From NCBI GenBank assembly GCA_050084515.1, contig CM114271.1, positions 9,734,001 through 9,798,000 of the forward strand: 64,000 nucleotides of DNA. Reading direction: 5' to 3'. How positions within the stretch are numbered: the stretch's first letter is position 1; the number at the start of each line of letters is the position of its first letter. A program made the translations under genes and the position numbers. Below are positions 1-64,000 of this stretch, in pieces. A model generated the notes under the pieces. The model did no database searches. It saw nothing but the letters and a program-made list of their open reading frames with translations, and was not told the origin of the DNA. This stretch comes from Blasia pusilla. Taxonomy: Eukaryota.

Positions 1-1070
1 CGCCATGAACCTGTGATTTCCATCCCAGATGAAGAAATACAGATTCCTCATCCAGCTGAATTCCGTGCCCTCTACTTGCCTTCTGAAATCCTGGTCTCTC
101 ATCCTCCAGAATGTGTCAATCTTTTCCAAGTCCTCCTCCGTAACCAGGGCTTGGGTTCCATGCTCGTCGTAAGGCTGAACATAGAAGGGAGGAAAGCTAT
201 CGACGTAGGATGTTGTCTCCGCCGATTGTTTAAGCTTCGCGATGTCTTGGTCGGACTGAATTTTGCGGACGTATTCCATTGTCTGCAATCGGCAGAGTGG
301 AATCCTCAGGGCGTTGTGGCCCTCCATGAGTGCCATCTGCTTTACCACCTGTCAGAACCGGGACAAGATCAATAAGCTACACTGAATTCCCAATGAATTG
401 CAATTCACATAATTAAAAAAATCCAGATCCTCTCGTACCCGCTCGAAAATTGGGTCGGTTTCTTGACCAGCCAACTTGTCTGAGAAAATCTGGAAGCTGG
501 AAAATCGACTGGGAACTCGTCGATCCAATAGAGGTCGATGTCTTCCGCCGCGCTTGAAGACGAGAATGACCGCTCTCCGGATTCTTCAGCAATGTCCACC
601 ATCTCCACGCTGGCGGTCCTCATGACCTCATCGTCCGTGATTTGAACTTTTGGCATTTCCGCTATGTTGATTGTGTCCCCGGACTTCATCGGGGACATTT
701 CCCGCATCTCAACACTTTCGGTTGGACGGGCAGGGCTGTTGTCAATGGCTATCGCTTTTTCCCTCCTCGCTTTAGCCAAGTCTGCTCTCCTCACCGACGC
801 GTCCAGATGCTTCTTTTCTCTCTTTTCGTCGGCGATCCTTTTCTTCAAGGCCTTCGTCGTCTCAGCCTCTGCGTTCTGTCTATCGAGCGTCTCTTGAACA
901 CGTCTCGCAAGAAGCTTCTAGTTGTGCATCTCCGCTTCCCTTTCCCGCTCCTCGATTTCCTGTTGCCTAATTTCATTTGCGTTTAACGAGGCCTCGGAGA
1001 TCTTGACGCAGAGTCCTAATGGACTTCGAGTGAAACTCCGCACTTGTTTGCTGTGATTTTTCCACGTCAT
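1..1070 (-). pseudogene. Gene B (ParB-like/MTase-like accessory gene), exons 1-2, frameshifted; runs off the window edge
   Basis: ATG at 1070; ORF 405-848 matches the other gene B copies; FFIWDGNHRFMA encoded at ~1-36. Confidence 0.85.
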
Positions 1071-1553
1071 TTTTTCCGGAAATGCCTCCACCTATGTCCA
1101 CGATGAATCGCTTGATCAGTCGCCTTGCTGATGTCGAGATGAGTCGCCTTGATGGGTAGCTCGAATCGTCTCGCGATCATTCAGTCGAACCGTCTCGCTC
1201 TCGTTCGGTCGAACCGTCTCGCTCTCGTTCCCTCGTATCGACTCGCGATGACTCGCCGTGTGAAACGCCCCTTGGTATCTGATCAGCTGCTGCGCGGGAG
1301 AGAGAGGAATGGAGATCGCGAAATGAGAAACCGGAAATGAGCGATTTAGGCCCTATTTATACTTTTCTAGCCGTTGGGCTGACTGTTGGGTCCCGTCGTC
1401 CTTTTGACGGCGACGTGCCGGAGGTTACGGAAGTCCGGACGTGAAAAATGGCAACCCGTCGGAGTCCGACAGTTTGCGCGCCTCCGCCGTCCTGGGTACG
1501 TCGCCACGTGCGGAAGAAACCCGTTGGAGACCGATGGGTTGAGCACCTCTGCC
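1..1553 (-). mobile_element. MULE-like element copy 0 (fragment: 5' part of gene B plus promoter), inverted relative to copy 1
   Basis: Reverse complement of the 5832-7290 / 60160-61690 segment; breaks at ~1553 (gagcacctctgcc|aatacatcc) into transposase 3' sequence. Confidence 0.9.
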
Positions 1554-4500
1554 AATACATCCTTCCTATTCCATTGCCACTCAAGACATCTTTCGTGGCG
1601 ATGATCTCCATTTTTGCCTCCCGAGCTGATGCAATTCATTTTGCTCTCTCCACCGTTGGCCTGCACATTCTGTTTCTCTTCACCCCATTTCTAGACTCAA
1701 ACAGAAATAATGGATTGAGATCATCCACCTTCTCCGGGTACATGTTGACATCAATGCTGGGTTGAATACGAAATGCGAAGGTCTCTGTAATGCGAACTTG
1801 TAAGATTGTCCACTTCGTCTTGAGTGCAGTTCGTACCTGCGGCAATGGGCCAAATCATGGGGGTATTCCCGGGAGCTCCAATGGCAGCCGGATAAGACTT
1901 CCGGAAAGCGCAAGATTCATTTGGGCAGAAGAAGTACTTCAATTGATCCCCGGTCCTCGTGAAACGATCAAAGGTTTTGAGTCCCCAAAACCCAGGCAGT
2001 GGTCATCCAGTCCTTGTACAGTTCTTATTTAGGAAAGTGCCGCATGCTCTCCTAATGCCATCAGATCTTGCCCTGCAAGTGGGTCCACGTCCTGGGTTGC
2101 TCCGAGATATATGCCATCGTTTTAGGTTGCAATCCACCTCCATTACCGGAATCCCATATTGTTGAACCACCCCAGTGATAGGATGTTGCGAACTTCCAGC
2201 AACGGAGGTCTTTTGAAATAAAACATTCACTGATTTTGGAGAAGTAACTCCATCACGGATTTGGGACGGGTTTGGGGTCCCTGAATACCTGGGCGGCGTA
2301 ATTTCCTCATCCAAATCAATCACCGGATTCGTTCCTTGATGTTGCCTCTTCACCTGCCTGAAGTCAAGATACTTATCTGGTCTCCATGAGTCTCGCTCGG
2401 ACTGCTCTACCACCATATGTATGGGAAGTCTTGAAACCCACCCACGAATATCCCCACCAATGTGTACGTCTTGCTCGAGTGGAGTTCCAGCTACGCACCG
2501 GTTGAAGGCTTCCACATACATTTTTTCATCACCAGATCTCACATCCGCCTTGACATAGAGCTCGTAGATCAACGGCCCCTTTCCTTTTGTTATGCCTTTT
2601 GTGAGGAAGATATGGGATGCTGCACACTATAGCATTGCTCTTGCCTGGTCTTGTTGGCATGCTTGTGACGACCTCCAGGAGGAATGAACACTTTTTGCTC
2701 CACTTGTGTTGGGGCAGAGGGCTTTTTCATGAACGTTCAATCCCTGCAACGACGGCAATGTTAGAAGGGAACAAAAATAACTCAGGAGTCAAAGAAATAA
2801 GCAACCTGTCGGAACCAGACGGGTTGCAAGCCCGAGGCATCCCATGAACGACTCTGCGACCCGTCGGGTCCCGACGTGTTGTAACCTTAAATCCACCTAC
2901 TACAACCCGTCGGAACCTGACGGGTTGCAAGGCCGAGGCATCCCATGAATGACTGTGTGACCCGTCGGGTCCCGACAGGTTGCACACTCCCGTTGCACCA
3001 AAAATCTGGATGCAACCCGACGGTTTCCGCTGGTTGCACACTCGGGCAACCCGTCGCATCCGATAGCTTGCTTGGTTTCTTGGGTTTGAAATCCATATAG
3101 CTCCCACGCTTCTCACCCTGAGCTACAACTTTACAAACAATTCTCAGCGTGAGCTTGACAAGAAAAAATAGTGAACTCACCTGCCGCATGAAGTTTCCCC
3201 ATTGTCTCATACGTACACTCCACCAACTCAACCAAGAGCACAACGCTTTGTACTTCCCCTCAATCGAATGCTTCCTCCACCATCCATGAAGTTCTTCCTG
3301 GCATTCCATGGCTTGCTTCAAGGTTTTGTTGTCCTTGCAGCGTTGGAGTAGAGTGACATGCTCTGTCCTCTTATTCTCCTTGATGCAAGATTTGGTGTAC
3401 CGGGTCACAGACTGTTGCCAATTGAAAGCATCCGACCTTTCCCTCTCCGGTTGAACCTCTCCACCCAAGAACACTTCCCAAATAGCAATCCATCCAGGTT
3501 GTGCATTGTCTGCCATGAACCCATAAATTTCCGGAGGTGGCCTTTTGTTTTCCTTCACCACCTCCAATAAGAGTAACCAACACATCTTCAAACTGCCAAC
3601 GTCTTCTGCCTTTACTTCACAGACAAATATAGTTTTGAGTCCCTTCTCCACATGGTCATAAACGTGAGCACCCATCGTCAACCATCCGTTCAACACTCTG
3701 TAGCAAATATCAAAGCTTACCCAGCTCCCGTAAAGATCTTCCCCTTCCCTCATTCGATCTATAAGATCGAGGCCACTCGACGGACCTGTGGTTGACATTT
3801 TGAAGACATAGGCCCTAGATCCCTCGCCTCCTTGGCCCATGAATTGCCATCTCTGAATGAATGGAAATCTGGAGTTGGCCTTGATTTTGGCAATGGCATC
3901 CATTTTGGCCGTCTTTCCATCCATAACTCGTATTTGACGCAGCAAATTTCGGAAGCATTTAGGATCAGCGAGAAATGCGAGATTTTCCCTGAGTTGTTTC
4001 TCCTCAACCGCCGTGATCTCGCCCTGTCCAGGGATTCCAAGAAATTGTTCACAAATTTGTGATGTCGTTGTGAGCTTGATCACTCCAGGCTTTGAACCCG
4101 GAGAGTTTCTGTAGACCTCGGCTACTTTCTTCGCCACATCCTCCTTGATGTGTCTTTGAATTGCATCGGTCACACGATGAGTGTGGGAGCCAACATGAAC
4201 TACCAACCTTGTATACTCTGACGTGGAGCCCAAGTCGTGGACAATGAAAAATATGTATGCAGGACATGCTCCAACGTAGAAGGGCGATGCCTGACAATGA
4301 GGACATCGATGGCCTCCCGGCGGTATGGTGGCACCGATCTCGTATGGAGTTTCTGCATTCTTGGGAGGGAATTGCGACGTATTGACTCGCCCGTTGCGCT
4401 CTAGATACGGGCATGCTGGACTTCTACACTCCAAGGCTCCCACGCATTGGTGGCGGGAGACAATCCAAGGACCATATGGAATGGAAGCACTAGTCCGTTG

Positions 4501-5188
4501 AAGCGTGCACCATCGATGATAGTCAGACTTTCTGTCCATACCCTTCAGGCGTCCTCCATCCTTCTTTTGAGCAGGAGCAGCAAGTGGAAGCAACTAAAAA
4601 ATGCAATAACCATCGTACGTGGGCGGAAGCTTGTCAACAAGAATGTGCTTGAACATTTTCAAGGCCAGAGACAAAAGCAAACTATTGCCTGATACTCGCA
4701 AGAGGAACCAGTAGGCGGACAGAGGGCCCGATTGGTGTCCGCAGATCCATCGAGGTTGATAACATCCGGAATCTCTTCGGGAAGAACAACATTGTTCTGG
4801 CGTCACGGTTGGAGTCGGCCGGATCTGCAGAGCTCGAAGTTGCAAACGAGAGCTCGGAGCACTAGGAAATTCTAGACCGTCTACTTGGGAAACAGACGAG
4901 GTCAAAGGGTGCAATAAACTCAGTATTGACCATTTGCTAGAGGTAGGAGATTCCATACTTTCTGATCTGAGGTCACTTTGGTGGACTGTCTCACCTATTA
5001 TGTCTTATGTACCGTCCACCTAACATCTTTGGATACAAAGATGGTTCCAATTTGAGAAGAAATCGAGCATGAGACGAAAAATTTTCATCCACTACTATGA
5101 AAGACTCACGAGCTTGGGGTCGAATGATTTCTGATTGAGGAAGGGCCGCCAGATGACTGCCACAAGTGAGCTTAACATGATTATCCAT
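1554..5188 (-). pseudogene. Mutator-like DDE transposase with GCM/WRKY-like Zn domain; one intron 2744-3180
   Basis: CVGALECRSPAC...CPHC...CPA...HVGSHTH; D1 in SFDICY, D2 in FMADNA, DAF(N/H)W at the CxxH position, E position in TSGA(K/E)SVH (Lys in this copy); phase-0 GTGAGT...TTGCAG intron; frameshifts. Confidence 0.85.
2810..3072. repeat. Palindrome cluster (GCAACCCGTCG-N5-CGACGGGTTGC) in the transposase intron
   Basis: About six degenerate copies, confined to the intron 2744-3180. Confidence 0.9.
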
Positions 5189-6318
5189 TCCAAGAAGATT
5201 CCAACTGGAGGACACTGAGAATGAGAATGAGAATGAGAATGAGAATTTTTAATTTATAGTGAATAGGAAAACAGATACTCCTGACAGATTTTTACTGACA
5301 AGATGAATTCGGTGGGTGACATTGTCTGACACAATGGATCCAATTCTCTAACACATTCAGTTCTGTTCCAATATGTTACTGGATTTGGGAAGCAGAGGGT
5401 TGCGAATCACACTTGGAACCCGTCGGAGTCGTGGTAACTCAAAATTACCCGGCTAACGGCGCAACCCGTCGGCCGGATCGTTGCACGTCGCCAAACATTG
5501 TCGAAGCGAGCAACCCGTCGCTCTCCGACGAATTGCTCAGATACCGCTCCTTCTTGCTCGAAGATTCCGGAGGCGTGCAACCCGTCCCCCTCCAACGGGT
5601 TGCGCAAGGGCCTCACCTTGTGGTGCTTACATGAAGTGTGCAACTAGCCGGACTCCGACGACTTGCACGGGAAGCCCACGTTCTTAACCCTTGATGAGGG
5701 AATCGTGCAACCCAACGGCGGTCTCGACGGATTTTCTGGTACGCCCGTTCCGCCCCAAACACGGCGGAGGCGCGCAACATGTCGGTCTCCGACGGGTTGC
5801 GCGGGTTCCTCGCGTTCTTTTCCGAAGACGACGGAGGCGCTCAACCCGTTGGTCTCTGACGGGTTGCTCACGCACGTGGCGACGTACCCAGAATGGCGGA
5901 GGCGCGCAACCTGTGAGACTCCGATGGGTTGCCATTTTTCACCTCCAGACTTCCGTAACCTCCGGCATGTCGCCGTCGAAAGGACGACGGGACTCAACGG
6001 TCAGCCCAACGGCTAAAAAAGTATAAATAGGGCAGAAATTGCTCATTTCTGGTTTCTCATTTCACGATCTTCATTCCTCGATCTCTCAAAGAAATTGATC
6101 GATCTGAAGGGGCGTTTCACACGGCGACACATCGCGAGTCGATAGGAGGGAACGAGAGCGAGACGGTTCGACCGAACGACAGCAAGACGGATTGACTGAA
6201 CGATCGCGGGACGATTCGAGCTACCCATCAAGGCAATTCAAGCTTCCCATCTCGACATCAGCAAGGCGACTGATCAAGGGATTCGTCGTGGACATAGGTG
6301 GAGGCATTTCCAGAAAAA
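5189..6318. promoter_or_regulatory. Divergent promoter region between transposase and gene B, with palindrome cluster
   Basis: TATAAATA at 6022-6029 (also 60350-60357 and, reversed, 1354-1361); reverse-strand TATAAA near 5252-5257 beside (GAGAAT)n; multiple palindromes at 5417-5932. Confidence 0.65.
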
Positions 6319-7290
6319 ATGACGAGGAAAAAATCACAAGCCAAAAAGTCTGGGAGCTTCACTCCGAAGTCTATTAGGACTCCTGCGTCAGCATCTCCTG
6401 GGCCTCGTTCGGCGAATGAAATTAGGCAGCAGGAAATCGAGGAGCGGGAAAGGGAAGCGGAGATGCACAACCAAGTGCTTCTTGCGAGACATGTTCAAGA
6501 GGCGCTCGATAAACAGAACGCAGAGGTTGAGACGTTGCAGGCCTTGAAGAAAAGGATCGCCAACGAAAAGAGAGAAAAGAAGCGTCTGGACGCGTCGGTG
6601 ATGAGGGCAGAATTGGCTAAAGCGAGGAGGGAAAAAGCGATAGCCATTGACGATAGCCCTGCCCGTCCAACCAAAAGTGTTGAGATGCGGGAAATGTCCC
6701 CCATGAAGTCCAGGGACACAATCAACATAGTGGAAACGCTAGAAGTTGAAATCGATGACGACGAGGTCATGAGGAACGCCAGCGTGGAGATGGTGGACAT
6801 GGCCGAAGAAGCCGAAGAGCAGTCATTCTCGACTCCAAGCCCGGCGGAGGACATCGACCTCTATCGGATCGACGAGTTCCCAATCGATTTGCCAGCTTCT
6901 GTCAAGAAACCGACCCCATTTTCGAGCGGGTAAGAGAGGATCTGGGTTTTTTGAATTATGTGAATTGCAATTCATTGGGGATTCAGTGTAGCTTATTCAT
7001 CTTGTCCCGGTTCTGACAGGTGGTAAAGCAGATGGCACTCATGGAGGGCCACAACGCCCCGAGGATTCCACTCTGCCGATTGCGGACAATGGAATACGTC
7101 CGCGAAATTCAGTCCGACGAGGACATCGCGAAGCTTAAACAATCGGCAGAGACAACATCCTACGTCGACAGCTTTCCTCCCTTCTATGTTCAGCCTTACG
7201 ACGAGCATGGAACCCAAGCTCTGGTTAAGGAGGAGGACTTGGAAAAGCTCGACACATTCTGGAGGATGCGAGACGAGGATTTCAGAAGGC
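6319..7290 (+). pseudogene. Gene B exon 1, intron 1 (6930-7019) and partial exon 2
   Basis: MTRKKSQ... charged, coiled-coil-like N-terminus; GTAAGAG...TGACAG intron conserved in all copies; truncated before WDGNHR. Confidence 0.85.
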
Positions 7291-8262
7291 TAAATGTCTA
7301 AGTGTAAATAAGAAACACTTAGACATTACATATAGTCGAAGACTTTTTTGGCGCCGCTGCCGGGGAAATTTCGACCACCCCAAGGAGAGACGCCACTGAC
7401 TGCTTGATGAGCCGCTTCAAGACCTGATTCGGCGGCGCCAAAAAAGTCTTCGACTATATGTAATGTCTAAGTGTTTCTTATTTACAGTCAATTGTAGAGT
7501 TCGATCCCCAAGAGGATCATTGTTGGATGAAAAGAGAGTATAAAGTGATTATTATGTTGTAAAAGTAGTGTGGTTGATTATGTAATTCAAATGTAGTATT
7601 CGAGTTACATCTTCCGATCCTTTTTAGTACCTATGTTTTCTTCTTCAATTCTCTCGAGTGGAATTTAAAGTACGCTCAGGAAATTTGTTCTCTCGACATC
7701 TTGGAACTTCACAGAGACCTCAAGAATAAAGTTGGCTTCTCCTACTTTCGGAACTTAATCCGTCTGGGCAGGTTACTTTCTATCAAACAGATTTCATACA
7801 ACTCTATGTTGATTATTCCATTGATGAGAAAGGTTCGCCTGATTCATTCTTCACTCGGCAGATCCAAAAAGAATATTCAGACATAAGCCTCGCACATCAG
7901 AATGAATGAATAAGTGCTTTACTACTCCATCAAGAATTGGAAGACTTCAAAGTATATACAAGCTCGAGAGGGTACAACTTTCTTGCTCGGACCATTCCTA
8001 CAGCATAAGGACTTCATGAGCGAATGATCATGATAGCTTCTGTCTTGTTTCTTAAATATTCTCGAGAGTAGGAGCGTTTCTATGATCCGAAGCGTTCTTG
8101 ATGAAGTTGGTGTCTCTTCAATATCTATAACTACCTAGATCTATGGTGTGCGTTCCTTTTCCTATGATCCCTGTGAATCCGCGGTACAAACCATAATGTA
8201 CAAGAGTCTTTGTTCAATAAAAAAATACATTTCTTCCAAAGTACAAAATTGTGGGTATCACA
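7291..8262 (-). mobile_element. Internally deleted LTR of Athila-like family A with a fold-back LTR-end/PBS junction
   Basis: Ends ...GTGGGTATCACA at 8262 (reverse complement of LTR start TGTGATACCCAC at 32188); PBS TGGCGCCGCTGCCGGGGA at 7349-7366 and an inverted partial copy at ~7432-7440. Confidence 0.9.
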
Positions 8263-9186
8263 TTGTTTTTTGCCGAAAGCAACTCGTCGGACTCGACGGG
8301 TTGCTCGACTCGACGCTTTTTCGGATGTTTTTAAGAATGCAACTCGTCGAAATCCGACGAGTTGTTCGATTGACCACAGATTTAATTAGTTTTTGGCCCA
8401 AAGCAAACCGTCGGAGTCCGACGGGTTGCTCGACTCGCCGCCTTGTCAGGATGTTTTTTTGAAGAATGCAACTCGTCAGACTGCGACGAGTTGTTTGACT
8501 GACTGCAGGTTTAGAATGTTTTTTGCCCAAAGCAACCCGTCGGAGTACGACGGGTTGCTTGCCTCGAAGCTGTTTTTGGCCAAAATCAACCTGTCAGAGT
8601 CCGACGGGTTGCATTCGGAAGTTGGTTCCCCAAATTTTGCGTCAAATTGTAGGTTTCCATTCAATTGCGCAACCTGTCAGACTCCGACGGGTTGCTATGT
8701 TCACGTTAGTATATTTAGTTGCACAACCCGTCGGAGTCCGACGGGTTGAAACCAGGCATTAGCAAATCTGAATGCAATCCGTCGGACTCCGACGGGTTGC
8801 ATCATTTAGCTCGTTGCTAGAATCCGACCTTGAGCTGTGACGACCCGTCGGAGTCCGACGGGTTGCAGGAACCCATGTAATTTCCTGACGGGTTCAGTTT
8901 GGATGTGCAAGATTGTATCGGAGGGGAATGTCACCCACCACTGGATCCAGGATTGCGATCGGGTGAGGAAGGTGCTTACGACGCACCCGGGAGAGTACAG
9001 GGGGTTCTTGTGCGATGCCCTTGTCAATCAGATGCTTGCAAAGGGTGCTCAGATTAAAAAGAAAACTTGGGCAAATAAGTTTATTTCCCAAGATGCAGCC
9101 GTAACCATCCTTTGCTGGTCGAAGATACAGGCCGCGAAGAAGAGCGCTGCACTGGAGTTGGAGCGGAGGGAGAAGGTATCTGCGTC
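8263..9186 (+). mobile_element. MULE-like element fragment: gene B intron 2 (palindrome array) and start of exon 3
   Basis: Colinear with 61950-62875; about ten palindromes at 8279-8866; IVSEGNVTHHWIQDCDRVRK coding. Confidence 0.9.
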
Positions 9187-9589
9187 GAGGTGCGGTAAGA
9201 GGAGAGGAAGAGAGGAAGAGAGGAGAGAGGAGAGAGGAAACTACCTTCAACCGAAATAGATAATTTTTTTTGAAGAGAGTTTCCGTTGGGTTTAAGAGAG
9301 GAAACTTTTTGTGTGAATATTTTTGCACTTTTTTGTTCATTTATTAAACAATCCCACAGTTTTTTTTTCCTCTTCCATATTTTGGCAACCCCTGTGAGTC
9401 CGACGAGTTGCAAATTGCACAAAATTTAGAAAATTGAAAAATCAGTGGAATCATAAGTGTGGAACCAATCACTTTTTCCATCCAAGGTCTGGAAAAAATC
9501 TATCATTTTCCCCGGGCTGAAAAGAGTTCAAGCTCAAAGTGAAGGTTGAGGAAAAATAAAAGTACAATCTAAAACCTCATTTTGCATCC

Positions 9590-12500
9590 TCAAAGTGGTT
9601 TGTTTAAAATACTTCGCACTTCTTTGAGGGATGGGGTGGTTGGTGGATTCCTACTCCTACCTCCGACTCTCTTAAAACTACCAGCAACACATAGTACATG
9701 TGCTTACAAGGGAAATACCTTTTGCCACTTGTCTCTCTTTGGACAAAGTCATCACATCAACATGTGGGAAAGCAACAAATGTGCACCACATACACCCCTG
9801 TGACACTTGAATTTACAGTGTTGATCCTGACCCAATACATCCTTCCTATTCGATTGCCACTCAAGACATCTTTCGTGGCGATGATCTCCATTTTTGCCTC
9901 CCGAGCTGATGCAATTCGCTTTGCTCTCTCCACCGTTGGCCTACACATTCTGTTTCTCTTCACCCCATTTCTAGACTCAAACAGAAATAATGGATTAAGA
10001 TCATCCACTTTCTCCGGGTACATGTTGACATCAATCTTGGGTTGAATACGAAATGCGAAGGTCTCTGTAATGCGAACATGCTCCGAACTTCCCCCGTCTA
10101 CGAGTTTGAAACCGGCACTTGTAAGATTGTCCACTTCGTCTTGAGTGCAGTTTGAGCGATGGGCCAAATCGTGGGGGTATTCCCCGGAGCTCCAATCGCA
10201 GCCGAATAAGACTTCCGAAAAGCGCAAGATTCATTTGGGCAGAAGAAGTACTTCAATTGATCCCCGGTCCTCGTGAAACGATCAAAGGTTTTGAGTCCCC
10301 AAAACCCAGGCAGAGGTCGTCCAGTCCTTGTACAGTTCTTATTTAGGAAAGTGCCGCATGCTCTCCTAATGCCATCAGATCCTGCCCTGCAAGTGGGTCC
10401 ACGTCCTGGGTTGCTCCGAGATATATGCCACCATTTTAGGTTGCAATCCACCTCCATTACTGGAATCCCATATTGTTGAACCACCCCAATGACAAGATGT
10501 TGCGAACTTCCAGCAACGGAGGGCTTTTGAAATAAAAGATTCACTGATTTTGGAGAAGTAACTCCATCACGGATTTGGGACGGGTCCGGGGTCCCCGAAT
10601 TCCTGGGCGGTGTAATTTCCTCATCCAAATCAATCACCGGATTCATTCCTCGATGTTGCCTCTTCACCTGCCTGAAGTCAAGATACTTATCTGGTCTCCA
10701 CGAGTCTCGTTCGGATCGCTCTACCACCATCCAGTATGGGGACGTCTTGAAACCCGCCAGAATATCCCCACCAATGTGTACGTCTTGCTCGAGTGGAGTT
10801 CCAGCTACGCACCGGTTGAAGGCTTCGACATACAATTTTTCATCACCAGATCTCACAGCCGCCCTGACATAGAGCTCGTAGATCGACGGCCCTTTTCCTT
10901 TTGTTATGCCTTTTGTGAGAAAGATATGGGATGCTGCAGACTGTAGCATTGCTCTTGCCTGGTCTTGTTGGCATGCCTCCACAAGTGAAATTCGTTGGCA
11001 TGCTTGTGACGACCTCCAAGAGGAATGAACACTTTCTGCTCCACTTGTGTTGGGGCAGAGGGCATTTTCATGAACGTTCAATCCCTGCAACGACGGCAAT
11101 GTTAGAAGGGAACGAAAATAACCCATGAGTCAAAAAAATAAGCGACCCGTCGGAACCAGACGGGTTGAAGGCCCGAGTCATCCCATGAACGACTCTGCGA
11201 CCCGTCGGGTCCCGACGTGTTGTAACCTTAAACCCACCTACTACAACCCGTCGGAACCTGACGGGTTGCAAGGCCGAGGCATCCCATGAACGACTCTGTG
11301 ACCCGTCGAGTCCCTCGGGACGACACCAAACATCTGGATGCAACCCGTCGGTTTCCGTCGGGTTGCACCCTTGGGCAACCCGTCGATTTCCGTCAGGTTG
11401 CACACTCGGGCAACCCGTCGGTTTCCGTCGAGTTGCACACTCGGGCAACCCGTGGGTTTCCGTCGGGTTGCACACTCGGGCAACCCGTCGCATCCGACAG
11501 CTTGCTTGGTTTCTTGGGTTTGAAATCCATATCATTCCCACGCTTCTCACCCTAAGCTACAACTTTACAAACAATTCTCAGCGTGAGCTTGACAAGACAA
11601 AATAGTGAACTCACCTGCCGCATGAAGTTTCCCCATTGTCTCATACGTACAGTCCACCAACTCAACCAAGAGCACAACTCTTTGTACTTCCCCTCAATCG
11701 CATGCTTCCTCCACCACCCATGAAGTTCTTCCTTGCACTCCATGGCCTGCTTCAAGGTTTTGCTGTCCTTGCAGCGTTGGAGTAGAGTGACATGCTCTGT
11801 CCTCTTATTCTCCTTGATGCAAGATTTGGTGTACCGGGTCACAGACTGTTGCCAATTGAAAGCATCCGACCTTTCCCTTTCAGGTTGAACCTCTCCAGCC
11901 CAGAACACTTCCCAAATAGCAATCCACCCAGGTTGTGCATTGTCCGCCATGAACCCATAAATTTCTGGAGGTGGCCTTTTGTTTTCCTTCACCACCTCCA
12001 ATAAGAGTAACCAACACATCTTCAAACTCCCAACATCTTCTGCCTTTACTTCACACACAAATATAGTTTTGAGTCCCTTCTCCACATGGTCATAAACGTG
12101 AGCACCCATTGTCAACCATCCGTTCAGCACTCTGTAGCAAATATCAAAGCTTACCCAGCTCCCGTAAAGATCTTCCCCTTCCCTCATTCGATCTATAAGA
12201 TCGAGGCCACTCGACGGACCTGTGGTTGACATTTTGAAGACATAGGCCCTGGATCCCTCGCCTCCTTGGCCCATGAACTGCCATCTCTGAATGAATGGAA
12301 ATCTGGAGTTGGCCTTGATTCTGGCGATGGCATCCATTTCGGCCGTCTTTCCATCCTGAACTCGTATCTGACGCAAAAAATTTCGGAAGCATTCAGGATC
12401 AGCGAGAAATGCGAGATTTTCCCATAGTTGTTTCTCCTCAACCGCCGTGATCTCGCCCTGTCCAGCGATTCCAAGCAATTGTTCACAAATTTGTGATGCC

Positions 12501-13087
12501 GTTGTGAGCTTGATTACCCCGGGCTTTGAACCCGGAGAGTTTCTGAAGACCTCGGCTACTTTCTTCGCCACATCCTCCTTGATGTGTCTTTGAATTGCAT
12601 CGGTCACAGGATGAGTGTGGGAGCCAACATGAACTGCCAGCCTTGTATCCGCTTAGGTTGATAACATCCGGAATCTCTTCAATAAGAACAACATTGTTAC
12701 GAGTGTGCGAAGTTGGAGTCGAAGCCGGATCTGCAGAGCTTGGAGTTGCAAACGTAGAGCTCAGAGCACTAGGAAATTCTAGACCGTCTACTTGGGAAAC
12801 AGACGAATTCAAGGGCAGGCCGTAAACTCTGTATTGACCATTTGCGCGGTGTAGGAGATTCCATACTTTACTGATCGAGGTCACTGGCTGGACCGTCTCA
12901 CCTATTATGTCTTCGTACCTTCCACCTAATATCTTTGGATACAAAGATGGTTCCAATTGAAGAAGAAATCGAAGACAGAAAATTTTCATCCTTTGCTACG
13001 AAAGACTCACGAGCTTGGGGTCGAATGATTTTGATTGAGGAAGGGCCATGGATGACTGCCACAAGTGAGCTTAACATAATTATCCAT
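9590..13087 (-). pseudogene. Mutator-like transposase with C-terminal SWIM finger; intron 11085-11614; GCM-like domain deleted
   Basis: SFDICY / FMADNA / TSGAESVH triad intact; SWIM-type CxC...CKH remnant at ~9700-9765; stop at 9590. Confidence 0.85.
11340..11506. repeat. 35-bp tandem expansion of the palindrome unit in the transposase intron
   Basis: Unit starts at 11340, 11375, 11410, 11445, 11480. Confidence 0.9.
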
Positions 13088-13228
13088 TCCAAGAAGATTC
13101 CTACGGGAGGAGATTGAGAATGAGAATGAGAATGAGAATATTTAATTTATAGTGAATAGGAAACAGATACTCCTGACAGATTTTTACTGACAAGATGAAT
13201 TCAATGGGGGAGATTGTCTGACACAATG

Positions 13229-16094
13229 ACTTGGGAGCTTCACTCCCAAGTCCATTAGGACTCCTGCGTCAGCTTCTCCTGGGCCTCGTTCGGCGAATGA
13301 AATTAGGCAGTAGGAAATCGAGGAGCGGGAAAGGGAAGCGGAGATGCACAACCAAGTGCTTCGGCGAGACGTGTTCAAGCGGCGCTAGATAAAGCGTAAC
13401 GAAGAGGCCGAGACGTCGCAGGCCTTGAAGAAAAGGATCGCCGACGAAAAGAGAGAAAAGAAGCGTCTGGACGCGTCGGTGAGGAGGGCAGAATTGGCTA
13501 AAGTGAGGCGGGAAAAAGGGATAGCCATTGACGATAGCCCAGCTCGTCCAACCGCAAGTGTTGAGATGCGGGAAATGTCCCCCACGAAGTCCGGGGACAC
13601 AATCAACATAGTGGAATCAACACCAGTTCAAATCGATGACGACGAGGTCATGAGGACCGCCAGCGTGGAGATGGTGGATATGGCGGAAGAAGCCGGAGAG
13701 CGGTCATTCTCGACTCCAAGCCCGGCGGAGGACATCGACCTCTATCGGATCGACGAGTTCCCAGTCGATTTGCCACCCCTATCTCGACAAGTTAGTCGTG
13801 GTCAAGAAACCGACTCCATTTTCGAGCGGGTAAGAGAGGTTCTGGGTTTTCTTAATTATGTGAATTGCAATTCATTGGGATTTCAGTGTAGCTTATTCCT
13901 CTTGTCCCGGATCTGACAGGTGGTAAAGCAGATGGCACTCATGGAGGGCCACAACGCCCCGAGGATTCCACTCTGCCGATTAAGGACAATGGAATACGTC
14001 TGCGAAATACAATCCGACGAGGACATCGCAAAGCTAAAACAATCGGCGGTGACAACATCCTACGTGAACAGTTTTCCTCCCTTCTATGTTCAACCTTACG
14101 ACGAGCATGGAACCCAAGCTCTGGTTACCGAGGAGGACTTGGAAAATCTCGACACATTCTGGAGGATGCGAAACCAGGACTTCAGAAGGCAAGTTGAGGG
14201 CACGGAATTCAGCTAGATGAGGAATCTGCATTTCTTCATCTGGGATGGAAATCACAGGTTCATGGCGTGGACCAAGTTTGCGGAGGAGCGCCCAAACTCA
14301 TTGGAGGCACATTTCTGCGTGAAGGCAGTGGTCCTTCACCCATACCCTCATCACATGGCGACGGTGGAGATGGAAATGCATGCCATGAACACGTAAGTAT
14401 CTTTAACACTTTCGCAACTCGTTGGACTCCGACGAGTTGCTCGATTGATGAATGGGTTAGGTTTGTTTAGGCAGAAAGCAACTCGTCGGACTCCGACGGG
14501 TTGCTAGACAACACGGTTTTCCGGATGTCTTTTTAAGATTGACACTCGTCGGACTCCGACGACTTGTTTGATGGAACATAAATTTAACTAGTTTTTGGCC
14601 CAAAGCAACCCGTCGGAGTCCGACGGGTTGCATTGGGGCAAAAACCTTCTAAACCTGCAGTCACTCGAGCAACTTGTCGGAGTCCGACGAGTTGCATTCT
14701 TAAAAAAACAACCTCACAAGGTTGCCTATCGAGCAACCCGTCGGACTCCGACGGTTTGCTTTGGGCCAACAACTAGTTAAATCTATGTTCAATCATACAA
14801 GTCGTCGGAGTCCGATGAGTTGCAATCTTAAAAAAACATCCAAAAAAGCGTGCAGTCCAGCAACCCGTCGGAGTCCGACGAGTTGCTTACCTGGCATTAG
14901 CAAATCTGAATGCAACCCGTCGGACTCCGACGGGTTGCATCATTTAGGTTGTTGCTAGAATCCAACCCTGAGCTGTGACGACCCGTCGGAGTCCGACGGG
15001 TTGCAGGAACCCATGTAATTTCCTGACGGGTTGAGTTTGGATGTGTAGGATTGTATCGGAGGGGAATGTCACCCACCATTGGATCCAGGACTGCGATCGG
15101 GTGAGGAAGGTGCTTACGACGCACCCGCGAGAGTACAAGGGGTTCTTGGGCGATGCCCTCGTCAATCAGATGCTTGCAAAGGGTGCTCAAATTAAGGAGA
15201 AAAGTTGGGCAAACAAGTTTATTTCTCAAGATGCAACCGTAACCATCCTTTGCTGGTCGAAGATACAGGCCGCGAAGAAAAGCACTACACTGGAGCTGGA
15301 GCGGAGGGAGAAGGTATCTGCGTCTGAGTGCGCCAAATTCATCCAAGCTGTTGTATCTACTGCAACGAAATACACGGCGAGCAAGATGCAGCGATACATC
15401 AGCATTCTCAACCCCGAACTTGGTCCGGAGTTCTACAAGGAGCTCAAGGCGATTATCACGCGTCAACGGAAGAGGGATGAAGATCCGCATGGTCGGATTG
15501 GGGAGAAAGTGTCGCTGGATCGCGTGCATCGTTTTGCGTTATCCGGGATTAGCGAGTTCAGGAGGATACGACTGATGAAAATCAGTCTCGAGGGCTCAGA
15601 GGCCCAGAAGAGGGCGGCACACCATCCTCCGGGTGTGTCCGATCCAGTGATCTCGCATTGGCTACGCGAATGGTCGTTCTGGGACGCGTTGCGGGTAATC
15701 GGGAAGTCCGTGCTGGACGGTCTGCAAGCGGAGCTCAGAAGATTAGAGCCCATTCCGCCGGAAGCAAACCTTGAAAGTTCTGGAGATTACGAGGTTTGGC
15801 TCAACGACATCCGGGACAAGCCAACCAAGAACCCAGGATTCAAGACCATGTTCAAGGTTTGCGTCCTCCCTCAGGCAGTAGAGGGTAGAGCTTGACGAAG
15901 AAGTAGAGGGTAACAAACGGGATCAAGCGAAGAAGAAGCGAGATCTACAGGAGCAGACGGCCGATAGTGTTCGACTAAAAGCTGCCCAACGGATGGTATT
16001 CAGGTACCTCATCCAGTGTAAGAATGCAGGTACGTGGGGAAAATTACCGGCAGCCTTGAAATTGTGGGCTTCGCCGCCGGATGCAGAGACATTC
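13229..16094 (+). pseudogene. Gene B exons 1-3 (introns 13830-13919 and 14393-15048) with ParB/Srx-like motif
   Basis: TGGGATGGAAATCACAGG (WDGNHR) at 14241-14258; GT-AG introns restore the frame (AC|G ATT GTA); in-frame stops; cut by LTR at 16095. Confidence 0.85.
14414..15004. repeat. Phased palindrome array in gene B intron 2 (63-64 bp period)
   Basis: Starts at 14414, 14478, 14541, 14605, 14669, 14733, 14797, 14860, then two more. Confidence 0.95.
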
Positions 16095-17118
16095 TGTCGT
16101 GCGCCTACTCTCCTTGAACGTTAATCTTGTTTGTTGCGGAAGCGTGCGTTCAGTAAGTCACGCTCTCAACGCTGATCTGCATCCAAACACGCACGCCGGT
16201 TAGTCGGGTCTTGGATCAATCAGCGGGATTACTTTCCGAGTTCTCGTCTCGGACTCTCTCTTCAAGCTCAACCTTCCTAGTTTCGCGGTTTCCAACACGG
16301 GCAAGTCTCAAAGACTTGGGATGAGACTTTTCAGTCGGTTCGGGGAACTGAAACGGCGTTTCGCGCCTAGCGGTTCCAACTGTCCGATGAACATCCAATG
16401 AGTTCCTCACCAAGACTCACACGAAGTGAATCTCGGTTGGAATCCAAGTGTGGCGTACAAAGTCCACTCCCTTGGATCAGGTTTGGCCGGGTTTCGCGCC
16501 AAACTCCCGTTTCATCCCGCCTCAAACGCCGTTTGGCGCCCAAAGTGAGGTTTCGTTTCCCGAGACATCTCAGAGAAGGTACTCCCCTTACTAGTACTTC
16601 TGGGGATCTCCGGGGGCCCCCTACATTTAGGGAAAGACACCCGGGCCCCTCCAATTGGCCCTCAACCCGATTGCTCTCTGAATCGTTTTCGGCCAATATG
16701 TCAGCCTGTACTTATGTGTTTGCTAAGATCTTTGGTGCGTTGGAAGCGTCTCAAGATCAGCTTTCCAACGCGCCCTTACTTGTCCCGAACGCATCTCGGA
16801 GCTCAACGTTATGGTCCTAAACACAGTCAGATTCTCCCAAACGCTAGCCGTGTTCCAAACTGGTTCTCACCTCTTTGGCAACCAACCTCCAAGACTCAAC
16901 TCATCTCAAGTCTCGGCTCGCGTTTGGTCTAGGTTTCCTGGTCGCAACCACTAACGCATGAAACGCACAACTCTGTTCCACGTTTCGTCTCTTAGACTTT
17001 TCCAAGAGACTCTTCCAAACGCCTCTCCAAAGCGCAAACCTCGCGGCGTGAGTTCCTTTGAGTTCTGATGTTTCGCTTGGCGCGTATTTGGTGTTGTTTG
17101 GTTATGAGGGTCGCGACA
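16095..17118 (-). repeat. Chromovirus 3' LTR (~1024 bp)
   Basis: TG...CA termini; reverse-complement match to solo LTR 29247-30271. Confidence 0.95.
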
Positions 17119-17808
17119 CTCACTCCTCCTTAGAAGGTTGATGTCCTCATCAACGCAAACCTTATTGATGTTAAGTTCTGGGAAGCCGACCCCTTAACAC
17201 GTAATCGCGTTCGTAGCTAACCCGCAATTCCTCTTTTTGGCTTAAGTCTTAGGTTTGTCGCTTAAAGACTTAGACTTATTAGCTTCGCTTTCGATGAGCT
17301 TAGACTAGTTCTGCCAAACGAATCTAACTATCAAAATAAGCTCACTAAGTCTGCAACCTAACACTTCACTCACTATTTGTAAACAACCGCCTGTCTACCT
17401 AGCCAACTCTTACTACTTTTGGGTCACCTGTATTCCACCTAGGCGCGTCACTAAGTTCAGTCATGAAACATGAATGAGATCACCACAAACCCCAAGACAG
17501 ACTCATCTGCCCCGCCGACGTTAGGGCGAGCCCAAATGCTAGTACTTCAACACTTGGTCCTGATCTAGATGCCTTATCTGAATACAAGCTCTCACCTCAA
17601 ATACTCATTGTTTGGTCTCCTTGACTTACATCCTAAGCATATGAAGAACTACTCATTGCATTGCACAAACCAAACTCAAAATTACAATACAAGCATCGAA
17701 TCTCCGAATCCATGTCTTCTTTATTGCAACAACTAAACCTTTCTAGTTACAACGGGTTATCGGCCCAAGCTTTCCGGTCACAAGTTATGTCCATTGCTTC
17801 ACCATGTA

Positions 17809-19087
17809 CTAACGCACGTGCTTTGCTTGCATCCATCTGAAGTCACGCAATGCTTCTTGCGCATGTTCTAGATCCGCCTCCGCAATCCAAGTCGCCTCTT
17901 TCACATGATAGCCTTTCCACTTGACCAAGTACTCGACTTGGTGGCCCTACGCCTGGAACGCAGAATAGTCTCAACCTCAAACTCTGGTTCCTCATTTCTG
18001 ATGACCGGTTGTGGTCTCAACATCCTCCTTCGCTCCGGACGCACATTGTCTTGAAGATACTTCTTCAATAATGACACATGGAAAGTCGGGTGAATCTTGA
18101 ACTCGTTTGGCGGCTCCAACGTGTACACATCCTCAAACGGCCTTGCCTTGATCACATACGGTCCAAAGATACTTGGGCGACAATTTATAAACAATTCTTT
18201 CGGAAGAGTGAGATTCTTAACACTCAACCACTGTTCCCCAACTTGAAACTCACATGGCGCCGACTTTTGTTAGCATGCTTTACGCATACCTTAGTTGAGC
18301 CTTGGCGAGACTTTTCTCTCGCTTCGCTCTTGTCGTTCCTACATTTCCACTAACAAACATTCCGCCGTTGCTTGACGAGTGTGTGTCGATGTATTGCCCT
18401 TCGAAAGAGCTAAGTCAAGAGGCCCTTGTGGTTCTCTTTGATACGCTGAAGAAACAGAGATTCTCGGTTGCGAGAATGCTTAGTCGAGTTGTAACAATAC
18501 TCAGCCATACTTAACCACTTGGCCCAATCTCTTTGGTCCGCACTCACGTAATTCCGTAAGTATTGGTTTACGACCGAGTTTTTTTTTCCGTTTGCCCATC
18601 CGTTTGAGGATGGAAGGCCGATACTAAAGCCGAGTTTGGTCGGAACCTCCTGAATAGATGTTTCAAAAGGCACCGTAAACTTCGGATCCCGATCGGACAC
18701 AATGCTCCTAGGCAATCCCGGCGCACGCCACCAACCATCCAGGAATAGTCGGAAGTCGCAGAGGGTCGCGCGACTCTCTCGTCGGCACAAACCTCCCCAA
18801 CTTGCTAAACCGATCAACTATCACAAGTATAGCGTTGTATCCTCGATTCGAAGACTCGTAATGAAATCCATGCTAATGCTTTGCAAGGGTCCCTCGGGAT
18901 TGGCAAAGGATGAAGTAAACCTTGTTTCTTCGCATAAGACACGCGGTTCGCTGGCGCAGTCACACATGTTTTCACATATTGAGCAACATCTTCCTTCATG
19001 TTGGGCGGAAGAACCTCTTAGACAAAACAAAGCAAGAGTGGATTTCTCCCCTTTGTGTCCCGCCAAAGGTCCATCATGACATTCCAC
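17809..19087 (-). pseudogene. pol: Chromovirus integrase plus chromodomain, heavily frameshifted
   Basis: HDGPLAGH, SISMDFIT, SIVSDRDPKF, GPY, IHPTFHVSLLK, EFEVETIL...EYLVKWKGY...ATW. Confidence 0.9.
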
Positions 19088-19090
19088 AAA

Positions 19091-20759
19091 CGCGGAGGCG
19101 GAATCGTCCGGACGAGCAGGGAGAGAGGGTCAGACCAGGTCCTCGGCGAAGAAAATGCCACCAGAATCCGAGGTCATAGAAACCCCGACAAGCCGTCCCA
19201 GACTAGGAGAAGCGGAAGCGAGAGGTGCCTGAGTTTTCCCAAGGAGAATACAGACCCATCATCCTTGGGAAGACACAGACAAACAACGACCGGACAAGCG
19301 TCCTCCTTCGATTCACCTCTTTCTTTGGATAAGTGCCGACTTCACTTCTCAGCGTCGACAATTGCCATCGAAAAATTGACAACGCTGGGACGGAAGCTCC
19401 AACGAAACGGGCACGCTGCCTGGACGGTGAATGGAGTGGTGGAAGAGGTTGCGGTGGATCTCTTGATTGCCGATCTGCCCTCGGGGTTGCGACTTTGGGG
19501 CGAAAATCCGCGGACGAGGTACCCGAGTGGAATCTGCCGCTCACTTATGACCAGATTGCACTTTTGTTCTCCTTGCGAGATGCCTATCCGAGTGTGAGGG
19601 CTGCTTCTTGGTGTTGGACTGGAGGGAGCGGGCGAGCTCTTCAACCTCCAGTGCGTCAAGAGGTTGCTAAAGTGGAGGACGGCACAATCATGGATCATCA
19701 AAAACGAGTACCCACTCCGATCCGCAACGAGTCAGATTCGGGTAAGGCTCAATTCCTGTACAATAATTTCAATTATCTTATAATGATGTGTAGAATGAGA
19801 GTCAGTCTGGGTTTTTTCTGTCCGTGAGCAACCCGTCGGAAGGCGACGGGTTGCTGGCTTAGAGCAGCCCATGCTCGGATGAGAGCAACCCGTCGGTTTC
19901 CGACGGGTTGCATCTTTCCCACATACAGAGGAAAAACCGCGGTGTACCTGCAACCCGTCGGAACTCGACGGATTGCAGTTGATTTTGGTTTTTGGATGCA
20001 ACCCGTCTAATAGCGACGGGTTGCTCTCAGGCGAGCATGGGCTGGTCTAGGCCAGCAACCCGTCGCCTTCCGACGGGTTGCATCTGAAAACCAAAATCAA
20101 CTTGGAAAACCCAAAAGCAACTGCAACCCGTCAGGTTCTGACGGGTGGGTCCGGGACAAAACAACCCGTCGGACTCCGACAAGTTGATCCAAAGTCAGTT
20201 ATTGAAAATCTTCTCAAGACGACTTCTTTAGTTTCTGACATTGTTTCGTGCTGATTTACAGATGGACCACTCCTACGTGTACTGCTTCGTTTGGCCCGAG
20301 CACAATTTCCAGGATCTTGTGGATCCATGCTCAGATGGATACAGCTTAGATAGTTTGTACAATTCTCCCCCGGGAATTTACATGCAAGACAGTACCCCGC
20401 TTTTGGGAGGAAGGGAAAAGTCGCCAGCCCTGATGCAAACGCTCTTCGAGCTCTGCTCAAGGCCGGGTGACTTGGTGTTCGACTTAGTGGGCCTTTCAGG
20501 GGCGAGTATCAGAGGCGCCTGGCAGAGTGGCAAGAACATTCTCTGTCTTGAGGGAAGGCAAGAACTGTTTGACCTTTGCAAGGAGGCAAAGGCAGAATAC
20601 GAAAGGCTCGTTGGGGCGTACAACTCTCCACCGAAGCCGAGAGCTCCGGTTCCAGAGCCACCCTTGGTAGTGACTCCATCGTCACTTCCAACGATTCCCA
20701 AAATCGGGAGGGCAAGGCCGAAAGTGATTTTGCAAGAGCTCTCGGACGATGACGAGTGA
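19091..20759 (+). pseudogene. Gene B 3' part: beta-class N4/N6 DNA methyltransferase-like domain; intron 19742-20261
   Basis: Start matches gene B of other copies (63965-64000; 46245-46300 reversed); VDLLIADLPSG at 19454-19486; EKSPALMQTLFELCSRPGDLVFDLVGLSGASIRGAWQSGKNILCLE in the last exon 20262-20759; GTAAGG...TTACAG phase-0 intron; several frameshifts in 19091-19741. Confidence 0.75.
19828..20187. repeat. Palindrome cluster in the methyltransferase-domain intron
   Basis: Seven copies at 19828, 19885, 19950, 19998, 20055, 20123, 20161. Confidence 0.9.
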
Positions 20760-21234
20760 GTCCAAAGAACTCAACGACCCAGCTTGACTGCAGCGTTTGG
20801 AGTAGGGACATTTTTGATAATTTGGCAAAAGATTTCATAGAATAGATCAAATGTACAGTTCCGAGCTTTTTTCGGATGATATAAAGCAGAAGATTTGTTC
20901 GATCGATGGTGGTGCTTGTAAATGTTTGGTGATCATTTTGTCTTTTCGAATGTGATCGTCTATGTACTCCACGGTCTTCTACTTTGCAACCCGTCGGATT
21001 TCTCCTGCTTGCAATTTTCACTTTATGACCACTACAACCCGTCGGATTTCTCCTCCTTGCAACTTTTCGCTTTTTGACCACTGGACCCTTTTTACCACCT
21101 CCAGGCAACCTGTCTGATTCCGACAGGTTGCCTGATCGGACCCTTTTGGATCAGGCAGTCTGGCAGGCTTCTTCCCTTGGCACCTTCCCCTCAACTGGTA
21201 AAGGCAGGCGTAGGCTTCTTTTCTTCTCTCAGAC

Positions 21235-21555
21235 GTGTTGGATTCCTTCTACCTGTGCGGTTTCCATAGTGGTATTACCGGGGACGGAGGAGATATTGAT
21301 ACTGGATGGGTGTCACATTGCAAAGCGTACAAGGTATACTGCCGAGGAAGGCGGTGGGACTCGAGACAGGTTACATGGGACCGTTATGGTGTACCTAGGG
21401 GGGGGCCAAGGCTCTCGAATTCGCCAACATTTTCGATCCCCGTCTACAACCGGCCAGAGGAGCCACTTGAATCCCAAGACATTCCTTTGGTATTGTCACC
21501 GAGGAGAGTTAGGAGTAAATTTGTAGATGACGAGGCTGAAGAAATCATAGACTAG
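21235..21555 (+). CDS. Possible third element gene or terminal exon, unknown function, acidic C-terminus VRSKFVDDEAEEIID
   Basis: Preceded by a pyrimidine tract and CAG at ~21230; C-terminus and stop position conserved in the diverged copy at 54902-55020 (-). Confidence 0.4.
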   Translation: MLDSFYLCGFHSGITGDGGDIDTGWVSHCKAYKVYCRGRRWDSRQVTWDRYGVPRGGPRLSNSPTFSIPVYNRPEEPLESQDIPLVLSPRRVRSKFVDDEAEEIID

Positions 21556-21660
21556 GTTCAATGTACATTTGTGAGGTTCCTTCGGAGGTAATAAAGGACG
21601 AGATGTTTTGAACCCATAATGGTGTTTGTAAAAGTTTTCTGGAATATGTTTTTGGACTTG

Positions 21661-22310
21661 TGGAGGTGGTGCAAGAGAAAGGCCCAGCAGCAGGTTGTCC
21701 AAGAACAAGTCAAGAAGATTGTACAAGGTGATAATGCAGCCAAGTCACTCCATTGACCTCAAGCCTAGAGGAGACAAGGGAGATGGTGTAGGCACTAGGG
21801 AGTCTCCAGGGTATCCAATGAAGGAGATAGAGTGCTTGATTGCTGTTGTAGAGGAGGGTTTGAACCAAGGGGGTGGATCTGATTGTTAGGGCCAAGAAAT
21901 GAAGAATAAGGGGCTAAGAAGAGGTCAATGGAGGCTGAGCTCAAATGCTTGGACTCTTGTGGGCTAGAAGATTCCTCATGGAAGCCTAGAGGACCTCATT
22001 TGAAGGCCATAAAGCTTGAGAATCCAAGGGAGAGATCTATGGAGTTGAGAGGATCCAAGGAGTGATTTCTGGAAGATTTGTGCAGGTGGAGCTAAGTGGA
22101 GGTGTGAACTGAGGGCGGGGCTCGAACCAGATTGAGAAGAAGCAAGCATGGGAAGAATATAGAGGTAGATCTCACCTTCAAGCATGTCCAAGAGACAGGT
22201 TGAGCCTATGCCATCAATATTGCTCAAGAGGCTTTAGTTAGGGCAGGTTCAGAAGTAGATGAGGTAGAAATTTCACGCAGTAGATGCCTTGGAGTAGATG
22301 CTTAGGGTTG
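21661..22310 (+). mobile_element. Fragment of LTR-like sequence of gypsy family C
   Basis: 21935-22307 resembles 44505-44862. Confidence 0.7.
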
Positions 22311-22369
22311 GCATCCGGGTGGTCCTCCAACAAAAATACCAAGGGCATTGCTTTTGGTTGACCAAGATG

Positions 22370-22615
22370 AGGAGATGTTAGGAAACTTAGGCTCACATGG
22401 AGAGTGATGGAAAAATGTTTGTAGTGGTCTTATGATGTCTACTTTTTTTTCGCCCCAAGGAAAAAGGAGGTTTTTTTAGGGCCAAATGTGGACCACTACA
22501 TACTCTCTTCTAAAGATTTCATGGATTTGAAAGCAAACAAAAATTTCAAATATGTCATAAAGTTTTGAAGAGAGGAGGCAGATTTGGCCTTTTTTTTTGA
22601 AGAGAGACTCTCCTC
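22370..22615 (-). repeat. Dispersed AT-rich repeat, probably a subterminal part of the MULE-like family
   Basis: Reverse complement of 52900-53145; end also resembles 54375-54400. Confidence 0.6.
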
Positions 22616-23049
22616 TTCTTTTTGGGTCTGCCGAGTGAAGAATGAATTAGGCGAACCTTTCTCATCAATGGAATAATCAACATAGAGTTGTATGGAATCT
22701 GTTTGACAGAGAGTAACCTGCCCAGATGGATTAAGTTCCGAAAGTAGGAGAAGCCAACTTTATTCTTGAGGTCTCTGTGAGGTTTCCGAGATGTCGAGAG
22801 AACAAATTGCCCTGAGCGTACTTTAAATTCCACTCGAGAGAATTGAAGAAGAAAACATAGGTACTAAAAAGGATCGGAAGATATTACTGGAATACTACAT
22901 TTGAATTACATAATCAATCACACTACTTTTACAACATAATAATCACTTTATACTCTCTTTTCATCCAACAATGATCCTCTTGGGGATCGAACTCTACAAT
23001 TGACTATAAATAAGAAACACTTAGACATTACATATAGTCGAAGACTTTT

Positions 23050-23067
23050 TGGCGCCACTGCCGGGGA
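23050..23067 (+). other. Primer binding site complementary to the tRNA-Asp 3' end
   Basis: TGGCGCCACTGCCGGGGA versus the Athila-type TGGCGCCGTTGCCGGGGA. Confidence 0.8.
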
Positions 23068-23572
23068 TCATATCCTTGGCTGAGAAGGGAGAGAAAGACC
23101 CACGGGGAAGCAGGGAGCGGAGAAAGAAGCTTCGCCCCTAGACGACCCCACATTCTAGTTCTTACTAATGACCATCGGCTAGCTCTAGCGACCCCCGTAA
23201 GACAATGTATGCTTGAAGATAACAATACATTTGCTGCATTGGTGCTAGAGAAGATAGACCAACTAATTAGAATGGTCAAAGAACCAGTCGCCGAATGGTG
23301 CTTCGCCCATGGACGATAGTTGTACTTGGTGAAAATCCGTTACTTCTGTTTATGGGAGGAAAACCTGGCAAGAAGCGTAGGAGCACCAGGCACCCTCCTG
23401 TAGATGTAAAAAGAATCAGTAGTTAACCTCCCTCCATGGACCCTTACCCTATCGCCACCGTGGGGGTGAACGCAAGTTGCCAAATCCCACAAGAGACTTA
23501 TGGAAGGCTCTCAGCCCTCTTCGCGAGAGCAAATGAGTTGATCGGGTTGAAGCAGCGAGAATAAAGAACGGC

Positions 23573-25427
23573 TTGAGACCGCCTGGTTCGTCTCCAAGTC
23601 TTCGTCCTCGTCCGAAGGCGAAGAGCAAGAAGAAGGAAAGGGACAAATTCTCCACTACGTCCCCTGCCAGTTCGCAGTCGGACGAAGAGTCGTCATGGGA
23701 CCCCTTTGGGGAGTCAGGGATCGAGGAGCCGATCAGAGCACCTCGGTCGGCACCTTTACCTCCTCCCTCTCGAGCATCAAGCCCGAGAGCCAGCAGGAGA
23801 GCAGTTCCCATGGCCAACACTAGAAAAACTCTGCTAAGGTACCCCACCTTTGCTGAGGGACGACGAGACGATGTGGATAACTTTGTTCTTGAATTCACCC
23901 ATGTCGCAAAAGCCAACGGGGAAGGGGCAGAGGAGGATTTGTTACAAGTCTTTCCGGGCCTGCTCAAGAAGCGAGCAAGCCAGTGGTACGAAGGTCTCGG
24001 AGCAAAAGTCACGGAAACCTGGAAAAGGGTCTTGGAATCCTTCCTATATGAGTTCCGCGACTTGGAGTTCGAGGACATGCTTCTTACAAAGCTTCGCGAC
24101 CTGAAGCGAAGAAAGAAGGAGACCCTCCGGGAATATACCCAAAGGTTCCGGAGCCTTGTGAATAAGCTGGAGCACACGACTACCTCCCAATTGGTAGATT
24201 GGTTCGTGTCCGGCTTGTCCAAAGAAATGGATCGGTATTGCCGGAGAGGCCAACAGGATTCCCTGGAGGCGGTCATAGCCTCCGCTGAGGCGTATGAAGC
24301 CTCAGAAAAGTCCCGCCAAACACGAAGACGGCGTCACCAATGGAGAGGGGCGTCGCAGACTAGTGCTTCGTCCGAAGACGAAGCGTCCTCCACAGACACG
24401 GAATCCTCTACGGAGGATTCGTCCGAGTCCTCGGACTCGGAGCAGGAGGTAAAAGCTAAAAGGAAAGGGAAGAGCAGGCATCATCGCTCCCCCAAGCACC
24501 AAGCGTCGTCCTCAACGGTCGGAAAGTCCAGTAAGAGGGACGGCAAGGAAGGCCGGCAAGTCGGCCATGGAGGAACTCAGTAAACAAATGGCTGAGTTGA
24601 AGGTACATCTGGAGGCCCAGAAGGACCCAAGGAGACGACCCGGGCTAATGAGGCCACCCATTTGGTGTAGTAGTTGTGGAACCCTGGGGCATACAGTACA
24701 AGAATGCCCTACTCTGAGGGATCTACGGTGGATCCAGGAAGAGGCCCCTATTGAAGAAGGATGGTATGAACCACAACAGTGGGAAGGGTGCTATGCCGTC
24801 CAAGCGGTGCCACCCCCAAACCTTGGGAGAAGCTGGATCACGCGGTATGTACCTCCGGAATTTGGAGAACAGAGACCCCTGAGACAGATTATGGGTGCGG
24901 CGGCCTTCACGCCACCCATCAAACAAAATTGTTGTTATAACTGCTGCGCAGCAGCCCATTGGGCCAATAATTGCCCAAACCCGAAGCGACCAGTGGGACT
25001 CAATCCCTTATGCGGGAACTGCAAGAAGGGCGGGCACACTGCCGTGGAATGCCTGGAGCCCAAAGTTCTGCGTTTGTTGGTCAGATACGTAAATACTTTA
25101 GCGGCTCAATCAGAGCCCAAAAATGATGTAAATGTACAACTGGTCCGGGTGGAAGAAGTAGTGTCCCCGAGACCAAAGCGAGTCACCATCAGTGAGGAAG
25201 ACTCGATCGAAGGGGCCAACGAGGAATCATCGGACTGGCCCAAAGAGTTCCAAGAAACTGTGTTTGCGGTCACCATGAGGTCGAAGAGTCAGACCGCGGG
25301 GATCCCAAAGGTAAAGAAGGGTGCTTCGTCTTCGCGCGAAGCTAAGGAGCCCAAGAACAAAGCTGTGAACACCTTACGTGCCGGGAAGGCCATCCTCAAA
25401 GGCGATGTGGACCCGGCCTTTGACTGA
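23573..25427 (+). pseudogene. gag: Gag with three CCHC-type zinc knuckles, frameshifted
   Basis: ETLREYTQRF capsid-like motif; CSSCGTLGHTVQEC, CYNCCAAAHWANNC, CGNCKKGGHTAVEC. Confidence 0.9.
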
Positions 25428-25556
25428 AGTCATCCGAAATACTTCCATCAGGATGTAGAGGACCAGATTCGTGCTCAAGTTTGTGAGGACCAGGAACCAG
25501 AGGGGAAACGGACCCCAGAGAAGACAAAGGCCAAACCAAGTACGACAGTCCAAGCC

Positions 25557-28500
25557 ATGGCAACATCACCGCTGGTCCTAGAAGCTTACGATTTACTGAG
25601 GGACTTGGCGTCAACCCCGGCCAACATAACCCTGCTACAGTTGCTAATGGATAACCCAATATACGGAAAAATCTTGCAGCAGTGGAAAATCAGCCGCAAA
25701 AGACCCAGGAAGTCGGCGAAGCATCTGCCAGTGGTGGATTTGTTCCGTATTGAAGTAGAAGACTTGGGAGCCCCAGAAGTGGAGGTGGAAATTGAGGGCC
25801 ATACTATTAAGAAGGTCCCCATTGATTCCGGAAGCGGAATCAATATTATGACGGAGCAAAAAACTCGGGCCCTAGGATACACGGTGTACGAGCCCACAGA
25901 CAAGTATTTGCGGTTTGCGGATCAATCCCGGAAGAGACCCCTCAGACAGCTCACGCAAATTCCGACCATGCTCGGGGGGGTGTTGTTTCTATTGGACTAC
26001 TTAGTCTTGCAGCCCTTGACCGCGACGGGCTATCCTTTGCTCATCGGAAGACCCTGGCTGTATGGCGCGAGGGTGACTACAGATTGGAAAAGGCGACGTT
26101 TCACGTTCCAGGCGCCGAATCAGGTCTCGAAGCGGCTCATCAAGCTGTCGTGGAAATCTCGACCACCCCAAGGAGAGACGCCACCGACTGACGACGGCTA
26201 TACGTCAGATCAAGACAACACCACCGCTATGGAGTCCTCGTCCCAGGTGTATTATTTAGAATGTTATGAAATAGACGAGGAGTCGGTACCCTCCAAGCCA
26301 AGGTCGACTCGAGAGGAAGAGAAGCTAGGTCATAGCACCTTCCAGTTTACATTCCTCCATGGATGAAATGACAGGCATTCCCGCACAATATGGTGAACAC
26401 CGAATTGATCTTAAAGAAGGGGCGGTCCCGGTGCGAATGCGACAATATCGACTGAATCCAAAGTACTCATTGTTAGTCAAGGACGAGATTGATCAGCGTC
26501 TCGAGGCAGGAATAATCTATCCGATGTTAAGCAGCGAGTGGGTGTCGCCCATCGTAATTGTGCCTAAAAATGGGCAAAATCCGAGTGTGCCAGGACTATC
26601 GCAATTTAAATGCTGCCACCTTAAAAGACCACCATCCTCTACCTTTCACTGACAGTATTTTGGATAAAGTGGCCGGGCACGAGCGTTATACTTTCTTGGA
26701 CGGATATTCGAGGTACAACCAGGTATCCATACAAGAAAAGGATCGTCCCCTCACAACGTTCACGACGGACTGGGGAACTTTCGCATATCGTGTAATGCCT
26801 TTTGGGTTGTGCAATGCCTCAGCTACTTTCCAACGGATGATGATCTCCATCTTCCAGGAGTATCTGCGGAAGTTCGTGGAAATCTTTTTAGACGATTTTT
26901 TAATCTTTAGCACGCAGGCCGAACATCTGGAAAAGTTAGAGTTAACACTCGCACGCTGTCGCGAAGTGCATTTGTCCCTTCATCCGGACAAATCATATAT
27001 CGCTATGAAACAAGGAATTCTGCTGGGACACCGAGTGTCGGCGCAAGGAATTGAGGTCGACAAGGCCAAGGTGGATATTATTGTCGCATTGGAACCACCT
27101 ACTAATCTCTGGGAATTGAGAGGATTCTTGGGACATGTCGGGTACTATCGACGGTTTATTAAAGATTACGCGGTAAAAGAGGGCGCTCTTACTGCATTAC
27201 TTAAGAATACCACCGAATGGGAGTGGACACCAGCGTGCCAAGTGGCATTCGACACCTTAAAAGACGCATTGCAAAAGGCTCTTTCCGGTCCCCGATTGGA
27301 CCAAACCCTTCCACGTATATGTGGACACATCCTCATTTGCCATTGGAGTAGTGCTCAGCCAATTGGATGAGCACAAACATGATTTTCCAATTTACTACGC
27401 CGGCCGACAACTATCGGCGGCAGAGCATAAATATACAACTACCGAATGAGAGGCGTTAGGCATGGTCTTCTCATGTAAAAAGTTCCGACACTATTTATTA
27501 GGGTACGAATTTGTCTTTCATGTGGATCATTTTGCACTCAGACCCTTAATGGTGAAAGCCGACCTGTCAGGACGCATTGCACGGTGGATCTTATTGCTAC
27601 AAGAATTCACATTCGATGTTGTGACCCGTGCCGGCAAGGTGCATACCAATGCCGATTTTCTTTCCCGGTTGAGGATGACAAACGCGGACCTCACCCAATC
27701 TGTCGATGATACCTTTCTCGATGAAGATCTGTTCCAGATAACAGAGGAACGGTTGAGCCAGTCTTTTTATGAGGATATTCTACGGTTTCTAATGACTCTA
27801 CGACTTCCTACCCCGATGACAGCGGAAGAACGCGCAGTTTTTTTACATCGGATAGGCCCATATGAGATCTGTCAAGGGGTCTTATTCAAATTAGGTGCTG
27901 ATGAAAAGCATCGAAGATGCTTGGAAGTCAAGAGGTTCCCAGTCATCGAGCCCTGCATATGGCTGATTCCGGTGGACACTATGCGGTAAAAAATACCGTT
28001 AAGAAAATTTTGGCCGCACGTTATTGGTGGCCGACCATGTACAAAGACGTAGGTAATTTTATTCGGAGTTGTGATGCCTGTCAAAGGGCAGGTCGACCCA
28101 CGGCGACTACGTGGTGGCCTTTGGTCCCCATCATGCCCCTAGCTCCTTTTGAAAAATGGGGCATTGACTTCGTGGGCCCTATCTCCCCGGCCACTCGCCA
28201 AACCCGGCAGAAGTATATTCTTATCGCGCGTTATGGCTGTCCGTTGGAACTAGTAAGTGACCGTGGAACGCACTTCCTGAACCAGACTATTGAGTCTCTC
28301 ACTTCCCACTTTCTCATTAAGCATCGGAAAACCACTCCCTACAACCCTAAAGCCAACGGGTTGACGGAAAAATCTAACGGCCTCATTTGCGAATATTGAA
28401 TCGCTTAACGGTAACATATTCCTATGATTGGGACACAAAAATTGCCCCGGCATTATGGGCGCATCGAGCAGATTGAGAAGGTGGCGACAAAATACACCCG

Positions 28501-28911
28501 TTCTTCCCGACTTATGGCGTACATCCCTTAACACCTATTCAATGGGCATTGCCCACTTATCGGGTATTGAGGGAACAAGAACGGAGGTGGGGGGCGGTTA
28601 TCGAACACAGGAATGAGACCCTAGTGGAGTTGGAAGAGGCACGCATGCTCGCGTTACGCCGGACAGCCCAAGTGCAAAAAGAACGTAAGAAACGTTACGA
28701 TCGACATTTCCGGCCACAATCTATCAGTGTTGGAGACTTAGTGCTATTGTATGATAACCGGCGACTAAAGTTCCCCGGAAAATTAAAATTAAATTGGATG
28801 GGACCTTACCGGGTATTGGCCATCTATGATAATGGATCCCTACAATTAGAAACCTTACAGGGAGAATCCCTGCCCACGCAAGTCAATGGCATGCATGTGC
28901 GCCGGTATTAG
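25557..28911 (+). pseudogene. pol: Pol (protease, RT, RNase H, integrase), frameshifts and small deletions
   Basis: IDSGSG; MPFGLCNA and FLDDFL; FRHYLLG; GGH...CDAC, WGIDFVGP, VSDRGTHF, ANGLTE, WMGPY. Confidence 0.93.
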
Positions 28912-28965
28912 GAGCCCGAACTTGAGGATAACTGAAACAGGAGGAAGGGGGTAGGCGAACGCCCC

Positions 28966-29072
28966 GTGCTTCGCGAAGCCGCGAAGCACCGAAGTTCAAG
29001 ATATGCGTGCTTCGCGAAGCAGCGAAGCACCGAGGTTCCAGACATCCCATGCTTCGCGAAGCAGCGAAGTGC
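28966..29072. repeat. Three ~42-bp tandem units containing the palindrome GCTTCGCGAAGC, just after pol
   Basis: GCTTCGCGAAGC(A/C)GCGAAG at ~28968, 29009, 29051. Confidence 0.85.
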
Positions 29073-29246
29073 AGGAAGTGAGGGAGGGGGAGCGTGGCAA
29101 AAATGCGAAGTGCCCACCTTCTTGTTACAGCCCTGGCGCCACGACCAAGAACGGACAGGGGGAGCGGACTGTAAGAGCAGTCCGGCGTAACCAAGCGGGT
29201 ATTTTCATGGACAGGATCACCACAAAGTTGCATAGCAGGCCAAAGC

Positions 29247-30271
29247 TGTCGCGACCCTCATAACCAAACAACACCAAATACGCGCCAAGCGAAACATCAG
29301 AACTCAAAGGAACTCACGCCGCGAGGTTTGCGCTTTGGAGAGGCGTTTGGAAGAGTCTCTTGGAAAAGTCTAAGAGACGAAACGCGGAACAGAGTTGTGC
29401 GTTTCATGCGTTAGTGGTCGCAACCAGGAAACCTAGACCAAACGCGAGCCGAGACTTGAGATGAGTTGAGTCTTGGAGGTTGGTTGCCAAAGAGGTGAGA
29501 ACCAGTTTGGAACGCGACTAGCGTTTGGGAGAATCTGACTGTGTTTAGGACCATAACATTGAGCTCCGAGATGCGTTCGGGACAAGTAAGGGCGCGTTGG
29601 AAAGCTGATTTTGAGACGCTTCCAACGCATCAAAGATCTCAGCAAACTCATAAGTACAGGCTGAGATATTGGCCGAAAACGATTCAGAGAGCAATCGGGT
29701 TGAGGGCCAATTGGAGGGGCCCGGGTGTCTTTCCCTAAATGTAGGGGGCCCCCGGAGATCCCCAGAAGTACTAGTAAGGGGAGTACCTTCTCTGAGATGT
29801 CTCGAGAAACAAAACCCCACTTTGGGCGCCAAACGGCGTTTCAGAGGCACGGGATGAAACGGGAGTTTGGCGCGGAAACCCGAAACCCAAACCTGATCCA
29901 AGGGAGTGTACTTTGTACGCCACACTTGGATTCCAACCCGAGATTCACTTTGTGCAAGTCTTGGTGAGGAACTCATTGGATGTTCATCGGACAATTGGAA
30001 CCGCTAGGCGCGAAACGCCGTTTCAGGTTCCTGAACCGACCAGAAAGTCTGTCCCAAGTCTTTCGAGACTTGCCCGTGTTGGAAACCGCGAAACTAGGAA
30101 GGTTGAGCTTGAAGAGAGAGTCCGAGACGAGAACTTGGAAAGTAATCCCGCTGATTGATCCAAGACCCGACTAACCGGTGCGTGTTTGGATGCGATCAGC
30201 GTGAGAGCGTGACCATCAACGACGCTTCGCAACAAACAAGATTAACGTTCAAGGAGAGTAGGCGCACGACA
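29247..30271 (+). mobile_element. Chromovirus solo LTR with 5-bp target-site duplication
   Basis: AAAGC|TGTCGCGACC...CGCACGACA|AAAGC (29242-29246 and 30272-30276). Confidence 0.96.
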
Positions 30272-30305
30272 AAAGCGGGGTGTCCATCGAGATCAACCTA
30301 GCAAC

Positions 30306-31980
30306 ATGCCTTGCGAAGACTCCACACCCATTCAGCAAAGCGCGGCGATGCCGATGGTCAAGCATCACCGAGCGATCGGGTTACCGGAGGAGCGATCGTT
30401 GGCAACTTTCTTTCAAGCCAATTGGACCTTGACATCCGGAGAACTCCTGGGCGAGCTTCGCTCTGCGTCTGCCGTCGCCAAGTTTTGAAAGAAGGGTCTT
30501 CGGTATCGAGCTCAACCCCAACACTGGACATTGGATGACTGGAGAACAACTTATCTGCTCCCGGCTGCGCCAGAGTACGAGTATGACACGGAGTTGCTAG
30601 TAAAGCATGAAGATCTTTCAAAGACTCGGCCGTGTGTGTCAACCGAAGCGCTGGCGGGAACGGCTACAAGGCTACGTCACTCTTTCCGCCCGTCTTTGGT
30701 CAGTTTTGCAAACATTTGATGACTCTGTTTTATCCCGCTCGTTCTTACTATCTGACGAACAAGCTCTTGAAGATGTGCTACATCATCTGGAATCAGCACC
30801 TGGAACCCGAAGCCCCAGGAGTCGACTTTGCTGCTTTTGTGGAAGGGCACGTACGAGGAATGGTGGACGTGCTTCATCCAAGCACGAAGTCCTTCCTATC
30901 TCCTTTCTTGATCCATCTTTATATTCACAAGCAGGAATTGACTGCAGAGGAGGCGTTAGATTGGTCGCAAGTGACCCCCGTCCGACTACCACGAAAAGGC
31001 GGAACTAGTACCATGGGTAGCCACGAAGTCACCATGCCCTCCGAAGCACCTCAGCAACATCCTCATACTTTGGCTTTGAAGAAAGACGAAGATACCAACG
31101 AAATGCCTCAGCCAAAGCGAGGCCGGGTCAATTTTGAAACACCCTTGGCCCCAGAACCCGTCAATCAGGAGGATCCCGACGAGACCCCGCGGGCAAGGGA
31201 TCATCAACTTGCACTTCGTCTCATGTCGCAGACGGCAGACGACATGATGTGGTTCTTGCAATTAGCAGTTTCCGTCATGAACCAGCTCCAGCATGTTCTC
31301 CACCTAGAGGATACAGCGTCCGTGGACGATTATTTAGAAGGCCTGAACGACCTCAACTGTAGGGCACAAGCTTCATCGGACCACGAAGCACAGCGTCGAG
31401 TAGCAGAAACGAATCTGCACTTACGGGATCAGGAACTCGAAGACACGAAGACCACGCTTCGCAAAGCTCAAAGCGACTTGGTCGATGTCGATCTGGCACT
31501 AACGCACGCCAATGGGAAAGTTTGGCGATTAACCTCGAATGTGGGGCGGATCAGTTAGCTTCGCAAATCAAGGAAGCTTCGCACCTCATTGACAAGTATC
31601 GGCATCAAATACGGCGTGTTCACACCGAATTCAAGAAGTTGGCGATCCATCATGCTGAGTCTTCGAAGTTGCTTCAAGAACATCAAGAAGCGAACAAAGA
31701 CTTACTGGCGCAGTGGTCGGAGGCTACAGGGAGGATCGCAGTATTGGAGGCAGAGAAGCTACTCAACAAAGCCCAGATGGACCCGGAAGATGTCAAAGAG
31801 CTAGTCGACGAAGCAAGCAAGAATTTCGAAGAACAGATGAACGAGGAAATCGACTACATCAACAAACATTGGAAGCGCCAATTTGACAATCATACCAAGT
31901 CTCTTCCAGAAGTTGTAACCACTCTTTTGCTTACTCTTGAAGAATTACCAGCATTTACTCCATCTGATGTCTTAGTTTAG
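30306..31980 (+). pseudogene. Extra 3' ORF of the Athila-like element (globular domain plus long coiled coil), frameshifted; probably starts upstream of the solo LTR
   Basis: ORFs 30306-30488, 30531-30719, 30632-31558 and 31522-31980 chain together between integrase and PPT; heptad-rich C-terminal half. Confidence 0.7.
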
Positions 31981-32187
31981 AATGAAGTTCTAGGGAGTAA
32001 CTTAGTTGTTAACAAGTCGCGAGAAAGAATGCGCAATCATACCCCTAACATTATCAACAAACCTTCTACGATTCACGGCCGTTTTGTGCCTACCCCTGAA
32101 TTTGATAGTTTAGACGACACTTTTATGGAGATAGGAGACACATCATGAAGTGTTCGCCGGGGCGGCTCACATTTGAGGGAGGGGGTA

Positions 32188-33365
32188 TGTGATACCCACA
32201 ATTTTGTACTTTGGAAGAAATGTATCTTTTTATTGAACAAAGACTCTTGTATATTATGGTTTGGATTATTATATGCAATTATGGAGAAGAACGAATAAGA
32301 TTCAAGTGAATCACGAAGCTCCTAAGACAAGGCAGAGAGATGGAAGATCAAGGATTTGCCTTAGAGGAGAATCAAAAGCCGTAACGAAGTATAAAGGATC
32401 AACGCAAAGCTTAGCGAAGCTCAACGAAGCTCTGTATACGAAGCACTTCGCTCTTAAGCGAAGCACGAAGAGCGAAGCACGAAGAGAATGAAGAATGAAG
32501 AACTTCGTCCTCCGCAAATTTAGCGCAGCAAAGCTCAGCATGATTGTGATTCGAACCGGCACATAGTTAAAACAGTTAGACTAGGAAGGGGCGCGACCCT
32601 TTGTATCAAATTGGTAGTTAGAACAATTTTTTACCGCGGATTCACAGGGATCATAGGAAAATGAACGCACACCATAGATCTAGGTAGTTACAGATATTGA
32701 AGAGACACCAACTTCATCAAGAACGCTTCGGATCATAGAAACGCTCCTACTCTCGAGAATATTTAAGAAACAGGACAGAAGCTATCATTGTCATTCGCTC
32801 ATGAAGTCCTTATGCTGTAGGAATGGTCCGAGCATCTCGAGCTTGTATATACATTGAAGTCTTCCAATTCTTGATGGAGTAGTAAAGCACTCATTCATTC
32901 ATTCTGATGTGCGATACTTATGTCTGAATATTCTTTTTGGGTCTGCCGAGTGAAGAATGAATCAGGTGAACCTTTCTCATCCATGGAATAATCAACATAG
33001 AGTTGTATGAAATCTGTTTGACAGAGAGTAACCTGCCCAGACGGATTAAGTTCCGAAAGTAGGAGAAGCCAACTTTATTCTTGAGGTCTGTGTGAGGTTC
33101 CGAGATGTCGAGAGAACAAATTGCCTGAGCGTACTTTAAATTCCACTCAAGAGAATTGACGAAGAAAACATAGGTACTAAAAAGGATCGGAAGATATTAC
33201 TGGAATACTACATTTGAATTACATAATCAATCACACTACTTTTACAACATAATAATCACTTTATACTCTCTTTTCATCCAACAATGATCCTCTTGGGGAT
33301 CGAACTCTACAATTGGGTACAATAAGAAACACTTAGACATAAATAAGAAACACTTAGACATTACA
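32188..33365 (+). repeat. 3' LTR of element A1 (~1.18 kb)
   Basis: PPT GAGGGAGGGGGTA then TGTGAT...ATTACA; 3' part matches 22616-23032. Confidence 0.93.
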
Positions 33366-36300
33366 TATGGATACTTGGTTATAACCTGAGTATCCATCCA
33401 AAAAAGTATAACGCTCGTGGCCGGAAACTTTATCCAAAATACTATCAGTAAAAGGTAGAGGGTGATGGTCCTTTAAGGTGGTCGCATTCAATTTCCGGTA
33501 ATCCTGGCACACTCTAATTTTTCCCGTTTGTTTTTTGGGTACAATCACAATGGGAGACACCCACTCGCTACTTAACGCTGGATAAATTATTCCTGCTCCG
33601 AGATGCTGGTCAATCTCGTCCTTGACTAGTAACGAGTATTTTGCGTTGAGGCGATACTGCCTCATTCGTACAGGTACCGCACCTTCTTTGAGGTCAATTC
33701 TGTGTTCACCATACCATGCTGGAATGCCTGTCATTTCATCCATGGAGTATGCAAACACATCCAAATACTCAAACAACAATCTTTTATACTTCAGGAGTTC
33801 GGTGGGCGACAAATATGCCGAGAGGCGTAAAGACTTCTGATCTGTAATTAAGACTGGTATGTTGTCATGTTCTTGACCCATACTCTTTGTAAACTGGAAT
33901 GTGCTATGACCCAGCTTCTCTTCTTCTCGGGTCGACATTGGTTTGCTAGGTATCGACCCCTCGTTATTTTGTAACATTCTAAATAATATACATTGGACGA
34001 GGACTCAGTAGCTGTAGTTTGCTCTTGGTCTGATGTATAGACCTCGTCGATTGGTGGCGTTTCTCCTTGGGGTGGTCGTGATTTCCATGACAACTTGATG
34101 AGCCGCTTGGAGACCTGGTCCGGAGCCTGGAATGTGAAACGTCACCTCCCCCAATCAGTCGTCACCCGCGCACCATACAACCAGGGTCTTCCAATGAGCA
34201 AAGGATAGCCAGTGGTTGTCAGGGGCTGCAAGACTAAGTAGTCCAACAGGAGTAGCACCCCCCCGAGCATGGTCGGGATCTGAGTGAGTTGTCCAAGGGG
34301 TCGCTTCCGGGACTAATCCGCAAACCGCAGATACTTCTCGGTGGGCTCGTACTCCGTATATCCTAGTGCCCGAGCTGTCTGTTCTGTCATAATGTTAATT
34401 CCGCTTCCTGAGTCAATGGGCACCTTCTTAATGGTGTGCCCCTCAATCTCCACCTCTACCTCTGGTGCTCCCAAGTCTTCCACTTCAATACGGAACAGAT
34501 CCACTACTGGTAGATGCTTTGCAAACTTCTTGGGTTTTTTACAGCTTATCTTCCACTGCTGCAAAATTTTGCCGTACACCGGGTTATCTATTAATAATCG
34601 CCATAGGGTTATATTGGCCGGGGTGGACGCCAGGTCCCTGAGTAGGTCGTAGGCTTCTAAGATCAGTGGTGACGTCGCGATGGCTTGCACTGCCGGAGTC
34701 ATTCCGATTCTCGTCAGCTCGGGGATCTTCCTCCCTTCTGGTCCCTGGTCCTGGCGCACTTGAGCCCGAACCTAGTCCTCGACATCCTGATGGAAGTACT
34801 TAGGGTGACTTCGATCGAAGGCCGGGTCCACATCGCCTTTTAGGATGGCCTTGCCGGCGTGGAAGGCGTCGACACCTTTCGTCTTGGGGTCTTGAGCTTC
34901 GCGCGAAGACAAAGCACTTTTCCTTGCCTTGGGGGTCCCCGCAGTCTGGCTCTTGGACCTCGTGGTGACATCCAGAACGGTTTCTTGGAACTCTTTGGGA
35001 CAGTCCGATGATTCTTCGGTGTCCGCTCTGTTCGAGTCTTCCTCTCTGATAGTGACTCGCTTTGGCCTGGGGGACCCTAACTCTTCCACGCGGACGAGTT
35101 GTACATTTACATCATTCTTGGACTCTGGTTGGGCTGCTGGAGTGTTGACATATTTTACCAACAATCGCGAAACCTTGGGCTCCGGGCATTCCACTGCAGT
35201 GTGCCCGCCTTTCTTGCAATTCCCGCACAAGGGATTGAGTCCTACTGGCCGCTTTGGGTTTGGGCAATTATTAGCCCAATGGTCAGCCGCACCGCAATTA
35301 TAACAACAATTCCTTTTTATGGGTGGCTTGAAGGCCGCCGCGCCCATAATCTGCCTCAGGGGTCTATGTTCCCGGTATTCCGGAGGTACATATTGGGTGA
35401 TCCAACTTCGTCCGGGATTTGGTGGTGGCACAGCTTGGATGGCATAGCACCCTTCCCACTGTTCGGGTTCATACCACCCTTCTTCTGTAGTGGGATCTTC
35501 CTGGATCCAACGTACATCCCTCTGCATGTGGCATTCCTGGGCAGTATGCCCTTGGGATCCGCAGGTACTGCACCAAATGTTGGGCCTCATCACACCTGGT
35601 CGTCTTCTGGGGTCCTTCTGGGCCGCCGGATGTACCTTCAATTCTGCCATTTGCTTACTCAACTCTTCCATGGCCGACTTGCCGACCTTCCTTGTTGTCC
35701 CCCTCACTGGACTTTCGGACCGCTGGGGAAGGTGCTTTGTGGGTCGGGTTTTCCTTCGGTGGTGGGAGAGTGGTGGCTCGTGCTTTTTCCTTTCCGTTTA
35801 GAATTTACATCTTGTTCCGAGTCCGAGGACTCCAAAGTATTCCCCATAGAGGATCCTGTGTCTGTGGAGGATGCTTCGTCCTCTGACGAAGCACTAGTTT
35901 GCGACGAACCTCGGCATTGGTGACGCCGTCTTCATGTTTAACGGGACTTCTCAGAGGCTTTGTAAGCCTCTGCGGAGGCTATGACTGCTTCTAGGGAATC
36001 ACGTTGGCCTCGCCGGCAGTACCGGTCCATTTCCTTGGACAGTCCTGACACAAACCAATCTACTAGTTGCGAGGTAGTGGTGTGTTCTAGTTTATTCACC
36101 AGGCTGCAAAACCTTTGTGTGTACTCCCGGAGAGTTTCCTTCTTTTTCCGTTTCAGGTCGTGAAGCTTCGTAAGAATCCTTTCCTCGAACTCCAGGTCGC
36201 GGAACTCATGTAGGAAGGACTCCAATACCCTCTTCCATGTTTCTGTGACGTCCGCTCCAAGACCCTCGTACCACTCGCTTGTTCGCTTCTTGAGCAAGCC

Positions 36301-36600
36301 CGGAAAGACTCGCAACAAGTCCTCCTCTGAACCTTCCCCATTTTCCTTGGCTACATGAGTAAATACCAGCACAAAGTTGTCCACATCATCTCGCCGTCCT
36401 CTGGCAAAGGTGGGGTACCTTAGCAGCGTCTTCCTAGTATTGGCCATGGGGAATGGTCTGCTACTGGGTCCTGGGCTGGAGGCTCGGGAGGGAGGAGGTA
36501 GCGTCTCTGCTCTAGTTGATTGGGTTGGCCCCGCGTCCCCTGACTCTCCAAAAGGGTCCCAGGTTGACTCTTCGTCCGACTGCGAACTGGCAGGGGACAT
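33366..36600 (-). pseudogene. gag-pol: Gag-pol 5' portion of A2
   Basis: ORFs 35938-36600, 34772-35707, 34313-34759, 33354-33977 match A1 Gag, PR and RT. Confidence 0.9.
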
Positions 36601-37223
36601 AGTGGAGAGTTTGTTCCTGTCTCTCTTCTTGCTCTTGGCCCGGCAAAGATTTAAGACCGGGAGACAACCCAGGAGGTCTCCAAGCCGGGTGATCTTCTTG
36701 TTGCTTACTCCGTCTATCGGCTTGCTGATCTCGCGAAGAGGGCCGGGAGCCTTCCATGAGCCTGTTCTGGGATCCGGGAAATTGCTTCCGCACCCACGGT
36801 CGCAAAAAGGTAGGGGTCCATGGAGGGAATTTAAAGGTTTCTACTTCCTAAGGCTACAAAAGTGTGCAAGGTGCTCTTAATCTTCCTGCCAGGTTTTCCT
36901 CCCATAAACAAAAGTACCGGGTCATCACCAAGTACAACTGACGTTCATGGGCGGAGCACCGTTCGGCGACTGGTTTATTGACAAGGCTAATTAATTGTTC
37001 TATCTTTTCTAGCACCAATGCAGCAAATCTGTTGTTATCTTCTTTCATCCATTGTCTGAGGGGAATAGCTAGAGATATCATATGGTCTTCAGTAAGAACT
37101 AGCTGGTTGGGTCTGACAAGAGACGAGGCTTCTTTCCCCGTTCCCGGATTCCCCATGTATCTCTCTCCCTTTTCAGTAAAGAATATGATCCCTGGCAGCG
37201 GCGCCAAAAAGTTTCTTGCTATA

Positions 37224-38444
37224 TGTAATGTACAAGTGTTTCTAGTTTATAGTCGTTTTAATAAGTTTGATCCCCAAGAGGATCATTGTTTGATGAAAAG
37301 AGAGTTCGGAATTACAATTCTGTTGTAATAGTTGTATTTAAAGGTGTGTGAGTTATATTCAATGTCTTATCAATATCTTCTGATCTTTCTCAGTACCAAA
37401 GGACCTTTTCTCAATGCTCTCTAGTGGAATTGACAGCATGTTTAGGTAGATTTTCCTCTCGACATCAAGAAACCTCACAGAGATCTCAACACAAAATCTG
37501 GCTTCTCCTACTTTCGGAACTCAATTCGTCTCGGCAGGTTACTCTCTGTCAAACAAATTTCTTACAACTCAGGTTGATTATTTCAGTGATTAGAAAGGTT
37601 TTCCTGATTCACTCTTCACTCTACAGACCCAAAAAGAATACTCAGACATAAGCATCGCACATCAGAATGAATGAATGATTGCTTTACTACTCCATCAAGA
37701 ACGAGAAAGCTTCAAAGTGTATACAAGCTCGAGAGGGTACTACTCTCTTGCTCGGACCATACCTACAACATAAGGACTTCGTAAGAGAATGATGATTATG
37801 GCTTCTGCCTTGCTTCTTAAATATTCGCTGGAGTGGAAGTGATCCAAAGATTCGAAACGTTCTTGATGAAGCTAGTGTCTCTTCACTATTTCTAACTACC
37901 TAGATCTATGGTTCTCTTAGCTTTTCCTACGATCCCTGTGAATCCGCATTATAAAACTGTCCTAACTACCAATTTGATACAAAGGGTCGCGCCCTTTTCT
38001 AGTCTAACTGTTTTAACATGTGTCTCTTGAAATCACAGTTCTTCTTAGCTTCGCTTCGTTGGACTTCAGGAGGACGAAGTACTCCATGCTTCGTTCTTAT
38101 TTCTTGTGCTTCGTACTTCGTGCTTCGTTAAAGAGCAAAGTAATTCTTTCTTCTTTTCTTCGTGATGCTTCGTTATGTAGCGAAGCACTTCAAAAATAGA
38201 GCTTTGTACATCTTCGTTGAGCTTCGTTAAGCTTCGTTCTGAGTCTTGAGACTTCGTTATTACGTTTTCCTCTCCTCTAAGGCAAATCCTTGATCTTCCA
38301 TCTCTTTGCCTTGTCCCAAGAGCTTCGTGATTCACTTATTCTTCCTCATAATCAAAAATAATCATAATCAAAATCATAATATACAAGAGTCTTCGTTGAA
38401 TAAAAAGACATATTCTTCAAGATTACAAAATTGTGGATATCACA
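37224..38444 (-). repeat. 5' LTR of A2
   Basis: Minus strand TGTGATATCCAC...ATTACA; diverged homolog of 32188-33365. Confidence 0.9.
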
Positions 38445-41400
38445 GCATTTGAGCAAGAGTTTAGGGAGATTGGGGCAGATTCAAGGTTGATGTCACGACT
38501 GAATTCTATCAAGATGAAGGCAAGTGACACACTAAGGAGCTACACCGAGCGTGTCCAGCAGCTGATAGGGAAGCTATCCATAGTACCACCAGCAAACCTT
38601 CAGTTGGAGTGGTTTATTTATGGTCTACCAGAGTTGTTGGATTTTGAAGTGAGGGAAGGGAGATCCTCAAACATTAGCGATTCTTTGTTGATGTGGCCAA
38701 GAGATATGAGAAGTTAGCCCTACTATCAAAGTCTGGGCGAGAAGAAGTCAAGAAGAAGGTCAAGTTTGAGGACTCGATGATAGTGATGAGTACTTGGTGG
38801 AGGACAGAGAAGAGAAGTCTAGCCATCAAAGAGGTAGAGAGACACATCCATCACAACTCACCAAGGTTGTGAAGGATGAAATGCACTTAAGGGCAGCCAT
38901 AGAGGAGGTGAAGGTGCAGATGGTGATATCAAGAAGAACCGCAAGGCGTCCCTATGACCCGCACTAATATTTGGTGCACCGCTGAAGAAGGAGGGTCACT
39001 TCTCTCATGATTGTCAAGTTGATTGGAGGATGATCCAAGAGACCGAGTGAACTCGTGGAGCTAGAGCTCGGGGACATAGAGTGTCTTTATGCTATTCAAC
39101 AAGGAGCTCTACGTCCGATATCGAGGGGCTAGACCAGGGGGTTCAATACCAAGAATCCCTGGTGCCTGTTGGGAGTGTGGGGAGGTTGGACATATCTCAC
39201 CTGAGTGCCCACACCGGAGGATTCCTGGGGAGTACATCTTGCTGTGTAGAAATTGCAGGGAAGAGGGGCACAAGGCTTCTAGGTGCCCAAAGCCTGTGCA
39301 ACTTAGAGTGTTGCCCCGCTATACCCCAATCCCACCTAGGGAAGAGACAACCCTCAACTGGTCCAACAAGGCAGCAGCAGAGCAACAACCAAGGGACGAG
39401 GGCAGAACTTCAAATGTCAGATGGATCTAGGACTATGAAGAGGAGAATGTGTGGAGAGTGTCTACCAAGAGGCAAACCAATGAAGAGAAGGGCAAGAACT
39501 CCCGCAAGAGAGGAGGTCAGATCAGGTGGAGAAGAGGAGGAAGAAGCTCCAGCCTTTGAGTTGCCTGATGTTACTGAAGAAGTGCTAGCCCACTTGGAAG
39601 AGCTACATACCAAGGAGGGAGAGGCCAGTACCAAGAAGACTACAATGGTGGTAAGACCCTCTTTGTCCCCTGCAGCCAGAAGGGAGTTGCACTACAACAT
39701 CATGCTGAACATTGAGAAGAGGTTAGCTGAAGTCACCATTGGGCAGTTGTTGAAGGATAATCCAAGGTACCGAAAGCAAGTGTTGGATGTAGTAAAGACC
39801 AAGAGGAGGAAGAGGCTCCCACCTACCATTTCAGAGGTGAGGTACACTAAAGTAGAGGATTGGGGAGCACCTGAGATCGACATTGAGATCGAAGGGTGTT
39901 TGATCACAAGGGTACCAGTGGATGGAGGTTCAGGTGTGAATGTCATGATGAAGCAAAGCGCTGTCACGACTGGTTACACGTATTCAAGCCTACCCCAAAG
40001 ATATTGAGGATGGCTAACCAAGAGGAAGTGGTACCAGTGGGTAAGTTATCTCAGGTAGTTACTAGGATGGGAGAGTTGGAGTATAAGCTGAACTATGTAG
40101 TAATCACGGTACCCATTCCTGCTACATTCCAAGTTTTGTTGGGAAGGCCTTGGTTGTACAAGGCAGGAGTTTTGGAGGATTGGAAGAAGAAGGAGTTTAG
40201 GATTGGTTTAGTGAGGATCCCATGGGGGCTTCCAGCATACCAAGGCGAGACAACAGCAAGCTCCATGGGATACACGACTGAGAGCGAGGAAGTAGATGAA
40301 GAAGAGCACGCTTCTGATTTTTGGATGGTGGTGAATGCCTTCAAGAAAGCAACAGAAGGAGAGTTTGACTTCAACCAACCAGAGGAAGAGCTTGTGCAGG
40401 TCAAGGAAGATGAAGAGCAAGAGGACACCACCAAGACTTGGCCTCTTACATCAAATGAAGGAGATCAAACAAGACTAGTTATGGGGAAGAAGAAGAAGAA
40501 TGAGCATGCCCTGGGAGAACTTGATGTCCCACTAGTGCATGGGTGCACCATCAGCTAATGGAGGATCTAGGTATGAAGGGCTATCATGAGACCTTTGGAA
40601 GAGAGCAAGTGGAGGACCTCTCCGCTATTGTAAAACCAGTTCAGTATGAGAGGATGAGTCTTACGCCAGATATGGAGTTCTATGTAGGGAGGACTATCCA
40701 GGAGGTGGAGAAAGAAGCCTACAAGGAGTTGTTGCTAGAGTTCAAGGATGTGTTTTCTTGGTCACATCACGACCTGACTGGAATCTCACCTGAGTATGGA
40801 GAACATCGGATAGACTTGAAGGAGGATGCAGTACCAGTTAGGCAAAGGCAATACAGGCTCAATCCAAAGTACTCCTTGAAGGTGAAGGAGGAGTTGGATA
40901 AGCTATTGGAAGCAGGATTTATCTATCTTGTAAAACATAGTGAGTGGGTATCCCCCATTGTGATTGTGCCAAAGAAGGTGGGAGCTGATGGAATAGCCAA
41001 GATCAGAGTTTGTCAAGACTATAGAAAGTTGAATGAGGCTACCAAGAAGGACTTCTACCCGCTGCCCTTCAGTGATATCATACTGGACCATGTAGCTGGT
41101 CATGCGGTGTACACTTTCTTGAATGGTATGTCGGGGTACTTACCAGACCTTCATCAGAGTTGGAGACCAGATCTACACTACATTCACCACTGATTGGGGG
41201 ACTTATGCATTTTGTAGGATGCCCTTTGGATTGTGTAATGCTCCAGGTACATTTCAGAGGATCATGAGAGACATTTTCCATGATATCTTGAGGCATTTTC
41301 TAGAGGTCTTCATCGATGATTTTGCAGTTTTCAGTAAGAGGGAGGAGCATCTACAACATTTGAGGCTTACATTTGAAAGATGTAAGGAAGCCAATCTGAA

Positions 41401-43454
41401 GTTAAACCTAGGAAAGTGCTTCATTGGGATGGAGAGTGGGATACTGTTGGGGCATAAAGTATCAGTTGAGGGGATTGTTGTAGACCTGGATAAAGTGACC
41501 ACCATCTTGGCTCTCAAAGCACCCACTAGTGTGAAAGAAGTTCGAGGCTTCCTTGGCATGGTTGGTTATTATAGGAGGTTTATAGAGGGATATGCTAAGA
41601 TTGCTCTCCCATTGATTGAGTTGCTGAAGAAGGAGGCTACATTCCACTGGGCAGATCGCCAAGAGGAAGCCTTTAGGGAGCTCAAGGCAAAGATGGTGAA
41701 GGCACCCATGATGGCAGCACCAAGGTTTGATAGAGACTTCCATGTAACTGGTGATGCTTCTGGATTTTGCATAGGAATTATATTGTGGCAGTATGGAGAG
41801 GACAAAGAGGAGAGGCCAATTTATTATGCTAGTAGGCGTTGAGTTCATTGAGAGAAACTACAAAGACTCTTGAGAGAGAGTGCTTGCCTATCATTTTTGC
41901 GTGTAAGAAGTTCAGGCATTACCTCCTTGGCTATGATGTGGTCTTTCACATTGATCATGATGCCATCAAACATTTGGTCAACAAGGCTGATCTATCCGGC
42001 AGAGTTGCAAGGTGGGTTATGCTGCTACAAGAGTTCCAATACCAGATCAAGGTGAAGCCAAGGATGGGGAACAAGAATGTTGACTACCTATCCAGGCTAG
42101 AGGAGGAAGAGATGAGAAACTCTATTGTTGCCGAGTTTCCTGATGAACACCTCTTTGCCATTTCAGAAGAAGGGGATGAGTATGCTGAGATTAGAAGGTA
42201 TCTCAAAGAGGGAGTTGTTCCACCCGAGAACTCTCAAAAACAAAATATTTTTATGGTTAAGGCAGGGCCATATACATTGATCGAGGACGTGCTGTTCAAA
42301 CTTGGACCAGATGACAGGTTGAGAAGGTGTGTGAGTAAGGGAGAAAGTCTGAGAATCATGCACACATTCCACTCATGAGAGGAGGGAGGTCACTTTGGAG
42401 TGGAGACCACAATCAAGAAGATTCGAACTGCAGGGTACTGGTGGCCTACCCTCCATAGAGATGTGCACAAGTACATCAAGAGTTGTGACCCTTGCCAACA
42501 TTCAGGAAAACCTTCAGTTAAGGATCACTGGCCACTCATACCTATCATTCCTTTGGGTCCTTTTGCTAAGTGGGGAATTGACTTCATTGGTCCTATCACT
42601 CCTGCTAGTAAGGGCCATAGAAATAGGTACATTATTCTAGCCACTGATTATGCTACTAAGTGGGTGGAAGCGAAGGCCACAAGGAAGAATGATGGTGAAA
42701 CTGTTGGGAGGTTCTTGGATGAGCATATTCTCATGAGGTTTGGTGCTCCATGGGAGTTAGTGAGTGATAGAGGTTTGCACTTCATTAATGAGGTGATTCA
42801 GGCTATAACAGAGCAGCACCAAATCAAGCATAGGTTGACCACGCCTTACAACCCTAAGGCTAATGAACTCACTGAGAGAGCCAGTGGGATCATTGGTGCT
42901 ATTTTGACCAAGATGGTGGCAGCTCACAAATCAGATTGGGATAGGAAATTAGCTTCAGCTGTCCATGCTTACAACACATCTGAGAAGAGTACAACAGGGA
43001 AAAGTCCCTACTTCTTGGTGTATGGGCAGAACCCACTCTTGGTAGTAGAGTTGGAGTTGAAGACTGATCATACTCTAGAAGGGCACTTCCAACCTGAAGG
43101 TGGCATAGATAGCAGGCCGGATATGATTGATGCCCTAGAGGAGGAGAGAAAGGCAGCATTGGAGAAGACCAAGGCAGTTCAGCAACAAAGGAAGATGAGA
43201 TTTGATAACCGAATCAAGCATGATCCAGTGAAGGATGGGGACCTGGTGATGATGTATGATAGTCGACACTAAAAGTTTCCTGGAAAGCTGCACATTCGCT
43301 GGCTTGGGCCTTATCAGGTAATCTCAGTATTTGAGAATGGTTCTTTGTCTTTGGCTACACTAGATGGTGAAGCATTACCGGCAAGAGTGAATGGATCGAG
43401 GATTAGAAAATACTATGACATGGGGCAACTGATTGAAGATGGTTTTCAAAACTA
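38445..43454 (+). pseudogene. gag-pol: Gag-Pol of family C, frameshifted
   Basis: CWECGEVGHISPEC, CRNCREEGHKASRC; VDGGSG; MPFGLCNAP, FIDDF; DASG; CDPC, WGIDFIGP, VSDRGLHF, WLGPY. Confidence 0.93.
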
Positions 43455-43594
43455 GCATGCTCTCGGGGCATTCGCAAGGTGGCCGTGGGATTATGTGCGC
43501 CCCTTCATAAGTGGCTCCCATGGGTGTTAGATACTTTTGGGACTCTAGTTAGGTGAGTAGAAGGAGCTAGAACAACAATCTGCAATTTAAATGA

Positions 43595-44143
43595 GATCAT
43601 TGGTGCTATTTTGACCAAGATGGGGGCAGCTCACAAATCAGATTTTGGATAGGAAATTAGCTTCAGCTGTTCATGCTTACAACACAGCTAAGAAGAGTAC
43701 AACAGGGAAAAATCCCCACTTCTTGGTGTATGGGCATAACCCACTCTCGGTAGTAGAGTTGGAGTTGAAGGCTGATCATACTCTAGAAGAGCACTTCCAA
43801 CCTGAAGGTGGCATGGATAGCAGATTGGATATGATTTATGCACTAGAGGAGGAGAGAGAGGCAGCATTTGGAGAAGATCAAGGCAGTCCACCAACAAAGG
43901 AAGAATGATGGTGAAACTGCTGGGAGGTTCTTGTATGAGCATATTCTCACGAGGTTTGGTGCTCCATGGGATTTAGTGAGTGATAGAGGTTTGCACTTCA
44001 TTAATGAGGTGATTCAGGCTATAACAGAGCAGCACCGAATCAAGCATGATCCAGTGAAGGATGGGGACTTGGGGCTGATGTATGACAGTCGACACCAAAA
44101 GGTTCCGGGAAAACTGCACATTCGCTGTCTTGAACCTTATCAG
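43595..44143 (+). repeat. Scrambled duplication of family C integrase segments
   Basis: Three blocks matching ~42887-43190, ~42680-42820 and ~43208-43316, in that order. Confidence 0.85.
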
Positions 44144-46079
44144 AGCTCGAAGCTATGGTAGCCAACATAGAGGGGAGAATCAGGTGTTGACAGTTGGAGC
44201 ATGGCTAATTGGTTTGGTGATTTAAAGGGCTCGTTGGAAAGCTCTTTGGATGCTTTTCAAGCTGATACAGTCAAATCAAGACATTGGATGCTGGGCTAGA
44301 ATTCTCAAGGTAGATTAGAAAGGCAAGGAGTCTGGATTTTTGGAAAACAAGAGGGCAGGCTATTCGAGGGCTGCTACCTAGAGCACTAGTTGGCCAAATC
44401 TTGATCTGATTGATGGTATGGCTTTGCCTTGAGATGCTCTACACTATGGAGGTCACCCAGAAGAGTTTTCAGCAAGTAATGGGGATCATAGGATACTCAA
44501 CGAGGACTGAGATCGAATGCTTGAGCTCTTGTGGGCTAGAAGATTAATCATGGAATCCTAGAGGACCTCATTTGAAGAGAGCATCCAAGGAGTGATTTGT
44601 GCAGGTGGAGCTAAGAGGATCCAAGGAGTGATTTGTGCAGGTGGAGCTGAGTGGAGGTGTGAACTGAGGGCAGGGCTTGAACCAGCTTGAGAAGAAGCAA
44701 GCATGGTAAGAATTTAAAGGTAGATCTTACCTTCAAGCATGTCCAAGAGACAAGTCAAACCTATGCCATCAATGCTGCTCAAGAGACTTTAGTTAGGACA
44801 GGTTCAGAAGTAGATGAGGTAGAAATTTCAGGCAATAGATGCCTTGGAGTAGATGCTTAGGGGGAGGTAGATTTGTAGGAAGGTAGGAAACCAGAATGCC
44901 AGAGAAGCCCAAGTGGGTAGAGGGCTCTCAGCTTCACTTATAAATACTCAGTTTGGTTTAGTTGAAGGGGGCATATACATGTTGTTGGCTAGTAGACACT
45001 CGATCTCTTGAGCCAAGATAACCAGCAGAGTTATGTGCTCCCAGATCTAGGTAGTGTGTAGTGTGCTTGAAGGGGGCTGAGACTAAGAAGATCTCCCATG
45101 TACTCGATGATTTTGTGATACACAGAAAGTAGCCGTGTGAAATGATTTCACTCCACTGCCCTGTGTCTGAGTTTGTGCATGATTGAGTGATGAGTTGGGG
45201 GGCTTGATGAAGTGAGATTCTTGGAGCTGGTTCAACTAATCATTCAAAAGCGTAGTGAGTGGACAAGAGGCTATACCAGTAGAGGGGAGGCAAGCTTGGG
45301 TTCCAAGATTGTGATCCTCCAAGGTGTGCTTTGAAAGCTTGCTGTTCTGCCCACCTGAGTATGGCCTTTGACACCAATCACTGATTACTTCCAGGGTGTG
45401 ACAACCCGGACTTCCAGGTCTAGTAAGTGATAAGAGATTAGTGAGTGGAGAGAGAGAGGGTCATGCTTGAGCTTCCCTATAGGTAGAAGACCATGGGCTC
45501 AGCCTATTAAGTCTCCTACTACCTGAACAAGAAGGGAGAACAAAGGATCAGCGAGGTAAGAGGAGAACAAGAAGGGATGTGGGTGTTGGTTTGAGCAAAT
45601 AGAGAGTTGCTTCCCTTTCAGGCTACCCTGGGGGTGGATGATTATACTAGACAGCGTATTGGATGGCCTTATGTTTTTTTAGTAGTCTCTAGTTGTGAGC
45701 CTTGAGTAGATGTACTGGTTGAATTTCCACTGAGCACTCTATCTAAGGACTCAAAACTACACCCAAGCTCTCACTGGATACTCGGTGAGGAGAAAAAGGT
45801 GATTGCACTACCTGATCAGTTAGGAGTTGGGTGTGCTTTAGAGGATTTCCTTGGTACATTCAACTAGTCCAAGGCAGCACATTGGAGGACCTTATGCTGC
45901 CCTGGTCATTCTTGAATGTGATTTCTAAGTAGAGTGTGCTTGTTGGGTTCCACTGGTCACTCCACTCAAAGCATTCAAGAGAATGGAAGGAGTTTTGGTT
46001 AGTAGGGTGAGGACAGGATTGTGATACTGAAGTGGAGAGGGTTTCTCTAGCCTCTTAAGGTAAAGAGGTGGGGTTTACA

Positions 46080-49000
46080 GTTGTTAAGGAGTACATCTTG
46101 GAGTTCTGATCTTTTGATCTGGCACTAAGCTCTTACATGGGACCGAACTGGTGGAACTAGCAACATTTTCACATGGGTTGTGTGCTGGCCATGTATTACC
46201 TGGTAAGACAATTACCTCAGACTCCACAGGAGTTTTCTTAGACGAGGACCTGGTCCGGCCCTCTCGTCCCGCTTGCCCGAGCGATTCCGCCTCTCGCCTT
46301 GAGGACTCAGCCTCTTTTTTGGAAGACCCCGCCTCGGAATTTCTTGATCCCCTCGCCTTCCTCAAACCTGGTGTGGATTTGTCTTTGGCGGTGACGACCT
46401 TGCCCACCAACTCCGCTGTGTCGAGGGCTTGCTCCTCCGCATCTCCTTCGAAAAAATCGTCAAGTTGCACGAAGTTTGGAATGTCGTCCCTACCTACGAC
46501 CACTGCATCATACACCACACGTAGATTTTTTTTTGTAATGTCCTCTGGGTCGTTGAAGTCCAACCAGATTGGAAAATTGTTAACCTCCCAGTCGGACATG
46601 CGCTGTCCCATCTCCATGTGGTACATGGAGAATGCCTCTCCATCAGGCGGAGAAGCCCACAATTTGCAGGCTGTTGGTAATTTTTTCCACGTTCCTGCAT
46701 TCTTACAATTGATGAGGTACATGTACACCATCCGATGGGCAGCTCTTTGTCAAGATGACTCGGTCGCCTGGTCCTGAAGATCCCACTTCTTCTTTGCAAA
46801 ATCCCATTTTTTGGCGTCTATTTCCTCATCCAGGTCTACCTGAGGGAGGATGTGATTCTTGAACATCATCCTGAATCCCGGGTTTTTTGTCAACTTATCT
46901 CTGATGTCATCAAGCCATAGTTCAAAATCTTTTGCAGCCTCTAGGTTTGCTTCCTCTGGAAGTGGCTCAATCTTCTTAAGCTCCGCTTGAAGACCCACAA
47001 GTATGGACTTCTCGAGAAGGCGTAACACATCCCACAATGACCATTCCCGTAGCCAATGGGAGATCATTGGATCTGAAACTCTCGGAGGATGGTGTGCCGC
47101 CCGCTTTTGGGCCTCAATGCCCTCGAGACTGATTTTCATCAGTCGGATTCGCCTAAACTCGGATATCCCAGACAACGCAAATCTATGCACGCGGTCCATA
47201 AACACTTTCTCGCCGATCTGACCCTATGGATCTTCGTCTCTCTTTCGGTGGCACTTAATTATCGCCTTGAGCTCCTTGTAAAACTAAGGGCCAAGTTCGG
47301 GGTTGAGAATCGCAATGTAATGCTGCATCTTGCTTGCAGTGTACTTTGTAACTGCAGATACGGCAGCCTGAATAAAGTTTGCACGTTCTGATGCTAACAC
47401 ATTCTCCCTTTGCTTCACTTCCAACGAAGCACTCTTCTTGGCGGCCTAGATCTTGGACTAACATAGGATTGTGACGGCTGCATCTTGGGAAATGAAGGTA
47501 TTTGCCCAAGTCTTCTTTTTTATTTGAGCTCCCTTCGCCAGCATCTCATTTACCATACCGTTGCCTAGGAATCCCTTGTACTTTGCCAGGTGCGTCGTAA
47601 GCACCTTCTTCACCCTATCGCAATCCTAGATCCACTGGTGGATGACGTTCCCCTCGGATACAATCCTGCACATCCAAACACAAGGTAAGAACACTGCAAG
47701 CTATAGAGTTCCTGCAACCCGTCGGACTTCGATGGGTTGCAATTCTGTCAACCCATGGGGGTCAAAATGGTAGCACTGAGATAAATGTTGCAACCCATCG
47801 GAGTCCGACGAGTCGCAACACATATCTTTGTGTTACACTTATTGCAACACTCTTGAAATTTTTAGAGAGAATTGCAACCCATCGGAGTCTGACGGTTTGC
47901 ACTCTCTTTTCGTGACTTTCTGGTCCAACCGATTTAGTCATTGGTTACAACCCGTCGGACTCTGATGGGTTGTAGAATGACTTCAATTCGGAGACAGGTT
48001 TCTCGAAAAAAATTGCACATATCAACCCGTCAGAGTCGGACGGGTTGCGCAATGCCTTGTAAACCTGAAATTGGACGCCTAAAAGCAAGCTCTTGTACTC
48101 CGACCACCTACCCTTGGAGGGAGGGGGGAATGCAACCCGTTGGAATCCGACAAGATGCTTTGGACCAAAAGTATCCAAAAAAACCGGTCAGTCCAACAAC
48201 TCATCGGACTCCGACGAGTTGCTTTTAGGCGTCTGATGATTTGTTACCTCTCGTTGTGCAACTCGTCGGAGTCCGACGGATTGCAGAAGAAATAAATCAT
48301 GGAGTCATTTTTCCACTCGTCAATGTTCGACTGGTTTCAATATCCTGCATTAATTTGGTGTGCTTGGCCACCAGGCAACCCGTCGGACTCCGACGGTTTG
48401 CTTGACTATGACATTGACCACAAACAAGATGGTGGCAAGAGACTCAAATCATTCCTGCCCATCGTTAAGCTTTCCAATTATTCAACATCTCTGACTCCGA
48501 CGGGTTGAAGCAATCAAACTTAAGGAAGAGGAAACTTACGTATTGATCTCATGCATTGCCATTTCCACCGTTGCCATGTGATGAGGAAATGGATGGAGCA
48601 CAACTCCCTTCACGCAAAAATGCGCCTCCAATGAATTTGGGCGCTCCTCTGCAAACTGCGTCCACGCCATGTACTTGTGCTTTCCACCCGAGATGAAGAA
48701 GTAAAGGTTCCGCATCCAATTAGATTTGGTTCTTTCAATCGCTCTTCTGAACTCCTGATCTCTCATCCTCCAGAAAAGATCCAACGCCTCCAAGTCCTCT
48801 TTCGTCACCAGCGCTTGGGTTCTATGTTCACCGTAAGGCTAAACATAGAACGGAGGGAAGTTGTCAACGTAGGATGCAGTCGTTGCCAACTGTTTGAGCT
48901 TTGCAATGTCCTCCTCTGACTAAATTTTGCGGACGTACTCCATTGTCCGCAATCGACATAGTGGAATTCTCGGGGCGTTCTGGCCCTCCATCAGTGCCAT

Positions 49001-49739
49001 CTGCTTAACAGCCTGCCACAATGGGGACCAAGTCAATAAAATACAGTTTTATGCCAATGAATTGCTTAATGAGCCTTCACATAACTCAAAATTTTCTTAC
49101 CTACTTAAAGATTGGGTCGGTGTCCACGCCCGGCAACTGCTTTGGGAGAGCAGTTGGCAAGTCCACGGGAAACTCATCAATTCGATAAAGGTTAATTTCT
49201 TCCACAAGGCTCAAAGACAATGAAGACTCTTCTCCTACTTCTTCACAGATGTCCACCATCTCCACACTTGCTGTCCTCATGACCTCATTGTCTCTCACTT
49301 TAACTTTGGCCTTTTCCTCAGCCGATTCTAGATTCATGGTGTCCCCATACCTCATCGGAGATATTTCTTGCATCTCAACACTCTCTGTTGGACGGGCAGG
49401 GCTTTCTTCAATGGGGATTGCTTGTTCCCTTCAAGATTTTGCCAATTGTGCTCTCCTCACTAAGGCGTCAAGACGCTTCTTCTCGCATTTCTCGTCCGCG
49501 ACTCTTTTCTTCAAGGCCTACGATGCCCCAGCCTTGACATTTTGCTTAGCTAGCTCTTCCATAACACGTTTTGCTAGAACCTCCTTCTTGTGCATATCTG
49601 CTTCCCTTTCCCGCTCCTCTATTTCTTGTTGCCTTATCTCATTTTCCAAATGAGGACTTGGAGATGGTGAAGTCGGAGTCCTTATGGACTTGGGAGTGAT
49701 GCTCCCTACCTTGGTTTCTTGTGTTTTCTTTCTCGTCAT
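46080..49739 (-). pseudogene. Gene B of copy D, exons 1-3
   Basis: ATG at 49739 (MTRKKTQ); ORFs 49101-49373, 48536-48808, 46750-47205, 46084-46731 homologous; ParB-like motif reads SGGKHK. Confidence 0.85.
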
Positions 49740-50109
49740 GGTGCAGGTTGGGTCAGTTCTTCCTCCTCGATAGTCTAATGTGCTTATGTGCACGAGAGAT
49801 CCCTTGAAGCATTTTGTGATGAAGCGCCGTGACCCTCTAGCGGATGGGTTCGATTTTTTTGAACCCTCAAAGCGTCAGGTGCTGGATCGTTGTAACCTTC
49901 CAACAAAGTGGTGATGTAACGGAGTTTGGCAGCGGAAAGGTAACGTCAGCTGCTGCGAGGAAGAGCACATGAAATCGCGAAATGAAAAACGGAAATGATC
50001 GAAACCTCAACCTTTTATACTTTTTGAGCCGTTGAGCTGACCATTGGGTCATTGGGTCGTACCGACGGCGACGTGTCATCCGTTTTGGAACTTTGCACAT
50101 GGGAACCCG

Positions 50110-50650
50110 GACAACCCGTCACTCTCCGACGGGTTGCACGCTTCCCTCGTCTTGGGGATGCAGGGCAAGTTACCGAGGCAACCTATCCGAGACCGACGAG
50201 TTGCACGCATCCCTTGTCCTCGGGTAGCAAGGTGAGGTAGCCAGGAAACCCGTCGGAGACCGACAGGTTGCACGCTTCCCCCATCTTGGGGTAACAAGGC
50301 AAGGTACCCGCGCAACCCGTCAGAGACCGACGGGTTGCATGCTTCCCCCATCTTGGGGTAACAAGGCAGAAACCAATCAGAAACCGACGGGTTGCATGCT
50401 TCCCCCATCTTGGGGTAACCCGTCAGAAACCAATGGGTTGCACGCTTCCCTCGTCTTGGGATAACAAGGCAAGATACCTGCGCAACCCGTTGGAGACCGA
50501 CGGGTTGCACGCTTCCCTCACCTTGGGGTAACAATATGAGGTACTTGGGATACCCCTCAAAGACCGACGGGTTGCACGCTTTCCTCATCCTCGGGTAACA
50601 ATGCGACAAAGCATAGTCTTGAGGCAAGCCGTTGCCCTCCAACGGGTTAC
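50110..50650. repeat. Tandem ~50-70 bp units, each with one palindrome, in the copy D promoter
   Basis: Repeated CAACCCGTC.GAGACCGACGGGTTGCACGCTTCCC...TCTTGGGG(T/A)AAC. Confidence 0.9.
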
Positions 50651-51085
50651 AAGATTTACCTTGGGTTGGACACTTCCCACCATATGGAAAAACTGCACTC
50701 ACGGTTTGCACGATTCATTGGACAAGAGAAATCGATGCAAGATCCAAAAGGGAAAGCGAGGTAAGGTGCCTTCCGAACCCGTCCCAATCCCCAACGGACG
50801 TACCAATCCAAGGGACTCCAACGGGTTGCAAGTTGCACTCGAACTCATATAGAAGATGGTACTCCGTGGCTTTGCAACCCACGTGTCTGAGTCCCAAATT
50901 TTGCAACACGTCGGACTCCAACAAGGTGCAAGAGGATTGAATCCATTCCGTTACACAATCTCACCTACCAAACAACATCTTGTCACTCGAATTTTGTCAG
51001 GAGAATAACGGTCAGTATTCACTATAAATGAAAAATCTCATTCTGATTCCCATTCTCATTCTCCATCTGGTGGTATCATCTCGGA

Positions 51086-52862
51086 ATGGATAATTAGGTG
51101 AAAATCACTTGTGGCAGTCATCTAGCGGCCCTTCCTCAATCAGAAATAGTTTGACCGCAAGCCTGTGAATCTTTCATACCAATGGATGAAAATTTCCTCT
51201 CAGTGCGATTTTCTTTCCAAATTGGAACAATCTTTTTTTCCAAGGATGTTAGGGTGGACGGTATGGAGGATGTTGTAGGTGAGATAGTCCTGCCAATGAT
51301 AGCATGGAAGTATGGAATCTCCTACCTCTAAAAAATGGTCAATACAGAGTTTATGGCTTGCCTCTGAATTCCTGTGTTTCCCAAGTAGACGGTCCGGAAT
51401 TTCCTAGTGCACCGAGCTCTACGTTTGCCACTCCAAGTTCAGTAGATCTGGCATCGACTCCAACTTCACACATTCGTAAGAATGTTGTACTTCATGAAGA
51501 AATTCTGGATGCCGTCAACCTCAGTGGAATTGTCGCACACCAACCGGGTCCTCTGTCTGCCTACTCCTTCCTCTTGCGAGTATCAGGCAATAGTTTGCTG
51601 TCATCTCTACCCTTTAAAATATTCAAGCACATTCTTGTCGACAAGCTGCCACCCACGTACGATGGTAATTGCATTTTTGAGTTGCCTCCACGTGCTGATG
51701 GAGGATGCTTGAAGGGTATGGACAGAAAGTGTGATTGGCATCGATGGTCCAGGCTTCAACGGACTAGAGCTTCAATTCCACATGGTCCTTGGATTGTTTC
51801 TCGCCGCCAATATATTGGAGCCCTTGAGTGTAGAAGTCATGCATGCCCGTATCTAGAGCGCAATGGGCGAGTCAATACGTTGCAATTCCCCCCTAAGAAT
51901 GCAGAACCTTCATATGAGGTCGGTGCGACCATACGGCCAGGAGGCCATTGATGTCCTCATTGTCAGGCATCCCCTTTCTGCGTTGGAGCGTGTCCTGCAT
52001 ACATATTTTTTATTGTGCACGACTTCAGTTCTACGTCGGAGTACACAAGGTTGGCAGTTGATATTGGCTCCCACATTCATCCTGTTACCGGTGCAATTCA
52101 GAGACACATCAAGGAGGATGTGGCAAAGAAAGTGGCCAAGGTATATAGAAACTCTCTGGGATGAAAGCCTAGAGTGATCTAGTCAACAATAGCATCACAA
52201 ATTTGTGAACAACTGCTTGGAATTCTTGGGTAGGGCGAGATCACAGCTGCTGAGGAGAAACAAATCTGGGAAAATCTCACATTTCTCGCTGATCGTGAAT
52301 GCTTCCAGAATTTGCTGCGTCAAATATAGGTACTTGATGGAAAGATGGCTGAAGTGGATGCCATTGCCAGAATCAAGGCCAACTCCAGATTTCCATTTAT
52401 TCAGAGATGGCAGTTCATGGGCCTAGGAGGCAAAGGATCCACGGCTTATGTCTTAAAAATATCAACGACACGGCCGTCAAGTGGCCTCGATCTTACAGAT
52501 CGAATAAGGGAAGGGGAAGATCTTTATGGCAACTCGGTAAGCTTTGATATTTGCTACGGAGTGCTGAATGGATGGTTGACCATGGGTGCTCATGTTTATA
52601 ACCATGTGGAGAAGGGACTCAAAACTATATTTGTCTATGAGGTAAAAGGAGAAGACGTTGGCAGTTTGAAGATGCGTTGGTTACTCTTATTGGAGGTGGT
52701 GAAGGAAAACAACAGGCCACCTCCGGAAATTTATGGATTCATGGCAGAGAATGCACAACTTGGGTGGATTGCTATCAGGGAAGTGTTTTGGACTGGACAG
52801 GTTCAACTAGAGGGGGAACGGTTGGATGCTTTCCATTGGCAACAGTCTGTGACCCGATACAA
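51086..52862 (+). pseudogene. Mutator-like transposase of copy D, 5' half
   Basis: ORFs 51304-51951 and 52345-52950; SFDICY, FMAENA, DAFHWQQS; truncated after VTRY. Confidence 0.85.
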
Positions 52863-53699
52863 ATCTTGGGGGGCTGGTATTCTAGCAAGAGAGAGGAAGA
52901 GAGGAGAGTCTCTCTTAAAAAAAAAGGGCAGAATCCGCCTCCTCTCTTAAATTTTTTTTGACATATTTGAAATTTTTGTTTGCTTTAAAATTCAAGAAAT
53001 CTTTAGAAGAGAGTAGCAAGTGGACCACATTCGAGCCTAAAGTAACCTCCTTTTCCCAGGGGGCGAAAAACAAGTAGACATCATAAGACCACTACAAAAA
53101 TTCCTCCATCACTCTCCATGTGAGCGTAAGTTTCTTCACATTTCTTGTCTCACTCTACAGTAAGCTGTGCCCAGGGGTATTTTTAACTACTCTAACTATG
53201 GTCTCAATAGACTACGGTGCCCTCCAAGGTTTAACTTCTCGGAATATGTGGTTGATATTATGGATTGACATCTCTTCTTGCAAAAGGCATAAAATACTCC
53301 TCAATAAGGGGCAAAAGAAAGGAAAAAGGAAATGCCTTTAAATGATTGTTGACTCTTCTTGCAGAAGGCATCAATACTCATCCATAAGGGGGTTTTCCAC
53401 AACAGAACAAATCGCTCGTCACTCATGGTAGCCTTAGACTTTCATTACATCATTTGATGATGTGGGCTCTTGAATGGGTGCACAAAGTATACCATGGACT
53501 GCTGTGCGTTTGACAACTTAGTTTCACCATTCTCTCTGCCACTGACAAATGTGAACACACAAGACGACAATTGAACCAAAAGATTGATAGTTGTATGGAG
53601 TAAAGAGGAACTGATAAAAAAGAAGAAGTGATTAGACAAGACGAAAATTGAACCAAAAGATATTTAGTGTTAGGAGGAAAGAGGAATTGACGCACCCAT

Positions 53700-55030
53700 G
53701 TCCCTTCATTCAGATCCTAAATCTGAGAATCCGAGAAGCTGCACCCCTCTCAACCCATCGGAATTCGACAGGTTGCAACTCTTGGCGGTAAGAGGAGACA
53801 AAGAGAGGAAGAGAGAAGAGAGGAGGGAGGAGAGAGGAGAGAGGAAGATATTGGCAACCCCTAGGGCTCTTTTGGGTTGAAGAGAGTTTCCGACAGGTTG
53901 AAGAGAGTTTCTGACAGGTTGGAGAGAGGAAAGTTTTGACAAGTTGAAAAGGCAAATTTTTTCCAAAAAAATTTGGTGGTGAAAAAAAATTTTGAAATTG
54001 TTTTTTTTCTATTTTCTTAATCTTTTCAACCCGTCAGAAATCCAATGGGTGGCAACTTATTTGGGTTTTTTTTTATGGTTAAGTAAAAAAACTCATTTTT
54101 TGGAGTTTTTTTTAACGTTTGCAACCCGTCGGAGTCTGACAGGTCGCCATGATGCATAGAAAAAAACCCATCGGACTCCGACGGGTTGCAAATGTTAAAA
54201 AAACCACAAAAAATGAAAAATTTTCCTTAACCCAAAAAATTGCAACACGTCCGATTTCGACGGGTTGCAATAAGTTTCCTCTCTTCCAAAAAAATCTCCA
54301 AAAAAATTACTCATTTATTATCCATAATCTTCATATTTTTTGAAGAGAGATTCAATTTTTGTTTCCTTTTGTGCCTTTTTTTTGAAGAGAGACTCTCCTC
54401 TCTTCCTCTCTTCCTCTCTCCTGCCAGAATACCAGCATGCAACCCGTCGAAATTGGATGGGTTGCACCCCTTGCAAGCAAGCTCACCATAACAAAAGAAG
54501 GATTTTGAGAAGTGATCCCATTCCGCCGTGCATCCCATAAGAATCCAACAGGTTGGGAATCCCAAATGGCAATCCGACAGGTAGTAGGAATCCAACACGT
54601 CTTAGAGAAGAGAAGAAGCTTACGACTGGTTCGACAATAATATGGGAACGAGCCAAAAGTGAAGAAGCCGCCAGAATGCCTCAAAAGTTGGACTAACAGG
54701 GAAAGAGTCCGAACACTCAAGCAGCCAACTTGTCGGATTCTGAAATCTGATGGGTTGCAAAATAAACAGTGTGCGTAGATAGACCAACACAATCGATAGG
54801 ACCAAAAAAGATATTCAACAAGCTTTTACAAACACCATCATGGATTGAAAACTTCTTGTCCTTTATTACATCCGAGGGAAGCTCGGAAATGTACATTTTA
54901 TCTAGTCTATGATTTCTTCAGCCTCGTCATCTACAAATCTACTCCTAACTCTCCTAGGTTCCTGTACAAAAGGAATATCATGGGATACAAGTGGCTCCTC
55001 TGGCTGATTGTGGATGTGGATCAAAATTTT
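53700..55030. mobile_element. Subterminal fragments of the MULE-like family (GA/CT tracts, palindromes, reversed pieces of the third ORF)
   Basis: 53785-53940 resembles 9192-9310; 54575-54690 and 54800-55030 are reverse homologs of 21150-21260 and 21425-21655. Confidence 0.65.
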
Positions 55031-55425
55031 GAGGTGCGGTAAGAGGAGAGGTAGAGAGGAAGAGAGGAGAGAGGAAACTACCTTCAACCGAAATAGATAC
55101 TTTTTTTTAAGAGAGTTTCCGTTGGGTTGAAGAGAGGAAAATTTTTGTTTGAATTTTTTTGCACTTTTTTGTTCATATATTAAGCAGTCCCACAGTTTTT
55201 TTTTCCTCTTCCATATTTTGGCAACCCCTCTGAGTCCGACGAGTTGCAAATTGCACAATATTTAGAAAACGGAAAAATCAGTGGAATCATAAGTGTGGAA
55301 CCAATCACTTTTTCCATCCAAGTTCCGGAAAAAATCTATCATTTGCCCCAGGCTAAATAGAGTTCAAGCTCAAAGTGAAGGTTCAGGAAAAATAAAAGTA
55401 CAATCTAAAACCTCATTTTGCATCC

Positions 55426-58400
55426 TCAAAGTGGTTTGTTTAAAATACTTCGCACTTCTTTTAGGGACAGAATTGGTTGGTGGATTCCTACTCCTACCTC
55501 CGACTCTCTTAAAACTACCAGCAACACATAGTACATGTGCTTACAAGGGAAATACCTTTTTCCACTTGTCTCTCTTTGGACAAAGTCATCACATGAACAT
55601 GTGGGAAAGCAACAGATGTGCACCACATACACCCCTGTGACACTTGAATTTGAGTGTTGTTCTCGACCCAATACATCCTTCCTATTCCATTGCCACTCAA
55701 GACATCTTTCGTGGCGATGATCTCCATTTTTGCCTCCCGAGCTGATGCAATTCGCTTTGCTCTCTCCACCGTTGGCCTACACATTCTGTTTCTCTTCACC
55801 TCATTTCTAGACTCAAACAGAAATAATGGATTGAGATCATCCACCTTCTCCGGGTACATGTTGACATCAATCTTGGGTTGAATACAAAATACGAAGGTCT
55901 ATGTAATGGGAACATGCTCCGAACTTCCCCCGTCTACGAGTCTGAAACCGGCACTTGTAAGATTGTCCACTTCGTCTTGAGTGCAGTTTGAGCGATGGGC
56001 CAAATCGTGGGGGTATTCCCCGGAGCTCCAATTGCAGCCGGATAAGACTTTTGGAAAGCGCAAGATTCATTTGGGCAGAAGAAGTACTTCAATTGATCCC
56101 CGGTCCTCGTGAAACAATCAATGATCCCCGGACCTCGTGAAACGATCAAAGGTTTTGAGTCCCCAAAACCCAAGCAGTGGTCGTCCAGTCCTTGTACAGT
56201 TCTTATTTAGGAAAGTGCCGCATGCTCTCCTAATGCCATCATATCCTGCCCTGCAGGTGAGTCCACGTCCTGGGTTGCTCCGAGATATATGCCACCGTTT
56301 TAGGTTGCAATCCACCTCCATTAACGGAATCCCATATTGTTGAACCACCCCAGTGACAGGATGTTGCGAACTTCCAGCAACGGAGGGCTTTTGAAATAAA
56401 ACATTCACTGATTTTGGAGAAGTAACTCCATCATGGATTTGGGACGGGTCCGGGGTCCCCAAATACCTGGGCGGCGTAACTTCCTCATCCAAATCAATCA
56501 CCGGATTCGTTCCTCGATGCTGCCTCTTCACTTGCCTGAAGTCAAGATACTTATCTGGTCTCCACGAGTCTCGCTGATCGCTTCTCTACCACCATCTCAG
56601 ATGGGACATCTTGAAACCCGCCCACGAATATCCCCACCAATGTGTACGTCTTGCTCGAGTGGAGTTCCTGCTACGCACCGGTTGAAGGCTTCCACATACA
56701 TTTTTTCATCACCAGATCTCACAGCCGCCTTGACATAGAGCTCGTAGATCGATGGCCCCTTTCCTTTTGTTATGCCTTTAGTGAGGAAGATATGGGATGC
56801 TGCAGACTATAGCATTTTTCTTGCCTGGTCTTGTTGGCATGCCTCTTCAAGTGAAATTCATTGGCATGCTTGTGACGACCTCCAAGAGAAATGAACACTT
56901 TATGCTCCACTTGTGTTGGGGCAGAGGGCATTCTCATGAACGTTCAATCCCTACAACGACGGCAATGTTAGAAGGGAACGAAAATAACTCAGGAGTCAAA
57001 GAAATAAGCGACCTGTCGGATCCAGATGTGTTGCACGCCCGAGGCATCCCATGAACGACTCTGCGACCCGTCGGGTCCCGACGTGTTGTAACCTTAAACC
57101 CACCTACTGCAACCCGTCGGAACCGGACGGGTTGCAAGGCCGAGGCATCCCATGAATGACTCTGTGACCCGTCAGGTCCCGACGGGTTGCACACTTGGGT
57201 TGCACCAAAAATCTGGATGCAACCCGTCGGTTTCCGTCGGGTTGCACACTCGGGCAACCCGTCGGTTTTCGTCAAGTTGCACACTCGGGCAACCCGTTGC
57301 ATCCGACAGCTTGCTTGGTTTCTTGGGTTTGAAATCCATATAGCTCCCATGCTTCTCACCCTGAGCTACAACTTTAAAAACAATTCTCTGCGTGAGCTTG
57401 ACAAGAAAAAATAGTGAACTCACCTGCCGCATGAAGTTTCCCCATTGTCTCATACGTACAGTCCACCAACTCAACCAAGAGCACAACTCTTTGTACTTCC
57501 CCTCAATCGCATGCTTCCTCCACCACCCATGAAGTTCTTCCTGGCATTCCATGGCCTGCTTCAAGGTTTTGTTGTCCTTGCAGCGTTGGAGTAGAGTGAC
57601 ATGCTCTGTCCTCTTATTCTCCTTGATGCAAGATTTGGTGTACCGGGTCACAAACTGTTGCCAATGGAAAGCATCCAACCTTTCCCTCTCCGGTTGAACC
57701 TCTCCACCCCAGAACACTTCCCGGATAGCAATCCACCCAGGTTGTGCATTGTCTGCCATGAACCCATAAATTTCCGGAGGTGGCCTTTTGTTTTCCTTCA
57801 CCACCTCCAATAAGAGTTACCAGCACATCTTCAAACTGCCAACGTCTTCTTCCTTTACTTCACAGACAAATATAGTTTTGAGTCCCTTCTCCACATGGTC
57901 ATAAACGTGAGCACCCATCGTCAACCATCCGTTGAGTACTCTGTAGCAAATATCAAAGCTTACCTAGCTGCCGTAAAGATCTTCCCCTTCCCTCATTCGA
58001 TCTATAAGATCGAGGCCACTCGACGGACCTGTGGTTGACATTTTGAAGACATAGGCCCTGGATCCCTCGCCTCCTTGGCCCATGAACTTCCATCTCTGAA
58101 TGAATGGAAATCTGGAGTTGGCCTTGATTCTGGCGATGGCATCCATTTCGGCCGTCTTTCCATCCAGAACTCGTATTTGACGCATCAAATTCCGGAAGCA
58201 TTCAGGATCAACGAGAAATGCAAGATTTTCCCAGAGTTGTTTCTCCTCAACCGCCGTGATCTCGCCCTGTCCAGGGATTCCAAGCAATTGTTCACAAATT
58301 TGTGATGCCGTTGTGAGCTTGATCACTCCGGGCTTTGAACCCGGAGAGTTTCTGTAGACCTCGACAACTTTCTTCGCCACATCCTCCTTGATGTGTCTCT

Positions 58401-59433
58401 GAATTGCATCGGTCACAGGATGAGTGTGGGAGCCAACATGAACTGCCAGCCTTGTGTACTCTAACGTGGAGCCCAAGTCGTGGACAATGAAAAATATGTA
58501 TGCAGGACACGCCCAACGCAGGAAGGGCGATGCTTGACAATGAGGACATCGATGGCCTCCCGGCGGTATGGTGGCACCGACCTCGTATGGAGTTTCTGCA
58601 TTCTTGGGAGGGAATTGCGACGTATTGACTCGCCCGTTGCGCTCTAGATATGGGCATGTTGGACTTCTACACTCCAAGGCTCCCACGCATTGGAGGCGGG
58701 AGACAATCCAAGGACCATCTGGAATTGAAGCACTAGTCCGTTGAAGCCTGCACCATCGATGACAATCAGACTTTTTGTCCATACCATTCAGGCGTCCTTA
58801 ATCTTTCTTTTGAGTAGGAGCAGCAAGTGGAGGCAACTCAAAAATGCAATTACCATCATACGTGGGCGGCAGCTCGTCGACAAGAATGTGTTTGAACATT
58901 TTCAAGGCCAGAGACGAAAGCAAACTATTGCCTGATACTCGCAAGAGGAACGAGTAGGCGGATAGAGAGCCTGGTTGGTGTCCGACAGATCCACTGAGGT
59001 TGATAACATCCGGAATCTCTTCAAGAAGAACATTGATACGAGCGTGTGAAGTTGGAGTCGAAGCCGGATCTGCAAAGCTTGGAGTTGCAAACGTAGATCT
59101 CGGAGCACTAGGAAATTCTAGACCTTCTACTTGGGAAACAGACGAATTCAAGGGCAGGCCGTAAACTCTGTATTGACCATTTGCTAGAGGTAGGAGATTC
59201 CATACTTTACGGTGTGAGGTCGCTGGCTGGACCGTCTCACCTATTATATCTTCCGTACCGTCCACCCTAACATCTTTGGATACAAAGATGGTTCCAATTT
59301 GGAGAAGAAATGGAACAGACGGAAAATTTTCATCCACTGCTATGAAAGACTCACGAGCTCAGGGTCGAATGATTTCTGGTTGAGGAAGGGCCGCCTGATG
59401 ACTGCCACAAGTGAGCTTCACATAATTATCCAT
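55426..59433 (-). pseudogene. Full-length Mutator-like transposase (GCM-like, DDE, Cys cluster, SWIM), ~1170 codons, intron 56951-57423
   Basis: ORFs 58798-59337, 57964-58782, 57172-57810, 56118-56531, 55515-55859, 55426-55671; CSCDDFVQRETSGKRYFPCKH SWIM; DAFHWQQ; the catalytic Glu codon is TAA here. Confidence 0.88.
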
Positions 59434-60640
59434 TCCCACAAATTTTGTACGGGAGGAGGGTGAGAATGAGAATGAGAATGAGAATTTTTAATTTATAGTG
59501 AATAGGAAAACAGATACTCCTGACAGAATTTTACTGACAAGATGAATTCGGTAGGTGACATTGTCTGACACAATGGATCCAATTCTGTTGCAACACATTC
59601 AATTCTGTTGCAATGTGTCACCGGATTTGGGAAGCAGAGACGTGGGTTGCGAAGCACACTTCATTTTGTTGGAACCCGTTGGAGTCCTGGTAACTCAAAA
59701 ATTTCCACAAGCTAACCGAAGCTTGCAACCCGTCGGCTTCGGACGGGTTGCACGCTTCTTCCAAACATGGTCGAAGTTGGCAACCCGTCGCTCTCCGACA
59801 AGTTGCTTGGATATCGCTCCTTCTTGCCCGAAGATGCCGGAGGCGTGCCAACCGTCTGTTCCCGACGAGTTCCGCACCTATTTGCCCAAAGAGGGCGAGG
59901 CGTGCAACCCGTCGCCCTCCAACGGGTTGCGCAAGGGCCTCGCCTTGTGGTGCTTACATGAAGTGTGCAACCTGTCGGACTCCGACAAGTTGCGCGGGAA
60001 GCCCGTGTTCTTAACCCTTGACGAGGGAAGCGTGCAACACGACGGTCTCCGACGGATTTCCTGGGTACGCCCTGTTCCCGTCCCAAACACAGCAGAGGCG
60101 CGCAACATGTCGGTCTCCGACGGGTTGCACGGGTAACTCGCGTTCTTATCCGAAGACGACGGAGGCGCTCAACCCGTCGGTCTCCGACGGGTTGCTCGCG
60201 CACGTGGCGACGTACCCAGGACGGCGGAGGCGCGCAACCTTTCAGACTCCAACGGGTTGCCATTTTTCATCTCCGGACTTCCGTAACCTTTGGCACGTCG
60301 CCATCGAACGGACGACGGGACCCAACGGTCAGCCCAACGGCTAGAAAAGTATAAATAGGGCAGAAATCGCTCATTTCTGGTTTCTCATTTTGTGATCTCC
60401 ATTCCTCACTCTCCGGCGCAGCAGCTAATCAGATACCAAGGGGCGTTTCACACGGCGAGTCATCGCGAGTCAATACGAGGGAACGAGAGCGAGATGGTTC
60501 GACCGAACAAGAGCGAGACGGTTCGACCGAACGATCGCGAGACGATTCGAGCTACCCATCAAGGCGACTCATCTCGACATCAGCAAGGCGACTGATCAAG
60601 CGATTCATCATGGACATAGGTGGAGGCATTTCCGGGAAAA
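59434..60640. promoter_or_regulatory. Divergent promoter region of copy E with palindrome cluster
   Basis: TATAAATA 60350-60357; (GAGAAT)n ~59462-59485; palindromes at 59672-60260; 22-bp tandem GAGACGGTTCGACCGAAC units at ~60490-60550. Confidence 0.65.
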
Positions 60641-63600
60641 ATGACGAGGAAAAAATCACAAGCCAACAAGTCTGGGAGCTTCACTCCAAAGTCCATTAGG
60701 ACTCCTGGGTCAGCATCTCCAGGGCCTCGTTCGGCGAATGAAATTAGGCAGTAGGAAATCGAGGAGCGGGAAAGGGAAGTGGAGATGCACAACCAGGAGC
60801 TTCTTGCGAGACGTGTTCAAGAGGCGCTCGATAAACAGAACGCATAGGCTGAGACGTCGCAGGCCTTGAAGAAAAGGATCGCCGAGGAAAAGAGAGAAAA
60901 GAAGCGTCTAGACGCGTCGGTGAGGAGAGCAAAATTGGCTAAAGCGAGGAGGGAAAAAGCGATAGCCATTGACGACAGCCCTGCACGTCCAACCAAAAGT
61001 GTTGAGATGCAGGAAATGTCCCCGATGAAGTCCGGGGACATAATCAACATAGCGGAAACGCCAGAAGTTCAAATCACGGACGATGAGGTCATGAGGACCG
61101 CCAGCGTGGAGATGGTGGACATTGCCGAAGAAGCCGGAGAGCGGTCATTCTCGTCTCCAAGCCCGGCAGAAGACATCGACCTCTATCGGATTGACGAGTT
61201 CCCGGTCGATTTTCCAGCTTCTGTCTCAGACAAGTTGGCTGGTCAAGAAATCGACCCAATTTTCGATCGGGTAAGAGAGGATCTGGGTTTTTTGAATTAT
61301 GTGAATTGCAATTCATTGGGAATTCAGTGTAGCTTATTGATCTTGTCCCAGTTCTGACAGGCGGTAAAGCAGATGGCACTGATGGAGGGCCACAATGCCC
61401 CGAGGATTCCACTCTGCCGATTGCGGACAATGGAATACGTCCGCGAAATTTAGTCCGACGAGGACATCGCGAAGCTTGAACAATCGGCGGCGATAGCATC
61501 CTACGTTGACAGCTTTCCTCCCTTCTATGTTCAGCCTAACGACGAGCATGGAACCCAAGCCCTGGTTACAGAGGAGGACTTGGATAAGCTCGACACATTC
61601 TGGAGGATGAAAGACCAGGATTTCAGAAGGCAAGTAGAGGGCACGGAATTCAGCTGGATGAGGAATTTATATTTCTTCATAGGTTCATGGCGTGGACCAA
61701 GTTTGCAGAGGAGCGGCCCAACTCCTTGGAGGCACATTTTTGCGTGAAGGCAGTGGTCCTTCATCCATTCCCTCATCACAAGGCGACGGTGGAGATGGCA
61801 ATGCATGCCATGAACACGTACGTATCTTCTTGCTGCAAACCGTCAGACTCTGACAAGTTGTTTGGGTCGGCACGGTTGATGGGATGCTTTTGGCCAAACG
61901 GAACTCGTCTGACTCTGACGAGTTGCTCGATTGATGAATGGGTTAGGTTTTTGTTTGCCGAAAGCAACTCGTCGGACTCCTACGAGTTGCTCGACTCGAC
62001 GCTTTTTCAAGATGTTTTTTGAAGAATGCAACTCGTCGGACTCCGACGAGTTGTTCGACTGACCAAAGATTTAATAAGTTTTTGGCCCAAAGCAAACCGT
62101 CAGAGTCCGACTGCTTGCTTGACTCGCCGCCTTTTCAGGATGTTTTTTGAAGAATGCAACTCGTCGAACTCCGACGAGTTGTTCGACTGACCGCATGTTT
62201 AGTATGTTTTTTGCCCAAAGCAACCCATCGGAGTCCGACGGGTTGCTTGACTAGAAACTGTTTTTGGCCGAAATCAACTCGTCGGAGTCCGACGGGTTGC
62301 ATTCGGAAGTTGGTTTAGCAAATTTCACGTCAAATTCCAAGTTTCCATTCAATTGCGCAACCTGTCAGACTCTGATGGGTTGCTATGTTCACGTTAGTAT
62401 GTTCAATTGCACAACCCGTCGGAGTCCGACGGGTTGAAACCAGGCATTAGCAAATCTGAATGCAATCCGTCGGACTCCGACAGGTTGCATCATTTAGCTC
62501 GTTCCTAGAATCCGACCTTGAGCTGTGACGACCCGTCAGAGTCCGACGGGTTGCAGGAACCCATGTAATTTTCTGACAGGTTGAGTTTGGATGTGCAGGA
62601 TTGTATTGGAGGGGAGTGTCACCCACCACTGGATCCAGGACTGCAATCGGGTGAAGAAGGTGCTTACGATGCACCCGGGAGAGCACAAGGGGTTCTTGGG
62701 CGATGCCCTTGTAAATCAGATGCTTGCAAAGGGTGATCACATAAAAAAAGAAAACTTGGGCAAATAAGTTTATTTCCCAAGATGCAGCCGTAACCATCCT
62801 TTTCTGGTCGAAGATACAAGCCGCGAAGAAGAGCGCCTGACCGAGCCGAGCGGAGGGAGAAAGTATCTGGGTCTGAGCGCGCGGAATTCATCCAAGCTGC
62901 ATTATCTGCAGCCACGAAATACACGGCGAGCAAGATGCAACAATACATCAGCATTCTCAACCCCGAACTTGGTCCGGAGTTCTACAAGGAGCTGAAGGCG
63001 ATTATCAAGCGCCAGCGGAAAAGGGATGAAGATCTGCAAGGTCCGATTGGGGAGAAAGTCTCCCTGGATTGCGTGCATCGGTTTGCGTTGTCCGGCATAA
63101 GCGAGTTTAGGAGGATCCAACTGATGAAAATCAGTCTCGAGGGCACAGAGGCCCAGAAGAGGGCGGCACACCATCCTCCGGGTGTGTCCGATCCAGTGAT
63201 CTCCCACTGGCTACGCGAATGGTCATTGTGGGACGCGTTGCGGGTTATCGGGAAGTTTGTGCTGGACGGTCTGCAAGTGGAGCTCAAAAGATTAGAGCCC
63301 ATTCCGGATGAAGCAAACCTGGAAAGTTCTGTAGATTTCGAGGTTTGGCTCGATGACATCCAGGACAAGCCAATCAAAAACCCAGGATTCAAGACAATGT
63401 TCAAGGTTTGCGTCCTCCCTCAGGCAGAGCTTGACGAAGAAATCGAGGGGAACAAACGGGATCAAGCAAAGAAGAAGCGAGATCTACAGGTGCAGACGAC
63501 CGATTGAGTTCGAGTAAAAGCTGCTCAACGGATGGTCTTCAGGTACTTCGTCCAGTGTAAGAATGCAGGTACCTGGAGAAAATTACCGGCAGCCTTGAAG

Positions 63601-64000
63601 TTGTGGGCTTCGCCGCCTGATGGAGAGACATTCTCCATGTACGACATGGAGATGGGGCAACACATGTCTGATTGGGAGGTGGAGAATTGCCCCATTTGGC
63701 TTGACTTCAACGACCCTGAAGACATCATCGATAAGGATTTATGAGTGCTTCATGATGCAGTGGCCTCAGGACAAGACGACATCCCCAATTTTGTGTAGCC
63801 TGAAGACTTCTTCGGAGGAGATGCAGAAGAGCAAGCCCACGAGACAGTTGAGTTGGCTTCCAAGGTCCGCACAGCCAAAGACAAATCCACAATGGGTCTC
63901 AAAGGCAAGGCGAGGGGAGGGAAAAATTCCGAGGCCGAGTCTTCCCAAAGAGAGGCTGAAGATTCAAGGCCAGAGGTGGAATCGTCCGGGCGAGCGGGGA
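60641..64000 (+). pseudogene. Gene B of copy E, exons 1-3 (introns 61271-61360 and 61818-62598)
   Basis: ATG at 60641; GT-AG introns; 16-nt deletion at ~61680 removes WDGNH; stops; last bases overlap the sequence at 19091 onward. Confidence 0.87.
61834..62555. repeat. Phased palindrome array in gene B intron 2
   Basis: About twelve copies; exact 64-bp period at 61900, 61964, 62028, 62092, 62156, 62220. Confidence 0.95.

Follow-up and report, generated by a model that had tools for sequence, protein, structure and literature searches.

A candidate family of large DNA transposons in Blasia pusilla with a conserved, intron-bearing accessory gene and element-wide arrays of a 27-bp palindrome

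The window, by which we mean the whole 64-kb stretch of DNA analyzed here, contains a repeated element that combines a transposase gene, a divergent second gene (gene B) and arrays of a 27-bp palindrome. The tandem units of these arrays are ~35-67 bp long, hold one palindrome each, and lie in the introns of both genes, in the shared promoter region and in the subterminal arms. Our best explanation, which we hold as a whole with moderate confidence, is that the element is one of a family of large DNA transposons that move by cut-and-paste and measure some 15 kb by estimate, and that gene B encodes an accessory protein that would read the palindromes and whose methylase fold would be non-enzymatic.

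Self-blastn resolved five copies or fragments of the element (a to e; Table 1). The original prediction of six copies therefore holds as to a repeated element but not as to the count, which is five copies plus end fragments rather than six clean ones. The predicted divergence of transposase and gene B recurs in copies b, c, d, and e, with the transposase read from the minus strand and gene B from the plus strand relative to the element. Stops, frameshifts, or truncation damage every copy, and all copies in the window are dead. The element ends in inverted arms of ~250 bp or more: 52897-53144 matches 22620-22372 at 86.8% identity over 250 bp (22372-22620 being its reverse complement), and the match breaks off at the same nucleotide on both sides, where the flanking DNA differs. 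From this inverted match, the terminus of copy c most likely lies near 22620 and not at 21660, where the element had been predicted to end; the segment 21425-21653 repeats the 3' end of the transposase gene in inverted orientation. On the other side, copy c begins at the equivalent of position 55031 in copy e, and so has lost its left arm.

Table 1. Coordinates of the element copies and their parts in the window
Feature	Position	Strand	Details
Copy a	1..1549	-	Inverted fragment with gene B exons 1-2 only, WDGNHR intact; self-blastn
Copy b	1560..9195 (start approximate)	+	Longest transposase ORF 2887-4593 (568 aa); gene B start codon visible at 6319
Solo LTR inside copy b	~7291-8265		
Copy c, left part	9187..16095	+	Resumes at 19828; self-blastn
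Transposase gene, copy c	9400..13230	-	Several exons; ORFs, alignment with P0001 and P0002
SWIM exon remnant, copy c	9757-10230	-	
Array in transposase intron, copy c	11143..11505		8 sites; spacings 55/46/97/35 bp
DDE-like core ORF, copy c	11552-12652	-	
Gene B exon 1, copy c	13232..13859	+	Lys- and Glu-rich; donor GTGAAT at 13860
Gene B exon 2, copy c	13920..14392	+	IPLCR...FFIWDGNHR domain; one in-frame TAG
Gene B intron 2, copy c	14393..15048	+	9 palindromes, 64-bp period, 14415-15003
Gene B exon 3, copy c	15049..16095	+	Middle domain; frameshift near 15890; cut at 16095
Foreign insertion, not element	16095..19828		3.7 kb; repeat also at 29247-30271, plus LTR-retrotransposon integrase fragment
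Integrase fragment in insertion	17901-19130	-	SH3_Tf2-1, 2.2e-8
Array upstream of gene B last exon, copy c	19829..20186		7 sites
Gene B last exon, copy c	20262..20759	+	C-terminal half of beta-class N6/N4 methylase-like domain; splice acceptor present; TGA stop
Right arm, copy c	20829..22620		Patches are inverted copies of copy e left arm; palindromes at 20987-21130
Copy d, diverged subfamily	46084..52861	-	Inverted; 74-87% identity to other copies; self-blastn
Copy e, most complete left side	52897..64000	+	Extends past window edge; self-blastn
Copy e, left arm	52897-55031		
Copy e, transposase	54902-59358	-	
Copy e, intergenic array	59726-60194		
Copy e, gene B	from ~60700		

The predicted transposase is rich in Cys and His and combines a DDE-like core with a SWIM-like finger, and alignment with P0001 and P0002 places the Cys/His-rich module at its N-terminus. 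A Pfam search of this protein returned no match to any transposase family at E values up to 1. The original "GCM-like/DDE/SWIM" description thus keeps only a weak SWIM match, on the copy e exon at 55426-55776 (E 0.009; 16 bits, below the 19.6 cut-off), and its GCM-like and DDE parts are without a Pfam match at E up to 1. Because the transposase matches no curated family, "Mutator-like" is an architectural label only.

The palindrome has the GC-rich consensus GCAACCCGTCGGANTCCGACGGGTTGC. At up to 3 mismatches it has 76 matches in the window, compared to none in 100 shuffles, and all of them fall inside element copies. As predicted, it occurs in the non-coding DNA of the element and is missing from the LTR retrotransposons, whose region (21131-47714) has no match at this threshold; the foreign insertion in copy c also contains none. 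The 3-nt spacer is kept in 80 of the 83 full sites, and the array periods are ~64-67, 55/46, or 35 bp. Canonical GT-AG sites flank the arrays and are conserved even in the diverged copy d, which places the arrays inside introns; intron 2 of gene B, for example, has a GTAAGT donor and a CAG/TAG acceptor in copies c, e, and d. The palindrome is probably a protein-binding site, and the protein would be dimeric.

Gene B had been predicted to be an intron-containing accessory gene of the element, and it is indeed real, conserved, and intron-bearing. Its predicted product comprises an N-terminal IPLCR...WDGNHR domain, a middle domain of ~400 residues, and a C-terminal beta-class N6/N4 DNA-methylase fold. 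WDGNHR was found near the N-terminus as expected, at 14244 (+) and 24 (-), and SGGKHK replaces it in copy d. Exon 2 has homologues in P0008-P0014 (P0010 tblastn 6e-17), exon 3 of copy e (62845-63711) matches P0014 at 2e-8, gene B exon 3 matches P0005 at 2e-4 in a pairwise comparison, and the last exon matches P0010 (6e-9), P0005 (1.7e-10), and P0007 (2e-10). Judged by homology, the family is rare, with named members in one moss and one fern: P0010 (M758_1G295400, source name Ceratodon purpureus, a hypothetical protein of 1147 aa with E 6e-49 to the exon 2 profile) and P0014 (GOP47_0024647, source name Adiantum capillus-veneris). Both are genuinely homologous over the full length of gene B, P0010 having the complete architecture, and both are uncharacterized. 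The methylase-like exon occurs once in the window and is tied to exons 1-3 by order, strand, shared palindromes, and homologues, since P0010, P0014, P0005, and P0007 match exon 2, exon 3, and the last exon in that order. Copy c is missing the piece of gene B that carries the first half of the methylase domain in relatives, and the four exons originally described are therefore an undercount of the intact gene.

Purifying selection has acted on gene B no less strongly than on the transposase. Between copy d and the other copies, Ka/Ks is 0.16 for exon 1, 0.10-0.12 for exon 2, 0.16-0.26 for exon 3, and 0.35-0.57 for the transposase, with the caveat that Ks values above 1 are saturated and that CpG decay inflates Ks.

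Relatives bear out the methyltransferase-like C-terminus that had been proposed for gene B. The last exon alone scores under the Pfam N6_N4_Mtase cut-off (E 0.057, 13.8 bits against 26.7), with M.RsrI as its top PDB sequence match (E 0.04) and a PHROG DNA methyltransferase at 6.8e-4, and 270 phage records match the methylase part at E up to 1. P0010, in contrast, exceeds the cut-off for PF01555 with 30.4 bits over profile positions 2-217 of 221, and also matches a PADLOC type II methyltransferase (1.1e-6) and NCBIfam CcrM (0.0047). Through these relatives, assignment of the C-terminus to the bacterial or phage type of beta-class amino-methylase domain is solid at the level of homology.

Is the domain an active enzyme? 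Gene B could encode a DNA amino-methyltransferase, depositing 6mA or 4mC at the palindromes or in the DNA near them, and the beta-class fold supported by sequence and profile matches would suit such a role. Moreover, eukaryotic PF01555 enzymes can be active, as described for Marchantia DN4MT1 (10.1101/2021.02.12.428880) and the rotifer N4CMT (PMC8885841). The active Marchantia enzymes have TSPPY, however, and the canonical (D/N/S)PP(Y/F/W) is found in none of the seven gene B relatives that cover motif IV, which read DTPF, DAPE, DPPT, DFPT, DIPE, DIPE, and DVPS. The Asp and the second Pro are conserved in all seven, giving D-x-P-(E/T/S/F), and the aromatic residue is missing in six; P0010, with DTPF, retains it and could be active. 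The window lacks the exon that carries motif IV, and the element's own version is therefore unseen. The glycine-rich SAM loop is also altered, to SASTG, SANTG, or NASTG in relatives and to GLSG in the window, where the motif I region of the copy c last exon reads DLVFDLVGLSGAS. The non-canonical motif IV in seven of seven relatives argues that the gene B domain is probably inactive as an enzyme, and we consider an active methylase, along with the self-marking by methylation originally suggested, quite unlikely. Because canonical catalytic and SAM-loop residues have been lost, the fold would most likely serve as a sequence-reading or base-flipping DNA-binding module.

The ParB-like character claimed for gene B was not supported. 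Neither gene B nor its relatives match a ParB profile in Pfam, NCBIfam, PADLOC, or PHROGs, the WDGNHR domain matches no ParB among PDB sequences, and hhalign against two plasmid F ParB proteins gave no match. Relatives of the N-terminal domain were not found in prokaryote or viral contigs, and both AlphaFold models are too low in confidence to use (pLDDT 33-37). The sole pointers to ParB are the DGNHR motif and a language-model neighborhood; the domain may be a ParB/Srx-type nucleotide-binding switch.

On unrelated contigs, the gene B family adjoins the same transposase family and arrays of other palindromes. We collected 61 metagenome loci with gene B relatives, which fall into 36 distinct groups. 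The gene pair proposed as a search target is present among them: in 5 of the 36 groups, the contig also encodes a homologue of the window transposase. Eleven groups have 5 kb or more of sequence upstream of gene B, and in 3 of these the homologue is found there, in divergent orientation. The methylase domain follows the WDGNHR domain in four groups, and at the protein position that matches gene B intron 2, related loci show a gap of 73-92 bp. Palindromic tandem arrays adjoin gene B in L008, L017, L033, and L043 (p <= 0.01, 300 shuffles; only 4 of 36 groups reach this level) and in L013 (0.017), with arms of 10-13 nt and a different sequence in each locus.

The same loci bear on the view that gene B is a host gene or fragment captured as in a Pack-MULE, or a mere neighbor, and that the arrays are functionless satellite expansions. 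Of the 11 groups with 5 kb or more of upstream sequence, 8 yielded no member of the window transposase family, the window copies are all degenerate, and the named moss homologue belongs to a cluster of just 2 sequences and comes from a chromosome-sized contig, as a host gene might. However, Ka/Ks values of 0.10-0.26 between element subfamilies indicate selection while gene B was element-borne, and the divergent gene pair recurs in three independent locus groups. Furthermore, stops interrupt 24 of 30 related metagenome copies, as in decaying repeats, and the palindrome recurs at matching positions from copy to copy and is absent from the rest of the 64 kb. We find this view highly improbable.

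Which protein reads the palindromes? The transposase equally could, and the arrays might be its binding sites, like the En/Spm, Ac, or Mu subterminal repeats except that they extend through the whole element; gene B would then have another role, for example in general chromatin or DNA modification. The Cys/His-rich N-terminal module of the transposase suits DNA binding, and palindromes also occur in the subterminal arms (53751-54267 and 20987-21130). Moreover, the sites track the transposase better than gene B, because copy d retains the palindrome despite a far more diverged gene B (Ks 0.9-1.4 for the gene B module versus 0.31-0.36 for the transposase module). Against this, the majority of arrays occupy the interior of the element (introns and promoter region) rather than its subterminal parts, and L008, L013, L017, and L033 have arrays beside gene B with no transposase match on the contig, which is weak evidence because these contigs are short. 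On balance, we regard binding by the transposase as somewhat unlikely. Under our preferred explanation, gene B would be the most likely reader of the palindromes and would bring itself to all the non-coding parts of the element that encodes it, where it might control chromatin state, expression, or the transposition complex.

How does gene B compare with known systems? The VANC anti-silencing proteins of Arabidopsis VANDAL Mutator-like elements reportedly recognize short repeated motifs in their own non-coding DNA, with motif and protein said to vary between VANDAL subfamilies; they are not known to have a methylase fold. Gene B would likewise be a transposon-encoded accessory protein paired with repeated motifs in its own non-coding DNA, but, comparing descriptions, each motif in the window is a 27-bp palindrome, and the motifs recur at regular intervals within introns. 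By analogy alone, gene B might have an anti-silencing effect.

Phages and prophages encode ParB-N6_N4 methyltransferase fusions (10.1101/2025.10.10.680097; PMC4738411) that also place a DGxHR-type domain before a permuted beta-class amino-methylase, and the gene B methylase part finds its nearest PDB and PHROG matches in bacterial or phage enzymes. Unlike these fusions, gene B has an N-terminal domain with neither a ParB profile match nor a prokaryote or viral relative, ~500 residues between its domains, introns, and a non-canonical motif IV. The nearest phage methylases that we examined are stand-alone proteins of ~240 aa without ParB. Marchantia MpDN4MT1a/b and bdelloid N4CMT are likewise bacterial-type N6_N4 domains acquired by eukaryotes and linked to transposon or genome methylation. 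However, they retain a catalytic TSPPY/SPPY and have shown activity, unlike the D-x-P-(E/T/S/F) of the gene B family, which moreover has other domains and rides on a transposon.

The closest analogue is described in a 2025 preprint on the red alga Bostrychia moritziana (10.1101/2025.02.11.637652), which reports accessory genes PAG2 and PAG3 in transposons of the Plavaka, Mutator, and Zisupton types. One gene is of the PF01555 type and another is ParB-like, inverted-repeat arrays lie beside them, and the authors suggest a protein that binds and modifies the element encoding it. Both systems combine large DNA transposons, a PF01555 gene, a weakly supported ParB-like N-terminus, and adjoining tandem inverted-repeat arrays. 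In the alga, PF01555 shares one protein with SET and the ParB-like domain shares another with a 2OG oxygenase, whereas gene B is a single protein, and the Pfam search found no SET or 2OG match in gene B or its relatives. The host lineage (the named relatives of gene B are moss and fern) and the transposase also differ, as far as descriptions can be compared. The novelty originally claimed was thus overstated: given the closely analogous system in this preprint, we consider the gene B system a variant rather than a new kind.

Self-comparison of the window, repeat-rich eukaryotic DNA of about 48% G+C, resolved five copies or fragments of one DNA transposon (copies a to e), every one of which has stops, frameshifts or truncations. 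In copies b to e, an intron-bearing accessory gene on the plus strand (gene B) diverges from a transposase gene on the minus strand. The foreign DNA that breaks copy c, the copy singled out in the original prediction, between 16095 and 19828 is made of a repeat also present at 29247-30271 and an LTR-retrotransposon integrase fragment. Gene B of copy b is interrupted by a solo LTR (about 730-760 bp) that recurs at 22616-23056, 32628-33340 and 37198-37947; further copies of its retrotransposon family lie at 22616-26351 and 33888-37638. A Ty3/Gypsy-type retrotransposon at 39051-44161, recognized from ORF translations alone, has plus-strand ORFs for gag, protease, reverse transcriptase and integrase. 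Part of its interior is duplicated (42885-43198 vs 43592-43908), and the strong excess of G over C at 38-46 kb is due to this retrotransposon.

Positions of the element copies, palindrome arrays and parts of gene B along the window
Feature	Position	Orientation	Remarks
Copy a	1-1549	inverted	gene B exons 1-2 only
Copy b	about 1560-9195		solo LTR at about 7291-8265
Copy c	9187-16095, picks up again at 19828		foreign DNA between
Copy d	46084-52861	inverted	74-87% identity to other copies
Copy e	52897-64000		continues past window edge
Array, left arm	53751-54267
Array, transposase intron	57064-57314; 11143-11505
Array, divergent promoter region	59726-60194
Array, gene B intron 2	61965-62553; 14415-15003
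Array, upstream of gene B last exon	19829-20186
Array, downstream of gene B stop codon	20987-21130
Gene B exon 1	start codon at 6319 (copy b); ends 13859		Lys- and Glu-rich; followed by GTGAAT donor
Gene B intron 1	ends 13919		60 bp; CAG at end
Gene B exon 2	13920-14392		IPLCR...FFIWDGNHRFMAW; then GTAAGT
Gene B intron 2			palindrome array
Gene B exon 3	starts 15049		after (C/T)AG
Gene B last exon	20262-20759		preceded by TTTACAG; TGA stop

No single copy in the window has both ends of the element. The left of copy e (52897-53144) and the right of copy c (22620-22372) form an inverted match of 86.8% over 250 bp. The similarity of the two arms ends at the identical nucleotide, beyond which one flank is truncated copy d and the other an LTR retrotransposon, and more inverted patches lie within both arms. 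From this terminal match, which joins copies e and c, we infer that the element ends at about 52897 and about 22620, with a full length near 15 kb. We rejected 21425-21653 as a simple terminal inverted repeat; it carries, inverted, the exon that encodes the transposase C-terminus (...FVDDEAEEIID), and the pair 22620/52897 is the better terminus candidate. GA-rich tracts of the GAGAGG type occur at the junction of copies b and c (9187-9195), at the likely left terminus (52861-52900) and in the left arm (53814-53907 and 55031-55136). The b/c junction has a 9-bp overlap that looks like microhomology-mediated joining. In the left arm, beside the palindromes, 171 bp (54069-54239) are their own imperfect reverse complement at 76% and could form a hairpin.

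What kind of transposase does the element encode? The best ORF (2887-4593, 568 aa) has only two database homologues, P0001 and P0002, at 36-39% identity. Neither the ORF nor these homologues matched the MULE/MuDR domain or any other Pfam family at E up to 1, and there was no PDB sequence match. The best NCBIfam match, ISL3 (E 0.036), was too weak for use. On the exon downstream of the core (55426-55776, minus strand), the SWIM family PF04434 scored weakly (E 0.009, 16 bits against a cut-off of 19.6), with a CxC...CxH pattern visible. Conserved acidic positions (WVSFD, GFMADNA) stand out in the transposase alignment, and the N-terminus is rich in Cys and His. For Zisupton elements with SWIM, the literature search returned fish papers only. 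MULEs have long terminal inverted repeats and a 9-11-bp target duplication, and the inverted arms found here favor a Mutator-like assignment. Since there is no transposase family match and the SWIM score is weak, that name is an architectural guess. Within the transposase, SDAFH (P0001, P0002, copy d at 52330-52950 and copy e at 57172-57816) is replaced by SDAFN in copies b (2887-4593) and c (11552-12652), a shared substitution that marks b and c as close kin.

The palindromes are both regular and confined to the element. The pattern CAACCCGTCGGNNNCCGACGGGTTG, with up to 3 mismatches, matched 76 times in the whole window and 0 times in 100 shuffles. As predicted, the LTR retrotransposons are free of it: no match was found in the LTR-retrotransposon stretch (21131-47714) or in the foreign insert of copy c. 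Allowing up to 2 mismatches per half, we counted 83 full sites. Their spacer is 3 nt in 80 cases, and 80 sites give the 27-mer consensus GCAACCCGTCGG-A-N-T-CCGACGGGTTGC. The sites recur roughly every 64 bp in intron 2 of gene B, every 67 bp between the two genes and, in a transposase intron, at spacings of 55/46 and 35 bp. Mismatches to the consensus are C-to-T or G-to-A in 101 of 160 cases, 56 of them within four CpGs, the pattern expected from decay of methylated cytosines, which is not proof of it.

Gene B belongs to a real family, since homologues span its exon 2, exon 3 and last exon. Splice junctions were assigned from GT-AG sites and homology, and those of exons 1-3 are retained in copies c and e and in the diverged copy d. 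A profile built from exon 2 and two homologues led to full-length relatives, among them P0010, a hypothetical protein of 1147 aa (E 6e-49) from the moss Ceratodon purpureus, as named by the source, and P0014 from the fern Adiantum capillus-veneris. In tblastn searches, P0010 matched exon 2 in five copies and the last exon (6e-9), P0014 matched exon 2 and exon 3 (2e-8), and P0005 matched exon 3 and the last exon. The family has three parts: an N-terminal domain with the motif WDGNHR (exon 2), followed by a middle domain and then by a beta-class amino-methylase fold in permuted order. Nothing in the window corresponds to some 200 residues from the first half of the methylase fold, among them motif IV; this part falls in the 16095-19828 break of copy c, and the other copies stop earlier. 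The four predicted exons therefore make up an incomplete gene. Several other database homologues (P0009, P0011, P0012 and P0013) stop exactly at the exon 2 boundary (...AM..(I/W)N(K/S)). Related loci have a 73-92-bp gap at the site of intron 2, an old and conserved intron position. Only in the element of the window is it filled by a palindrome array.

Is gene B merely a passenger? We consider a functionless captured gene to be a less likely reading. We compared subfamily d with the other copies, treating Ks values above 1 as saturated. Ka/Ks was 0.16 for gene B exon 1, 0.10-0.12 for exon 2 and 0.16-0.26 for exon 3, and 0.35-0.57 for the transposase. These low values indicate that gene B has been kept as a protein while borne by the element. 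The two modules of the same copies differ in Ks: for copy d against b, c and e, gene B gave 0.9-1.8, in part saturated, at 74-77% DNA identity, and the transposase gave 0.31-0.43 at 84-87% identity. Therefore, the modules have different histories, which points to subfamilies having recombined or exchanged modules. The palindrome of the window is kept unchanged in the diverged copy d. In this Ks pattern the sites go with the transposase module, which lends real weight to the main rival of a gene B reader, namely that the transposase itself reads the palindromes.

Beyond the window, a domain-profile scan of metagenome contigs yielded 61 loci in 36 groups at 95% identity. The WDGNHR domain has in-frame stops in 24 of 30 representative loci (L007-L067), so that in these genomes the gene family consists mostly of decaying repeats. 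A transposase homologue lies on the same contig in 5 of the 36 groups. Eleven groups have 5 kb or more of upstream sequence; in 3 of these (L031, L041, L053) the transposase was found upstream on the opposite strand, and in 8 it was not found. Four groups have a methylase domain downstream of the WDGNHR domain. Related loci contain 43 tandem arrays, of which 5, from 4 loci (L008, L017, L033, L043), have a unit palindrome with 10-13-nt arms, an array being significant when its palindrome was reached by at most 1% of 300 shuffles; L013 was borderline (0.017). Each of these palindromes differs in sequence and adjoins gene B, and the L033 array shares the 64-bp period seen in the window. The exact palindrome of the window was not found in metagenome contigs. 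Thus gene, transposase and palindrome arrays recur together elsewhere, far from universally, and many contigs are too short to judge.

The methylase-like C-terminus that had been predicted is weak in the last exon alone and is borne out by its relatives. Against Pfam PF01555 (N6_N4_Mtase), the last exon scored E 0.057 and 13.8 bits (cut-off 26.7) over profile positions 165-220 only, and the window copy covers only the C-terminal half of the domain. Its best PDB sequence match was M.RsrI (E 0.04, over the QKP...DxFxGSG region), and PHROG DNA methyltransferases matched at 6.8e-4 and 0.0022. Only three relatives of the last exon, P0005, P0006 and P0007, were found among 1.84 billion representative proteins. 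P0007 matched PF01555 at 24.5 bits (E 3e-5, profile positions 2-212) and phrog_67 at 8e-9. P0010 reached 30.4 bits, above the gathering score of 26.7, with residues 903-1119 aligned to profile positions 2-217; by this full-length member, the gene B family would qualify as PF01555. The order is permuted, with motif IV before motif I, in P0010, which is collinear with the profile, and in L012. Among phage and plasmid enzymes, the methylases closest to P0010 and P0007 are short proteins that stand alone, with no ParB part.

Could this domain still methylate DNA? The canonical catalytic motif IV is (D/N/S)PP(Y/F/W), and the SAM-binding motif I is FxGxG. Active Marchantia enzymes have the motif TSPPY. 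In the gene B family, motif IV reads DTPF in P0010, DAPE in P0005, DPPT in P0007, DFPT in P0014, DIPE in L012 and L038, and DVPS in L064-L066. None of the seven relatives with this region has the canonical form, and the aromatic residue is missing in six of the seven. The Asp and the second Pro are retained, which indicates that the fold is maintained. Motif I is DLVFDLVGLSGAS (GLSG) in the window and DLSASTGAS (SASTG) or DWSANTGAS (SANTG) in relatives, with the first glycine displaced or lost and the second retained. Together, the non-canonical motif IV and the altered motif I argue that the domain probably does not function as a DNA methylase; P0010-like members are the likeliest exceptions. 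An active methylase is a less likely explanation of the system. LWASPPDGE in exon 3 was rejected as a motif IV, because its counterpart in P0010 and P0014 is the middle domain, not the methylase domain.

Formal tests lent no support to the ParB-like label given to the WDGNHR domain. Profile searches with ParB as the target returned nothing in Pfam (10 members, E up to 10), in NCBIfam, PADLOC and PHROGs, or among PDB sequences (profiles of 5, 10 and 14 sequences), and hhalign comparisons with SopB and the leading-region ParB, both of plasmid F, gave a probability below 1%. No relatives of exon 2 were found in prokaryote or viral contigs. PF02195 had no match in five phage records, a search in which the control loci were not returned either, and a viral-contig search with plasmid F ParB yielded no more than 4 relatives, three being 93-97% identical. 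AlphaFold2 models of exon 2, alone (pLDDT 32.6) or with a 5-sequence alignment (37.1), were too low in confidence for use. The likeness is one of motif. In a 14-sequence alignment of FF(I/V)WDGNHRxxAW, G, H and the AW pair never vary, and conservation of W, D, N and R is 90% or higher. Many members of the ParB/Srx superfamily have a box II or P-motif of the type GxxR, DGxHR, which this motif resembles, as a lead only. For two members, language-model neighbors include DUF6551 and ParB_N clusters (0.89-0.90) and DUF3723 (0.92). On balance, a ParB/Srx fold for the WDGNHR domain seems to us about as probable as its absence, and we treat it as a lead. DUF3723 makes up 9 of the 30 nearest language-model neighbors at 0.92 (P0008; window 1-351, minus strand). 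It is described as a gene conserved among the cargo of Starships, giant transposons of fungi; the DUF3723 and WDGNHR families are thus both transposon-borne and neighbors in language-model space.

The established facts are the architecture, palindromes that are regular and confined to the element, a gene B kept by selection, and the recurrence of the association in other genomes. What might such a system do? The palindromes are predicted binding sites of a dimeric protein. We propose gene B as their reader; contact could be made by its degenerate methylase fold, a kind of fold that reads short, often palindromic sites, or else by the N-terminal and middle parts. Gene B may then act on the element's own chromatin, expression or transposition complex. 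A more elaborate version, which we think unlikely, would make gene B a eukaryotic, transposon-borne counterpart of ParB-parS, derived from a phage ParB-methylase fusion. Its nucleotide-switch WDGNHR domain and its catalytically dead, sequence-reading methylase fold would load on parS-like palindrome arrays, then spread or bridge over the element, and shield it from host silencing or hold its ends for transposition. Each subfamily would have co-evolved with its own palindrome, as the different palindromes adjoining relatives elsewhere suggest. If true, this would be a widespread, undescribed accessory module of bryophyte and fern DNA transposons, possibly of common ancestry with accessory genes of red-algal transposons (the PAG genes).

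Few transposons are known to encode a factor that recognizes their own DNA: VANDAL elements of Arabidopsis with their VANC proteins, which bind repeated motifs of their own element and relieve silencing, and, by proposal only, the red-algal PAG system. The element of the window may carry the same logic in a different lineage, with relatives in a moss, a fern and many metagenome contigs. It places a putative bacterial-type methylase fold and a DGNHR domain on one selected protein, with palindrome arrays even inside introns. If gene B reads the palindromes, one protein and one 27-bp site would make a simple pair for studying how transposons escape or steer plant silencing, and a methylase fold would have been reused as a DNA reader. 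The IPLCR...WDGNHR domain, the middle domain and a PF01555 domain with a D-x-P-E/T motif IV also offer a handle on an unannotated plant gene family. The literature, searched apart from Repbase, Dfam and the PAG supplements, returned no land-plant description of the gene family, the element or their combination. As to the possible novelty raised in the original prediction, an analogue was already described in red algae.

That red-algal PAG system is the closest described system. Plavaka, Mutator and Zisupton elements of red algae carry PAG2, which combines PF01555 with SET, and PAG3, which combines a ParB-like N-terminus (HHpred e-value 0.29) with a 2OG oxygenase; inverted-repeat tandem arrays adjoin PAG3, and binding to the element's own DNA was proposed (10.1101/2025.02.11.637652). 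Other transposon-borne chromatin factors include VANC, SET and TET/JBP. No SET or 2OG domain was found in the gene B exons, P0010, P0014 or P0005. Judging from sequence, we regard the element as a real new variant of a transposon-borne accessory system, with gene B as the putative palindrome reader and the ParB label unproven. It resembles the PAG cassette in having tandem palindrome arrays next to an accessory gene, in the window and at four related loci, with L013 borderline. It differs in lineage and in transposase, the PAG genes being compared by description only. Moreover, whereas the PAG cassette has its two domains on separate proteins, the WDGNHR and PF01555 domains are fused on the one gene B protein.

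Follow-up and report, generated by a model that had tools for sequence, protein, structure and literature searches.

At positions 19091-20759 of the window (the whole 64,000-nucleotide stretch of DNA analysed), we found the broken 3' part of a gene with a methyltransferase-like domain, consisting of a linker, the N-terminal half of the domain, an intron and a last exon (Table 1). The gene is long and starts near 15035, so that this region forms its 3' part: in a reversed copy of the same repeat unit (copy D), the frame ...AESLGQAGREGRTRSSSKKTPVESEV matches AEAESSGRAGREGQTRSSAKKMPPESEV from 19091 onwards. The product of an intact gene would have about 750 residues. Its N-terminal domain is helical, and a charged linker joins it to a C-terminal domain descended from the beta-class DNA amino-methyltransferases (PF01555 type).

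Table 1. Parts of the gene, its surroundings and the copies of the repeat unit, in window coordinates
Feature	Position	Strand	Basis or remarks
Copy C of the repeat unit	1552-9194		
Copy A of the repeat unit	9187-16095		
Transposase-like gene of copy A, fragmented	9757-12995	-	collinear repeat copies
5' part of the gene (N-terminal, mostly helical domain)	15035-16094	+	repeat copies
Inserted block of other repeats cutting the gene	16095-19094	-	3' part of a Ty3/gypsy-type pol and another repeat
Linker region	19095-19453	+	frame of copies B and D resumed (AEAESSGRAGREG..., frame 3), then probably frame 2
N-half of the methyltransferase-like domain	19454-19741	+	motif IV (VDLLIADLPSG), EVPEWN, GCFLVL, SWIIKN; frameshift-aware profile alignment
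Three -1 frameshifts	near 19494-19510, 19571-19595 and 19635-19650	+	frameshift-aware profile alignment
Intron	19742-20261	+	GT..AG, phase 0; eight 25-nt palindromic repeats between 19829 and 20186
Last exon	20262-20759	+	motif VIII-like, motif X, degenerate motif I (DLVGLSGAS), motif II (ILCLE), Pro-rich acidic tail, stop TGA
3' non-coding part of the unit	20760-22616	+	ends in a 245-bp terminal inverted repeat, 22372-22616
Copy D of the repeat unit	52868-46268	reversed	older (73-84% identity)
Copy B of the repeat unit	55031 to window end		

The last exon is open in frame 3 over 165 codons (20262-20756), followed by TGA at 20757-20759. A phmmer search of 1.84 billion representative proteins returned only three relatives of this exon at E <= 0.001: P0001, from the moss Ceratodon purpureus, where it is a hypothetical protein of 758 residues with its C-terminal domain at about residues 385-665; P0003, a 349-residue protein of the liverwort Riccia sorocarpa with the UniRef name DNA methylase N-4/N-6 domain protein; and P0002, an unnamed fragment of 147 residues. 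P0001 has two paralogues in Ceratodon (74-75% identity), and the chromosome labels in the locus tags of the three differ (M758_9G084500, M758_6G158200 and M758_1G310400); the Riccia gene is R1sor_010341. All of the Ceratodon and Riccia relatives are annotated as ordinary hypothetical proteins. A profile search added 10 further unnamed fragments from other data sets (P0008-P0017), and it also reached P0018, a bona fide bacterial-type methylase, at E 6.5e-4. When the family profile was compared with the window, the last exon scored 55.9 bits (E 4.3e-16) and was the sole ORF at E <= 0.01 among the 2485 stop-to-stop ORFs.

The preliminary description had assigned these pieces to the beta-class (PF01555-type) amino-methyltransferases, and the profile comparisons agree with this assignment. 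The METHYLTRANSFERASE-like character was recovered in the comparison of the family alignment with P0018 (hhalign 94.5%, E 8.2e-8, 66 columns covering motifs X, I and II). P0003 matched PF01555 at E 3e-5 (24.5 bits, profile positions 2-212 of 221). The scores of the relatives were 15.7, 22.0 and 24.5 bits, and no member reached the Pfam gathering score of 26.7 bits. PF01555 was matched at E <= 0.1 by 6 of the 16 members of the alignment, presumably the six whose rows include the C-half. For the exon alone, the suggested PF01555 match was obtained only in weak form (E 0.054, 13.9 bits, profile positions 165-220 of 221) and did not reach the gathering score; the exon also matched M.RsrI at E 0.037. 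Among PDB sequences, the family profile matched M1.HpyAVI/DpnA (7e-4) and CcrM (1.8e-3, 181 positions, with CcrM residues 80-256 aligned to profile positions 460-640) at E <= 0.01, both of them enzymes of the beta class. The weaker rows (E 0.2-1) included N4CMT (0.21) and a putative modification methylase, and also dynein light chains and ribosomal protein uS2.

Two AlphaFold models were of poor quality, with pLDDT values of 46 and 42 and just residues 600-640 of P0001 at 73-80, and the order of their secondary-structure elements fits the class-I methyltransferase fold. All 20 Foldseek matches listed for the first model at E <= 0.001 were beta-class methyltransferases, with TM of 0.2-0.38 and rmsd of 14-18 Å. 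For the most part, these matches seem to restate the sequence signal, and they are no independent proof of the fold.

The peptide strings quoted in the preliminary description are all present in their frames. Compared frame by frame with the family profiles, no piece of the N-half matched at E <= 10. We used a frameshift-aware dynamic-programming alignment, in which a 105-position family profile was aligned to both strands of the window at a cost of 6 bits per frame change. Nowhere in the window did the profile score higher than at 19454-19735 (profile positions 11-103, three -1 shifts), where 26.5 bits remained once the 18-bit penalty had been deducted, and this alignment stops at the splice donor. 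The runner-up scores were 20.4 on the plus strand and 21.1 on the minus strand, and reversed-sequence controls gave 20.9 and 19.1. A score of 26.5 was reached in 2 of 60 simulated 64-kb sequences; a Gumbel fit gave P 0.024 per 64-kb strand, and for the 600 nt that immediately precede the exon the expected number is about 2e-4. In this alignment the pieces of the window are collinear with the family profile, which bears out the proposed motif order IV ... X-I-II. The frameshifts could in principle be assembly errors; the read-indel table has no entry in 19450-19700 among 12 of its 100 rows.

The gap between the two halves behaves as an intron. In eight homologous gene fragments, the sequence runs after ...LPHQK into non-homologous residues starting with V (GTN), while a ninth fragment, P0008, has a 29-residue in-frame insert at this site. 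The spliced Ceratodon models go on with THNFNIKV, which corresponds to MDHSYVYC of the window. Because the fragments are interrupted there, the position of the intron is common to the window and its homologues within about 2 residues. The initial claim of a domain spread over several frames and one real intron is therefore upheld, by the three -1 shifts and by a GT..AG intron at a site that is interrupted in moss homologues. Three RNA runs labelled with the same species had no reads spliced from 19741 to 20262, and with a coverage of 19147-20388 of at most about 3.5 this result is uninformative either way.

Upstream of the linker, the gene is cut. The ORF 15035-15895 recurs at 62794-63507 (+) and 46750-47223 (-). 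The N-terminal ORF of the window is weakly similar to the N-terminus of P0001 (tblastn E 0.016; hhalign E 0.014, probability 3%), and residues 1-235 of P0001 gave no usable match in the ESM Atlas. Copies B and D are continuous past the point of 16095, and about 339 bp later they match 19095-19155: the identity is 82% between 19095-19155 and 46293-46233, and 89% between 19095-19122 and 63973-64000. The N-terminal ORF of copy D is in frame with the linker ORF 46084-46749, and a single stop interrupts the joint frame. The resulting architecture of N-terminal domain, charged linker and methyltransferase-like domain, about 730 codons in all, resembles that of P0001. As for the inserted block, 16092-17118 is a repeat that also occurs at 29247-30274 (95% identity), and PF24626 SH3_Tf2-1 was matched within the block at 17901-18269 (E 2e-8). 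Integrase-like and chromodomain-like stretches in the block were recognised by eye only. Pfam matches of ORFs nearby comprise Ty3/gypsy gag, zinc knuckle, RVT_1 and SH3_Tf2-1.

The RNA reads have loose ends at 16094/16095. No reads that skip 16095-19094 occurred in the three same-species runs, whose coverage of 19147-20388 is given above. In the same runs, 20389-20802 was covered at depths of 7-25, with the first mate mostly on the minus strand. Over the last exon, the reads were mostly 90-95% identical to the window, and at 20445 and 20546 all of them carried a letter other than that of the window (e.g., 42 of 42 at 20546 in run X19). Since the reads diverge from the window copy at these two positions, we conclude that paralogues are transcribed; transcription of the window copy was not detected in the three runs. 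The copy of the gene at 19091-20759 is dead and does nothing. A retroelement fragment of about 3 kb has taken the place of about 339 bp of coding sequence in copy A, and the domain is broken by at least three single-base frameshifts.

The catalytic motifs suggest that the loss of function goes beyond this copy. Motif IV of the window copy reads DLPSG, compared with the expected (D/N/S)PP(Y/F/W). Among 13 relatives, 12 have D[ATP]P[ESDT] and the remaining one has DALE. Their fourth position holds E in seven cases, S in three, D in two and T in one, and in no case Y, F or W; the control sequence P0018 reads DPPY. The aromatic residue of motif IV stacks on the flipped base. In motif I (D-P-F-x-G-x-G), the Phe is replaced in all seven sequences with the region (six relatives and the window copy), and the first Gly is kept only in P0003. 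On the other hand, the second Gly of motif I is conserved in the family, and no sequence that covers these sites lacks the Asp preceding motif I or the Glu of motif II. Judging from these residues, catalysis has rather likely been lost across the family, and the domain is most likely a pseudo-enzyme, because the aromatic residue of motif IV and the Phe and first Gly of motif I are gone. AdoMet may still perhaps be bound, given these three retained residues of motifs I and II and their surroundings. In intact members, the domain might thus bind nucleic acid, and perhaps AdoMet, without methylating DNA.

It is very unlikely that the copy at 19091-20759 is a working DNA methylase. The rotifer enzyme N4CMT reportedly keeps (T)SPPY and is active. 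MpDN4MT1a and MpDN4MT1b of Marchantia carry TSPPY and are active (10.1101/2021.02.12.428880). The preliminary description named the rotifer and Marchantia enzymes as known cases; DLPSG in the window copy and the missing aromatic residue in all 13 relatives are at odds with a functional N4C/N6A enzyme like those. Similar degeneration has precedents: METTL14 often has disrupted active-site motifs, and the methyltransferase domains of DIRS1 are described as probably inactive by Iyer et al. (PMC4738411).

The window is eukaryotic and repeat-dense. Self-comparison revealed a collinear unit of at least 9 kb, present in four copies within the 64 kb at 73-92% identity. Each copy adjoins a MULE-transposase-like ORF on the opposite strand, the remnant of a fragmented gene, and the best-preserved of these ORFs lies in copy C (2887-4593, minus strand, 568 codons). 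In the ESM Atlas, the clusters nearest to this ORF (P0004) were MULE transposases (score 0.95, 176 of 256 features); they carry PF10551/PF21056, and 9 of the 10 best matches agree. These features are a lead to a MULE identity, not a proof of it. Compared with Pfam, MULE families included, the putative transposase gave no match at E <= 10, and a Pfam search of 16 ORFs of the repeat unit gave nothing useful, with weak AF-4 and Mu Gp27 matches under the cut-offs. The association with a transposase is seen only in the window, as a scan of metagenome contigs for further loci produced 116 pattern matches, none of them confirmed.

MULEs have long terminal inverted repeats and varied accessory proteins (PMC12973397). 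In the window, 22616-22372 at the right end of copy A matches 52900-53144 at the left end of copy B in inverted orientation (212 of 245 identical, 87%). These two ends come from two different copies. A different repeat starts at 22616. Further inverted matches pair 21153-21267 with 54566-54681 and 21425-21653 with 54805-55031, not in simple mirror order. Joining the halves would give a full unit of about 14-15 kb; the window holds no complete copy. The non-coding parts of the unit are filled with 94 copies of one palindromic motif.

Overall, we read the locus not as a hidden host gene but as a pseudogene inside a repeated, probably MULE-like, transposon, and we consider it likely that this element is large and of the Mutator-like type, with the stretch representing what decay has left of the 3' half of its second gene. 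A resemblance to methyltransferases by mere chance, with motif joins that are an artefact of the choice of frames, is very unlikely. Each piece of the N-half is insignificant by itself and the Pfam E-value of the exon is only 0.054, but the exon matches the family profile at E 4e-16 and the family matches a bona fide methylase at E 8e-8. Moreover, the best PDB matches (7e-4 and 1.8e-3) and all Foldseek matches listed at E <= 0.001 are beta-class methyltransferases, and the frameshift-aware score tops the window and ends at a splice site. The repeat structure could also be explained by an ordinary host gene family of bryophyte-like plants, whose four copies arose by a local segmental duplication that included the transposase-like gene. 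We regard this as unlikely: the copies are nested and inverted and differ by 8-27%, which indicates several ages, and their outer ends carry the 245-bp inverted repeat. The palindromic motif recurs 94 times in the non-coding parts, RNA reads come from several diverged paralogues, and the depth over the gene in the DNA contigs of run X1 runs into the thousands, although depth is not copy number. A host origin would nevertheless agree with the annotation of the Ceratodon and Riccia proteins as ordinary hypothetical genes, with the presence of all four copies within 64 kb, with the lack of a Pfam-confirmed transposase, and with the fact that no target-site duplication, 9-11 bp long in MULEs, was seen, no copy having both ends in the window.

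Another reading accepts the dead copy and supposes that the family as a whole consists of active DNA (or RNA) amino-methyltransferases with an unorthodox catalytic loop, in which case the intact copies would modify host DNA, or the DNA of the element itself, with 6mA or 4mC. This seems to us quite unlikely, as the aromatic residue that stacks on the base is present in 0 of 13 members, none of 7 sequences has the Phe of motif I and only 1 of them has its first Gly, and every member stays under the Pfam gathering score. Disrupted motifs are also on record in METTL14 and in the probably inactive domains of DIRS1 (PMC4738411). Activity would be in line with the transcription of paralogues, with the preserved motif order and with residues found unchanged wherever a sequence covers them: the Asp of motif IV, the Pro that follows it, the Asp preceding motif I and the Glu of motif II. 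A PF01555-type 4mC enzyme is in use in liverworts (10.1101/2021.02.12.428880).

The transposon reading removes a tempting lead, in that the locus is no hidden eukaryotic 4mC or 6mA enzyme. It also brings out an apparently undescribed family, a multi-copy gene with a methyltransferase-derived pseudo-enzyme domain in bryophyte-type plants, for which no description was found in the literature searched. Within the window, this gene travels with a MULE-like transposase and dense palindromic repeats. The intact protein would then serve the element as an accessory protein. If the link with the transposon holds genome-wide, the family would be a new kind of accessory protein for plant DNA transposons, and a testable candidate for an interaction between the element and the DNA-methylation machinery of the host. 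The literature searched mentions no PF01555-type domain on a plant DNA transposon; the supplementary tables of Pfam domains borne by transposable elements in PMC12973397, outside that scope, might list PF01555.

By analogy, the intact family could be an epigenetic counter-measure encoded by the transposon, an idea that we regard as a long shot. The dead or re-purposed domain would recognise the CG-rich 25-nt palindromes in the non-coding DNA of the element, and its binding would either shield the element from host cytosine methylation and silencing or mark it. Such an action would be much like that of the VANC proteins for VANDAL MULEs (PMC5735166). On this reading, mosses, liverworts and the source organism would have retained the family over hundreds of millions of years.

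The family can be compared with several known systems. Its motifs follow one another as in the beta-class enzymes (PF01555 N6_N4_Mtase: M1.HpyAVI/DpnA, CcrM, M.MboIIA, M.RsrI), in the order IV ... X-I-II. It also has in common with them a W that follows motif IV, the hydrophobic strand GC(I/F)L(L/V), the helix of motif X, the Asp preceding motif I and the motif II Glu. Unlike these enzymes, it has a motif IV without an aromatic residue (DLPSG, DAPEG, DPPT) and a motif I without Phe and mostly without the first Gly, with scores under the Pfam cut-off, and its gene is eukaryotic, intron-bearing, multi-copy and fused to an unrelated N-terminal domain. The Marchantia proteins MpDN4MT1a/b and the rotifer protein N4CMT likewise represent a PF01555-type domain in a eukaryote, and one relative of the present family occurs in the liverwort Riccia; in contrast to the (T)SPPY reported for these proteins, the catalytic motif here is degenerate, and the family profile matches N4CMT only at E 0.21.

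In its arrangement, the gene is similar to the accessory genes of plant MULEs, such as mudrB of MuDR and the VANC anti-silencing proteins of VANDAL elements, which likewise form a second gene beside the transposase in an element with long terminal inverted repeats. Here, the methyltransferase-like gene and the transposase-like gene point away from each other. As described for the targets of VANC, a single short motif recurs densely throughout the non-coding regions (PMC5735166 and PMC12973397). The likeness is one of arrangement and implies no sequence relation. The domain here is derived from methyltransferases, and no such accessory domain is mentioned in the literature consulted. A DIRS1-type element was considered and rejected, as Pfam found no reverse transcriptase or recombinase in the 16 ORFs of the unit and the methyltransferase clade differs. 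DIRS1 retrotransposons also carry a methyltransferase-derived domain with disrupted catalytic residues, which is PCIF1-like (group 2) and lies inside the pol polyprotein of a retroelement (PMC4738411). By contrast, the domain described here is of the DpnA/CcrM/MboIIA type and is encoded by a separate gene of a DNA-transposon-like unit.

Overall, the 25-nt palindrome CAACCCGTCGG-N4-CGACGGGTTG occupied 94 sites in the window, and with both strands counted and up to three mismatches allowed, 156 occurrences were found there against an expectation of 0. Every site was located in non-coding DNA of the repeat unit (probably a Mutator-like, or MULE, transposon) or just to the left of the unit (53751-54464). 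Most differences among the palindrome variants were changes from CG to TG or CA. Since 14 of the 16 stem positions altered on both arms kept their complementarity, the sequence hints at a constraint on the arms as a hairpin or cruciform, or else at the copying of variant units. The protein encoded by the third conserved ORF of the unit (P0020) is highly charged and rich in Glu, Lys and Arg, and it had no Pfam match.

Features of the repeat unit and the neighbouring retroelement
Feature	Position	Strand	Remarks
25-nt palindrome, example sites	8724-8748, 14606-14630, 19829-20186, 62412-62436		
Third ORF conserved in the unit	6298-6933, 13389-13916, 60848-61357	+	flanked by the two palindrome arrays
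Transposase-like ORF	2887-4593	-	homologous ORFs at 9757-12995 (-) and 56118-59358 (-)
Ty3/gypsy-type retroelement	23537-27370	+	gag, zinc knuckle, RVT_1

The start of copy A (9187) falls within copy C, and window positions 1-1549 pair with 60162-61680. These partial copies of the unit, inverted and nested and with 92% identity, show an element family that repeatedly inserted into, or was rearranged with, itself. The left boundary repeat of the retroelement starts at 22616, the exact end of the unit's inverted repeat.

For 53-115 RNA reads per run, the only matching part was a stretch of about 50 nt (16588-16638), with divergence from the window on both sides and uniform consensus flanks. The stretch appears to be a short segment that also occurs in an abundant transcript from another genomic place. 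In the runs labelled air metagenome (X4 and X10-X12), 12-23% of the window's sampled words were present; these are word matches only and not evidence of habitat, and they suggest airborne material from Blasia pusilla or a close relative.

The transposase-like gene had no Pfam match even at an E-value of 10. Its closest ESM Atlas clusters were MULE/ZSWIM RNaseH-like (score 0.95), and it possibly represents a very divergent lineage of MULE transposase.

Follow-up and report, generated by a model that had tools for sequence, protein, structure and literature searches.

A conserved methylase-like domain lacking the catalytic aromatic residue in the accessory gene of an abundant Mutator-type transposon family of Blasia pusilla

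Accessory genes that join a ParB-like domain to an amino-methylase have been described in algal transposons. In the Ectocarpus element Sola1-1_Ec32, a gene coding for 1104 residues, with a ParB-like domain and an N4C/N6A methylase, lies opposite the transposase, and similar proteins are cited in green and red algae (PMC12477816). Red algal Plavaka, Mutator and Zisupton elements are described as carrying PAG2 (PF01555 and SET) and PAG3 (ParB-like and 2OG oxygenase), in an account according to which no elements other than VANDAL are known to bind their own sequence and change its methylation (10.1101/2025.02.11.637652). VANC, an accessory protein of the Arabidopsis VANDAL MULEs for which anti-silencing has been shown, has targets that are arrayed in tandem within introns and in upstream regions (PMC5735166).

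The family analysed here appears to be a land-plant variant of these known ParB-methylase accessory genes of algal transposons. With Sola1-1_Ec32, compared by its description only, it shares a ParB-like domain (a provisional name here) and an amino-methylase in one gene opposite the transposase; it differs in being carried by a land-plant MULE and in the absence of the catalytic aromatic residue. With PAG2 and PAG3, as described, it has in common PF01555 and ParB-like accessory genes that adjoin tandem inverted-repeat arrays, whereas there these are two genes with SET and oxygenase partners and here the ParB-like and methylase parts are fused. A Pfam scan detected no SET or oxygenase domain in our family, and the accessible part of the red algal account reports no degenerate motif for PAG2 or PAG3 (10.1101/2025.02.11.637652). 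The likeness to VANC, as described, lies in a MULE accessory gene with arrays of a short motif in the non-coding DNA of the element; however, the targets of VANC are 9 bp long and non-palindromic and its activity has been shown, while here the arrays consist of 27-bp palindromes and an anti-silencing role is proposed. The exons scanned gave no Pfam match to DUF1985 or DUF287, the domains of VANC. ParB or methylases are not mentioned in the Replitrons paper, and a search of the open literature found no description of the bryophyte family or of its motif.

The catalytic motif of amino-methylases (motif IV) is defined as [DNSH]PP[YFW], with an aromatic residue that stacks on the base (PMC4738411). 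In the rotifer enzyme N4CMT, a change of SPPY to APPA abolishes activity (PMC8885841), a mutant that does not isolate the Tyr because two residues change. A further account of N4CMT describes an acidic residue that binds the SAM ribose, a motif IV Pro and a downstream Trp that enclose the adenine, and the motif Tyr stacking on the target base (PMC10406627). Methylase folds with disrupted motifs that have yet been kept are described for METTL14/Kar4 and for a domain of the DIRS1 polyprotein (PMC4738411). Our family shares with both a kept fold with disrupted motifs, and with DIRS1 its place inside a transposon, but they belong to other clades (MT-A70; PCIF1-derived) and DIRS1 is a retrotransposon. 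With CcrM, M.RsrI, M.BceJIV, M1.HpyAVI and N4CMT it has in common the fold and the position of motif IV before motif I; these beta-class enzymes carry DPPY or SPPY, in contrast to D-x-P-[S/T/E/K] in this family, and Marchantia DN4MT1, compared by description only, likewise has SPPY.

The window is a stretch of 64,000 nucleotides of the Blasia pusilla genome. An earlier note, made from its letters, had flagged positions 19454..20507 as a methylase-like domain in which both key motifs are degenerate. Both readings hold: GAT CTG CCC TCG GGG at 19472-19486 encodes D-L-P-S-G, with the Ser codon TCG at 19481, and GAC TTA GTG GGC CTT TCA GGG at 20481-20501 encodes the altered motif I, DLVGLSG. As the note had also stated, the domain is single in the window, each half being matched once by tblastn. 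The flagged interval spans two exons, and a GT-AG intron of 520 bp (19742-20261) splits the domain. The features of the locus are the following.

9187..22616, no strand assigned: interrupted copy of a ~12.3-kb MULE (Mutator-type) DNA transposon; its pieces map to a full copy
10098..11129, minus strand: open frame (ORF) over most of the transposase 3' exon; spliced RNA joint 449-994 (CT..AC) on the sibling copy L083
11142-11471, no strand given: second palindrome array, in the transposase intron
11615..12646, minus strand: MULE transposase core exon (DDE RNase H-like), from atlas matches; ~520 bp of its 5' part deleted at 12647; boundary approximate
13232..13916, plus strand: remnant of exon 1 (charged, coiled), its 5' part shortened by a deletion of ~1.15 kb; end approximate
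13923..14390, plus strand: exon with a putative ParB/Srx-like domain (W-D-G-N-H-R), located by tblastn; a stop in the window copy
14414..15004, no strand assigned: ten 27-bp palindromes in the intron after the ParB-like exon
15050..16095, plus strand: conserved 5' part of the long exon, probably helical and without a family match; start approximate; on L083, splice joint 5464-6442 (GT..AG)
16096..19094, no strand assigned: 3-kb foreign insertion with retroelement-like fragments, breaking the long exon; ~330 bp of the element lost
19095..19741, plus strand: 3' part of the long exon, with a linker and the first methylase-like half, DLPSG at 19472-19486; four small indels
19742..20261, plus strand: GT-AG intron, phase 0, with seven 27-bp palindromes inside; donor GTAAGG and acceptor TTACAG are the commonest across loci
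20262..20755, plus strand: exon with the second methylase-like half, REKSP, DLVGLSG at 20481-20501, strand-2 Glu (LEGR) and a proline-rich tail
21399..21555, plus strand: putative last exon, ending FVDDEAEEIID; donor GTGAGT at 20756 in 91 of 94 regex matches; frame conserved across loci
21665..22305, no strand assigned: foreign sequence within the right subterminal region; the element resumes at 22306-22616, after which an LTR-retrotransposon-like block starts

The gene is carried by a MULE, whose outline was taken from ten flanking regions, from the sharp left end to the right end. In the window the left end is GAGGTGCGG at 9187 and the right end has been severed by later insertions; elsewhere the left end stands sharply against unrelated flanks in 22 of 25 loci, and the right end is a short imperfect inverted repeat, GA-rich, near G-starting ends. 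MULE/Mutator elements are defined by a target site duplication of 8-11 bp. Among seven other copies sampled for it, six with both ends found and a seventh without a located left end, a 9-bp duplication is present in five of the six (three perfect, two with one mismatch); these five are 11.9-12.5 kb long, and at the sixth, which measures 18.7 kb with an insertion, no target duplication was seen. Classical MULEs have long terminal inverted repeats, which this element lacks, and its ends resemble those of non-TIR MULEs. The transposase has PF10551 MULE as its top atlas match (score 0.94-0.96), with the MULE family or clan shared by all ten of the best named matches; a Pfam hmmscan of the transposase gave no match. 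Its core evolves under constraint comparable to that described below for the accessory gene, with a dN/dS of 0.097 between subfamily consensuses.

A search of the 390-Mb genome with the second exon gave 3310 candidates, a count of first-look matches and not a copy number, and all 150 that were scored match at 87-100%. The family is very abundant in the genome, and it is in the Blasia pusilla genome only that the transposon location of the accessory gene has been established. The window itself is a nest of copies of the same MULE, which are also found at 1-9186, 46211-55031 and 55031-64000, one copy being inserted into another at 9187; pieces of the family make up ~34 kb of it, with the ParB-like exon five times and the methylase domain once. 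Several nested, broken pieces of Gypsy-like LTR retrotransposons (gag, protease, RT and integrase frames) fill 22616-44000. An older subfamily is present at 46211-52868 and at loci L094-L111, and its dS against the main one is ~1.0 in the accessory gene and only 0.21 in the transposase, an inequality that suggests module exchange between subfamilies.

The accessory gene runs on the plus strand, opposite to the transposase on the minus strand. We infer five exons, which would encode a protein of ~1,300 residues with a charged N-terminus, a ParB-like domain, a conserved middle region and a C-terminal beta-class amino-methyltransferase fold. The ParB-like exon amounts to 156 residues, and the long exon, of ~676 codons, ends in the first methylase half; the matches of four homologs (P0005, P0007, P0009 and P0018) end at the same intron site. 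Acidic tails similar to the FVDDEA of the last exon occur in P0006 and P0010, possibly as a short protein-binding motif.

The window copy is a pseudogene, through indels and insertions. Four small indels in its first methylase half lead to a stop at 19595-19597 and the second half has a 15-bp deletion; further damage consists of the deletions at 12647 and 13232, the stop in the ParB-like exon, the 3-kb insertion and the broken right end, and some of the one-base indels may have arisen in the assembly. The copy that was flagged is a dead remnant.

The earlier note had left three options for the odd motifs: decay of this single copy, an enzyme with altered chemistry, or a pseudo-enzyme kept as a DNA-binding or base-flipping module. 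An alignment of the genomic copies and relatives yields no canonical consensus; DLPS and DLVGLSG are the consensus of the family. Among 79 distinct genomic contexts, position 4 of motif IV shows Ser (62), Phe (8), Leu (7), Thr (1) or a stop (1), and never Tyr or Trp, while 51 of 81 contexts have DLVGLSG unchanged and a canonical motif I occurs in none of them; the contexts were picked by similarity to the queries and are not a random sample. The Ser codon is TCG in one subfamily and TCT in the other, and the codons of the motif Pro and Leu also differ silently. Between the two subfamily consensuses, dN/dS is 0.073 (CI 0.046-0.129, dS 1.1) in the first methylase half and 0.084 (0.04-0.15, dS 0.59) in the second, far from neutral at 0.07-0.08 in both, and the differences fall on the three codon positions as 14/4/55 and 7/6/34, respectively. 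Values for the ParB-like exon (0.03) and the 5' part of the long exon (0.093) are similarly low, and by these substitution patterns the methylase-like domain is under purifying selection, like the transposase. The fixation of the motifs over genomic contexts and subfamilies, the dN/dS and the silent codon differences rule out single-copy decay as their cause. Of the three options, the best reading is the pseudo-enzyme kept as a DNA-binding module.

The eight contexts with Phe (DFPF/DLPF) were considered as a sub-lineage with a restored aromatic residue, a candidate that now seems unlikely. Copies with Phe are scattered over a star-like tree, and six of seven contain stops (reference-frame count). 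In 18 copies of the older subfamily B (~75% identical), the CTG site at motif IV shows C>T in 8, G>A in 5 and both in none, a pattern that fits deamination of a methylated site acting as a hot spot, although its rank as the most mutated of 81 such sites leaves some weight with a Phe lineage. In old copies, the loss of C at CG and CHG sites exceeds that at CHH by a factor of 4-5; the old copies were therefore methylated, and any protection did not last.

Relatives outside Blasia carry the odd motif IV as well. A phmmer search against 1.84 billion representatives returned 16 matches at E<=0.001. The match P0013 was dropped, the intron text alone having matched. Ten homologs were looked up, among them five from Riccia sorocarpa, one from R. 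fluitans and one from Ceratodon purpureus, and none of these ten is an algal protein. Word-index searches with single exons found nothing, and a profile search found two proteins among 7,999 scored. In the homologs, which are ~30% identical, motif IV reads D/N-x-P-[S/T/E/K] in all 13 that cover it; because none of the 13 has the aromatic residue, its loss must be old and have preceded at least the parting of these gene lineages of liverworts and mosses. Motif I keeps its Asp in 11 of 11 homologs, lacks the Phe in all 11 and retains GxG in 6, and the family in Blasia has a Leu in place of the first Gly of GxG. In one Riccia sorocarpa protein (P0031), the ParB-like, middle and methylase parts follow in the same order, the ParB-like part being 31% identical, and across the liverwort and moss proteins the fold and the intron position have been kept at ~30% identity.

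In alignment A1, whose rows are partly related, motif IV has Asp in 15 of 17 and Pro in 16 of 16 rows, its position 4 varies among Ser, Thr, Glu and Lys, and the Trp downstream of it is present in 17 of 17; likewise conserved among these partly related rows are the motif X Lys (11/15), the motif I Asp (15/15), the last Gly (13/14) and the strand-2 Glu (11/12). Because these Trp, Lys, Asp, Gly and Glu residues are conserved, the loss is sharpest on the base-binding side. The distant homologs, though without the aromatic residue, still have the Asp, Pro, Trp, Lys, Gly and Glu that surround the SAM pocket; on the SAM side the altered motif I stands, but the degeneracy is milder than the note had implied, with several pocket positions conserved and GxG kept in those six homologs.

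Two further sources of relatives were considered and set aside. A prokaryotic source with the same odd motif was sought among phages, where matches were weak (E 0.03-0.08) and the one examined has DPPF and DPFGGSG. A separate, distant family was sought in the Blasia genome with foreign-homolog queries, which gave no better than 25-41% matches, and the loci examined turned out to be of the same family.

As to its class, a sibling copy, translated with its intron included, matches Pfam N6_N4_Mtase with an E of 1.7e-4 and 22.1 bits, below the gathering score of 26.7, which 2 of 15 homologs pass; it also matches M.RsrI weakly. A profile of the family aligns with CcrM (E 2.8e-11; positions 88-308), pairing DLP with DPPY and motif I with DPFFGVG. 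Foldseek, with an AlphaFold model whose mean pLDDT is 60 including intron text (173 of 458 residues above 70), has CcrM as its top match (E 8.9e-7) and M.BceJIV, M1.HpyAVI and M.MboIIa also among the top; 22 matches reach E<=0.001, and all those among the matches listed are amino-methyltransferases. Both comparisons place motif IV before motif I, in the permuted Rossmann fold of PF01555. In place of the [DNSH]PP[YFW] of that family stands the consensus DLPS, and the D-P/F-F-x-G-x-G form of motif I is absent, with its Asp and last Gly kept. Profile and model alike indicate a CcrM-like, beta-class amino-methyltransferase fold, a likeness beyond chance, while judged by motif the family lies outside the active beta-class methylases. 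The Trp after motif IV aligns with a Trp of CcrM in the profile alignment, and is probably the counterpart of the N4CMT Trp.

The exon with DGNHR can be called ParB-like only provisionally, on its motif and weak neighbours. GxxR is the defining P-motif of ParB/Srx proteins (PMC12704722), and it is present as DGNHR in 21 of 32 contexts and also in P0031. Atlas neighbours of the exon (0.92-0.96) include a cluster with ParB_N on 11% of it, and also DUF3723; there is a weak match to DUF1015 (E 0.021), no PDB profile match was obtained, and a poor model (pLDDT 44.5; best Z 2.9) gave no fold match. The DUF3723 clusters near this exon (L083:4995-5462) in the atlas are fungal, and DUF3723 seems to feature in Starship papers, which may point to a broader group of ParB-like proteins carried by transposons. 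The ~400 codons between the ParB-like and methylase-like domains (L083:6443-7663; partly 15050-16095 in the window) are shared with the Riccia and Ceratodon proteins. This middle region has no Pfam or PHROG family match and is a candidate DNA-recognition domain.

The element contains arrays of a 27-bp palindrome with the consensus GCAACCCGTCGG-NN-TCCGACGGGTTGC, common to both subfamilies. The window has 118 strand matches to it, versus 0 in 100 shuffles, seven of the palindromes lying in the intron within the flagged interval (19742-20261). A 9,951-bp stretch of the sibling L083 holds 41 palindromes, with none in the 6,182 bp marked as coding (two exon bounds being approximate), and the retroelement block at 22000-45000 of the window has none. 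The arrays sit deep inside the element, in introns of both genes and in the spacer, and not at its ends.

On balance we lean towards a protein that recognises these palindrome arrays as a self-binding, VANC-like anti-silencing accessory factor, its methylase fold being a dead or weak DNA-binding scaffold. Without the base-stacking aromatic residue the domain would no longer methylate DNA bases efficiently; it would serve as a DNA-binding scaffold and may still hold SAM. The protein would load on the ~40 palindromes that lie in introns and spacer of its own element and, by analogy with VANC for VANDAL, might then counter host silencing by shielding or remodelling CG/CHG-rich sites. Such a sequence-specific anti-silencing factor could serve epigenome editing. 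The family supplies a land-plant case that is amenable to testing, since L083 is a near-intact copy, the 27-bp candidate site is single and sharply delimited, and selection can be measured, and it is informative either way, as a conserved pseudo-methylase used as a DNA-binding module or as a new catalytic arrangement.

The second of these outcomes, an active SAM-dependent enzyme with a rebuilt active site, is rather unlikely. It would write 4mC or 6mA on its own palindromes, for example blocking 5mC, or else methylate RNA or protein; the Asp and Pro of motif IV would orient the amino group, and another residue or a partner subunit would replace the aromatic one. The conserved Asp, Pro, Trp, Lys, Gly and Glu fit a working SAM enzyme equally, as do the SAM-pocket residues of A1 and the homologs with GxG (6 of 11). 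Permuted clades with unusual strand-4 motifs have been noted by Iyer et al. (PMC4738411), and for the algal ParB-methylase accessory proteins a modification of their own element has been proposed (PMC12477816). However, position 4 varies as freely as would be expected of a released site (Ser, Thr, Glu, Lys), and the motif I Phe is missing from all homologs that cover it (11 of 11), while a Leu stands in place of the first GxG Gly in this family.

Rather unlikely, too, is a transposition cofactor of the MURB kind, for which the palindromes would be sites of the transposase zinc-finger domain and the methylase fold would provide dimerisation or non-specific DNA binding, with no part in silencing. 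The termini are short imperfect inverted repeats, so that extra sites could help synapsis, and the AtMu1 transposase is described as itself activating cognate copies (10.64898/2026.08.24.746577). Against this stand the internal position of the arrays, in introns and spacer rather than at the ends, the differing histories of the two genes (dS ~1.0 in the accessory gene versus 0.21 in the transposase), and the similar genes that ride unrelated transposase types in algae (10.1101/2025.02.11.637652; PMC12477816).

Lower again we would place a more specific form of the active enzyme, which strikes us as doubtful: bryophyte transposons would carry an active writer with a new site, D-x-P-[S/T/E/K]-G, which a ParB-like nucleotide switch loads on parS-like arrays and which marks the element's own CG/CHG sites (e.g. 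with 4mC) against 5mC silencing. If true, it would be a self-targeted, prokaryote-derived epigenetic writer in land plants. The idea that an ancestral methylase has decayed into a dead passenger without function is scarcely credible: the window copy and many others are broken, but the dN/dS far below 1 in both halves, the skew of differences over codon positions (14/4/55 and 7/6/34) and the retention of the fold and of the intron position in the liverwort and moss proteins refute this for the family, leaving it to hold for individual copies after insertion.

An index search for RNA holders gave no entry. On the near-intact sibling L083, the reads of three RNA runs favour opposite strands in the two genes, with spliced joints at 449-994 (CT..AC) and 5464-6442 (GT..AG). 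The RNA is sparse, at 304-409 reads per run, and because most reads are <95% alike it comes from relatives and not from the window copy. Relatives of the accessory gene are thus seen to be transcribed, with splicing in part; the RNA joints listed for L083 do not include the intron that splits the methylase domain. Depth peaks on the second methylase exon (L083:8965-9447), at 21-30x versus 1-5x in the rest of the gene. The indels shared by these reads and their loose ends suggest a transcribed relative that has diverged, or else a chimeric transcript. Contigs of RNA run X1 at L083 carry a different short palindrome (around ATCGATCGAT) in the form of loose ends at several places, which is perhaps a small insertion element or a library artefact.

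What the first reader, a model, noticed from the sequence alone, without database searches (positions are those of the whole stretch)
61834..62555. CRISPR-like geometry in an intron: 27-bp palindrome plus 36-37 bp spacers at a fixed 64-bp period
Palindromes start at 61900, 61964, 62028, 62092, 62156, 62220, and at 63-64 bp steps from 14414 to 14860. Spacers have diverged in sequence but not length, while the repeat stays conserved. 63-64 bp is about six helical turns, which would put bound proteins on one face of the DNA. Processing of intronic RNA into hairpin-bounded units is an alternative.
Basis: partly seen in the sequence, partly recalled or inferred. Interest (0 to 1): 0.8.

Follow-up and report, generated by a model that had tools for sequence, protein, structure and literature searches.

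The report
Palindrome arrays inside a Mutator-like transposon
The evenly spaced 27-base palindromes are real, but they are not CRISPR-like: they are tandemly duplicated, probably protein-binding, motifs that sit in the non-coding parts of a very abundant two-gene Mutator-like transposon of a eukaryote.

Summary
The palindrome GCAACCCGTCGG-A(G/C)T-CCGACGGGTTGC is real: 88 matches in the window against 0 in shuffles. The 64-bp steps at 61900-62220 and 14414-14860 are confirmed. The array is a tandem repeat with a true period of 128 bp, in which two spacer types alternate. It lies in a probable GT..AG intron (61818-62598) of one gene of a repeat unit of at least 9 kb, present in at least 4 copies here. 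About 0.39% of the reads sampled from one whole-genome run lie on this unit.

The unit carries two divergent genes. One is a transposase whose predicted fold best matches an IS256-family (Mutator-related) transposase. The other is an orphan gene under purifying selection (dN/dS 0.11).

The same palindrome forms arrays of other periods (35, 46-55, 67, 62-117 bp) after the transposase gene, between the genes and in the intron. Young copies show no extra conservation of the palindrome. Between two old subfamilies it is the only conserved part of the intron.

Three distinct distant relatives from metagenomes carry their own, different palindromes in similar places. Best reading: amplified binding sites for an element-encoded protein, as in VANDAL/VANC. 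Binding itself is inferred, not shown.

The parts
61835..62554 (+). The array of the finding: 12 copies of the 27-nt palindrome. Seven sit in a 64/128-bp tandem repeat; the last five are at 54, 83, 54, 51, 66 bp.
61818..62598 (+). Probable intron (GT at 61818-61819, AG at 62597-62598) of the accessory gene. It contains the whole array.
   Evidence: Sequence read. The frame is open across 61817|62599. The same boundaries occur in unit 2 (14393-15048) and unit 4 (48539->47666). No RNA joint was seen, but depth was only 1-3 reads.
60833..61817 (+). Upstream coding part of the accessory gene in unit 3 (broken copy). It ends with the exon bearing the WDGNH-type motif region.
   Evidence: tblastn of unit-2 ORFs. 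RNA reads have their first mate on the - strand here, so the RNA is probably from the + strand.
62599..63507 (+). Downstream exon of the accessory gene in unit 3. It is intact over 286 aa in unit 2 at 15035-15895.
   Evidence: dN/dS is 0.106 between unit 2 and unit 4, against 1.1 and 1.7 in shifted frames.
57370..58965 (-). Transposase gene of unit 3, the part aligned to homologue P0002 (residues 118-659). Other copies: 3127-4722 (-), 11561-12646 (-), 51553-52914 (+).
   Evidence: tblastn. Model of P0001 has pLDDT 78. Foldseek top hit is the ISCth4 transposase, E 5e-4, prob 0.99. WRKY domain Z 6.7 and integrase cores Z 6.9.
57063..57297 (.). Palindrome cluster and 35-bp array directly 3' of the transposase gene. 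Paralogues at 2801-2983 and 11142-11471.
59725..60260 (.). Palindrome array of about 67 bp period between the two divergently transcribed genes. Paralogues at 5510-5932 and 50111-50508.
   Evidence: Strand of RNA reads on either side.
8264..8866 (+). Paralogous intron array in unit 1, 91-93% identical to 61948-62560.
14414..15004 (+). Paralogous intron array in unit 2, with an internal inverted duplication centred on the palindrome at 14669-14695.
47714..48508 (-). Intron array of the diverged, inverted unit 4: 10 palindromes at spacings of 62-117 bp. Spacers are unalignable to units 1-3.
55031..55051 (+). Left boundary of the repeat unit (GAGGTGCGGTAAGAGGAGAGG). It is also at 9187, with a different left flank.
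19828..20187 (.). A further cluster of 7 palindromes, probably the distal part of unit 2 beyond an insertion at 16095.
   Evidence: only a 66-69-bp link to unit 4, so the assignment is weak

Best explanation
The 27-nt palindrome is a cis-acting recognition motif of a high-copy, two-gene DNA transposon of the Mutator/IS256 kind. Tandem duplication, by slippage or unequal exchange between the palindromes, has multiplied it in the element's non-coding parts: after the transposase gene, between the two divergent genes, and in an intron of the accessory gene. That last site is the 64/128-bp array of the finding.

I infer that a dimer of an element-encoded protein binds each palindrome. The candidates are the orphan accessory protein or the transposase through its WRKY-like N-terminal domain. 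Dense arrays would load many copies onto the element's own regulatory DNA, for self-specific activation or anti-silencing, or for assembling the transposition complex.

Shown: the arrays; their place in a transposon; the abundance of the element; conservation of the palindrome alone between old subfamilies; different palindromes in relatives; turnover and inversion of arrays.

Inferred: protein binding, which protein binds, and the purpose.
For: (1) Transposon context.
- The unit occurs at least 4 times in the window at 75-95% identity.
- 49,070 of 12,434,590 sampled whole-genome reads (0.39%) lie on 55001-64000 at >=90% likeness, at depth 350-1340.

(2) Transposase.
- P0001 has 751 homologues at E<=1e-3.
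- The model has pLDDT 78.
- The best Foldseek hits are ISCth4 (IS256-family) transposase chains, E 5e-4, prob 0.99, followed by retroviral integrase cores.
- VIA-align gives the AtWRKY1 domain Z 6.7 over 61 residues for model residues 19-142.

(3) Specificity. All 93 palindromes lie in 18 clusters within this element family. None lies in the gypsy region at 22.6-44 kb.

(4) Selection in the element's lineage.
- Between unit 2 and unit 4 the exon next to the intron has pS 0.61 and dN/dS 0.106.
- With palindromes masked, the introns share no HSP better than E 0.23.
- Yet the 10 palindromes in the unit-4 intron are 87.7% identical to the common consensus.

(5) Relatives. The window's motif is absent from all 80 metagenome loci that encode transposase homologues. 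However, 4 of the 80 (3 distinct elements) have their own repeated 28-30-nt palindromes:
- in L010, directly 3' of the transposase;
- in L040, in 51-52-bp arrays; L027 holds a shorter run of the same motif;
- in L026, between the genes.
The accessory exon is conserved and divergent to the transposase in L026/27, L040 and L033/34/44.

(6) Precedent. In VANDAL21, a Mutator-like element, the VANC21 protein binds a short motif. That motif accumulates as fast-changing tandem repeats in introns, intergenic and terminal non-coding regions (PMC5735166, passages read). Muta1 transposase binding increases with the number of subterminal repeats and depends on a palindromic terminal motif (PMC5499845, passages read).
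Against: - No binding was tested.
- The accessory protein has no Pfam family, no homologue in the word-index searches and no usable model, pLDDT 40. Nothing shows that it binds DNA.
- Between young copies the palindrome is no better kept than the spacers: 250/269 = 92.9% against 309/337 = 91.7%, flank 92.7%. That is expected for dead copies, but it also fits neutrality.
- Covariation in the stem is weak. One pair (6-22) accounts for 9 of the 14 compensatory cells, and 14 of 500 shuffles reach the observed score.
- Only 4 of 80 related loci showed repeated palindromes. Many of those loci are under 3 kb, and no background rate was measured.
- The element's right end, terminal inverted repeats and target-site duplication were not found, and Pfam's MULE domain is not hit.
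Confidence: 0.5

Rival explanations
1. A by-product without function. It is a hairpin-prone minisatellite that grows and shrinks by slippage. Its palindromes are kept alike by concerted evolution: gene conversion between copies, or repair templated within the hairpin.
For: - The array is a 128-bp higher-order tandem repeat.
- Young copies show equal decay of palindrome and spacer.
- Whole-genome reads show many length variants, with joints in and beside the arrays, several at palindrome edges. Examples: goes back 35, 70, 132 and 140; skips 35, 73, 199 and 203.
- The reads also show 'opposite strands' joints: 57219<->60170 in 73 reads, 61962<->62439 in 23, 62218<->62439 in 16.
- There is a 156-nt inverted duplication in unit 2.
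- 76 of 294 deviations from the consensus are CpG transitions, which looks like ordinary decay.
Against: - The palindrome survives between subfamilies whose synonymous sites differ by pS 0.61, while everything else in the intron is unalignable.
- It stands in three different array contexts per element.
- Three distinct distant relatives have different palindromes in similar places. Conversion limited to 27-bp patches across subfamilies would be needed to explain this.
Confidence: 0.22
2. The palindromes act as RNA hairpins in the intron and untranslated regions of the element's transcripts. They could be small-RNA precursors or sites for an RNA-binding protein.
For: - All three array sites could be transcribed. 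RNA reads cover the intron array at up to 7.7-fold in X20, first mate on the - strand.
- The intron RNA folds far better than shuffles, -338 kcal/mol, z -13.4.
Against: - The RNA over the array comes from a variant copy: 62032 C>T in 38 of 40 reads of X20, against 2 of 439 DNA reads. It also carries other spacers, so it says little about this locus.
- G-U and A-C mismatches are balanced on the sense strand: 29 v 25, 6 v 12, 15 v 16.
- A 12-bp stem is short for Dicer-type processing (general knowledge, not tested).
- No Rfam family comes near its gathering score; the best is 30.5 bits against 140.
Confidence: 0.13
3. A CRISPR-like adaptive array: conserved repeats that separate acquired, unique spacers.
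For: Only the geometry: a 27-nt palindromic repeat with 36-37-nt spacers at a regular period.
Against: - Spacers are two alternating related types, 81-89% identical at i,i+2.
- The repeats are only 79% alike.
- The whole array is copied with its spacers in other units at 91-93% identity.
- The 36 ORFs scanned in the window gave only retrotransposon domains or nothing.
- The array lies within a spliceosomal-type intron of a transposon gene.
Confidence: 0.01

Closest known systems
VANC target-motif tandem repeats of Arabidopsis VANDAL21/VANDAL6 (Mutator-like elements). Sources: PMC5735166 and PMC10398659, passages read.
   Same: - A Mutator-type element with accessory gene(s).
- A short motif accumulated as tandem repeats in introns, upstream and intergenic regions and other non-coding parts.
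- Repeat number and organisation differ between related copies.
- Related families have different motifs.
   Different: - The motif here is a 27-nt palindrome, not an asymmetric 8-9-mer.
- The accessory protein shows no detectable similarity to anything named.
- The transposase is outside Pfam's MULE model.
- Binding and demethylation are untested.
Subterminal repeats and palindromic terminal motif of the MULE Muta1. Source: PMC5499845, passages read.
   Same: Repeated short sites in a MULE that the transposase binds. More copies give stronger binding, and palindromic symmetry matters for binding.
   Different: Muta1 has 12-bp repeats inside a 145-bp terminal inverted repeat. Here the arrays lie 2.0-7.5 kb inside the unit's left boundary at 55031, and the unit's ends are not defined.
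TnpA sites of En/Spm (CACTA) elements, and AtMu1c transposase acting as a sequence-specific activator. Source: bioRxiv 10.64898/2026.08.24.746577; abstract, section 7 and passages read.
   Same: An element-encoded DNA-binding protein recognises repeated motifs in the element's own non-coding DNA and relieves silencing.
   Different: A different superfamily (Spm), or sites confined to terminal inverted repeats (AtMu1). No palindromic arrays are described in the passages I read: 0 occurrences of 'palindrom'.
Short Interrupted Repeat Cassettes (SIRC) of Arabidopsis. Source: PMC10342631, abstract read.
   Same: CRISPR-like geometry in a eukaryote, with short direct repeats interrupted by other sequence. 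The authors trace it to the internal structure of transposons.
   Different: SIRCs are described as independent elements derived from MITEs. Here the arrays are integral parts of an autonomous-type element and the repeat is a hairpin palindrome.
Bacterial CRISPR arrays
   Same: Palindromic repeat of similar length and regular spacing.
   Different: See the membership test. The spacers are not unique, there are no cas genes, and the context is a eukaryotic transposon.
Plasmid partition sites such as sopC/parS bound by ParB-family proteins (recalled from general knowledge; no call).
   Same: Tandem repeats that each hold an inverted repeat bound by a dimeric protein encoded next to them.
   Different: This is only a lead. 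The accessory exon's WDGNH(R) motif gave Pfam DUF1015 at E 0.041, below its cut-off, and an Atlas cluster with ParB_N on 34% of members at score 0.90. A profile search of PDB sequences found no ParB. That DUF1015 belongs with ParB-like folds is my recollection.

Membership tests
CRISPR array | Spacers are unique, unrelated sequences | tested here: not met
   Alternate spacers are 81-89% identical, and all spacers average 63% against 51% for shuffled ones. The 128-bp period gives 87% matches.
CRISPR array | Near-identical repeats within one array | tested here: not met
   Palindromes of the array are 79% alike pairwise.
CRISPR array | Prokaryotic locus with cas genes nearby | tested here: not met
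   36 ORFs were scanned against Pfam. They gave only Retrotrans_gag, zf-CCHC, RVT_1, RNase H and rve, or nothing. The array has GT..AG intron boundaries.
Mutator/MULE (IS256-related) DNA transposon | DDE transposase with an RNase H-like core related to IS256/MuDR | tested here: inconclusive
   The Foldseek top four hits are ISCth4 transposase chains, best E 5e-4 and prob 0.99, but TM is only 0.16-0.23. VIA-align gives ISCth4 Z 6.1 and integrase cores Z 6.9. There is no Pfam MULE hit in P0001-P0003 or in 18 homologues, and no PDB sequence hit.
Mutator/MULE (IS256-related) DNA transposon | N-terminal WRKY/GCM1-type zinc-finger DNA-binding domain | tested here: inconclusive
   AtWRKY1 domain Z 6.7, rmsd 2.3, 61 of 61 residues aligned, model residues 19-142. 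Z under 8 can be a common arrangement, according to the tool's note.
Mutator/MULE (IS256-related) DNA transposon | Terminal inverted repeats and 8-11-bp target-site duplication | tested here: inconclusive
   A left boundary is shared at 9187 and 55031, with no inverted partner in the window. No complete copy lies in the window. The size of the duplication is recalled.
VANDAL/VANC-type anti-silencing system | Motif arrays as variable tandem repeats in introns and intergenic parts of the element | tested here: met
   Arrays lie 3' of the transposase gene, between the genes and in the intron. Length variants are seen in whole-genome reads. A different organisation is seen in unit 4.
VANDAL/VANC-type anti-silencing system | Accessory protein homologous to VANC | tested here: inconclusive
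   No VANC sequence was compared directly. The accessory ORFs have no Pfam hit and no homologue at E<=1e-3 in two word-index searches.
VANDAL/VANC-type anti-silencing system | Protein binds the motif and causes local loss of DNA methylation | not testable with these tools
   This needs ChIP/EMSA and methylome data.
Tandem repeat (minisatellite with higher-order unit) | Head-to-tail copies with homologous units and copy-number variation | tested here: met
   Tandem Repeats Finder gives 64 bp x 5.5 copies and 128 bp x 2.1 copies. Read joints that go back or skip by whole units.
Known RNA families (miRNA precursors and others, Rfam 15) | Score at or above the family's gathering threshold | tested here: not met
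   Best is MIR6140 at 30.5 bits against 140. There were 6 weak matches on 55001-64000.
ParB/Srx-like protein with parS/sopC-like sites | ParB N-terminal domain in the adjacent gene | tested here: inconclusive
   DUF1015 at E 0.041, 13.2 bits against a cut-off of 25.8. Atlas feature scores of 0.90 to DUF6551 and to a cluster with ParB_N on 34% of members. Nothing in PHROGs, NCBIfam or the PDB profile search.

The most novel reading that the evidence does not exclude
A widespread, so far unnamed group of two-gene Mutator-like transposons has evolved its own self-recognition system, independently of the plant VANC proteins. An orphan accessory protein with a conserved WDGNH motif, possibly of ParB/Srx type, would bind as a dimer to lineage-specific 27-30-nt palindromes. 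These are amplified into arrays in the element's introns and intergenic DNA. The arrays would then work like plasmid sopC/parS platforms, or like VANC target repeats, and protein and palindrome would co-evolve from lineage to lineage.
Probability: 0.15. Interest if true: 0.8.

Novelty: new variant of a known kind. Interest (0 to 1): 0.5.

Why it matters
If the reading holds, amplified arrays of an element's own recognition motif in its non-coding DNA are not a peculiarity of Arabidopsis VANDALs. They would recur in a distant branch of Mutator-like elements, with a hairpin-forming palindrome as the motif.

Three things would follow:
- A testable protein-DNA pair with natural specificity variants, namely the window's motif, L010's, and the one shared by L026/27 and L040.
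- An explanation for CRISPR-like geometries that sequence readers will keep meeting in eukaryotic repeats.
- An example of how self-complementary motifs make a transposon structurally unstable, through inversions and deletions between any two copies.

It also marks a transposase family of several hundred detectable members that Pfam does not yet cover.

Tried and rejected
- Whole genome: none is held, so no genome-wide spacing histogram could be made.
- Sequencing runs: no RNA holder was listed among indexed runs.
- RNA reads: 160, 262 and 166 reads were laid from X19, X20 and X21. None of the 15 joints shown spans 61817->62599. A further 126 joints were not shown, and exon depth was only 1-3. 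Splicing is therefore neither shown nor excluded.
- Accessory protein P0154: no homologue in the 'longer' or 'near' searches. The Atlas gave no usable hit. The AlphaFold model from 7 near-identical rows failed at pLDDT 40 and was not searched.
- ParB lead: nothing in PHROGs or NCBIfam. The PDB profile search gave only spurious matches to an epitope-tag-like stretch.
- P0001 family against PDB sequences: 0 hits.
- Literature search for the half-site strings: 51 papers held one of the two strings; the 20 listed looked unrelated by title.
- Search for 'Mutator-like' + palindromic + tandem repeats + transposase binding: 13 papers. None describes internal palindrome arrays, judging by the titles and abstracts listed.
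- First related-loci search with 53 rows: the alignment was too diverse. It was repeated with 9 rows.
- Stem covariation as a test of structure: weak, essentially one inherited variant.
- Inverted partner of the unit's left end: none in the window.
- Tandem repeats near transposase homologues: 22 of 80 loci had an array of period >=15 and >=2.8 copies. There was no background for comparison, so this is not used as evidence.
Full report
**Observation**

The 27-mer GCAACCCGTCGG-A(G/C)T-CCGACGGGTTGC is a perfect palindrome apart from its central base. A degenerate 25-mer core matches 88 times in the window at <=3 mismatches, against none in 100 shuffles. Of the half-sites, 83 pair up, 80 of them with a constant 3-nt centre. 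Pooling both searches gives 93 sites in 18 clusters.

The starts at 61900, 61964, 62028, 62092, 62156 and 62220 are exact, and so is the run 14414-14860 in steps of 63-64 bp. Single palindromes fold as DNA hairpins of -11.6 to -14 kcal/mol, z -6.2 to -7.9.

Three points of the description need correction.
- The period is fixed only for the first seven units. The last five intervals inside 61834-62555 are 54, 83, 54, 51 and 66 bp.
- The spacers are homologous to one another and alternate between two types. Tandem Repeats Finder scores a 128-bp period at 87% matches against 69% for 64 bp. Spacers two units apart are up to 81-89% identical. All spacers average 63% against 51% for shuffled spacers, and the palindromes in the array are 79% alike.
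- The same palindrome forms arrays with periods of 35, 46-55 and 67 bp elsewhere.

**Context**

The window is eukaryotic repeat DNA. A self-comparison shows a unit of at least 9 kb in at least four copies:
- unit 1, about 1796-9195;
- unit 2, 9187-16095 and probably beyond;
- unit 3, 55031 to the window's end;
- unit 4, 46268-52861, inverted and 74-85% identical to the others.

Ty3/gypsy retrotransposons fill 22.6-44 kb and carry no palindrome. No genome is held for the window.

I laid one whole-genome run on 55001-64000 at >=90% likeness. It placed 49,070 of 12,434,590 sampled reads (0.39%) at depths of 350-1340. Only 300 of them were >=99% alike. The unit is therefore a high-copy family; hundreds to thousands of copies is an inference that depends on the unknown genome size. 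Depth over the array of the finding (347-456) is lower than over its flanks (659-827). This array type has therefore not been amplified on its own.

**The element**

Unit 3 has two genes that RNA reads suggest are transcribed divergently. Left of about 59 kb the first mates lie on the + strand; right of about 60 kb they lie on the - strand. The library's strand convention is assumed.

The minus-strand gene (57370-58965, aligned to homologue residues 118-659, no intron) encodes P0001.
- The family has 2 homologues in the word-index search and 751 at E<=1e-3 in the exhaustive profile search.
- None of the 21 family members scanned hits Pfam.
- An AlphaFold model from 53 rows has pLDDT 78.
- Its four best Foldseek matches are chains of the ISCth4 transposase, the best at E 5e-4 and prob 0.99, followed by retroviral integrase cores.
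- VIA-align adds a plant WRKY domain at Z 6.7 for residues 19-142 and integrase cores at Z 6.9 for residues 286-390.
- From recall, ISCth4 is an IS256-family enzyme, the bacterial kin of Mutator transposases. A WRKY-type finger followed by a DDE core is the usual build of MULE transposases.
- I therefore call the element Mutator-like. Membership is unproven: TM-scores are low, and ends and target-site duplication were not found.

The plus-strand gene has no recognisable family, but it is a real gene. The 280-codon exon after the array has dN/dS 0.106 between units 2 and 4 (pS 0.61, pN 0.12), against 1.1 and 1.7 in the other two frames. The transposase gives 0.35.

**Where the arrays lie**

Each unit has the palindrome in three non-coding places:
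- directly after the transposase stop (57063-57297, including a 35-bp array);
- between the two genes (59725-60260, about 67 bp period);
- at 61835-62554.

The third lies within 61818-62598, which begins with GT and ends with AG. Joining 61817 to 62599 keeps the frame open...HAMNT|IVLEGSVTHHW.... The same boundaries are present in unit 2 (14393-15048) and in the diverged unit 4 (48539->47666).

I accept the intron as probable. RNA reads did not show the joint, but exon depth was only 1-3. The RNA that does cover the array (up to 7.7-fold) carries variants that are rare in DNA, for example 62032 C>T in 38 of 40 RNA reads of X20 against 2 of 439 DNA reads. It also carries other spacers, so it comes from another copy.

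**Is the palindrome conserved beyond its surroundings?**

Between young copies it is not. In unit 1 against unit 3, palindrome positions are 250/269 = 92.9% identical, spacers 309/337 = 91.7% and the flank 92.7%.

Between the old subfamilies it is. With palindromes masked, the introns of units 3 and 2 share no HSP with that of unit 4 better than E 0.23. Yet unit 4 keeps 10 palindromes that are 87.7% identical to the common consensus, at spacings of 62-117 bp. Neighbouring synonymous sites differ by pS 0.61. The motif, not the spacing, has been maintained in the element's lineage.

Stem covariation adds little. One pair (6-22, C-G to T-A) accounts for 9 of the 14 compensatory cells. On the sense strand, G-U and A-C mismatches are balanced.

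**Dynamics**

Because each site is its own inverted repeat, any two can recombine in either orientation.
- The unit-2 array contains a 156-nt inverted duplication, 90% complementary, centred on a palindrome.
- Whole-genome reads show length variants (goes back 35, 70, 132, 140; skips 35, 73, 199, 203).
- They also show strand-switching joints whose ends fall at palindromes: 57219<->60170 in 73 reads, 61962<->62439 in 23, and 62218<->62439 in 16.

**Relatives**

A scan of metagenome contigs gave 170 stretches that encode relatives of the transposase. The best 80 were kept, at 24-48% identity.
- None of the 80 has the window's motif.
- A relaxed hairpin screen found a repeated palindrome in 4 of the 80, which represent three distinct elements.
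- L010, the closest relative, has three copies of a 28-nt palindrome (30 nt at 1279-1308) within about 200 bp after the transposase.
- L040 has a 51-52-bp array of TTCAACTTT...AAAGTTGAA, and L027 holds a shorter run of the same motif.
- L026 has CCTCCAACTTTTGG...AAAGTTGGAGG sites in a second cluster near the accessory exon.
- The accessory-gene exon with the motif WDGNH has homologues in L026/27, L040 and L033/34/44, divergent to the transposase as in the window.

Caveats: many of the 80 loci are too short to show flanks, and I measured no background rate.

**Mechanism**

The best-supported reading is that the palindrome is a binding motif for a dimeric, element-encoded protein, multiplied by tandem duplication in the element's regulatory DNA.

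This works like two known systems. The first is the VANC target repeats of VANDAL21: a short motif bound by VANC21, accumulated as fast-changing tandem repeats in introns, upstream and terminal non-coding regions (PMC5735166 and PMC10398659, passages read). The second is the transposase-binding subterminal repeats of Muta1 (PMC5499845, passages read). A 2026 preprint reports that a Mutator transposase alone can bind and hypomethylate its cognate elements (10.64898/2026.08.24.746577, abstract and section 7 read).

Binding, the identity of the binder and the purpose are all inferences.

Rivals:
- a functionless hairpin minisatellite kept alike by conversion;
- an RNA-level role for the hairpins;
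- the CRISPR analogy, which the spacers, the copies and the context exclude.

The helical-phase idea (64/10.5 = 6.1 turns) does not generalise, because the same motif is spaced at 35, 46, 55, 67 and 62-117 bp.

**A lead I could not settle**

The exon just before the intron reads ...FFIWDGNHRFMAW.... It recalls the DGxHR motif of ParB/Srx-type domains; this is my recollection. Pfam gives only DUF1015 at E 0.041, below its cut-off. The Atlas gives feature scores of 0.90 to a DUF6551 cluster and to a cluster in which 34% of members carry ParB_N. PHROGs, NCBIfam and a PDB profile search give nothing. In unit 4 the motif reads SGGKHK.

**Verdict**

This is a real and non-random feature, and it is explained as part of a transposon. 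It is not CRISPR-like. The interest lies in a probable new case of motif arrays for self-recognition in an unannotated Mutator-like family.

Noticed in passing
window 52873-54440; also 22600-22615: A short element of about 1.57 kb is bounded by inverted ends. The 16-mer GAGGAGAGTCTCTCTT occurs at 52901 (+) and 54385-54400 (-), extended by eye to about 50 bp. The element carries the same palindromes (53750-54268). A third copy of the end, at 22600-22615 (-), abuts the gypsy LTR that starts at 22616. It may be a non-autonomous relative sharing the palindrome.
   Followed up: partly
window 14217-14260, 61640-61700, 1-60 (-), 48700-48760 (-): The accessory-gene exon has the conserved motif FFIWDGNHRFMAW, which reads ISGGKHKYMAW in unit 4 and VWDGNH(Q/H)L.AW in metagenome relatives. 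There are weak, sub-threshold hints of a ParB/Srx-like domain, not confirmed.
   Followed up: partly
window 3396-5349 v 50931-52861, and 14981-16095 v 46629-47737: Units 1-3 and unit 4 differ much less in the transposase gene (84% nt identity, pS 0.25) than in the accessory gene (77%, pS 0.61). This suggests a mosaic element, or recombination between subfamilies.
   Followed up: no
window 7290-8266; 16095-17118 and 29247-30271; 22616-23056, 32628-33340, 37198-37947: Repeats of about 0.4-1 kb are shared with the gypsy region, probably LTRs. They interrupt unit 1 just before its intron array and unit 2 at 16095, giving nested insertions.
   Followed up: no
window 1-1549 (-): An inverted partial copy of the accessory-gene side of the unit (matching 61680-60162) ends within the palindrome cluster at 1451-1542. 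It is followed from 1796 by unit 1, which starts at the equivalent of 56118. This is a rearrangement whose breakpoint lies at a palindrome array.
   Followed up: no
window 28963-29069, 32457-32486: There are tandem repeats of a different short motif (AGCGAAGCACGAAG, and a 41-bp unit with CGAAGCA repeats) inside the retrotransposon region. They are unrelated to the palindrome.
   Followed up: no
L026/L027 14706-15640; L032 7979-8514; L033/34/44 14098-14301; L007 453-887: Several metagenome relatives of the element have long arrays of other short units (25 bp x 18, 49 bp x 10, 20 bp x 10, 16 bp x 27) within a few kb of the transposase gene. Whether these are motif arrays of the same kind was not examined.
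   Followed up: no
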